64,000 nt of DNA from Ostrea edulis (lineage: Eukaryota): positions 69,068,001 through 69,132,000 of the forward strand of contig NC_079164.1 in NCBI RefSeq assembly GCF_947568905.1, written 5' to 3'. The notes beneath the pieces are model-generated. The model was not told the DNA's origin, did not search any database, and saw only the letters and a list, made by a program, of their open reading frames with translations. Both the position numbers and the translations under genes were made by a program. Of the stretch, positions 1-64,000 are shown piece after piece (positions within the stretch are counted from its first letter, which is position 1; the number at the start of each line of letters is the position of its first letter).

Positions 1-246
1 TGGAATATTCTTAACAGTCATGGCCTCAGGGATCTGGAATATTCCTAACTTCCTCAATTGTATATATGTATATGCTTTTAATTGTATATGAACTTTTCGA
101 AATATACGACTCACAATCCGTATGTTTTTAAAATAGATATTTATTAAACTCGATATTTGTCTTTCGAAACAAGTAGTTTTGTTGTTTCAAAAGGAAAAAT
201 GTTGTAAGACGAAAAATCAAAAGATTGTAATACATTCTTGTTCTAG

Positions 247-2018
247 TTTATTGTCAACCTTGGGTTCCCTGGCAGTTCCCGCCGTCCCCAGTTCCAGTAT
301 CGTTTCCATTCTAGTGGTTTTGTCTTCACTGGACGTTCAAGTTCACAATATAGGTCTACTGATGGCTTTGGAATGGTACAAGTAAGTCCATGATTTAACC
401 ATTCATCATTTTCATACGTTCGTCATTAAATGGAACATATTATGTTGTGGCGCTGTCCGTGCGTCTGTACGTCCGAGGTCAAGTTTCCCGGACCATTATC
501 CGTAACAGATGCAAGTACGACTTTGAAGTTTGGTCACAATGTCTTCCTCCCTCAAGAAGTGTAAGAGTGAGTTTGCATTTCAGCTGGATTGGTTCACCTT
601 GACCTACTTTAGGGCTATAAGTAGGTCAAACAGTTTTCTGGCATTCTCTTTATAGATACAGAGATTGCCATGAATTTTAGTCATAAGCTTCCTCTCGGAG
701 AAATACAAGTTCGGTTTGAATTTCAGCTGGATTACCCGTCCGACCGTAATCTACATTAGGACTACAAGTAGGTTACACTGTTTTCCCGACTTTGTTCATT
801 AAGGATACAGATATTGCCCTGAAATTTAGCCACAGGCTTCCTCTGGAAGAAATACAAGTTCAGTTTGTATTTCAGTTGGAGTGGTCTGTCCTTGACTTAC
901 TTTGGGGCAAAATTTAGGTTAAACAGTTTTCCAAGCTTTTTCATTATGGATACAGATATTGACCTGAAATTTAGTCACATGCTTCCTTTCGAGGGGAAAC
1001 TAGTTTATTTTGCATTTTAGCTGGATTGGTCTGTCCGTCTATCTGTGTGTCAGTCCAATGTAATGTTTTCGAGACATTTCCCCGGAATAGATGCATGTAC
1101 AGCGTTGACATTTAGTCACAATTTCTTCCTCAAGAAGCTTACGACTGAGTTTGCATTTCAACTGGATTAGTGTACCATGACTTACTTTCGGGCTAAAAGT
1201 AGGTCTAACACTTTTCTGGACTTTTTTACGTTGTGGATACAGATATTGCTATGACATTTAGTCACAATCTTCCTCTTAGATGAATACAATTGCAGTTAGC
1301 ACTTCAGATAGATTGGTGAACTATGACGTACTTTAGAGGTAGAAGTAGGTCAAACAAATTTGTCAGATTGTTTCAGTATGGTCACAGGTATTGCTCTGAA
1401 ATTTTGTCACAACCTCCCTCTCAGAAAAATACATAATCGGTTTACATTTCAACTTAATTGGTGTACTACGACCTACTTTAGGGCTAAAAGTAGATCAAAT
1501 GATTTCCAGGACTTTTTTCATCATAGATAGATATTGCACTGACTGTTTTGTCACAACCTCCCTTCCATAATATACATAATCGGTTCACATGTCAGATGGA
1601 ATGGTGCACCATGACCTACTTTAAAGCTTTTCTATTCACAATATGTGCTGTATCAATTCAGAGGGCATAATTAATATGCTTCCAGGTTGACTTTCACTTT
1701 ACGACGGGCCGTTGTACCGTTTGCGGTACTCTTGTCTCAAATGTGCTTGTTTAAAATATTGACAATTTATAATGGGATTGTTCTTCCCTCATTGACTGTT
1801 CGTTTCATAAATCCATGAATGCATTATCTGTACGTTTCAGTGACCGTATTCGGACTACCAGCAACACAATGACGATCATCGTTGGGGGTGTTATAATTGA
1901 CAGACTCTGCAAATCTAGTCTGAGATCGACCGCGTTTCATAGCTCGAAGGACAAATGTACCCGGGAATCAGAGGCCCAGGTGAAAGTTGAGAATGAAAAA
2001 ATGTCCACAAAGTTTTGA
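247..2018 (+). CDS. SLC1A/EAAT (dicarboxylate-amino acid:cation symporter family) transporter, paralog 1, 3' part only (last two exons; 5' part lies before the window)
   Basis: Exons 247-381 (LLSTLGSLAVPAVPSSSIVSILVVLSSLDVQVHNIGLLMALEWY; ttctag acceptor, AA|gtaagt donor) and 1841-2018 (N-DRIRTTSNTMTIIVGG...STKF*). HP2/TM8 DRxRTxxN motif; exon boundaries and phases identical to the paralog at 11799-13179. Confidence 0.9.
409..1735. mobile_element. Non-autonomous Helentron/HINE-like element carrying about 8 tandem ~146-bp internal repeats, in the last intron of SLC1A paralog 1
   Basis: ctgtccgt/gtcc-type microsatellite near 450, recurring unit gaaatttagtcaca...gacctactttagggc...gatacagatattg at ~145-149-bp spacing (671, 820, 965, 1106, 1252, 1397), GC-rich 3' end gacgggccgttgtaccgtttgcggtactcttgt. 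Family assignment is by architecture only. Confidence 0.6.
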
Positions 2019-2319
2019 AAACAAAGCTCGTGTTTTATAAAAAGAACCAGAGTGAAAATGATTGAAAATGAAATATACTATTTATTAGATTGGTCCATTT
2101 TCTAATCTGTTTTGTACTGGTAGATTTGAAAGCCTTTAACCTTGCTCATCTTCTTGAAATTACGTTTTATGACATATGGTTTCGATAAGAACAAATATTT
2201 CATATCAGTCGGGATCTGAATCGTTACTGTGTATGTTTTATATTGCTTAACCAGATATCCCTGATTAGAGTCAAATCATTATCAATCATTTTACAATCAC
2301 AAAAAATGATAATATATTT

Positions 2320-2860
2320 GTGGGATAAGTAAGTGATTTCTTATACGATTAGAAAGTGAATAGTTGTAGGATAAGTGAGTGATTACTTGTGGGATAAGTG
2401 AGTGATTACTTGTAGGGTAAATAAGTGATTTCTTATTAGATTAGTAAGCGATTGTGGGATATTTGAATGATTATTTGTGGTATAAGAGAGTGGTTATTTG
2501 TTAAATAAGTACTTCTAAGCGATTACCCGTAGGTTAAGTGAGTGATTACATTTTGGATAAGTGAGCGATTATGTGTTTGATAAGTGAATGATTACATGTT
2601 GGATAAGTGAATGATTACATGTTGGATAAGTGAGCGATTATGTGTTTGATAAGTGAATGATTACATGTTGGATAAGTGAGCGATTATGTGTTTGATAAGT
2701 GAATGATTACATGTTGGATAAGTGAGCGATTATGTGTTTGATAAGTGAATGATTACATGTTGAATAAGTGAATGATTACATGTTGGATAAGTGAGCGATT
2801 ATGTGTTTGATAAGTGAATGATTACATGTTGAATAAGTGAATGATTACATGTTGGAAAAG
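2320..2860. repeat. 23-bp minisatellite (GATAAGTGAATGATTACATGTTG / GATAAGTGAGCGATTATGTGTTT variants)
   Basis: Regular 23-bp period with two alternating variants from ~2540 to 2860, more degenerate copies 2320-2540. Confidence 0.9.
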
Positions 2861-3659
2861 TGCGTTGTTGCTTCTTGGATATGTGAGCGATTGCTCATAC
2901 TCGTATAATTATAGTTTTGAAAGCTGTATTTGAAATACATATACTTAAATGTATCCCATACATACAATATGTCACTTGGATACCTTAACACCTTGCACTG
3001 GTTTGATGATTATAAATATTTGCTTTTCGTCTCCAATAAGTGTGATAATTTTGATGTTGATTAGACTTGAATTACGTAGTTATTGCATGTACAACATGTC
3101 TGTGTATGTCTGTAATACTTTCTATTTATTTCGGACGGCATTTAAGATCGTATAAAGTCAATATTTTGATGTTTCACATGTTTACCTTTCACTGTTACGT
3201 GTAATTCAGTACACCCGCCATTTTGTCAGTCTTCTCGAACGTTATTTGTTTTGGGTTGTTGTTTTTTTTTTTTTTTGTGGAATTTCATTGCGTATGAAGC
3301 GTAATGCTGACTTATCACATTGAGCGTTTATTTTTAGTATTCTATTGGTTTGACAGCCTTATATAAATCGTGATACTGGAGAGATTGGTTCTTATGTTGC
3401 TGGGGTCGGTCTTTTGCATTTATGAAGAACTGTGTGTTCGTTTCTATTCATTTACGTAGAGTAGTGTCAACATGCAGTGAGTAAAACAAACACATAGAGT
3501 TAGGGAACGGTTTTTAGGAAATATATTTTTCTTCACAAAATGTAGATATCCTATCAGAGTTGAGATTTACTTCGGTTCAGAGTAGAATTGAATATCCCTT
3601 ACCTGAACATTTTTCATAGTTAGTAGTTATATATTTAGACAAACTCAACATTCTACATG

Positions 3660-3852
3660 TAAGGTGAAGATAACGAACAGTGATCAATCTCATAACTCCC
3701 ACAAGCAATACAAAATAGATAGTTGGGCAAACACGGACCCCCGGACACACCAGAGGTGGGATCAGGTGCCTAGGAGGAGTAAGCATCCCCTGTTGACCGG
3801 TCACACCCGCCGTGAGCCCTATATTCCTGATCAGGTAAACGGAGTTATCCAC
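3660..3852 (-). mobile_element. 3' end (pseudo-LTR fragment) of a Naiad-type Penelope-like retroelement
   Basis: Near-identical (reverse complement) to 8512-8716, where this sequence directly follows the RT C-terminus; also matches 9329-9463 and 16066-16270. Confidence 0.75.
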
Positions 3853-4715
3853 AGTCAAAATACTTTATTTAAAACTGCATTACTTTGAGGTGTGTGTAGG
3901 GGTGGGTGGGGCGCTGGTGTAGTACATTGTATGTTTTCGACAGTATATAGAAGCTCGTTAGTGTCCTAACTTTAGACTTGTCTTATTACGGGACATATTT
4001 TTCGTAATTCTGGTCTTTTATTTTGGGTAAATCTTACATTCCTCCCTGGTTATATTCATTCATTTTTCATGGGGAAACTTATTATTTGTTATCAACTATT
4101 CTTAAACCATATGTATCTATGTTATAATAAATTCATAAACTTTACACGTGTTTTCATTTCAAGCAAGGTGTTGAACATAATCCAGGAATCACTACCGAAC
4201 CTAAGTACAACACAGAATTTATCATTTATGTTGTATAAGTTATTCTTTTGACAGTGACTTCTTTTTATAAAACAATAGAACTTGTACTTTGGGAGAAGCT
4301 AGACTTATTTCAGTCCCAGAATACACACAATATCTTCCCCTTACATTTTGGTGCCGTGTGGATCGGGATTCAGGTTACATTTTTGGTGCCATATACACAC
4401 TGCCTTCCCGTTAAATAAGAAATATCCATTGTTCCAGACTGAACGAAACTCAATTATCACACTTTTAAGATTATATTATAAGCACTATGAAACAACCACT
4501 CAGAAATTATAGATAATAACTTCATTTTTTCTATTCAGTATCTTTCGATATGTTAAAATATTTCATATTCAACTACGCAACCATTTCTATATCTGTTACG
4601 AAGGACGGGAGAATTATATTGCAGATGTATTGAACAAAACAACGCGGAAGGAATTATGGCAATAGTGACATCATGTCTCTTAATCGACATCAATATTGTT
4701 GATATTGACTTCGGT

Positions 4716-5056
4716 GAGTTTGATCGATATCAACATCATTCTCTTTTGATGTCGATATTAACATTAGTGTCTATCAAAGTCAATGTCAACATTAGTCTCT
4801 ATCAATGTCGATATTAACATTAGTGTCTATCAAAGTCAATGTCAACATTAGTCTCTATCAATGTCGATATCAACATTAGTGTCTATCAAAGTCAATGTCA
4901 ACATTAGTCTCTATCAAAGTCAATATCAACATTAGTCTCTATCAAATCGGTCGATATATGTTCAGTATCATCGATTTCAACAGATGTATTGTCTCGGACA
5001 TGCGTTATAATTTTGATCAAAATATACCCCGCATTGAAACGAAAATTGAAACACAA
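4716..5056. repeat. 28-bp minisatellite (ACATTAGTCTCTATCAATGTCGATATTA; 56-bp alternation) plus unique tail; left copy of a long direct repeat
   Basis: Units start at 4761, 4789, 4817...; tail ...tataccccgcattgaaacgaaaattgaaacac is repeated at 6871-7138. Confidence 0.85.
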
Positions 5057-5059
5057 AAA

Positions 5060-6626
5060 AAAAATTCTCTATAAACCTTGACGAAATGATAAATATGAAT
5101 TACAACAAAAAGCTATAAAAAAAAAAACATACACAAAATACTTGTTCAATGGAAAGCAAGAAAATCAACCCCGATTGGCAAAATTGCTGTCATCAAAACA
5201 CTAATTGTGCCAAAAATGAACCATTTGATATTAACTCTACGTAACCCTTCTGATGAATTTGTTAAGAAATTTGAAGAAAAAAAAACTATTTGAATTTCTC
5301 TGGGATGGTAAAAAAGATAAAATAAAAAGGGGAACAATTATACAAGATTACAAAGATGGTGGCTTAAAATGATAGATTACACCAACTTTATTATTGCACT
5401 TAAATCTAGTTAGATCAGAAGATTAATCACAGCTCATAATTCTAAATGGAAAATGTTGTTAGAAACTGAGTTTGGAATTTCAATTTCAGGCGTTCTGAAC
5501 TTTGCCTAAAATTACTTAGAGTTGTTAAAACACAAAACAAGTAACAGATTTTGGATCGATACTCTGTAAAGCTGTATTGATATAAGTAATGCAGACAAAT
5601 ATAATCGTCAAAATATTGCATGTGATCATCTGTGGTATAACCCAGATCTAAAAATTGATGCATTACAAATACCCTGTAAAGAGTTCTCGAAGGATAATAT
5701 AATACACATTGGTGACCTATGTAATATGAACAATTCATTTATGTCATTTACAGAATTTAAAGTAAATTTCCTCCAGTTTTCAGGTCTTTTTACAGTAATA
5801 CAGAAATATATACAACAGAACAATAAGATTATTTCAAAAGATTACAATGTCAGGTATCCCTCTACTATTGAACTTGATATTCACATCTAAGAAAGGTTGC
5901 CAAGCTATGTATAATGTCCTTATCTCAAAGAAAAAAATCCAACTTCTGAAAATAAATCGATTGAAAATGGTATCAACTTTAGCAGAAAAGAATAGGATAC
6001 TATTTATATGCTTCCTTTTAAAACACCTACAGAAACAAAATTGCAGTGGTTTCAATTCCAAATGCTTCACAGATTATCTGCTACAAACTACTACCTGAAT
6101 ATATGTAGTATCAAAGACTCTACATTATGCTCTTACTACAATCAATTGCCAGAGACATTAGATCATTTGTTTCAGAATGCTATCTAATAAAAGATGTTTG
6201 GTTTGAGGTAGAACATTGGTTAAAGTCTACATTAGATATTGATATAAACACAAGCAGAAATTCAATTTTGTTTGGTAAATTGAATAATGTTAATTTACAC
6301 CGTCTTGAAAATCTTATAATTCTAATAATTAAATGCTATATTTATGCAAACAAGTTCACCCCTTCAAAGAGGTTGAGCTTTGAGACCTTAAAAAAGAATG
6401 TAATTAGTCAATTATATGTTGAAAAATTTATTTTACTGAAAAATTGTTAAGTACAACGAACTCAACAAATATTTGAAAGATGCCTTACAAAAAATTGAAC
6501 ATTCATCATCAGCTATGAAAAGCCCTGTTTCTCTCTATGTATTACATCTCTTTAAATGACTTTCTCTTCCTTCCTTTCAAACTCTTATCTCTAACCTGTC
6601 TTTTCTTCTATAAAAACGCCCAAAAC

Positions 6627-6672
<46 letters not shown>

Positions 6673-6870
6673 TTTAATATCATTTATTTAACTGAAAATA
6701 ATATATTATGTGTATATGTGTACATGTATATGTATTTATGACTGTATGTACATGTGTGTGTATATGTATGCATATATATGTACATGTATGTATATGTTAT
6801 TGTTTGCTTTTGTAAAAATATTGTGAATATGAAGGTTAATAAAGAAATATTTTTAAAAAACTAAAAAAAA
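5060..6870 (+). mobile_element. 5'-truncated, degenerate L1/Tx1-type LINE (RT C-terminal region plus zf-RVT, 3' UTR, A-rich tail)
   Basis: Broken frames read QWKARKSTPIGKIAVIKTLIVPKMNHLILTL, KDKIKRGTIIQDYKDGGLKMID, WFQFQMLHR...CS...ETLDHLF, ECYLIKDVWFEVEHWL. AATAAA and poly-A at 6838-6870; (TA)n at ~6630-6670. Confidence 0.85.
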
Positions 6871-7138
6871 ACATTAGTCTCTATCAATCTCGATATCAAC
6901 ACCATTCTCTTTTGATGTCGATATTAACATCAGTGTCTATCAAAGTCGATATCAACATTAGTCTCTATCAATGTCGATATTAACATTAGTGTCTATCAAA
7001 GTCAATGTCAACATTAGTCTCTATCAAATCGGTCGATATATTTTCAGTATCATCGATTTCAACAGATGTATTGTCTTGGACATGCGTTATAATTTTGATC
7101 AAAAATATACCCCCGCATTGAAACGAAAATTGAAACAC
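6871..7138. repeat. Right copy of the 28-bp-minisatellite-containing direct repeat flanking the LINE
   Basis: Matches 4716-5056 with fewer 28-bp units. Confidence 0.85.
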
Positions 7139-7668
7139 TTTATGAGTACGGTTCTCTCTCTGGAAAATCTTGTTTGAAACGTTCGTGACGCTTCAAGCAT
7201 AGGAAGCACTTGAATGTACATGTATCTAGTGTCCACCAACACAGGTCACCAGACCGACCAGAACATATATTTATCCAGGTCACAAGTCCGTGATGGTACA
7301 CAGGACACTAGACTGACTTTATATTCTTTATATTCAGGTTCACATTTACCTATGACGGTGTAAAGAAACAAACATCAGTATATCTCATTGGGTACATTCA
7401 CGATAGTTCTCGTAATCAGGTTTTTTTTTTTATACTTTCTACGTTATGCACCAAATAAATACCACTTCTCTTTCGTATGTATATTACCTTTACTTTTAAA
7501 AAAAATGCATTATTTTTCTAGACCGCTTTTTAAATTGCAGACAATAGTTTTATCTGAAATGATTCGAAACGGACAAGGTGTTGAATTTAAACAAAGTTTC
7601 TCAAATGGAACGTTCGCGCGGTTAAAAGATAGAAAATCCCATCTCCTCATTAGCTTTTTCCGCTCAAG

Positions 7669-10600
7669 ATGAACATAAAATCATCAAAGTGCTACAAATT
7701 TTTGTCTCGGAATGGCCTTATTGTCAGTGTGTTGGTTGGTGTGGCGGTGGGATTTGCCTTAGGGTTTGGACTGAGAGGAGTGGGACCTTCAGATGATGCT
7801 ATCACTTGGATAGGTAAGTTTAATATTTCATGATAATGCTGTAGCAACGAATGTGTGATAACTGTTTGGTTAATATCTAATGTTATGTATTTATCTATAT
7901 GTAAATAACAGGTCTCCCTGGGGAAATATACATGCGACTGCTGAAAATGTTACTGCTTCCTTTAGTTGTGGCCACGATCATAACAGGTAAAATGTAGTGT
8001 CACAACTATAAACACACCCACCCACGTTTGTAAAATTTGTTTACCCTTATTAGTTACATGTATTACTTTACTGCTTATTATGATGAAAGTGTCTATATCT
8101 ATTTACAATCATTTTCAAATTTCGTTCATGTGTCCCCAGGAACCGCGTCCATGGATCCAAAATCCAACGGCAGGATCAGCGCCGTGAGCTTCTGCTACAT
8201 CCTGGTTTCTGTGGCGATAGGAGCGATCATTGCCATTATCCTGTTCTTCGTCTTTCAACCAGGTATCCTCTTTTCCAGCTTTACGATTCTGTGAGGAGTT
8301 GCCATACACGATCTGAGTTCCATGGTATACAGCCAAATTTAGTCCCATCTTAGATGTTGATGGTACAGGGATTTCAACAGTCTCGATTGAAGTCAGCATT
8401 TCGCTAATTCTATGGTCGTTATAACGATCTAGTTCGTCAATACAACCTCGCATTGGGTCAAATGCTGTCTGACGTGTTTCATACCGATTGTTAAGCCGTT
8501 CTTGGCACACTGATTTTGACTGCGGATAACTCCGTTTACCTGATCAGGATATGGGGCTCACGGCGGGTGTGACCGGTCAACATGGGATGCTTACTCCTCC
8601 TAGGAACCTGATCCCACCTCTGGTGTGTCCAGGGGTCCGTGTTTGCCCAGCTATCTAATTTGTATTGCTTGTAGGAGTTATGAGATTGATCACTGTTCGT
8701 TATCTTCACCTTGCATGTTTAAAACAGAGAGAGTGATCTTTACTTTATGTATATTGATATCATATTATCATTACGATATATATTAGTGTACATATGATTC
8801 ACGCGATGTTCCAATCAATGACCAAAATTATGGAATACCGAGTACTCCTGCGTCCTGTGGTAACTGGTAGTCGCATGCACTTAACACAAGAGCGATTGTA
8901 ATAACATATACCGGTCTGACCAATATTCATTCGTTCACAAAGTCAATATCAACATTGAGATAAGATTGTCATCATCATATGTTCGTTTGTTACTTTGTTA
9001 CAACATGCATTCTAGTCTACCGCTATAAAAATGATCACGACAATATAATATATGCACACTTACATTTTAGGCAAGGGTGTAGAGATAGCTGCCGCCGATT
9101 ACAGCAACTCTGTACAACGTAACATCAGAACCAGCGATATGTTTGCCGATATGATCCGGTAGGTATTCCTGTTTTGGTTAATTTACTATGCTTTCAGCTT
9201 CAATTACCTTATTTATTTTTTATAATTATGTTATTTTCTTGCAGGAATTTTTTCCCAGAAAACATTGTCACTGTCTGTTTCCAAAAGGTAACCTATTTGA
9301 ACCTAAGATAAGTTTTTTTCTTGATGCAAGGTGAAGATAACGAACAGTGATCAATCTCATAACTCCTATAAGCAATACAAAAATAGATAGTTGGGCAAAC
9401 ACGGACCCCTAGACACACCAGAGGAGGGATCAGATGCCTAGGAGGAGTAAGCATCCCCTGTTGATATTCTTATTTTTAGTGAAATTGTTTGGAAAATTGA
9501 ATCTGTGTGACAAAATATTAATAAGAACTGACACTACGAAAGATGCAACACATCTTCATACCTTAGTAAAATATCTTAAATTTTCACCAAAAAATGGTAA
9601 AGGGGAGGGACAGAGTATCACGTGTCTGTTTCCTGTTCCTGTTGTAGTGATCACAAAGTATGAACGAGGACATTTCATAACCGGAAAAAGTACTTAGGTA
9701 GCTAAATGATTGATAAAAATGTATTCTATATACATTTTCCTTAGAATCCGCAGTAAAAGACAGTTGTATGGTGTTAACGTTAAAATAAACATTTATTATT
9801 GCAGTCTCAAACAAAATACAGCGCGTCAACTCGAGTGGTGTTGGTAAATGGAACCAATAGCTCCATCACGGATGAACATAAGTTTGTCTCATCCACAAGT
9901 AGTCTCAACATACTAGGCAAGTACGAAATATAAAATAAAACTAAAAAGTATTTGATCCAGACATAACACCATATACAGAATTCAAATGATTCTGTTTCTG
10001 TCATTAATTGTTGCAGGCCTGATTGTTGCGTGTTTGTTCTTTGGTATTACGGCCAGCAACCTCGGGGAGAGGGCGGAACTTTTCATCAAGTTTTTTGAAG
10101 TCATCTCTATTATGGTGATGTACATCATGAATTGGGTCATCTGGTTAGTTATGCTGAACATCATGTGAAAGGTGTCTCATGAATTAATAATCAATATTTT
10201 TAAGGATATTCGAGATGCATTCACGTTGACAATAGGTTCACACACATGTACATTCAATGTGTTCAACAAACAGCATCAACCTCTTTACAGTATTTAAATA
10301 TTTGATATGTCTAGGGTGAAAACTTGTTGGTCATCTAAAATAAATTTCAAATTTTAAAATGAGTTAGGTATTGCATTTAAAATCTGTAGAATGTAACTTA
10401 CTTCATTTCAATTCATGTTTTAAAATGCCAACAATACGAAATAAGTATACTTAATCTATGTGACCTTTCAGGTTGACCCCAATCGGAGTTGCAAGTCTGA
10501 TTGCTACAGGGATATTGAAGGCGTCTGACATAGAAACAGTCTTCAGTAGTCTGGGAATATTCGTCCTGGCTCATTCCCTCGGAATCGTTTTTCATCAGTT

Positions 10601-13179
10601 GGTCCTCATCCCGGTCACCTATTTCATCACAACCAGGAAAAACCCACTGACTTTCATGGGGTTCTGTCTCCGCCCGTGTTTATCAGTGTTTGGTCCCCCA
10701 AGCACGTGCGTTTGGTTTCTCTTTCCTTTATTTATTTGCCATTTATCTGTATGAAATTTAAACTTCGTTAACCTGAATCCCATTTCACTTAAGGTTATTC
10801 CATTATCATGGATATCCTCTTTCACACCCAATGTCAATCTGATTAAAATACAGATCTCTCAAATAGCATACAGCGCTCTGCGCTAATAAAAAGGTCTGTA
10901 CTTTAATCAGATTGCACCCAATGTATGGAAGACAAAACGTTTAACACTATTTTCATACCTGCTGTGCTTATGTACTATCACGTGCCAGGTTATGCAATAT
11001 ACATTTGTGGTCATGTAATTGGTTTTATTTCAGAGCTGTGGGTATACCAGACATGCTTAAAACCCTTGGAGAAAATCTCCATGTTGATAGCAGAGTATCC
11101 AACTTCTTCGTTCCTGTGGCGGCGTCACTTGCTCGCTGTGGCAGTTGTATATTCATTTGTCTATCGTCTTTGTTCTTGACTCAGTTGGAAGGAATGTCAA
11201 TTGATGCGTCCAAAGTGGTGATCATCGGGTATGAGCTTCTTAGGGGGAGAGGAAGGGTGGGTGGGTGGGTGGGTGATCCATTTAAGATGTCTTGTTTTTC
11301 CCTCTACATTCTCCATATAATAAACATATATAGAATATGAATTTATCTTTACATCTAAAGTAACGGTATATATTCAAAACAAAATACATACACAGTACGT
11401 CGGCCAGTTCTATGGTTCCTTCAAGTCTCAAAATACAGTTCTGTCGAATTATGATTACTGTATTGGACTACGTAGGTGTTGTATTTTGGTGTGGGCATTC
11501 TATATTTTAGCGTATTTAAAATTTAGCGCAGTCGGAGCTGATGCACTATTTGGAGTAATCAGGATTTAGGGTTTTTTTTGGATGATAATGGATAAATAGA
11601 GAATTTCATACTTTAGTACAACTGTACATTAGCACTTATACTTCACTGTCAAAGCCTCTAGAATATGAATCCCGCTAAGATTAATACATGTACAGTATCT
11701 CTTCAAAGAAAATAAGAGAAGGAATGCATTTACGATGATAAAAAACGTTACTTAAATTGGTGATTGATTTATGCTACTCACAAACTGATCTGTTTCAGTC
11801 TGTTGTCAACAGCGGGTGCCTTGGCGGTTCCACCCGTTCCTAGTGCCAGTATTGTATCCATCCTGGTAGTCCTCACCTCGGTGGACATTGAAGTCAGCAA
11901 TGTTGGTCTTCTCATAGCCCTCGAGTGGTACAAGTAAGAGTCAAAAACAGCTATACTGGGTCAGTGGTACAAGTAAGAGTCAAAAACAGCTATACTGGGT
12001 CAGTGCGTGAAGTTGGAGATTCCACATTGCTAGAACTCAATTCTCTTATTGGAAAATCACAGATTCCAGTTTCAATGTTTCCCCCACTGGTTAACAGAAA
12101 AAAACACATTACTCTAGAGCAAGATTTCCCCAATCTCTCCAATCTGTATAGAATCAAATAATATCTAGAAACGTTTGAAATTTCTTACTTGAAAACTGAC
12201 CTATTCGTTATTTGTGCATTCATTGATTAATATACATGCTGTAGTGCAACAATTAAAATCATCTGATGTATGCATGTTATTGAGTTTCTACCCCTGTGTC
12301 TGTCTGCAATGGTTCATGACAACTGATCTTTTTCAATGATAAATCCAATGCATGTGAGTCTTGCCAGGGCTCAATATACTGAAACATGACTCAATATATC
12401 GAAACAGCACCCAGTATTCGATACTTCAAAACATGACCCAGGACTCAATATACTGAAACATGATCCAAGAGTCAATATATCAAAACATGACTCAATATAT
12501 CAAAAATGACCCAAAACTCAATATATTGATATATGACTCGGGACTCAATATACTGAAAAATTACCCCGGATTCAATGTATCAAAGAATAACCGACTTCAA
12601 ATATCAAAATGATTCATGACTCAATGTATTGAAATATGACACTGGACTCAATATATTGAAATATCACCCACAACTCAAGATAGTGAAACATGACCCAGGA
12701 CTCGAAATATCAGTTGATTGATAGTATATTGTTAAACGTCTATCTCGAAAATATTTCACTCATGAATGACAAATCACACAATTAATGATATACTAAGGCA
12801 TGTTCATCTTTTATAATGTCTTCCTCCAGCATCGTGATAGGCCTTTATTTGGTAGAATGGATAACATTACGTTTGACCTGGTATCCACTGGCCGGCCTCT
12901 CTCTGAGATTGCTACCGAGTTGTCTTTACCAGAACCTTTTGATTGTGGTGCTGTAGAAAATGTAAATTTTTTGTGCAAGATTGGTATTTCAAATTAAAAC
13001 CTTATTCATTTTTCAGCGATCGAATCCGTACAACTAGTAACGCAACTACAATCATTCTAGGCGCATTGATCGTTGAGAAACTTTGCAGGTCGAGTCTTCA
13101 AGTAGCAGAGGATCAAATTCCAAAGGAAAAGCCGATATACGAATCAGAAGTACGCGTGCTAGTTGAAAGTGAAAAATGA
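7669..13179 (+). CDS. SLC1A/EAAT-family transporter, paralog 2, complete (11 exons, 479 aa), with non-canonical ion-binding motifs
   Basis: Exons 7669-7813, 7912-7986, 8140-8262, 9071-9158, 9245-9287, 9805-9916 (GC donor), 10017-10143, 10472-10705, 11034-11228, 11799-11933, 13017-13179 join to 1440 nt in frame. Family motifs: LPGEIYMRLLKMLLLPL, ASMDPKSNGR, DMIRNFFPENIV, SLNILGLI, WLTPIGVASLI, TRKNP, DRIRTTSN. Confidence 0.93.
8280..8716 (+). mobile_element. Naiad-type Penelope-like element 3' fragment (RT C-terminus plus pseudo-LTR) in SLC1A-2 intron 3
   Basis: + strand reads QGFQQSRLKSAF..FYGRYNDLVRQYNLALGQMLSDVFHTDC*, followed by the conserved 3' repeat ending ...cgttatcttcaccttg. Confidence 0.8.
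9329..9463 (-). mobile_element. Short Naiad pseudo-LTR fragment in SLC1A-2 intron 5
   Basis: caaggtgaagataacgaacagtgatcaatctc...gtaagcatcccctgttga matches 3660-3795. Confidence 0.75.
12245..12710. repeat. ~27-bp minisatellite (CATGACCCAGGACTCAATATACTGAAA) with unique head, in SLC1A-2 intron 10
   Basis: Degenerate tandem units 12365-12710; head sequence homologous to 17485-17685; same unit at 19030-19690. Confidence 0.8.
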
Positions 13180-16039
13180 TTCCACAGAACTTCGAAGATT
13201 TTTAAGAACGCTGGCATGAAAGATACATATTAATATTGTATATTGTGACGTCATCTTTCGTACCTCTACTCCGTATTTATAATCATGATAACTTAACATT
13301 AGAATATAGATAGCTAGTAGAACTACAACGTTCTTAACATTTCTTCAATCACAAATTGTATCTGGCCTCCTACGATATTTTTCTACCTACGACGGATGAC
13401 ATAGGATTTTGAAAAGCATGAGTAAAGCAGGGATCTGTGGTATCAGCGTTTATGTCCTTTGATATTGACTTGACTCGTCCGTTTATAAAATAGAGAAGAT
13501 TGTTGATACTGTGTTTACTGTAGAAAAATACGCGGCCGTCAGACGATGGTGCGCAATGCAATTTTGGACTTGAGAGATTCCATCACATAATCGTGTCGGA
13601 TCCATGCGAATTTTGCAGTTGCGGTACTTGGCCCTTACTGTTCTAGACGCGTCTGCAGACTTGATTAGAGTAAGAAAATATTTATTCGATACATCGGGGC
13701 ACATCAAATGGCCATAATGCATCCAACAGCTGTTGAAGAACACAAAGGCGCCAACATGATAAATTCAGCGTCCTTGCAGGCGCCGCAAGATTTTCCCAAT
13801 TTTCCATCAAATCTGGCCTCGATGGGACTCGTTATCAATATATCAGCAGACATGTAGCTGCACCATTATGAGGTGGTGTACAGTATACATTGTCATAGAA
13901 ATCAGAATTTAACTACAATGTATCATAATATGTGGACATGTAATTACAAGTATTTACATTAAAATATCTTCATTCTAATGAGCTTTATGTTTTGTCTATA
14001 TCCATATCTACTAATTGTCTCTTCTGTAAACTAAGAAAACTGGTCGTATTGACACCAAATTTTTACTAAGTTGATGTGATGGAACAAATAGAACAAAAAA
14101 AATCATTACTGTTTAATTCAAATCAATTGGTACAAGGAATTACCTGTAAATGTTCTTACAGTCAAAATCGTGGCCTTTGGGGAGCTGCATCAAGACTTTG
14201 AATACTATTTTGTCGTGCAGCTGTCGTACGATATCCGATCATTACCCATAGGTTTATTACAAGGTGTATGGGTGCCACTGGAACGTCGTTCGAGTTGATC
14301 TATCTGTGGTAGATTTCTAAAACTGATGGAAACCTTGCGTATCGCAGACGACTGAGGCATCCATGTGTGACAGTTTGCATGGTCTAGTTAGGTTTTGTAC
14401 ATCACAGTTATACGGCATTCCAGAACAGTATGTCGTACGAAACAGAAGTGGTTTGCAAAGAGATGTGCTGCCATGAAAATAGCCTAACCAAAACATTTAC
14501 GCCTAAGGGGTGGAACAAGCTTAAACTCATGAACATGTAAGTCTACAATATCGTTATCCGTTGCACTGTGTGTGGTACAGCACAAAAACGGCCGTCCTGT
14601 GAATTTTCCCAGATACATGTACCAGATATGCTGGTTACATGTTAGTCTCGCTATCCTCACACTCTCGCTCTCGAGACTTTCGCGGAAAGCGAGAATAGGT
14701 ACATGTACCAATGTCAATCAGATCACTCGCTGGCAATTGCGGTTACGGAAATAGCCGAGTAATTACGATTGTTACCAATGTATTCGTGTAGACCCGCTGT
14801 AGGTTGAGCTTAGAAAAACTCGTATGGTATCCAATAACTACGGTGTCTAAAGTTCTGCGGTATGCAGTGGCGCCATTCTACCTAGAGGCGCCAGCAGGTC
14901 GCGAACAGCGTCAATACCCAGCAGGACTGGACGCCGATTGGGTGGAACCCATTGTGTTCAAAGTCCATTGTCTACAAATCAATAATAATAGAAAATTATT
15001 ATATACATGTACTTGCCCAGTGCCCGGCCACGGAGTATTGGGCGCCTTACAAATTGCATGCAAAACATGCATATGCTGCCATATACTGTGTACAGACTGC
15101 AGTTAGTATGTATCATTGTAGACAAGTGTAGTCTTTGTAAATATTCGTAAAATGCTTAAACATTTGGAAGGAAGATCGCGATTTAACAGTACTTGCACTA
15201 CCGGTACCTTTAGTTTCGAACATTTTAACCCCCAAAAAAAAACATGTTTGTGCCTGGACGTATTTGGGTTTTTAAAGATGCTATCTAAGATCGCACCTCT
15301 ATGAATTTTTCTTGACCCGTCCCCGTGCAAGTCTGTTTCGGGGCTGGGTTCTAATTTTGTGCCGAATCTAAAGGAAATTTACCTATTACGAGTATAAGTA
15401 TTTTACTCCGATCTTCTGGCGGTTGTTATTTGCTGCCTCTTGTGTATGAATGGTTAACGCTCGTGTTGTGTTACACGTGTTTGCCGACGCATCGTGTTTG
15501 TTTACAATTACATGTACGATATCGTCTTTAAAATTAAATGATGTCACGTCATTAATTTCAACAATATATCAACTTGAAAATTACACATAATAAAAACTGA
15601 CATTCACTGACATAGTCAAAACACATTTCCATTAATTTCTGTGCGCATTTTTCTCGCGAAATGCGCTGGAGAGACAAATTATACTTAAGATGTATATATA
15701 TTGTTAGTACCAATAAAGCAGGATTTAGAAATTGTGGTTTAAAGCATTAGTACTATACTTGTCTTTATGTTTTCTTTTCCTGCTACAAGTGAAATGAAAA
15801 ATGAATGATACATGTAATGATACCCTAAATCTTGCATTCAGAGTCCGTGTATTTAAGGTAGCTTGTAACAGATATAATAAATGTAACAAATCTGCTTTTA
15901 AAACCAATTCTAGATTTTCGAAGAAAGAAATTTGAAAATTCTTTTGGCTGGTAGAGGTAGTTATATCCAGCTGATAGACTGACTGATTGATTGATTGATT
16001 GATTGAATATATATTGTTTATCGTCCCTCTCGAGAATAT

Positions 16040-16680
16040 TTCACTCTGCTGATATAAAAAGAAGTGAAAAATGTGAAGATAACAAACAGTGATAAATCTC
16101 GTCAATCCTAAATAGAATACCAAACTGAGAGTAGGGAAAACACGGACCCCTGGACACACCAGAGGTGGGATCAGACAAACACAGACCCCTTGAAACACCA
16201 GAGGTAGGGTCAGACAAACACGGACCCCTGGACACGCCAGAGGTGTCAGAGCAATCGATAGTCAAAATCAGTTTGTGTAGAACGGCCGAACAAATTTGTA
16301 AGTAATTAGTATGAAATACGTGAGACAGCATAGGACCTAAAGCCAGGTTGTATTTGAAAATTAGATCATTATATCGATCATGGAGTTTACAAAATGCCAA
16401 CTTTAAACGAGATTGTTGAAACCCCTGTAACTTCAACGTATTTATCAATAGCCCGTCTCGATTTTGTAATTGATGATACTCAAAACATGCTCTTGCGTAT
16501 CAAATCAGTTGGGAGACTTTAACAATATATGCAGGTTATAATGGGATCTAGAATATGGGAAGCTGACGACGGAGAAGCAGAAATCATCCCGTTTGTCATT
16601 AAATTGAGTTGTTAGTTTGCCGTTAACGTCTTTGTTCAAATTAATATCCAAATATGAAGCAGATGGGGAAGACTCGTTGA
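16040..16680 (-). mobile_element. 5'-truncated Naiad-type Penelope-like element (RT thumb region plus pseudo-LTR with internal 39-bp triplication)
   Basis: - strand: SASYLDINLNKDVNGKLTTQFNDKRDDF..., LKLQGFQQSRLKLAFCKLHDRYNDLIFKYNLALGPMLSHVFHT; pseudo-LTR at 16066-16270. Confidence 0.8.
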
Positions 16681-17019
16681 TAAAACGCCGGTGGTGAATG
16701 AATTAACTCCCTGGTTTCCTTGTGAGCTGTTGAAGGTTGTTGCAAAGTTTGTCCCATCTTGTAGTAGACTCGTACCTTGGACATCCATGACTAAACAAGT
16801 GTAGAATATGTCATCATAGCAATGTTATGGATTATTTAACTACTTCAGTAATGCATTGATATGATTTAATTGACAGGGACAGATACACGATTACACGTTC
16901 CTGGTACTACAGCTTTACTATAGTATCGTTCGATGTATATTGCGTAATTTGCAAATTAACAAATAAAAAGAAAACATTGGTAATATTAAAGAAACAGACT
17001 TTAAAACAACTGCGATGTT

Positions 17020-17223
17020 ACCGTAAGTTGTTTCCTTGATATAGTCGGTACTTTCGAAATGTTGAAAACACACAACACTGGAAGGTGAAGGTTGCCACAA
17101 CTTTCCTGGCTTCTGATCACGCTTAATAGCAATAATCCAGAGCTTCCGAAGGGCATCGTCTTTTGGAAAACGATGTCCTCCCCTGTTTGCGCACCCAGGC
17201 ACACAACAACATGACGAGGGCAT
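17020..17223 (-). CDS. Orphan THAP zinc-finger exon (probably transposon-derived; downstream part disrupted)
   Basis: MPSSCCCVPGCANRGGHRFPKDDALRKLWIIAIKR...WQPSPSSVVCFQHF: CxxxC...W...CxxH pattern of THAP. Phase-1 donor TAC G|gtaaca. The THAP C-terminal AVP box was not found. Confidence 0.7.
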
Positions 17224-17685
17224 ACTACAATACTTTAACTGTATGAAATGTTTACGTATTCGTTTGCTTTGCTAATGGAATCTATTCTGAGCTAGGACCC
17301 CATCGGTAAAGGCGCCACCTACTTCCGCCGCAAGGGAAACAACTGCAAAAATGAATGCCATTGTAATGTCTAGTTGAGGACATCAGCAACATCAGGTAGA
17401 ACCTTTGCGAGAAATGTGTCACAAGAATACCAAAACGGATCAATCATATTGCCGTACAAATAACAGACTCTCTTAATATAATGGAACAATGAAAATCATC
17501 TGATATATGTATGTTATTGGACTGATTCAAGTTCATGACATCAGATCTTTTTCAATGATAAATCAAAAGTATGATAGGCGTCTTGCCAGGGCTCAATATA
17601 CTGAAACATGACTCAATATATCAAAACATCATCCAGTACTCGATACATCAAAACATGACCCAGGATTCGATATAACTTTATGACA

Positions 17686-19010
17686 AACGGGATGATTCCA
17701 ACTTCTCAATCGTCAACTGCCCATAGTTATGTAGCAATAATCTTTTGCGTATCGAATCAGTTGAGAGATGTAGACACCATATGCAGGTGATAATGGAATA
17801 TTGCTACATAAATATGGGTTGATGATGGAGAAACTGAAATCGTCCCGTTTGTAATAAAATCGAGTTGTTAGTTTGCCGTTAGTATCTATTTTCAATAAAA
17901 TATCTCAGTCAGAAGCAGATGTGGAGGGGTTTTTTCGAGTTCACAGGGATATATTGAATCGACATGAATGAAAATTATTATTGTCAATAGATATATTTAA
18001 ATATTGTGTTGAAGACCACAGCAAAAAAAGTTTCTTTTCAATTAGAAGCTTTTGAATATATTCCGCCTTATTAGAATATGAAAACAGGTCAGCTAACAAA
18101 GGAGCTGAATTCGTGCCCATGGAATTCAAAAAGACTACTGTATGACCTGATCACCAAAGACTATAAAAATATTGTCAATTAGAAGCTCCAAGATATTTTT
18201 TTTATTTCAACTTAAGAGTAATTTTGCGTGGAATCAGTGGTGTTTAACAAAATATTTTTTTGGATGATTGATCACTAGATGATTATCTCCTTTTTCCATT
18301 TTGTTGTTGAAGAAGCAACTGTCTGTTGAAAATTCATACGTTTTGATGTTGTTGATTTGAGAAAAGTGTTGTGATTTCAAATTTCCTAAAAGTTCTTTAG
18401 AAGTTTGTAGAATTCACATTTGATTTACACCTCTCGCATATGCTGAGGCACAGTACTTTTGAAATTTCTCCTTCACAACTGCTAATATTTTTGTGAGGTG
18501 CAAAGATGGGGCTTGACAGAACATTTACTGGATCCAGTAATGCATCTTTGTTTATAATGAATTTTGTGAAGTTTAGGAATTCAGTATACGTACGGCAACT
18601 CATATTCATCCACCCCAATGACTGCGATATCAAATGCACATGTGTCTAAAACTGAAGCATGAATTTTAAGAATTTCATCTTTTGAATGAGTACGATTACC
18701 AAATGTGGAATGAACGCCAAGTTTGTTTAAAATACAATTGTAATAATGAGCCTCAGAAACAAAGACAATGTTGTTACAAGCTTTGTCAGCTGAGGACAAA
18801 ACATATTTCTCATGCCATTGTAACCTATCTAATTCTTTTATCACTTCTGATTTACTAAACACAGAAGGATAGATGGTACATACATTTCTTTGGATCTGTC
18901 TTATAGAGAATTTTAATATTGTTCGTATACATGCTTTTAATCCATTTTGACAAGTTATCGAGTTCTTTTTCATATTTAGCCCATCATCTAGCATAGTCAA
19001 TAAATCATGA
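17686..19010 (-). mobile_element. Degenerate Naiad-type Penelope-like RT fragment with a short inverted piece at its 3' side
   Basis: - strand motifs SADKACNNIVFV, MGTNSAPLLADLFSYS, KRDDFSFSII..LCSNIPLSPAYGVYISQLIRYA; 17686-17741 reads LYDKRDDSNFSIVNCP*LCSN on +. Confidence 0.8.
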
Positions 19011-19029
19011 ATTGTACTAACATATCAAA

Positions 19030-19690
19030 CCATGACTGAGGATTTAATATATCAAAACATGACCCAAAACTCAATATATTCAAATATGATACAGGATGTA
19101 ATCTATTGAAATATGACTCAGAACTCAGTATACTGAAACATGACCCAGGACTCAATATATTAAACTATGATACAGAATCCAATCTATTGAAATATGACTC
19201 AGAACTCAGTATACTGAAACATGACCCAGGACTCAATATATTAAACTATGATACAGAATCCAATCTATTGAAATTTGACTCAGTATACTGAAACATGACC
19301 CAGGACTCAATCTATCAAAACATGACCCAGAACTAAATATATTGAAACATGACCCAGACTCATTATAATAAAACATGACACAGGACTCAATATATTGAAA
19401 CATCCAGGACTCAATGTATCAAACCATAAGACTCATTATTTTGAAACAAGACCCAGGAGTCAATATACTGAAACAAGACCCAGGACTCAATATATCGCAT
19501 GACCAGGATTCAATATATCACATGACTCAGGACTCAATATATCACATGACCCAGGACTCAATATACCACATGACCAAAAACTCAATATATCACATGACCA
19601 AGAACTCAATATGCTAAAACATAACCCAGGATGAAACATGACCAAGGGCTCAATATATCACATGGCCTAGGACTCAATATGCTGAAATAT
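19030..19690. repeat. ~27-bp minisatellite (same family as 12365-12710) with an 81-bp higher-order repeat at ~19106-19290
   Basis: catgacccaggactcaatatactgaaa units; the 81-bp block is seen as the repeated 27-aa peptide in ORF 19106..19291. Confidence 0.85.
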
Positions 19691-21253
19691 GGCCATGGCA
19701 ATGCATAACTTGGGATTATACATGGCTTCCTTCGAGATAGTGCTTATAAATCCAGAATATACAAACATACATCACAAGCAGCATCAGAAGCATGCACATC
19801 ATCCATGAAAGTCTGTTTCATTCAGACAACCCAGTGAAAGGAATACCTGTAAAAACTTAAGCCCATTCAAACTCCTCAGAATTACCAATCACCTGCAACA
19901 TCCAAAGCATGAGTGGTAGCAGTTATAATGATTCCTAACCCCTACATCTACATGGGGACTGGGAATGCACTTAATCCATAATGCGGACCCAAAACATATA
20001 CATGTAGGTCACAAGCAGCATAAGAAGAATGACTGGTGATGAATCACTCCAGGACTTGCAAGTTTCTATGAAATAAGCCCTTTCACGATTAAAAAGCGCC
20101 CTCTTGCGGCGCATGCGTATAAACGTCACTGAGTGGCAACGCAGACTTCAGAGATTCTAGAAAACTTGAACGTCAACAATCTAAGGTATTTATACATGTA
20201 TGACTCATTTAATTGTTATGAGGTTTGCTTTATATGTTGTAAGAAAATATGTATTATCACAAGTATGTATACCAAATGTAGGATTGAAGTGTAAACCAAA
20301 GGTGACATAATTTTTACCAACATGTAGGGAAGTAATATTTTTTAATGAATATGTTAAGTATCCAATAAGTATCAATATTACATTATATTTTTACACAACC
20401 CTAACATCCCAACCAGACCAGGTGGTACAAAGTTTTCATAGCAATTAAAAATGCACAACTGTTATACATATATACATATTTTTTATTTTCCAGTTAAGGA
20501 ACCTCAAGGGGCAACATGTAAATATATACAAATACTGTACATATACATATACAAATAAAGAAAGAAGAGATTACATAACACATAGTTGCATCCAAATACA
20601 GTGCCATATATTGTTCAATATAAATTTTCCAGTCCAGTTATATTTAGAATAGATGGATCTTCAGAACATAGTATGTAAATGAATTTTTGTTCATCATTAG
20701 TAAAATATATAATTTTGTGGCAACCAATCAAAGGTTGTAAATTCAACAGCCTTACTAATATGAATCACACCAACTTTTCTGGGTAATTGGAATCTCAAAA
20801 GAAATAAAGTGTGAGATGTATACTATTGTATACAGGTCACAAAATCAACTGGACCTTTCACCTGGCTTTGATACTGAAGAAAACACATTTTAAATTTTTG
20901 CAAAAAGTTAAGATGGCATTATAATGAAATTTATATTTTGATTAAATTTTAAAGATCTGGCCCCAGGATCATGAAATATCTTAATTTTAAGTCAAAATCT
21001 GAATATTGTGATGAAATGATTGAGAAGTCGATCATTCCAAAATAAAATTGCTATTCAATATTGTTTCATTGAATTTCTAGTGTCTACAAATTAAGAGTTT
21101 CAGTTCAAAAATAATGAATGTTTTACATGTGATTGAAATTTTGACTTATTGCAATGTTCTCAAAAAGTGATATTGTACTAGCACCTGTATAAAGTATTCA
21201 ATTTCTACTTTATTGATGTCTTATTCTCTAATTGCTATTATTTCATTCTCAGG

Positions 21254-22868
21254 AGGCTCATGAGAAACAGAGGGATGAAAATGTGCAGGAGGAATGCCAC
21301 AAGAGGTTGTCGTTATATATGCATTCCAATTATTGTGATATACCTTCAGATCATGAACCAGATCATGGAAATGAGACTACAAATGTCATGAAAACCAAGG
21401 ATGCAGGTCAGTTTAAAAAAAAGATGTCACTCGGATTTTGTATTAATAATCAATTTCCTCTATGAAGAATGCATTGGGTTTTTATGTACAAGATTTTAAA
21501 AATTCTTGTGCACTATGTTATATATATATATATCAGCCAGTGTTTCAATTTTTTTTTTTAAAAAACACACTTCATAAAAGACTTTTGAGGGTTCTGCAAT
21601 ATGTATTGTGTTGCATCATATTGAAACCCTGTCATAAACAATTGTATCAAGATATATTTACATTATGAGCTATAGAAAATGTCAAAGAAGTGGTGATGAT
21701 ATGAGTTCTATAATTATAATTACAACATACTCACATAGGGTAGCTCAAAAGTAATACAAATTTATGTACATTCACACACACACACACAGATCTTGGCATG
21801 AATTTAATCGTGATATTTTCATAGTTAGATTTAATTTATTTACTTATAGGTACTTTGTGCGACCCTGACCCTCTTTCAAAAGAGAATGAAAAACTGCAGG
21901 AAGAGTTGCGGGAGACCAAACGTGATCTACAGAGAGAAAGATGGGGAGTTCACAGGATAGCAGACAATGACAGCCTGACAAAGTTCTATACCAGTCTTCC
22001 AACCTTTGCAATGTTTCTCTGGCTGTTCAGCTACCTGAAGGATAAGTGTGAAAGGATGACCTATTGGACTGGGGAGAGCCATACGTTGCCAGGGACAGAC
22101 AGGACAAGAGCGCGTAGGTCCCATCTCCAACCCATAGATCAGCTTCTTGCTGTCCTTATGAGAAACCGTTTGGGTCTTTTTGTCCAGGACATTGCAGAGC
22201 GGTTTTGTATAGCTCCTAGCACATTCTCGAAATATTACACCACCTGGCTATGTCTTCTTCATAAAGAACTGAAATTCCTTAATCCATTTCCAGCCAAAGA
22301 TGTTGTTCAGCGCACAATGCCCTCTCAATTTAAAAAATTTCCTAATACACGTATCATTATAGACTGCACTGAAATATTTATTCAAAAATCATCCAGTTTA
22401 ACAAATCAGTCATTAACATTTTCAAATTACAAGAATCATAATACAGCTAAATTTTTGGTTGGCATCACTCCATCTGGTATTATATCATTTGTTTCTGAGG
22501 GGTGGGGTGGAAAAGTCTCTGACCGACAAATCACAGAAGAGTCAGGCCTATTGGACCTTTTAGAACCAGGTGATAGCGTTATGGCAGATAAGGGTTTCAC
22601 GATAACAGATTTGCTTAAACAGAGAGGATGCTATCTTAATATCCCCCCTTTTTTACGTAATGACCATCAATTTACTGTGGAAGATGTATATAATACTCAG
22701 GAAATTGCACAGCTCCGTATACATGTAGAGCGCAGTATAGGCCGAGTAAAAAACTTTCATATTTTTGATGGTGTTTTGCCATTGTCAATGATACCACTTG
22801 TCAGTAAGTTATTTCAAGTATGCTGTTGGCTCTCGAATCTTGATGTACCCCTTGTGGAAGATAAGTAA
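21254..22868 (+). CDS. Harbinger/ISL2EU DDE transposase (HTH plus DDE); N-terminus apparently missing
   Basis: Exon ~21254-21407 (EAHEKQ...SLYMHSNYC...KDA) spliced to 21850-22868. Catalytic motifs IIDCTE, VMADKGF, RIHVERSIGRVK are intact. A small phase-0 exon ending AAG|gtattt near 20185 has no in-frame ATG and no THAP. Confidence 0.85.
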
Positions 22869-23120
22869 AATTCCCCTTGTGGTATACATGTAATACAGTA
22901 AAACCTGATCAGGTAAACGGATAAGGTACACTTAAGTTTGATTACAATAAATTGTTTTTCGCTGACCCTGGAAGTTTGCTATAACCATGATTTACTGTAC
23001 ATGACAAGTATTTACCTTCAAATAGTGACCCTAAGCTTTACTCGGTTGTATACTGGCTTTAACAATTTTATCCATGAATTTAATGTGATTACATTGGGCA
23101 TTATAAACAGAATACCTTAA

Positions 23121-36100: not shown

Positions 36101-39100
36101 CATGCTTTTTTTTTCTATGGCTGCAATTTTGTGGTTTGTGTCAAAATTAGGTGCAAATTATGATTTTTGCAGAATATATATATTTACAAAGAGTTTTGTG
36201 GTTGAAGGTAATTTACAAAATATGCATTAAAAAGTCATCCTAACTCTCTCAATATACTGTAGGTGCCCTTATGTAGGAATATGGCACTACATGTGTTCTA
36301 AAACATTTAAAAGTTTGTTTTATGTCAATTGTGATTTAATTGTAGGAACAAAAGATTAAAAGGAATAAAAAATACCACAACATGCACCTTTCTAACCATA
36401 AATGTGAATTCTGCTTTGCAGCCCATGCAGTTGGTAACTGTTTTCTCATCAATCCATTTCGCAGATGACTGCATTTTCTGTTCGTATGTTAAACGATCAG
36501 TCTGCTGCCAAAGTGTGTCCTTCTCCCTGTATCAAAAAATAAATTGGTAATTCTAGATTCACCGTTCACAAACTCGAAAGATTTCTTTTTGTTTAGTCAT
36601 TCTGAAATGGCGAGAAATAACAAGATCAAAATAGGATTGCAAATCACATAAGAAATTTCATTTATGGCTGATTGACTTGCTTGACATTAAAAACTAAGGA
36701 ACTTGCACTGTAAGTAGAAATATATTACTATCAACAACATTTAGTGTTGCCCATCATACACTGACAAAGCACCTGATACACAATATTCAGGAAATTGGTC
36801 CGTAGTTTCTATAAGAACGTCTTGTCAAATTTTGGTGCTGAATTTGTGTAATACATGATTCAACAAGGACCTCCTATATTTTTCTGGTAAAAATTAATTT
36901 AAAATCAACAAGTGTCTGTGTCTAATACCAAATATATAAATATGTTCTTTAGCTTATTGCCATTTTTATTAGATGAATACTGAAATCTATAAACTATGAT
37001 AAGGTGGGAAATCAATTATGCACTGCAGTTGATAATGGTCAGCCTGTCAATAAATACTATTTGACCACATGATTTATGACATATTGTTTAAACAAACATG
37101 GAATTCATAGAATCCCTTTAAGGCCAACATTGACAAGGTGTAAATGTCTGCAAATCAGACTGATTGTAGATCAAGACTTCATGACACATCATTTCTCTTT
37201 GTTGGTTATGCTAACATATCATGGAAGAAATTGAACTTAATTTGCATTAATTTATTTTGAAATATACTTACTTTGTAAGTTGAACAATTTTCTTTTTCAG
37301 CTGTTTCATATCACTTTTCAGTTGTGAAATTTCCTTGTCCTTGCCCTCCTCTATAGATTTCAGTTCCTTGCTCTTGTCTTCATCCCGTGCCTTCAGAAAA
37401 CATATCATACATGTATAAAGAATTTTGTCAGATCTGCCCAAAATTTAAAGGCCCATCTCTATCTGCTCCAACACTCGTGAGGTTTCAGAATTTTTTATTG
37501 AAAACTGTCACACAATATTCCAGCATTAAATTCACTTTTAACATTAAACAGCAGATGATGACAAAAATGACTTCTGGTAAGCTTAACATGCATGTGTGTG
37601 TAATCAGAGTGCAAAATTTGGATACTGTTGAATATTTACATTCACTGAATCTTTTCTCATATATTTCACTGAATCTTTTCTCATATATTTCTTTTGAAAT
37701 TGACATTGCTTTCATCATGCAGTAAATACATGTTTGTTGCAAACTAAATCATCCAGTTTTCTAGTTCCACCTGTCTGCAAAATCATTACCAAATATGGAG
37801 TGTCATCAAGGTCAAAGGGTGCATTGACTGTTCCATTTAACGTAACAAATTGGTCAACCATATGATATTTTAGATCTTAATTCTAGTTTATATTTTTGAA
37901 TAATACATAAAAATATAAATGTAAACAATAAAATGTCTTTCTTTGTTGTTTCATCAGGTGATGAAGGTAGCATTCATTGCACACAAAATTGCATATTAAG
38001 TGGGTTATGCATTTTTTCTGCAAATGCTAGCTACCTTCATCATCCGATGAAACAGGGTGATAAAACAACAAAGAAAGCATTTTATTGTTTATAATAAGTA
38101 AAAACTGTATCAGTACAGTACTGTTATTTATAAAGCTATACCCTCACCTTGAACTGTACACATAAATTCTCTTTTAATTCCAATTCTTTTGTTTTCTGGA
38201 AAAAAAAGAAATGGAATACATATATTGCTATTAAACTTGAGTATTCCATAGTTCATGTAAATTACACATGTGTGACAAATTCAATTCATTCATATTATGC
38301 TTATTTCACTTTTAATAGTATAAGGAAATAATCAAGCATTATGCCCCAGTGCATTTGATATGGACAAATTTTTAACACAATTTTACCTGTGTTAAATCCT
38401 CTGTAAGAGTTTCTTTCTCTTTTTCCAACACCAGTATTCGAGAGCTCATCTCTTCAAGCTATATATAAGAAACACATTTGTATTGTATATCCACACTGTT
38501 TTCAATTAATGTTGCCTTACTGGCAACCTTGCTGGCAAAATCAAAATTGATTTACGTTAATGAAGTTGCCAGTTGGCAATATGCACATCCCAATATCAGC
38601 AATGAAGGCAACAGCAGCAACACACGCACCAGTATTGATGGTTTTCATGGAAGAGCCCATAGTTTAATATTTCAATCTGACAACATGATTAAATGGAACT
38701 ACATATTATTTGTAAGACATGTGCTTCATCTGTTTTCCATCAGACATTAAATGTCCAATTGTTTGGCACTTTTTGGATTTCAATTTCCTTCCTCAAATTA
38801 AAGCATTTTCAATTAACAACTGTACCTGCTATTTTGATATATTTTTATAACATATAAAGCAGTTAAAATAGATCCAAAACTAAACATATGAAATTTGTAA
38901 CTTCAAAATATAAGAACTCTGGCATACTTAGTATATGCTATCACTACAATATGGCATTTTATCAAAAAATTCTATTTTTACATTTTCAAGATATCATATG
39001 ATGGTGTAGACTGATATAAAATAAACTTTTTCTGCCACATTATCATTTTACATTATTTAATAAGACAAGAGTGAGTTTGCAAACAAACAATTCATTATGT

Positions 39101-42100
39101 ATTTCATATATCTTCAAAATGAAATTACACAAAAGAAATTTGTATGAAATAAAAAACAATAATCCTAGAAATGTTGGTATATATTCTGATCATGATTTTA
39201 CGATCATTCTTAGACCAACTACTGGGTAGATTGAAATTATAATTACAGCAATTCTCATTCTGTTTTATAGAGAATCAATGTAGTAAAAATCATCACGTTT
39301 CTGTAATGGTTGGTCACAAAACTGTGGGGAGAAACCATGAGGATTTCTGTAGTTCCTAGTTTTTATTTCATCTAAACTGGACCAGAAATGACTTAATTTT
39401 TATTTAGAAAAATGGTTTTGAACGAAATTTGTATAATAAAATATTTTATTTGCAAACCAGCACTTGTCTCACCATTGTATATGCCTGGCATATTTGAAAT
39501 TTATTTTCTGCCTAGTCAGTACAGGGATCAAATTATTAATTTAAAGTATGCATTCTTTTTCAATAGTTCATGTAGTTTGTAATATATTTTCCAACTCATT
39601 TATCTATTTTTATTTGAATTCATACCAAATGTAAAAATCATAAATAATTTGAATAATCTGCTTTAAATAATCATTCCAGTAATGAGTTAATAGTGATTAA
39701 TTATGTTGTTTACATCTCATCAGCTGTACCCTAGAAATGATGACAACTTAATATAGGTGTTAATGGGTAGCTACAGCAGTAAGGACTTTATTATTCATGA
39801 AAAAGGAGACAGGTACTTTATCAATACATACACAGTATCTTGTAACGTGATTTCCAATCAATTGACTATGTAAGCCAGACAACTCGGATTGAGATGATGC
39901 TTCTTAGAACATAAAAGTTATTTAGTGTAACAGGGCCCCTCCCGGGCAGTCTGCATTCTAAATCAGTCATTTAAGAAATAAATTTTATATTTCTATTTTA
40001 CATTCTATTTTCATGACGTTATGAATTGTGACACTTTATGCCTGCATACTTCACGAAGAGCGTTAGCACGCCATGAAAAGTACACTGACGTGAAGCATTG
40101 TTCTTCATACCCTCATGCATTTTCAAAAGTGATATTTATTTCTTATATAATTGTATATTTACATTCTATTTTCATTTCTGTTGGAGAATTCCCAGTCGTT
40201 AAAAGAGACATATACTATATTCATCAAGATTCATACGCACATCATTCACATTCATGAGGAAATGGCTACCATTTCAATTGGTAAAGAGTGTTATCAGGCA
40301 AAAACATTGGAAATGTACATACAAAATATAAAAAAATTGTCGTTTTTTCAGCGATAAGGAAACCTTTGTCTTAAACAAGAGCTGACATTCTGTGTACCTG
40401 TTTGTTGCTGTCCGTACTTTCCATCTCCCGTTCTCTTTTCATGGATGAAAGTTCATCCTCTAATGCCTGTATCTGCGTTGCTTTTTCCTGAAGTTTTTCC
40501 TCATTATTTTTCAGATCATTCTCTTTGGAAGCATAGCTCTGATACAAAGCAAACATTTCACTTACTATACAAAAAAGATACCTTTTAAAATGTCAAATTC
40601 AATGTACTAAAAATCACTGCATGCAACGTATATATTGTGAAATCAATAGAACTCGTGGTGGCTCAATTTTCGTGAAATTCATGGGTACCCCTCACCCATG
40701 AATTTACATCCTCTACGAATATACAATATATATTATATATATATATACAATATATATTACAAATATATAAATCCACAAAATTACGTCCCCACGAACCTGT
40801 AAAAATTCAGCAATCCACGAAAATTGGCCTCCAAGAATTTAAATGATTCTACAGTATACCGTATAAGCAGAATTTTTTAAGCGAGGATTTAATTTTGGCA
40901 TTAATAGCGAGGATGCCGAGATCACAAAAATTGAATATCGCTAACATTTTATTCTATATCGTACAGGTACAGCTGTAGGTAATAATTATCTTTCTTGGAA
41001 TTATGAATTGCTAAAATTAGCTCTCCCTAAATATATATACCAATTTTCATGGAAAAATCATTAAATTTGTGTCTCGCTAAAAATTCCACTTACATGGTAC
41101 ATGCAGCCAGCATGAACATGGCATGTTATGATAAGAGTATGTACTTTGCTTGTTATATAAAACCATTAAATGTAAATACCTGCAAAGACTTCTCATGTTC
41201 AATTTGATCTGAGCTTAACTGAAAGTTTAGAGCTCTAATTTCTTGCTTTAATGATTCATTTTCAGAGTTTAATGTCATTTGTGAGTTCAGCTCTTCTTCT
41301 TGATTCTGCTTCAGCGATTGGTTTTCTGTCATGGCCTTCTCTAAGGAGCAATCCAATCTTTCAATATTCTCAGATTTCTCACTCAATTCACTTTCCAGCT
41401 CCCTTACTTTCTCCCGCAGTGAACCCCTTTCTGAATCAATCTCCGAAACTGTCTTTTCTAAAACAAGACAATTATTCTCCGCTTTCTGTTTTTCAATTTC
41501 CCATTCATTGTCTTTTCTCCTCTGTTCCTCTTCCAGGTCAGTCAATTTTGCTCTAAGTTTACAACTTTCACTTTCCTCCAGTTCTTTAAGTGTATCCATT
41601 TCTTGAGAAAGTTTGGTATTCTCCCCTTGTAACTTTTCAATGTTCTCTAATAATGTCTTCTTTTCTTCACTGAGTTTTAGACTTTCATCTTGAACATTCC
41701 GTAGGTTAACCTCACTGTCCTCCCTGTGTTTCTCAAGTCGACCAATCTCTTCCTGTAACTTAGTTAACTGCACTCCTAATTCGTGTTTTTCACTTTCCAA
41801 TTTTTCCTTCTCATTATACACTGTTTCTAACTGTGAAGAAGTGTTTTTCAGCTGTTCTCCTATGTTTTGAAGATCACTTAGAGCTTCTTCTACTTTCACT
41901 TTTAAATCTGTTCTCTCTGCCTCCTTTTGTTTTAAATCTGTCTCAAGTTCTTTAATGTGTTTCTTTTTCTCCTCTTGCATTGATGAAAATTCACACTCCA
42001 AGTCAAACAATTTAGTTTGTACAACCTTTTTCTTTTCTTCTATAAGTGATTTCTCCTTTTGCACTGTCTCGATGTTGTTTTGAAGTTCACTATTTCTTTT

Positions 42101-45100
42101 AGCAAGTTCCTCCATTTTTCTTGACTGTTCCCCATTTTCAGATGAAAGGGCATCATACTTTTCTTTCCACAACTTAGCCTCATTTTGAGTTCCTCTAACA
42201 CTTTCCTCTAATGTTGACACAGCGCTTTGGAGCTCACTAATTTTCTGTGACTGAGAGGACACAATCTTTTCACCCTCTTTAATTTTCTCTTCCAAAGACT
42301 TTTTAACTACTGTGTTGTCTTCATTTGTTTTACAGCTTTGCTGTAGCTCTGCCTCCGTTTTAGACGACTTTTCTCTCCAAGCTGCCATCTCACTATTTCT
42401 TTCAGTGATCTCTTCCTGTAAATTCTTAATTTGGGTCACACATTCCTCCCTTTGAGTTGAGATTTTCTGTAATTCTATCCCAGTATCAGTCAATTTTTCT
42501 TCCAACTCCTTCATTCTTTTTTCCATGTCCGACACTGTGCTATCCTTCTCCATTATCTTCTGTTGCAGATCTTCAGTTACACACTTTGAATTTTGGATTT
42601 CCTCCTGTAAACTATGTTTTTCCTTTTGTAATTTAGATATTTCAGCAGTTTGATTTTTAATGGTTTGTTTGTTTTCAGTTAAATGATTTTGAAGAGTCGA
42701 GTTTTCTGAAGAAATATCATGTAATTTACATTTTACTGCATTGATATTGTCACATAATTTTCCAACGGTAGAGGAAAATTCAGAATTCCCTTCAACAGAT
42801 GGAGCCTGCAAAAAGGAAATTTAAAAGAAACTTTGTTAATCAAGATATAGACCAAAAATAATAATTTTATTATAACAATTAAAATTACTCAACATTTAAG
42901 TATATCTGAGTAAAGTTTGTTCTAAAATGACAAATTCACTTCATACAACCCTTTAAAAGAGGTCTGAACAAAAACTTTCAGTCAGAGTTATTATACAATG
43001 TATCTAAGATTTCTTACACACTAAATCATTGTATACTTATGCTTGCATTTTCAAGGTCCTATAAAATGTCATTATAACTACGTATATATGTCCATGTATA
43101 TTCTGTGTGGCAACCATATGTATGTAGTGGGGGTAGGGAGTAAAGAACAAAAGTATAAGTGTGAATAAGTTTTGTTCATTTTTAACTGTACAGAATGTGT
43201 ACATGTAGTTCATTAAATGTGAGTACAAAAAATCACCTTCCCAATCTGATTTTCCCCCTCCTCCGATACAACCCACTTGATTGAATGAAGCATATTCTCA
43301 ATGATTTTATCCTTTTCTTTGATAACTTGTAGTTTTTCCTCCACCAGTTTCTGGTTTTCTTCCTTGGAATTACTCACTAGTTCATTTTTCTCATTCACAT
43401 GTTTTAGTTCTGTTCTTAGATTTGAGCATTCTTGTATAAGGTCATCATTTTCATGGGAGAGGTGTGATATTTTTTCATTCAGTTTAGAGCAAGTGCTTGT
43501 TTTCTCTTGTAATGATGATTCCAATGCACAGGCTTTAGTTTGACTTTCATGTAACTGTTCAATTTTCTCTTGAATAAGCATCTTTTCAGCATTTAATTGT
43601 TCATTGAGGTCAGAAATTTGAGAACCATGTTCATTTTTCATTTGTTTCACCTGGTTGGTAATTTCAGATAACTGTTTCTCTTTCTCATCCATGCCTATCT
43701 TGTTCGAGCTCAACTCAGATTCTACACTAGCTTTCTCATTCTCAAGCTGCTTGACTTTTTCTACAGCCCTGTCATGTTTAGCCACAAAATCGCTCAGTTC
43801 CGTTCTGATTTCTTTTAACTGTTGTTGATGACTTCCCCTCTCTATTTCCGCATTTTCCTCTGCTTTCTTAATCTTTCTTTCTAAGTCATTAACATTCTCA
43901 CTCCATTTTTGCTCACACTCAGCCTTCTCTTTCTCTGTCTTTTCAATCTGTAGCTTCCTTGATTCACTTTCTTTCTTCATCTCTTCTAACTGCACGTCTA
44001 GTCGGAGTTTCTCCGCTTCCACTTCCTTTAGAGACCCCACCAGTTCCTGCATTTGATTCACAGAGTCCATCTTAGCCGAGGCTTCGTTATCTTTATTGGC
44101 AATCATTTTCTCCACTCTCTGGAGCAGCTCCTGATTCTTAGACTCCAATATTTTTATTTTATTGTCCTGACTAGAAATTAAATCCGACTTTTTCGTATCG
44201 CCCTCTATGCTGACTGAGAGGTCTGACATCAGAGTTCGCACCTACAATACAAAAGCATTTTAGGAATAACTCTTTTGAAAAACAAGAAAAATAATAATTT
44301 GGTGATTCTATTTGCCTCCATAACTGAAAATTTGTTTATCATGCAAAGTTTAGTTAGGGAGATCTGTTGCTGCTCAAAGACATGTTCATGCATGCATATT
44401 TTCACATGAACACAAATTACTCCGGTATTTTGAGTATAAATTGTAGGTTTGTTATTCATGAAAATAAGCATTTTAAAAGATTTTCCAATACATCCCAAAA
44501 GTAATGCTTTGGATAGAACGAACTCAAATTTAGATCAAACCAGATTGCTTGCCTCTTAATATCATACAAACACACATACTCATAGAACTTCTGATGCTCA
44601 TGCTAGCCATCAAGCTCCAGTATGTAATGTTTTAAAAATAAATCTAACCTCAAACTAATTGCAAAAGAATTAACTTTTAAAATATTCATTTACAGGATTT
44701 AGGATACACAACGTATTGGTAAAAAGCCATTAAAACAGGGGACATTTTCTGAGTCAATTCAAATTCCTATGGAGATATCATTGATAAGGGACATGACTTC
44801 TGCTTCTGTGGGATATTATCTTGAATTTGAACAAAAATTGAGGGAATGCATTGGAAGCAATCATATTCACAACTGCTCATATACATTTTTTTTTTATTTG
44901 GCTACTCAAAAGGTACAAATCTTTTATTGTGCTCTGTATTCAAAATCTCTGACTTCAGGTGATTAACAATAAATTTTATGTTTGACAGTCACAGCAGGAA
45001 AATGCATTTCTATACCTGCATCTGAAGATCAGCATTACTCTTCTCAAGCTCAGTAATTTTAGTCCTGAGGCTGCCATGACTGTCTTGATGGGAGTTTTCC

Positions 45101-48100
45101 AGTTTATCCATTTTCTCTTTAAGTGAATACTCTGCCTCCTCCCTTCTCTTTAGATCCTCCTCCAAGCTCCTCTTTTCCCTCTGGTGAACCTCTTCCTTCA
45201 TTTTCATCTCCTTCTCCTTAGATTCAACTTCTAGACACATCCTATCATAGCTGAAACGCAACACAGAAAAGTTGAAGGGTTTCTTTTACACATCGTAACT
45301 TTTCTATTAATTCAAAAGGCAGCAGTTAAACAAAAATTAATTGCATAATCTTCATACATGTATATACGAGAAGCAATCTATTTAATAAACTAACTATCAT
45401 CACTTTTCATCATCCTGATTCTTATACTTCAGTGTTATGACAAGCTATGAAATGTTCTAACTACAAGGACACTGCAAAACAGCACATCATCTGCATTGTT
45501 CATTGTTTACAAACTATGACCATTAAAACTCAACGCTGTCTTCCTTCCTATAAGCCATCTCTGTATAGTATGAGATTAAAATCAGGACTGGTACTCTTTA
45601 TGTGGTGCCCACATAAGCATGCACACTAATAAGAGCAAGCTCAAAGAAGTACTCCTGTAACATTGTTGTGAGGGGGAGTGTCCCACCTTCTCTGCAGTTC
45701 CTTGTTTTCTGTGGTCAGTGTCTCGAGCTGTCCTTTCAGTTCGCTGTGCTGTCCCTGTAGTACCTCCATCTCTGACTTGGTATGGACCACAGACTGCTGC
45801 AGACTCTTCTTCTGCTGTTCCAAGGCATCTATCTGGTCACCATACTCCTGTCGAAGGCTGTTCTCTACGTCAAATGACTCACTGAATGACTCCCCACGGT
45901 GATCCTGCTGTAAATGTGCAAAATATATCACTTTGTTTTGGTTCCATGAGGCCACATAAACAAGTAAACAATGAGAAGAATCTGATGTTTAACATTCTCC
46001 ACAATTTTTTAAGTAATGGAAAAAAAAAAGACAATTTAAATCTTTAAGAATTTTAAGAGTGTCATTTTCTAATGAGCATGTATTTGTATGCATGCACATT
46101 GATGACACTGCCCATACTGACATACTTACCTGTGAACTGACATACCTACCTGTATACTGACATACTTACCTGTGTATTGACATACTTACCTGTGTACTGA
46201 CATACTTACCTGTGTAATGACATACCTACCTGTATACTGACATACTTACCTGTGTACTGACATACTTACCAGTGTACTGACATACTTACCTGTGTACTGA
46301 CATACTTACCTGTGTACTGACATACTTACCTGTGTACTGACATACGTACCTGTATACTGACATACTTACCTGTGTACTGACATACTTACCTGTGTACTGA
46401 CATACTTACCTGAATACTGATATACTTACCTGTATATTGACATACTTACCTGTGTACTGACATACTTACCTGTGTACTGACATACTTACCAGTGAACTGA
46501 CATACTTACCTGTGTACTGACATACTTGCCTGTGTACTGACATACTTACCTGTGTACTGATTTACTTACCTGTATACTGACATACTTACCTGTGTATTGA
46601 CATACTTACCTGTGAACTGACATACTTACCTGTATATTGATATACTTACCAGTGTACTGACATACTTACCAGTGTAATGACATACTTACCTGAATACTGA
46701 TATACTTACCTGTATATTGACATACTTACCTGTGTATACTGACATACTTGCCTGTGTATTGTGTATTATGAGGCTGTTTACAATGGGTTACCTGTATTGG
46801 TATACTGATGAGGCTACTCATGCTGTCTGCACGACTTGGTGGATTCCAGCTGTAGTTACCTTGTTGTGTCCTCCTGCAAAACATGAAATATATATAGAGA
46901 TGATGAAATACTGCATGTTTTCAGATATCTCAACACAAAAAGAAACATACACAAAAAACCTTCGTATATGGCTTTCTTAATATTAATTCTGGGCAGAAAT
47001 GATCCAACACTGTTCATTCAAAAAATATATTGAGTCTTCTAATCAAAATCAGAACCTTTGATCCACTCACTTATTTCACAACACATTTTGAAAGTTGGCT
47101 GGCAATTTAAGTAAGAGGATCATGTGTCTTTTTAAAACAGCTACACAAGCATATACAACCATTAAGTGTTGGAATGTAAATATTGCAATAAAATTACTGA
47201 TAAACTTTTTAATTTCATTCCTTCATTTTCTATTTTGTGCAGTAACTCTAATATTTTCTTTTCCATGAAGATGATAATAAGCATCATTACTTTGCAAATG
47301 ATGGCCAAGCATTGTCCAAGTCATAACCCCTAGCAGCAAGGTCAAACTGGAGTTCACTGAGGTCATACAGGTTACTGATCAATGAGCTGCTTTTGTCATG
47401 ATTTAGCCAGAGTGACTTTGGGTGGAAATAATCACTACAAATATAAATAAAGTCTTGAGAAGAAGGTTAACACTCAGAATGATTGATAATTCATTGACCA
47501 GATTTCATATAAGAAAATGTAATCATATAGTTTTCTTGAATTGGATAACTCTGATTGATCATTAGTTCACAGTAAGTTTCCTACTTTCTAAATTATTACA
47601 GTTTGAACAAAATACACTTCTTTTAAAAACATTTGATACATAGTAAATTCTAAATTGATAATTTGACAAGTTTTAGTCTTTTTGAATTTAAAAATTACAG
47701 TAGATTCCTTATAAGCATACAACATAACATAAATACTTATTTTTACATACAAAAAAAAACCCCAAACAAACAAAACACTGTGAGAATGCACAGCTGTATG
47801 TGCTATATGTTTAAGGTCTTCATGAAAGGATAGATAAAACTTATGTAAAAGCAAGACTTTTGTATTCATGAATAATACATGTACTTTAATGCTTCTCACA
47901 AAATAACAATGAATCTACAGATTTCTATCAATTGCTGAAGCCTCAACAACATATAAGATATTTCTACACAGTAAATATCTCCTGAAATCATGCATTACTA
48001 GATGATGGTTTTTCATTCCTTTATATTACATGCATCTTTATTATAATGTATACACCACATGCTCTTACCAAACACGATTTTTGTAGGTAACAGGCTGGAG

Positions 48101-49967
48101 TATTTTCATAAGGTAATCCAATTGAAAGTATTTATAGAGTTAAGTGCTTTTGGTTAAAATAGTTGTACTTTTGCATTACTAGTCTATAGGATATGTACAT
48201 CACAAAAATAACTCTTACCAAAGCATAGTACACCAAAGCATACATAAAAGCATACAAGTATTGCATTGACTGAAAATGCCAGTTTGAGTACCTTGTAACT
48301 TTTCCATTCATAACACAGGCCTGAATGCTGTCAGCCATTCTGTTGTGCATCAAACAAAACCTCAGAAAAGCCCTTCCTTTTCCTAGTGATGTTTTGTACT
48401 GAAATAAAAGTGTTACAGAACATTAACTTTATTTACAATGTCAAGGCTTGTGAACATGTAATTTCTCCCAAGACATTATGTATTTGCACAGCCCTGCAAT
48501 TTCAGCATGAATGTAGCGCTTTATTCACAGAAACAAAACTTATCAAGATATGAAAATACGCAGTACAAGCCTCCATTACATGTATGTTTTGTGATTCTTA
48601 ACTCTTATATCCACATTCCATCCCATTGTTGACCCAATGATTTTATTGTATTCAATATATACCATCACTAATCTCCTGAACACTCATATCACATATTTAA
48701 TAATGCCATTATTGATTCTCACAAACACTTACATCCCAAATATATTTAATTCAATCATTGAACTCCTTAACACCTACATTCCCGATAGTTTTGACATAGT
48801 TAATTGATCCTATTACTGATCCATTAACATTTACATTGTCAAAAGTTTTGATGTACAAGTAATTAAAACATGATCTTTAATCACTGATTCCCTTAACACT
48901 TACATCCCCGATAGTTTTGACATATTTAATCCCATCATTGATCCCCTTGCTGGATCCCAGACAGTCACAGATATAATCCCAATAATCCTTCTTCTTTCCC
49001 AGTATGGTGTATTTATCTGTTTAAAGATAGGAGTCATTGTTAAACAATGTAATGTATTTCCATGAAATATTGAGGCAATAAAAAGTCATACATATATATC
49101 GTATAAAGTTCGTTTGTTTGTATTTTACATCATGAAGATATGTTCAAAATACCTGAACCCAGTATTTAACATGAGTTAAATTTAACTGACAATTGGATAT
49201 GGCTGGGTATTTTCATGCCATTCCTTATAATGAGCTTGACTGTATTTAGAAATAATTGATGACATTCCAATTTTGAAAAATGAAAATACCTTTCATATCA
49301 GCTCTTAACAAGTATTCCAGCTTGGCACAGAATCTCTGAAGTTGTTGATTATCATCAGTCAGTGGTTGGTGATTGTCTTCAAAGTCTGACTTCATATCAG
49401 CAATACACTCTGATCAAATTACATGTAACAACAATGAATATGTTGTTTTGCTCAGTTTATCAACATTGTTATAGGAAGTGCATATGTACTACATAGCTAC
49501 TTTTTGGGTGCATTGTCCTTGCAGTATATGTCTACCACGGGTCCTTGTAAAAATAAATCCAGAAGTTAAATCCTCCGCTTTTGAGCACAAACCGTGCAAG
49601 GTGCTATATCTGTGTAGGTACTGATTCAATACTTGTTTCATTGGTCCAAACATATTACAGCTGAGCTGTATACATAAATGTATTGCTTGAACCTATCTAG
49701 TTGAAAAAATTTCATGTTGATTCAAATTTTGAAAAGGTTTAGAATGGATTGTATTTTGTGATGGAAGGATTGCGCATGTTTAAACAAAAAGTTCTAAATC
49801 TGCACAATTTTACAATTTCTGTTTTCTCTTACCCTACCTGATATATCTTGTACAATCTTGTCATTCTGAGGGTAGGACACCTGAGTGGGGGATGGTGACA
49901 CCTGCTGCCCTGGGGAGGAGGCAACCTGCTGTTTACCTCTGGTAAAGGGCACAACTGGCACAGACAT
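27964..49967 (-). CDS. FYCO1: FYVE and coiled-coil domain autophagy adaptor (RUN, coiled-coil, FYVE, LIR, GOLD), 21 coding exons, ~1758 aa
   Basis: Exons (transcript order): 49967-49838, 49409-49290, 49016-48904, 48398-48292, 47434-47291, 46873-46792, 45907-45687, 45250-45016, 44241-43237, 42805-41180, 40538-40398, 38458-38387, 37390-37272, 36526-36388, 35303-35230, 33404-33244, 31995-31749, 31268-31113, 30265-30106, 29555-29386 (GC donor), 28018-27964; total 5277 nt in frame. RUN: LGKKKDYWDY, KTSLGKGRAF, FDLAARGYDLDNAWPSFAKRT, WNPPSRADSMSSL. FYVE: WIDEKTVTNCMGC...RKHHCRLCGQVFC...RACNHC. LIR: DEIFHLVSNEE. GOLD: GIYTLFFDNTYSR. Confidence 0.93.
30844..30972. other. Assembly gap (N run) inside a FYCO1 intron
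   Basis: 129 Ns; flanking exons are phase-compatible (2/2), so no exon is required in the gap. Confidence 0.98.
31507..31695. mobile_element. MITE with TACTGTATACAGGG-type TIRs (FYCO1 intron)
   Basis: tactgtatacaggg...ccctgtatacaata inverted ends, plus internal inverted segments. Confidence 0.65.
32554..33105 (-). mobile_element. Non-autonomous Helentron/HINE-like element with ~165-bp internal repeats
   Basis: aacaag... end, repeated aaggtcaaggtca...ggtacc...cttgtcacaaggaatactcatgtgaaatat units, gacggaatgacaga microsatellite, terminal gccccc...gggggcataaaaa hairpin. Confidence 0.7.
33946..34263. mobile_element. TTAA-flanked MITE (Kolobok/piggyBac-type ends) containing a tRNA-derived segment on -
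   Basis: TTAA|GGAGGTATGCTACAC ... GTAGAGTACTACC|TTAA; - strand TAGCTCAGTAGG (A box, 34143-34154) and GGTTCGAGTCC (B box, 34100-34110). The cloverleaf does not pair as a genuine tRNA. Confidence 0.65.
34358..34467. repeat. Hairpin/MITE-like inverted repeat (33-bp arms)
   Basis: aggttatagactttgtatgggaaaatatgacga ... tcgtcatattttcccaaacaaagtctataacct. Confidence 0.75.
35387..35598. mobile_element. MITE (TACTGT...ACAGTA ends), copy 1
   Basis: TIR tactgtggaatcattagaattcgtgg / ccacgaatttaaatgattctacagta; second copy at 40633-40856. Confidence 0.75.
37929..38085. repeat. Imperfect hairpin/MITE-like inverted repeat
   Basis: aaaatgtctttctttgttgtttcatcaggtgatgaaggtagc ... gctaccttcatcatccgatgaaac...aacaaagaaagcatttt. 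Confidence 0.65.
40633..40856. mobile_element. MITE (TACTGT...ACAGTA ends), copy 2
   Basis: Colinear with 35387-35598. Confidence 0.75.
40857..41099. mobile_element. Second MITE family (TACCGTA...ATGGTA ends) abutting the previous MITE
   Basis: taccgtataagcagaattttttaagcgag ... ctcgctaaaaattccacttacatggta imperfect TIR. Confidence 0.55.
46113..46760 (-). repeat. 20-bp minisatellite, 32 units; in the FYCO1 sense each unit is a 5' splice-site consensus (TCAGTACACAG|GTAAGTATG)
   Basis: Units at exact 20-nt spacing 46121-46721 plus one at 46743; 22 contain ATACTTACCTG on +. Confidence 0.95.
48660..48950 (-). repeat. Degenerate ~54-bp tandem copies of a FYCO1 exon 3' end plus donor
   Basis: Unit aacacttacatccccgatagttttgacatatttaatcccatcattgatcccctt recurs with donor-like cores at 48682, 48727, 48772, 48829 and the real donor at 48898-48903. 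Confidence 0.75.
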
Positions 49968-50479
49968 GGCTACCTCTGCTGTCGAAAAGAAAGTGTTACT
50001 TTATATAAATGTATATATGTCTCTAAAGATACTCAAATCCGTATGTATACCTGTAGATCTACAGATAGAGTAGGTGATGACAGCTAGTACGTCATGCTAT
50101 AAATTTATAATTCTAGTCCTTCAGTCAGTGGTAAAAATGGCTAGTTACACTTACTGACTTACACTAACTTAAAAGTACAGGGAAGTATAATACATTTTAT
50201 TGCATCAAACATACAAAGACATCCTAACATTTTGATGAAATACAGAAATAGCGTACAAAAGATGAACTTACTACCACGAAATTATTGTGTAAATCTTCTA
50301 TTAATCCTTATTTCCACAAATGATGTGATACAGAATCAAGGTCGAGGAATACATAATGCAGGACATTTTCAACGTTCACATGATGCTTATTTTGCTGGGC
50401 GTAACCCTTTCTGACTAAACATCAAATATCTATTATTACCTGTATATTTCTACTCCTGTAATAATAAAAATACGAAATT

Positions 50480-51000
50480 ACATGTTGTAAAATAAATATT
50501 GTTTACGTCTACTAAAAAACTGAAAATGAAACTCGTCACATGACCTGCCGGAGTTGATTAACTCGTTCTTTGAATGCTTAAATTGAAAGTACAGATAATC
50601 AGTCGTAACTATGTTGGATTTCCCATTACTGTGGAAATGAAACATGGATGGTGAATGTTAAGTCAAATTAATGATGCTATGATCCAAGGTGAGCTTGTTA
50701 CATTAGATTGATTATAATTTCAACGTTTACGGTTTTGGGGGAGAGTCTATTGTGGGGAAGGAGTGGTCTTCCAATCGGATAACCTCGGGTCTATTCCTTT
50801 CCCATCTCCACCACTGGGAAGACCGTCCTATAGAGTATGCCTGTTTGGTGTGGGACCCGTACTATACTGAAGACATAACAAAATTAAATGGTTCAGAGAC
50901 GGGTAGCTAGATAAACACGGGTAAACACAGAGACTTCTCTCGTGTCAGTGACATGATACGCCACCTATGATAGATACACTGTTCTACCGTTAGTGATGAT
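50480..51000. promoter_or_regulatory. Probable shared (head-to-head) promoter region of FYCO1 and the BTB gene
   Basis: Both genes have ATG exons preceded by acceptors (49979-49981 on -, 51692-51694 on +), so non-coding first exons must lie in the ~1.7 kb between them. Exact TSSs were not determined. Confidence 0.35.
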
Positions 51001-51695
51001 GTCTAGACTTGCTCAAGTCTCTATATAAGTATATTTTGTACAGTATTTATTACTTTATCATTTCGTCCAAATTTTACCGTGTTTCAGAAATCTAAATTTT
51101 TGCTCTCTATCGTACTTAAATGTCATGTTCGATGTGATATTTATCAAGAAATAGAAAAATATGTTTCCTCAATTATCTCTCCTTCCCTTAATCCTGTCCA
51201 CTCACGTTGTTTGAACCTCAGATGCTCATATGATAAAGATCTGAGTTTATTCATGCAAACCATCATTCCCAGAACTAGGGTGAAACCACAATGAATGTTT
51301 ACGTAGGAATATATGTAGATATATTTTGTAAAAGTTTTCTTTTCAAAAGCCAGAAGGGTACAGTTTGTCAAATCAGTATGTATAAAGCATCCTCATTTAG
51401 TGTAGATTCAAGTTTGCCTATACTATACATATTGTGCCTCCCGTGGTCTTAATGAGGCAGAGGAGTTTAGGGAAATTCTTCTCAAGAAACAATACTGATT
51501 TGTCAAATTGATTATGATATTATGCTAGAGCTCTATGGAGATTTATCGTTCCCGTGACCAGAGTGGGACTAAAATACCATGCTCATACACAACATGTATT
51601 TATGCCTCTTTGACAATATATATGATGAGCATTACTAAAAATAAGTGCAACCAGTATTAACGGTGCAATACAAAAATGTATTTCTTTTCGATAGA

Positions 51696-53132
51696 ATGGA
51701 GTCCAAATCTTGGCAAGATTCTCTTTCGTTAAAAGAGGCACTTTTGCGCATGCTGGAGAATGAGATATCCTATGACGTCATATTCCATATTGGTGAGAGA
51801 TCAGATGAAGTTCGCAGTCATAGTTTTATTCTGACTGCGCGTAGCCATGTTTTTCAAGCTATGCTTGAAGGACCAATGATAGACCGTGATCCAAATGGAA
51901 GGGTGTTAGTTTCTTTACCAGAGGTGGACGTAGAAATGGTTCAGTGCTTTCTCAGGTTTGTGTATAATTTTAGTCAAAGATGTCTTAATGGTTAAACAAT
52001 TACGATCATGTGAGATCAAGTTCCAAAAAGGGTTTATTTTCAGAACAGCAGGAATCAAATATGATACTTTATTCACGTACTTCCATATTTGTAATTTTGT
52101 AGATATCTGTACACAGACGATATTGAACTTTCAGAAGATAACGTGATGCCATTGTTGTATTTGGCCAGAAAGTACTTGGTTCAAACCCTGATTGATAAAT
52201 GTCAGAATTTTATAAAAGACGCAAAACTTTTGGAACCCGAAAACTCGGTAGAAATATACCACCAAGCTTTCCTGTTTGATCTAGGAGATCTGATGGCCGA
52301 CAGCATGAAAACAATCAATCAAAGAACAAAACAGTGCCTTGAATCCGACTCCTTCCTGACACTTCCACAGGAGTGTGTTCGAATGATCATTGCAGACGAT
52401 CATCACCAGGTGGAAGAGGATGTAATTTATAAAAACGTTATAAGATGGTGCGAAGAAGAATGCATAAGAAGAGGTGTAAGCGGAAGTGACGAGGTGATCC
52501 GCGAGATTTTAGGAGATATTTTATATGAGATAAGATTTCCAAATATGAATATTGCTTTCTTTCAGTCGTCCATCGAGAAGCGACGTATTTTGACGGAAGC
52601 TGAGAAGAAAGAAGTAAAGGATTTGCTGAAAGGTGTGAATAGGAATACCTACCGAGGGCTGTTTAAATGCAAACCCAGGAATATTTGTCAAAGAGTGATG
52701 AGAATGGAATTACATGAAGAAGAGATGGTGCTAGACGACATAGAAAATGCAATTGCTTTTGAGTCTTCCGTAGAATGTGTACTACATGGAATAGTAACTT
52801 ATGGATTAAGTCATGCAGTAGCGAAGTTTACATTCTACGTTAAGGTTATGGATGACGAGGATAAAATTTTAGTAAATGAGGATTTTTGTATGGAGTCTGA
52901 TTCAAAAACTCAGTTATACAATGCCAAATTTCAAAAAGCTGTAGAGGTTGTGCCAGATCGAAAATACCGTGTCAGTTTGACTTTGGACGATACCAACTGG
53001 TCGTGGAAAGGAATATATGGTCGCCATTCAGTCCCTTTTAAGGACGGTGAGGTTAAATTTACAGACTGTAGTGGAGAAGCTGAGGAAACCGGCATGCTGG
53101 GAGGCCAGATTCCCGGATTACTTTTATCATGA
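51696..53132 (+). CDS. BTB/POZ-BACK-PHR domain protein (BTBD1/2/3/6-like family), 2 coding exons, 429 aa
   Basis: Exons 51696-51955 and 52103-53132 (AG|gtttgt ... tgtag|A). BTB: DVIFHIG...SHSFILTARSHVFQAML...FLRYLYTD; ARKYLV; BACK: EEDVIYKNVIRWCEEEC...LYEIRFP; PHR-like C-terminus ending GGQIPGLL. Confidence 0.9.
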
Positions 53133-53499
53133 GTCATCAACAGGATCTGGGAATCCTCTGACTATAATTGATTACACTCTAATCAGTTGTAAATACGATT
53201 TACGGAGTCATTTCTAACAAATTAATGATACATCGCATTTTAGAAGCCCTTTGGATGCATAAATAATTATATATTTAATTATAGCCTGTTGATGAAGACT
53301 ATCCTTGGTTTTATCGCACCCAATACAACGAGGTCCGAAGTCAATATTATACTATTGGTTGGTGTGGGAAAAACGCCACGGTTTGAACGAAGTCAACCTA
53401 CTATAATTGTTGCTTTATTTTTCTTCAGATCCATTTATGGGATCATAAGGTTTTCACAATTGTGATATTCTTTAGTAATTAATATTTTTCAGATATAAT

Positions 53500-53840
53500 T
53501 TGGTTAACAGGACTGTTAGTCCCCGAGGGTCTCTACAGCCCAGTAACTAAGTACTTCGTTACTAGCTTGAAAACACGGATGTATATTTAATTGCTGTGAT
53601 AATATTTAGAAATTCATATCAAAATTAAGGATTATCTCCCTCATGCATAGCTCTTGTCCTTAGACGAATTTGACTCCACGTTTTAGCACTCTGTTTTTCC
53701 CTATATAATAGCGCTTACAAGTTTATCGCTATTTCGAATTTCAAACATTTCGGTTGAGCATCACTGAAGAGACATTATTTGTCGAAATGCGCATCTGGTG
53801 CATCAAAATTGGTATCGTATAAGTTTTACATTTATACGAT
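53500..53840 (+). mobile_element. Penelope-like pseudo-LTR / retrozyme-type repeat fragment carrying a hammerhead
   Basis: Hosts the minimal hammerhead at 53758-53801, a motif typical of Penelope-like pseudo-LTRs. Boundaries are approximate. Confidence 0.5.
53758..53801 (+). ncRNA. Minimal type I hammerhead ribozyme
   Basis: GCAUCA-CUGAAGA-GAC(auuauuu)GUC-GAAA-UGCGCA-UC^UGGUGC: full core, stem I 6 bp (one GU), stem II 3 bp, palindromic stem III (AUGCGCAU); predicted cut after 53795. Confidence 0.8.
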
Positions 53841-55220
53841 ATTTCATGATTGATTTGAAAATATAATTCTTCTGAATTACAATCCAAAATGATAAATAGA
53901 GTGAACATGAAATTGTACTGGAAAACTTAATTTGATGGATGTACGAGTTGTTAGTAGGCAGGTTCTGCATATGACAATCGGGGGAGCCTGTATGTAATAT
54001 ATCCATGTAAGTATATCAAGAAAGCAGCGATTTGTGTAATGATACAATCTAATTAAAATTAGATCCTTTGACCCGCTCCCGTATATCACTACGATCAAAG
54101 GATATAATTTTAATTAGATTGGTAATGATAATTATATGTGTTGATGCATGCCGACTACCTGGTCAAAACCATGGTGCTGAGTTCAAAACTGACAGTAACT
54201 GTATATTGGTTAAGAAAACACACCACACACCTTGGTTTCTATTTTGTTGTTTTGCCGCGTTGACTGATCTTATTCTATTCAATAAATGCATCTGAAAAAT
54301 TAAAACATGTCCAATTCGTTAATCCTTCACATTTATCTATTCAAAATTGGATCTTATTGAAGTCATGAGGAAATTCATCCATTTAGAAAAGCATTTGAAA
54401 AGTAATTCTTTGTCTCGAATATGGCATCTTCGCTTACCGGTACTACGAAGAGGTTCCTATCCTTTTTGGTGACTTCCATACCTGTAGCTCAAGTAAGCTT
54501 GAATCATCGGGTGACCTGAAGATCTAATATATTGAACCTCCAATTGTTTGCAAAAATTTATTAATATACATTCTGTATGTTGAATTTTTCAACTAATAGA
54601 AGATAAACATTCTATTCTATTGGACAACATGGTGAATTGAGAGTTGACCATCATCAGTTTGGCAGGAAATATCAAGGCCCCCCGTTGGTATTCATTGCTG
54701 CTCGAATTCTGTGATGCATGGATCCCTTTTCACAATTTATTCGTGCAATAAGGATGCTCCGTCACTCAGAACAGTTGTTCAGTACGCAACTTCCGAGTTG
54801 TCCAACAGTTGTTTCTCTTTGTTAACTCGTGTGCACGGTGAGACGCAAAATATGTTTTCCTACCCACGCGGTGGGCACAAATGCTTATCGCTGCATTCAT
54901 ATATTGTCTAAAGGATGATTACGATCTGTCATACCACTACCAGAATTGCAGGGAAACACAAATTTAGTAAGTTTATGAGTATGTGATAATAAAATAGCTC
55001 AAACTAATGTCGATAATCACCATCTAGAAGCACTCATGTCGAAGAGGAAATAAAATAATAATTTCATATTTATGGTCTAATTCATATAACTTATTCTTGA
55101 TATGGTCATTTGATGTATACCAACGGCTGATATAAAAAAAAATTACACTTTCATTACTTTTATCATTATCACCATAAACTGTCTATAACATATCTAAAGG
55201 GTCTACATCATGTACCACCC

Positions 55221-55850
55221 TAATCTCGGCTGAGATTCGGCTTGTTGGCTGAATTTTTGGACTGATGCCTTCACCGAATCTCGGAGCAGTCCTTCATAGT
55301 TCATGTCTGGAAATTTACTTTCAGCTTCGGCCGGTTCTAGCAATTAATGTCCACTTAGATGTAAATTCCATAAAATATACTATTACTAAATTTTCCGTTC
55401 AAATGATGAGTTTCACGGCACAATATTTTAACTCCCGAAATTGAAGAGTTCCAATAGTTTGTTTTTTAAATTAGCGATATACAAGACGGTATGTGGGGAT
55501 ACACTGTATCAGTAACTAGATAATACAGACTACAGGAGCTCTTCAATTTCAGGAGATAACGATTTTGTGCCATGGAAGTCATCATTTAAACGGAAAATTT
55601 AGTGACACTTCATTTTAGGATTTTTATACCCAAACGGTAAGCATTGCAAAGTTAATAGTGATAGAAAGTTAGTTTGATAGTCAAATCACTTATTTGAAGC
55701 GAACAGTAGTGTCACCCAAGTGCACATTAATTGCTTGAACCGGCTGAAGTTGAAAGTAAATTTCCAGACATGAATTATGAAGGACTGCTCCGAGATTCGA
55801 TGAAGGTGTCGGTCCAAATATTCAGCCAAGCCGAATCTCAGCCGAGATTA
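55221..55850. mobile_element. 630-bp foldback (Mutator/MULE-like) non-autonomous element with 9-bp TSD
   Basis: GTACCACCC at 55212-55220 and 55851-55859; ~135-bp TIRs (taatctcggctgagattcggctt.../...aagccgaatctcagccgagatta) and a second internal inverted pair (55390-55450 / 55535-55600). Confidence 0.8.
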
Positions 55851-56226
55851 GTACCACCCAGAATACTGAACCAACCTCCATCTCATAAGAGCTGATATCT
55901 CGGAAATTGCGTATTATTCTCCGTGATCTACTGTTACTGGTATAATCGAAATACACATTGACATCCAACGGAGTTGTAAAGCGTGAATCTTAACTCGCCA
56001 GAGAAGAATACTTGACGTCATCTTTGCAGAAAGGAAGCATATTTTGACGATGTCGTTGCAACCATAGGAATATGGCGTCACGTCTATAATTCCCACTTCA
56101 ACGTGACGCGTCTTGATAGCTTAGAAGCAGAGACATCTCAGCATAGCTGTAATAATGTAGCCCTCTTCGACCCCCCCCCCCTCCCCCGAAGACGTCAGAA
56201 GAAGAAAAAAATCGGGTAGGGCTACA

Positions 56227-56580
56227 TTATTAGGGCTCCGCATGAAATGCGGGAAGCCCTATAGTAATCGCATTGTCTGTCTGTCCGTCAACACTTTCTT
56301 CGTGACACGATAACTCAAACTGTTTTATCGTACAGTTTTCAAATATTGTACAGAAATAATGTACAATGAGAGGAAGCCGATAGATTTTTGGGTCATTTCA
56401 CTTTGTCTGTATGGCATAATCTTTGGTAATATGAACACTTTCTTTGTGACACAGTAACTCAAACAGTTTTCATTGTACAGTTTTCAAATTTTGTACAGAA
56501 ATACTTTTATTGAGAGGAACCCATCTATAGATTTTGGAGTCATGTCACTTTGTCTGTTTGTTTGTCATCATCTTTCTTAA
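56227..56580 (+). mobile_element. Truncated Helentron/HINE-like element
   Basis: tattagggctccgc...gcgggaagcccta hairpin, ctgtctgtccgtc microsatellite, repeated aacactttct..gtgacac..taactcaaac units. Confidence 0.5.
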
Positions 56581-56769
56581 TATGTATACGGTGTAACCGT
56601 TGGGCCGAGCGAAGCATGTACGTAACTCCGTGTCCCGAGTGGTAATCATAATTCCGTTAAGTACGGTAGATTATGATTCATTTATAAATATATATTGAAT
56701 GAAATTTCCTTGCGCTAAACACCCAGTAACATCTCAATATTTAAGGAGTTTATATGGGGACAACAGTTT

Positions 56770-57400
56770 TACATGATCCGCCTATTCATTGAACGCGGGA
56801 AATAAAACGCAAGGCGACGTAAACTGTGCATTGTGACGTCACATTTAGCCTCGACTTTTTTTTTTCTTTTTCAAAGCAAACAATTATAAACAGCAATAAT
56901 GCATTCCGTATGCAATGAAAAAAGGCCGTTAAAACCAAACAAAATTAACCAATAAATTCAAAATGGTAAAAAAGTAACCGTAATTTTATCGTATATTCTT
57001 ATTTTTACATGATGTTTTAACAACTTTCGATCGGGATCGGGATACGAAATAAAATTTCTTATATCCGGTTGCAAAATTACTTTGGTGTGGTCCAATCAAT
57101 GTGGTGTGGTCCCCCCCCCCCCCAAGTGAAATTGCTTCCTACGGGCCTGTATGGTCATTGGCGTGTCCCAAGTGATAGTCATAATTCCGCCTATTCATCG
57201 AACGCGCGGGAAATAAAACGCAAGGCGACGTCAACTGTGCATTGTGACGTCACATTTAGCCTCGACTTTTTTCTCTTTTTCAAAGCAAACAACAATAATG
57301 CATTCCGTATGCAATGAAAAGGGCCGTTATAAAACTAAACAAAATTAACCAATAAATTCAAAATGATAAAAAAGTAACCGTAATTTTATCGTATATTCTT
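56770..57400. repeat. Direct repeat of ~220 bp (56770-57000 and 57180-57400)
   Basis: ccgcctattcat.gaacgc..gggaaataaaacgcaaggcgacgt...gtatattcttatt occurs twice. Confidence 0.85.
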
Positions 57401-57519
57401 ATTCAAAGAAACTCATGAACTCGTTCATCTATTTAGTCGTCTTACGATTTTATATGTAATTATTTGCTGAAATCTGTTACAATGATAATTATACTATTCA
57501 CTTTGAACAAACTGAGTAT

Positions 57520-58050
57520 TTAAATTACAAATTGCACGTCAGAGTCTTCTATTATTGGCATTCAAAATAAAACACGAATAACTGTTGAAGCAGGTAATGA
57601 AATAATAAATGGCGGCGCCCATATGGATCACGAAAAATTCAGTGAACGTATATAGAGATTATCTCTTTTTCTGTTGCTGATTTTGACTTTTTCTTTTACA
57701 TACGTGTTAGGCCCGTCTGAGCTTCGCTCGGTATTACTGTTTTTCTATTTGATGATTGGCTAAAAACTGTAACAATAATAATCATACCATTCATTTTTAA
57801 CAAACTGGGTGTTTGAATTACAAATTGCACGTTAGTCTTGTATTTTTGGCATTCAAAATTAAAACACGAATAACTGTAGAAGCAACTAATGAACAAAGTA
57901 TAATGGCGGCGCCCATATGGATCACAAAATTTTTAGTGAACGTATATAGAGATTATCTGTATTCATTTGCAGATTTTCTCATTTTTTTTTGTTTTACGTA
58001 TACGTGTTACCTTTAGAGCCTTGCTTCGCGGACGAGCCTTCGGCCCGCCC
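57520..58050. repeat. Direct repeat of ~230 bp (57520-57760 and 57815-58050)
   Basis: aattacaaattgcacgt...aatggcggcgcccatatggatcac...cgagcttcgctcggtat occurs twice. Confidence 0.8.
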
Positions 58051-61000
58051 GAGCTTCGCTCGGTATAAAATGAGTATATCTTAATATTCATTACTGTTAT
58101 CGAGCTTTCGTCGGTGAAAATCTCGAAATGGCGTGTTTCACTGCGCATGTTGACGGTAAGGTTTACATTTTCTACGTGAGTATTTTGATATTTGCTTTGT
58201 GATATTTTAAGCGCATACGGCTAGGAATAATGGAAATTTTCTCACCTATGTATGTAAAGACATATTCTATAGATTTCTAATTTTGAAAGTGTAGAACACT
58301 TTTATCAAATGACAATGTGTTTGAGAACACTAAGAGCCCCAATGTCAGAATTTCCTTTTCTAAGACATTAATATGTCAAATTCATAATCCTTTTCGAATA
58401 GTATGTACCATATTTTGTACCAGTTATCCATTTGAATCCCCTATTACAATGGGATTAAGTTGCACTTTTGTGAATGAGTGTGTGTCAAACACAAGTAATT
58501 TAAATTTTCATCAGTCTCATAAATATGCTTCATGATTAATTTTTCAAAAATTTGCATTCCAATGTATCTTTGAATATTATTAATTCTAACATATATAGCA
58601 GCCCCAAACATTGCTATATCAAATACAGATGGACAGTCACTTTCCTCTAATAACCCTCAGCGGGGCCCTTGCTGACCGTGTCAGTTTTCTAGTTGCAGAA
58701 CTTGCAGTTAATCTCAGCACACCTCATCTTATTCTTATGTGTTCCTGTTGTCTTAATATTATTTTTGATGCAGTTTTAAACTGGTCGCACAAGTGCTACA
58801 ACCTCATGAAACGGTCCTGACGAGACATCGTAACCTTCGGCCGGCAAGTTGTACCAGTCAGTCTCTTAACTAAATCGTTTGTATAACGAGATATTATGCT
58901 TTTGTGGACATTCGGAGCTCTTGTCAAGTAATTGCGCTGTCTTTAATGTGTTCATATATTCCAGGCAATATGCGTCCTTCACACGTTGCTTGCTTGGGAA
59001 TGTGTGTGATATGCAATTCAAAACTGCTAACAATAATAATGTAACTTATATTTGTATCTACACCCCTTTGATTTTTTTGTTTTGTTTATATATTCCATGT
59101 AAAATAACTTTATTTTCGGTACCAAAGTTTCTGACCTTGTGTCCTTGACCTTGGAATTAAACTTGCTCTAGAGCAGGTCCAAAATAGCCGTATAGTGTTG
59201 ATCAATATAACATATTATGTAAAGTATTTCATTAATATGGACACTTTCTGGGGCATTTATATTTAAGAACATCTAGTTTTATACTACTGTGAAATATTAG
59301 AATTTAGCTTAGATATGCAGCATTACTATAGAAACGTATTGTGGATTTCACAACCCTGAGGGGTTGTGTTTAGTGATACGTTTTAACTCAGGTGACCGAT
59401 AAGGCCTGTGGGCCACTTGGGTTTTTTTTTTTTTTTTAGATGAATGTGTCTCCTCTATCAGCTCATAAATTTCAATTCTGGATGAAAAACATATAGTCTG
59501 GACGCCTAGCAACACTTTCAAAAGATAATTATAATTACCTGTTGGCCGTCAGTCACCATGTATATTAACTACCGGCGACGCGCAAGCTGCATAGGAAGCT
59601 GCACGTGTTCTACATCATGTGATAATAAGTAACTACATGCCATATGTTAGTGGAAATGTGAGTCTGATTAATGTAAGCTTGAACTGATGAATTGAAAAAC
59701 CAAACCCCACTGTGCCACGATTAGATATAGGATTTTGAAGAATGGGCAAAACTACCACTTTAGTGCTTTCATCATTTCATATTTTAAATTTTGTTGTATG
59801 TCAGGAGTTTTCAGACATTGTGAAGTACTCCGCCGGATGCTCCTCCCACCTCTGAAAAACGATGCCTTTAGGAACTGTGTATTCCTATTTTAAGAAACAC
59901 GAATAGTCGCATTTACAAAAGCCACATATGTTTGACTGTAATAGTGTTATGTAGTCTGGTGCGAACATTAAACTCTAATGAGGTGATACTAGTGCGAGGT
60001 AGATCGATAGTACATCAAAGTACTTTCTCAGATAATGATGCGGTCAACACGTCTGGCATCACAACAAAGAATACAACTAAATTAAGCATTAACTGTAATG
60101 GCCGTCGTGTTGCTAATCATGCCGGGAGTACTGTGGTCGATACCAATTATCAGTATATTCTTACTGTGTAGAAATTTGTAAAATTGCGAATGTTTTGGAG
60201 CTTGAGTTGAAGAGAAAGAACAGATTAAGAAATCTAAGGGCACATGTAATCAGACTGAACACAACACGGGCGACATGTTAAATATTACATATGTACGTGA
60301 ACCTACAGTGAACATCTCTAACGATGTGATTTTATACTTAATTGATGTCATATGAAGAATCAAATAATCACTTTATCGATCGTTTTCATTTCCATCTCAC
60401 ATATTGAACGAAACAGTTAATATCACAATGATAAACGACTTGACCTTAAGTGGAAGGTCATTTGAACTGGTGGTCTGTTTTAAATACATGTCTGTTGTTG
60501 TGATGCACTGTACATTGAAAATTCAGCACATCTGTTTGATAAAGGCAGTAATTAATTTTGATTGCTGAAACGAACAATGCCACGGAGTTCTTTAGGAAAG
60601 TTCGTTTTAAACATTTCATCTTCATGTGTCTCAGGGAGGCTTTGAAATGTGTTTGCCTTGTATCAGAAATTCGATATAAACCCCATGGTTGTCAGGACTG
60701 GACAATAGTGGCCTTGTTCGAATCGCGTACGTGTTTTATTTTACCGAAGCGCAGTTTGAAAATAAAATAAGTTGTGAGTAATGTGTATTTATTTTCTCTA
60801 CAAAGAGATTTGTGTAACCAATTTCATATAGTTGTTATAAAGCCATTATCCGATGTTCTTTCTTTTCACACCCCCCCCCCCTTATTTTGTGTCTTCTGTA
60901 TATAATGTTTATACCTACAACTTTTTATTACCAATACCACATTAAAATGTATACTATTTGATAAATTCATACGATATTATAGTAGAATTAATGATATGCT

Positions 61001-61557
61001 GCCATCTAATGAATTGCCTATTTTAATGCAATGATCAAATTATTACATCCTTTGTGTATATTATGTGTTCTGATTTTTGTATGACCTCGTACCTTCTAAA
61101 GAGAGGATTTTTATAGGCAGTGCCTGCTGTCCGATCCTATTATGAATTATCAAAATTAAATACTGCTTGAATTAAAGTAATGTGTATGTGATTACATTCA
61201 TGACTGTTAGTCTGTAATGTATATAAAATCATCGCCGAATGACTCGACGACATACGCGACGTTCCTCAATCATTTGTATTTTTTATGGGCGACGGAAAGG
61301 GCAAACAAAAAACAACAAAAAACACACACACACACAAAAACACCCAAAAAACAAAACAAAAAACCATATACATGTATTAAAGAGAAGATAGATACTTGAT
61401 AGAATTTCAATGACCATAAAAACTTGATAGATGACATTAATTAGATGCTTAAATAACGGACCATTTTGCAAAACAAATATACATAAAAGCAAAATTAACG
61501 ATATGGTACGTAACGAATAGACGTAATTGTTATCTATGCAAAACGAGCAATACGTAA

Positions 61558-62023
61558 AACAAGAGGCCCATGGGCCACCTCGCTCACCTGAGCAGCAGTT
61601 TCTTGCGATAAACAAGCTTTAGTAAAACTGTCATTATACAAGCAGCTTGGTTCAGGGGAAAAAATTCAAAGGTAACGACTAATATTCATTAATTATCAAA
61701 CTTGACTCCAAATTCATCAATTACCATATGCCCTTATAGACGGATATGGCCTTTCATATTGACAAATTTCATCTAAGTACATGTATTCTTTGTGCCAAGT
61801 TTGGTTCCCTATACATTCGCAAGTAAAACTTTGATCCCCTATTGTGGCCCCTTCCTAACCCCAGGGGTCATGAATTTTTACAAACTTGCATCTCCACTTT
61901 GACACAAAGCTTTCATGTAAATTTCAGCTCTTCTGGACCAGTGGTTCTTGAGAAGAAGATTTTTAAAATTTATGAGCCCACCTTATTTTTACATTTTTAT
62001 ACCCCCCGAACAAAGTTCTGGGG

Positions 62024-62061
<38 letters not shown>

Positions 62062-63033
62062 CGTCCGTCCGTCCGTCTCTCTGTCTGTGCAGATTCGTGT
62101 CCGGGCCATAACTTCTTTGTTCTTTGACTTAGGCATACCATATTTGGCACACAGGTAGATCACCATGAGACGATGTGTCGAGTACCTTCATGACCTCTAT
62201 ATGACCTTGACCTCAAGGTCAAAATTAAAGTTTTTTTTACAATATATTTGTGTCCGGGCCATAACTTTTGTTCTTTGACATAGGCATACCATATTTGACA
62301 CATGAGTGTATCACCATGAGAAGATATGTCATATACCTTCATGACCTCCATATGACCTTGACCTCAAGGTCAAAATTAAAGTTTTTACAATGGATTCGTG
62401 TCAGGACCATGACTTCTTTGTTCTTTGACATAGGCATATCATATTTGACACACGAGTGTATCACCATGAGACGATGTGTCGAGTACCTTCATGACCTCTA
62501 TATGACCTTGAACTTTGACCTCAAGGTCAAAATTGATTATAGGGTTTTGACATAGTCATACCATAAGACATGGGTGTATCACCATGAGACTATGTGTCAT
62601 GTACATTCATGACCTCTTTATGACCTACATGTAGACCTTTGATCTCAAGGTCAAAATTATAGGTTTATGCCATGGATTTGTGTTCGGACTATATCTTCCA
62701 TTTTCTTCTACAAAGGCATACCATATTTTTACACTCAGGAAAGAGATAATTTATACCTATTAACAACACCCTTTGGGAGATTGGGGTAAGCGGGGGGTAT
62801 TCTTACTGAGCATTGCTCACAGTACATCTTGTTGTGATTATCTCCCCTTTAAATGGGCCATGGCCCTTCATTTGAACCCCTCCCCCTCCTTACCCAAGGA
62901 TGTTTAGTGCCAAATTCAGTTTAAATTGGTGTAGATGTTCTGGAGAAGATGAAAATGTGAAAAGTTTACGCCAACAGACAACGGACAAATTTTGATTAGA
63001 AAAGCTCACTTGAGCCCTCAGGTGGGCTAAAAA
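61558..63033 (-). mobile_element. Helentron/HINE-like element (aacaagaggcccatgggcc... gggctaaaaa ends) interrupted by a nested element
   Basis: Characteristic ends; internal repeat text resumes at ~62834 after the insertion. A related end fragment lies at ~59115-59420. Confidence 0.55.
61994..62833 (+). mobile_element. Nested Helentron/HINE-like element with (GTCT/GTCC)n and ~150-bp internal repeats
   Basis: tttttataccccc...ggggg hairpin, ctgtctgtctgtccgtccgt, units at ~62099, 62252, 62399, terminal ...tacatcttgtt. Confidence 0.65.
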
Positions 63034-64000
63034 CAAGACAAACCACTTAATACTCAGGAAATGATAATTTATGCACATTAGTGTTATTTTGCAAATAATT
63101 GACCATAAAATCAAGATAAACGGTTTCTCGTCACTCATATTGAAATCCAGATACATAAGTGCGAAAAGAGTAGACAAAAACCTAAAACGAACGGACGCGT
63201 AAACAGTCGTAGGGTGGCGCCCCATGAATTTTTACGTCACATTTTTTTTCTTTTTGGTGTGATGTACGTAAACTAACTCAAGGGCCTGAATCCTTCGGCA
63301 CCGGCTCTGGGTAAGACACCACAAATTTTGACATTTGCAAGGTTAAGGCGTTCAATGTTCCTCAATACTGGCAACGCCTGAAGTCATAAAGTAACGTTTG
63401 TCTTTTTTTTATTTATCTATTTATTCATTTATTTTGGGGTTTTTTGTTTTTGGCATTGTTCATGATTATCCGAATGACCTGTGAATTTAACCTTTGATGC
63501 CCGGAGCTTGGTGAAGGAACATTCACTACGTACATGTATGTTTTCTTGAACGTCTCGAGTTTGACGCGAACAGGACCTCCGCCACGCGAAGCGATGATAG
63601 ATTGAAAATCTTTTCAAGCTTGAACAACATTACTGAAGAACGATTTATTGAGTAAATTGTAGGAGCTAAACACTTTAAACTTGTTTTTTAATTGTCAGTT
63701 TAATGAAGTATGGAGATATATATTAAACGATTTGAATTTGTTTTACAAATGCTTGTGTACTGCCATTTTGTTCATTATAACACTTACTTTCACGGCCAAG
63801 ATTTATAATTACTCTAAATCTAGCAAGAACGTGGAATCTTTCAGTCATACGGTGGGTTTTTCAGTCCAACTTTTCATTCAACAAAGGAAATACACTAAAT
63901 AAAACACAAATTCAACACCGGTAACTAGAATTTACTCAGACTGATGGCGAAACATCATAAAAGACATTTTAAACAAGAAGTACATGCAGGGATATCAATT

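What the first reader, a model, noticed from the sequence alone, without database searches (positions are those of the whole stretch)
46113..46791. Intronic array of 32 5' splice sites, 22 of them perfect U1 snRNA complements, in FYCO1
Seen: the 884-nt intron 45908-46791 is ~70% filled by a 20-nt repeat whose FYCO1-sense unit is TCAGTACACAG|GTAAGTATG. I count 22 of 32 units with the exact 11-mer CAGGTAAGTAT. The authentic donor (CAG|GTAACC, exon end 46792) is weaker than every perfect unit and lies only 40 nt from the first array donor (GC type, 46752). The unit resembles the exon end (TCAGTATACCAATACAG|gtaa), suggesting it grew from the donor itself. Using the first or second array donor adds 40 or 62 nt (frameshift), and later ones include an in-frame TAA. 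Established: AUACUUACCUG is the U1 5' end; U1 binding defines donors and suppresses premature cleavage/polyadenylation. Inference: this could be a U1-loading platform or sponge, a repeat-length-tunable poison-splicing switch for an autophagy adaptor, or a neutral expansion that splicing must somehow ignore. Any of these is unusual.
Basis: partly seen in the sequence, partly recalled or inferred. Interest (0 to 1): 0.8.

Follow-up and report, generated by a model that had tools for sequence, protein, structure and literature searches.

The report
Splice-donor minisatellite in oyster FYCO1 intron
An intron of the flat oyster's FYCO1 gene is three-quarters filled by 32 head-to-tail copies of a 20-base unit that each carry a near-perfect splice-start signal, but this is one more case of a known, fast-evolving kind of repeat that is common in this genome, and the assembled mRNA still uses the original splice site.

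Summary
On the minus strand, 46115-46758 holds 32 units of 20 nt. Twenty-two carry the exact 11-mer CAGGTAAGTAT, the full complement of the U1 snRNA 5' end. The array sits in the 884-nt intron after an 82-nt exon of Ostrea edulis FYCO1-like.

It is a "mirage"/F7-type splice-donor minisatellite.
- The intron opens with a decayed 40-nt copy of the exon end plus donor, and the 20-nt units resemble the exon end.
- The same exon border in Saccostrea cucullata carries an undecayed 36-nt x9 array made of that species' own exon end plus donor.
- S. echinata, a pearl oyster and a scallop have no array there, so the arrays are young and species-specific, not conserved.

A 3.8-kb spliced RNA contig joins the authentic donor (46792) directly to the acceptor (45907). 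None of the six annotated protein isoforms uses an array donor. Every array donor would give a premature stop.

Best reading (about 0.7): a tolerated by-product of slippage at the exon border, bypassed because the first donor after the short exon is chosen. Low-level array-donor use followed by NMD is not excluded.

This scan has already reported the same class at least nine times elsewhere in this genome. The class is known; the new points are the perfect U1 match and the parallel array in a second oyster.

The parts
46792..46873 (-). 82-nt FYCO1 exon (K)RTQQGNYSWNPPSRADSMSSLISIPIQ; its last 24 nt, AGCCTCATCAGTATACCAATACAG, seeded the repeat
   Evidence: RNA contig piece 46792-46874 with GT..AG joints; identical to O. 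edulis XP isoforms
46786..46794 (-). Authentic 5' splice site CAG|GTAACC (positions -3 to +6); 8.2 bits, 7 bp with U1, -8.5 kcal/mol
   Evidence: The RNA contig's match ends at 46792 and its overhang is the reverse complement of the exon at 45907; scores
46736..46775 (-). Decayed 40-nt copy of exon end plus donor (AGCCTCATAATACACAATACACAG|GCAAGTATGTCAGTAT), offset exactly 40 nt from the original at 46815-46776; its donor is the GC-type first array site
   Evidence: Shared 8-mer AGCCTCAT plus ACAGG at the same offset; exon end aligns to array units 18/19 with one 2-nt gap, P about 0.01-0.02 against window controls
46115..46758 (-). 20-nt x32 minisatellite with sense-strand unit CAG|GTAAGTATGTCAGTACA; 22 perfect 11-nt U1 complements, 30 units of at least 8 bits; variant map HDEICJFGBKALFCADEAABMAAACBNAGBOP, more uniform toward the 3' end
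45908..46114 (-). Non-repetitive 3' part of the intron, with T-run and acceptor region
   Evidence: Sequence; acceptor context
45902..45910 (-). Tandem acceptor cag|CAG|GAT (NAGNAG). The RNA contig uses 45907; annotated isoforms X1 and X2 differ by this one Gln
45687..45907 (-). Downstream exon QDHRGESF...KELQR(S), donor AAG|GTGGGA

Best explanation
This is a young, species-specific 'mirage'-type minisatellite. Replication slippage or unequal exchange duplicated the exon end plus its 5' splice site into the intron: first as a unit of about 40 nt, then as a shortened 20-nt derivative that expanded to 32 copies. Because the seed was a splice donor, every unit carries one. The units keep a GTAAGTAT form close to the donors of related bivalves, whereas the working donor now reads GTAACC. 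The array has no conserved function. The spliceosome uses the first donor after the 82-nt exon (position-first or exon-definition choice, as shown for human F7), so normal mRNA is made. Any use of array donors gives a premature stop and would be removed by NMD. Shown: the array's anatomy, its relation to the exon end, the authentic junction in mRNA, and presence/absence across species. Inferred: slippage as the origin, the position-first choice, and NMD of by-products.
For: (1) Anatomy: a decayed 40-nt copy of exon end plus donor lies at the intron start, and the units resemble the exon end. (2) Saccostrea cucullata has, at the same border, a textbook array of 18-nt x2.4 and 36-nt x9.2 units that are its own exon end plus donor. 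S. echinata, Pinctada and Pecten have none in this intron. (3) Repeat copies carry each species' own exon spelling (AGCCTCAT in Ostrea, AGTCTTAT in Saccostrea), which indicates independent origin or local homogenisation. (4) A direct repeat AGTATAC (exon -15..-9) / AGTACAC (intron +4..+10), 18 nt apart, exists in the array-free S. echinata sequence and matches the 18-nt unit of S. cucullata. This offers a slippage seed that explains recurrence at this border. (5) A six-exon RNA contig joins 46792 to 45907. The six annotated O. edulis isoforms and the annotated S. cucullata models use the first donor. (6) No unusual RNA structure is predicted (z = +0.65). (7) The class is documented and reported not to disturb splicing (PMC1557585, PMC3087553, PMC3902484). 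(8) A second border-spanning duplicate lies in this window. In five bivalve FYCO1 genes, 9 of 45 arrays touch an exon border against 3.8 expected (P about 0.008).
Against: In F7 minigenes, pseudo-sites made perfect (CV 100) were used at about 70-90% (PMC1557585). Perfect array donors might therefore be expected to compete here, and contigs cannot show minor or NMD-degraded forms. The RNA contig comes from a run labelled as another organism and is about 1.3% diverged, so whether that animal has the array is unknown. The 11-mer core varies less than the spacer (9 of 341 versus 27 of 279 cells). That could hint at constraint, but the number of distinct mutation types is similar (5 versus 7). The similarity of the exon end to the units is only moderately significant (P about 0.01-0.02). 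Two arrays at one border in two genera could also reflect selection.
Confidence: 0.72

Rival explanations
1. Unproductive-splicing valve: a sizeable share of FYCO1 pre-mRNA is spliced at array donors, yielding stop-containing transcripts that NMD destroys. Array length or U1 availability would then tune FYCO1 output.
For: All array donors lead to a frameshift or an in-frame TAA. They bind U1 far better on paper than the authentic site. In F7 minigenes perfect pseudo-sites were used at about 70-90%. IFI6 and CBS use their two most proximal pseudo-sites.
Against: The only transcript evidence shows the authentic junction. No annotated isoform or truncated product with array-derived sequence was found; this is a weak negative. 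The array is absent in S. echinata, Pinctada and Pecten, so it is not a conserved control. The nearest strong GT donor is 62 nt downstream, because the +20 copy is destroyed and the +40 copy is GC type.
Confidence: 0.15
2. U1 landing platform: U1 snRNPs bound along the array help define the short upstream exon (like engineered exon-specific U1s that bind downstream intron sequence) or suppress premature cleavage/polyadenylation. This would have allowed the working donor to decay to GTAACC.
For: There are 22 full 11-nt U1 complements at 20-nt spacing. U1 snRNAs targeted to intron sequence downstream of a defective exon rescue exon skipping (PMC3349419, PMC5095682; abstracts). The core is less variable than the spacer. 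The working donor differs from the likely ancestral GTAAGTA/GTTAGTA form kept in the units and in relatives.
Against: There is no conservation across oysters. The authentic donor is already among the stronger donors of this gene. The intron is only 884 nt, so telescripting is hardly needed. Many such arrays in this genome have ordinary donors (earlier notes). Real donors, unlike ExSpeU1 targets, would be spliced.
Confidence: 0.07
3. Assembly artefact: the array, or its length, is a mis-assembly of repeated reads.
For: Only one long-read assembly was available, and L003 is the same record as the window. Short-read contigs break inside the array.
Against: An independent DNA run (a 2025 study) gives a contig identical over 46715-49561 that runs into the first units. 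Sixteen DNA runs from several studies hold at least 93% of the sampled words of 41156-46900. The variant-unit map is non-periodic, as in real minisatellites.
Confidence: 0.02

Closest known systems
Human F7 intron 7 VNTR (37-bp unit whose first element spans the exon 7/IVS7 border)
   Same: A tandem array reiterates the donor in the sense strand directly after the exon, and only the most upstream donor is used in normal mRNA (PMC1557585; here).
   Different: F7 pseudo-sites are identical to the authentic one (CV 74), with 5-9 copies. Here there are 32 copies that are stronger than the authentic donor, the border copy has decayed, and the expanded unit is a shortened 20-nt derivative.
Human IFI6 (6-16) intron 2 and CBS intron 13 minisatellites
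   Same: Many reiterated donors follow the authentic one: 25 pseudo-sites in 6-16 and 15-20 repeats in CBS (PMC1557585 introduction; Turri et al. 1995, cited).
   Different: [quoted passage not shown] Here no use of array donors was seen, and any use would be out of frame or stop-containing.
Amphioxus 'mirage' minisatellites (Adh3, TnC, globins, PGBD5)
   Same: Tandem duplications span exon-intron borders, recur in many genes of one genome, are length-unstable, and do not disturb normal splicing (PMC3087553, PMC3902484). Bivalves show the same genome-wide habit.
   Different: The phylum differs (Mollusca). I found no paper describing the phenomenon in bivalves. Here the unit is a perfect U1 complement.
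Exon-specific U1 snRNA targets and natural intronic U1 sites
   Same: U1 binds in the intron downstream of an exon (PMC3349419, PMC5095682).
   Different: Those are engineered, single, non-donor targets with demonstrated effects. Here binding and effect are untested, and the sites are true donor sequences.

Membership tests
Exon-border ('mirage'/F7-type) splice-donor minisatellite | Head-to-tail array in the intron immediately downstream of a donor | tested here: met
   20 nt x32 at 46115-46758, starting 33 nt after the donor
Exon-border ('mirage'/F7-type) splice-donor minisatellite | The first element spans the exon-intron border (unit = exon end + donor) | tested here: met
   Met in decayed form. 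A 40-nt copy, AGCCTCAT...ACAG|GCAA, lies at 46775-46736 against the original at 46815-46776. Units align to the exon end 18/19 with one gap, P about 0.01-0.02. The undecayed form is seen at the same border in S. cucullata.
Exon-border ('mirage'/F7-type) splice-donor minisatellite | Units reiterate donor-like sites on the sense strand | tested here: met
   30 of 32 units score at least 8 bits on the gene strand and none on the opposite strand
Exon-border ('mirage'/F7-type) splice-donor minisatellite | Normal mRNA uses the most upstream (authentic) donor | tested here: met
   RNA contig joins 46792 to 45907; annotated isoforms agree. Minor forms are not assessable.
Exon-border ('mirage'/F7-type) splice-donor minisatellite | Copy-number instability or polymorphism | not testable with these tools
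   Only one long-read assembly was available and short-read contigs break in the array. Between species, turnover is shown.
AS-NMD (poison) splicing switch | Alternative sites give premature stops | tested here: met
   Extensions of +40/+62 nt are frameshifts, there is an in-frame TAA at the second array donor, and all frames have stops
AS-NMD (poison) splicing switch | The alternative junctions are actually made | tested here: inconclusive
AS-NMD (poison) splicing switch | Conservation of the poison element | tested here: not met
   Absent in S. echinata, Pinctada and Pecten; a different unit in S. cucullata
Functional U1-recruiting element (exon-definition enhancer / telescripting) | Sequence complementary to the U1 5' end | tested here: met
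   22 exact 11-mers, -15.2 kcal/mol
Functional U1-recruiting element (exon-definition enhancer / telescripting) | U1 occupancy and an effect on exon inclusion or polyadenylation | not testable with these tools
   Needs CLIP and minigenes
Recursive splice sites | Polypyrimidine tract + AG directly joined to GTAAGT | tested here: not met
   The units read ...GTCAGTACACAG|GTAAGT with no pyrimidine tract

The most novel reading that the evidence does not exclude
The array is a natural experiment showing that in oysters the position of a donor (first after the exon) overrides even 22 perfect 11-bp U1 complements only 62-660 nt downstream. That would differ from mammalian F7 minigenes, where perfect pseudo-sites win. 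Alternatively, bound U1s on the array help define the 82-nt exon, which let the working donor decay from GTAAGTA to GTAACC. A further possibility is that strong U1 or spliceosome occupancy itself promotes tandem duplication at exon borders, which would explain why two oysters made arrays at the same border.
Probability: 0.1. Interest if true: 0.6.

Novelty: new member of a known kind. Interest (0 to 1): 0.3.

Why it matters
As a single locus it matters little: it is a tolerated repeat in an autophagy-adaptor gene. It has two practical uses. First, it is an extreme natural test case for 5' splice-site choice. The working donor is about 4.7 bits and 6.7 kcal/mol weaker than 22 perfect competitors just downstream, so junction counts under NMD block would show whether position or U1 affinity rules in a mollusc. 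Second, the S. cucullata array together with the array-free S. echinata intron gives a before/after pair for how border-spanning minisatellites arise, with an 18-nt-spaced AGTA-AC direct repeat as the likely seed. That bears on the genome-wide excess of such repeats in bivalves, which I did not find described in the literature searched.

Tried and rejected
- **Fish origin.** I first assumed a fish gene. Run labels, protein hits and an identical record showed Ostrea edulis.
- **Word search with the 552-aa coiled-coil exon.** It found nothing. Coiled-coil words swamped it and the length filter excludes the 1788-aa protein. Pfam on exon fragments gave only sub-threshold RUN, FYVE and GOLD_2 hits, so I used the exhaustive search.
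- **Strict local alignment of the exon end to the consensus unit.** Not significant (P about 0.12). Only gapped alignment to real variant units and the 40-nt offset copy gave support.
- **Masking of donors by RNA structure.** Rejected (z = +0.65).
- **Recursive-splice-site array.** Rejected, because the units have no pyrimidine tract.
- **Constraint on the U1 core.** The core has fewer variant cells, but a similar number of distinct mutation types (5 versus 7). I do not count this as evidence.
- **Truncated products carrying array-derived peptide.** None found, but no short O. edulis products were in the database at all, so this is a weak negative.
- **Read laying.** I therefore did not send the array and laid only the donor-side flank, 46715-50000, which holds two units. 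As a result, direct joints from array donors to 45907 could not be examined. All runs were contigs, so levels and rare forms are unknown. X17 and X18 gave no contigs on this flank.
- **Operator restrictions.** The N run at 30844-30972 was left alone.

Full report
**Observation**

Read on the minus strand, 46758-46115 is a clean 20-nt tandem array: TRF gives period 20, 32.1 copies, 89% matches and no indels. The consensus unit is CAG|GTAAGTATGTCAGTACA.
- Twenty-two of 32 units carry the exact 11-mer CAGGTAAGTAT, and the window has no other copy on either strand.
- The 20-mer with up to 3 mismatches matches 32 times, against none in 100 shuffles.
- The array fills 73% of the 884-nt intron 46791..45908.
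- The upstream exon is 46873-46792 (82 nt) and ends in a phase-0 donor CAG|GTAACC.
- Array donors would extend the exon by 40, 62, 82 ... 662 nt. The in-frame read-through stops at a TAA in the second array donor (ORF 46729-46920), and all three frames of the unit contain a stop every 60 nt.

**Gene and organism**

The minus strand carries RUN, long coiled-coil, FYVE and GOLD_2 fragments. An exhaustive protein search with the largest exon returned "FYVE and coiled-coil domain-containing protein 1-like" of Saccostrea cucullata (57% identity) and of Pecten maximus. A word search with the Saccostrea protein returned the Ostrea edulis protein. It is identical to the window's exons in this region, and its genomic record is base-identical to the window over 4 kb. 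The window is therefore O. edulis (assembly GCA_947568905.1) and the gene is FYCO1-like.

**Donor strength**

I used a textbook 9-position matrix (my own approximation) and U1 duplex energies.

| Site | Bits | kcal/mol with U1 |
|---|---|---|
| Authentic donor | 8.2 | -8.5 |
| Perfect array units | 12.9 | -15.2 |

Even the variant units pair better than the authentic site. The authentic site is not weak in context, however. Among the six donors of this gene supported by the RNA contig (2.9-10.7 bits), it ranks second.

**Transcript evidence**

I therefore did not send the array and laid only the flank 46715-50000.

One run (X19, labelled organism B, about 1.3% diverged) holds a 3812-nt contig that joins six exons with GT..AG introns. 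Its match ends exactly at 46792. Its 30-letter overhang is the reverse complement of CAGGATCACCGTGG..., the exon starting at 45907, with two SNPs. The dominant mRNA therefore joins the authentic donor to the acceptor and skips the whole array.

The six annotated O. edulis isoforms differ elsewhere or at the CAG|CAG tandem acceptor (Q232 present or absent). None involves the array.

An independent DNA run gives a contig identical over 46715-49561 that enters the first units, and 16 DNA runs hold the locus. The array is therefore not an artefact, although its copy number is unverified.

Limits of this evidence: contigs drop rare forms, the array status of the X19 animal is unknown, and junctions from array donors could not be examined directly.

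**Origin**

The exon's last 24 nt plus donor (AGCCTCATCAGTATACCAATACAG|GTAAC, from 46815) recurs exactly 40 nt downstream as AGCCTCATAATACACAATACACAG|GCAAG (from 46775). This shares the 8-mer AGCCTCAT and the ACAGG junction.

Real array units align to the exon end 18/19 with one 2-nt gap. Only 1 of 96 other GGTAA sites in the window scores as high. A stricter ungapped test was not significant.

The unit map (HDEICJFGBKALFCADEAABMAAACBNAGBOP) shows a repeated DE pair and a more homogeneous 3' half, as in ordinary minisatellite turnover.

The 11-mer core has fewer variant cells than the spacer (9/341 versus 27/279). The number of distinct mutation types is similar (5 versus 7), so I do not read this as constraint.

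**Orthologous loci**

| Species | Same intron |
|---|---|
| S. cucullata | Textbook border-spanning array: 18 nt x2.4 and 36 nt x9.2, unit GAGCAGTCTTATCAGTATAACAATACAG\|GTCAGTTT (that species' own exon end plus donor); 8 GT donors |
| S. echinata (congener) | No array |
| Pinctada imbricata | No array |
| Pecten maximus | No array |

The annotated S. cucullata protein uses the first donor. The Ostrea border copy and the Saccostrea units each carry their own species' exon spelling (AGCCTCAT versus AGTCTTAT). This points to independent origin or local homogenisation, not to a conserved element.

In the array-free S. echinata sequence, a direct repeat AGTATAC (exon -15..-9) / AGTACAC (intron +4..+10) lies 18 nt apart. 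That is exactly the 18-nt unit seen in S. cucullata. I infer that the conserved Ser-Ile codons AGTATA, together with a GT(A/T)AGTA donor, form a slippage seed, which explains recurrence at this border.

The Ostrea units (GTAAGTAT) look more like relatives' donors (GTTAGTA, GTAAGTA) than the present working donor (GTAACC) does. The working donor probably changed after the duplication.

**Known class**

Minisatellites whose first unit spans an exon-intron border are described for human F7, IFI6/6-16, CBS, LMNB2 and PDGF (PMC1557585; Turri et al. 1995, cited). In amphioxus they are called "mirages" and are reported not to disturb splicing (PMC3087553, PMC3902484).

In F7, the most upstream donor wins against pseudo-sites up to CV 91. 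Pseudo-sites made perfect (CV 100) were used at about 70-90%. That result is the main reason I keep a 0.15 rival in which array donors are used and the products are lost to NMD.

RNA folding gives no sign of masking (z = +0.65).

**Commonness in this genome**

Earlier notes of this scan report the same class at least nine times elsewhere in this genome, with follow-ups calling it a tolerated by-product. I tested part of this myself.
- The window holds a second case: a perfect 39-nt x2.1 duplicate whose first copy spans the predicted exon end ...LIALEWYK|gtaaga of the SLC1A-like gene.
- In five bivalve FYCO1 genes, 9 of 45 arrays touch an exon border against 3.8 expected under random intronic placement (P about 0.008; exon borders are approximate).
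- The scallop gene alone has an acceptor array (30 nt x34) and two donor arrays (23 nt x10, 40 nt x42) at exon borders.
- I found no paper describing this in bivalves.

**Verdict**

It is a new member of a known kind of repeat. Three things are notable: the perfect U1 complementarity of its units, the use of a weaker upstream donor in the assembled mRNA, and an independent array at the same border in another oyster. It is not conserved, and nothing indicates a function.

Noticed in passing
window 11924-12005 (+): A perfect 39-nt x2.1 duplication, AGTGGTACAA|GTAAGAGTC..., whose first copy spans the predicted exon end (...LIALEWYK) of the SLC1A-like gene. This is a second, very young border-spanning repeat in the same window. 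The exon border is predicted from the ORF, not RNA-verified.
   Followed up: partly
window 45902-45910 (-): Tandem acceptor cag|CAG (NAGNAG). Annotated O. edulis isoforms X1 and X2 differ by this single Gln (Q232); the RNA contig uses 45907.
   Followed up: yes
L002 4609-4960 (Saccostrea cucullata FYCO1-like): The same exon border carries an 18-nt x2.4 plus 36-nt x9.2 array of exon end plus donor. The congener S. echinata (L004 about 2094-2685) has no array in this intron.
   Followed up: yes
L001 (Pecten maximus FYCO1-like) 6249-7281, 13764-13985, 16086-21006, 21153-22787, 23432-26387: The scallop gene is riddled with large intronic minisatellites: an acceptor-type array (30 nt x34) abutting an exon start, donor-type arrays (23 nt x10; 40 nt x42) starting on exon ends, and a 24-nt x199 array (GACAG|GTTTGT).
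   Followed up: partly
L004 3820-5516 and L005 22035-23205: A 146-nt satellite in a FYCO1 intron of S. echinata is homologous (about 72% over 285 columns) to one in a FYCO1 intron of Pinctada imbricata. This looks like a widely shared bivalve satellite family. It is unrelated to the 145- and 151-nt arrays in the window.
   Followed up: partly
window 12388-12710, 17592-17674, 19031-19680: One 27-nt repeat family (GACTCAATATAT..AAAACATGACCCAG) forms arrays at three places within 7 kb, which suggests a dispersed element carrying an internal minisatellite.
   Followed up: no
window 2318-2892 (+): A 23/46-nt array (about 25 copies) with a weak donor-like TAA|GTGAGT motif. I saw no adjoining exon.
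   Followed up: no
window 51645-53132 (+): The neighbouring gene, head-to-head with FYCO1, encodes BTB + BACK + PHR domains (Pfam hits above the curated cut-offs).
   Followed up: no
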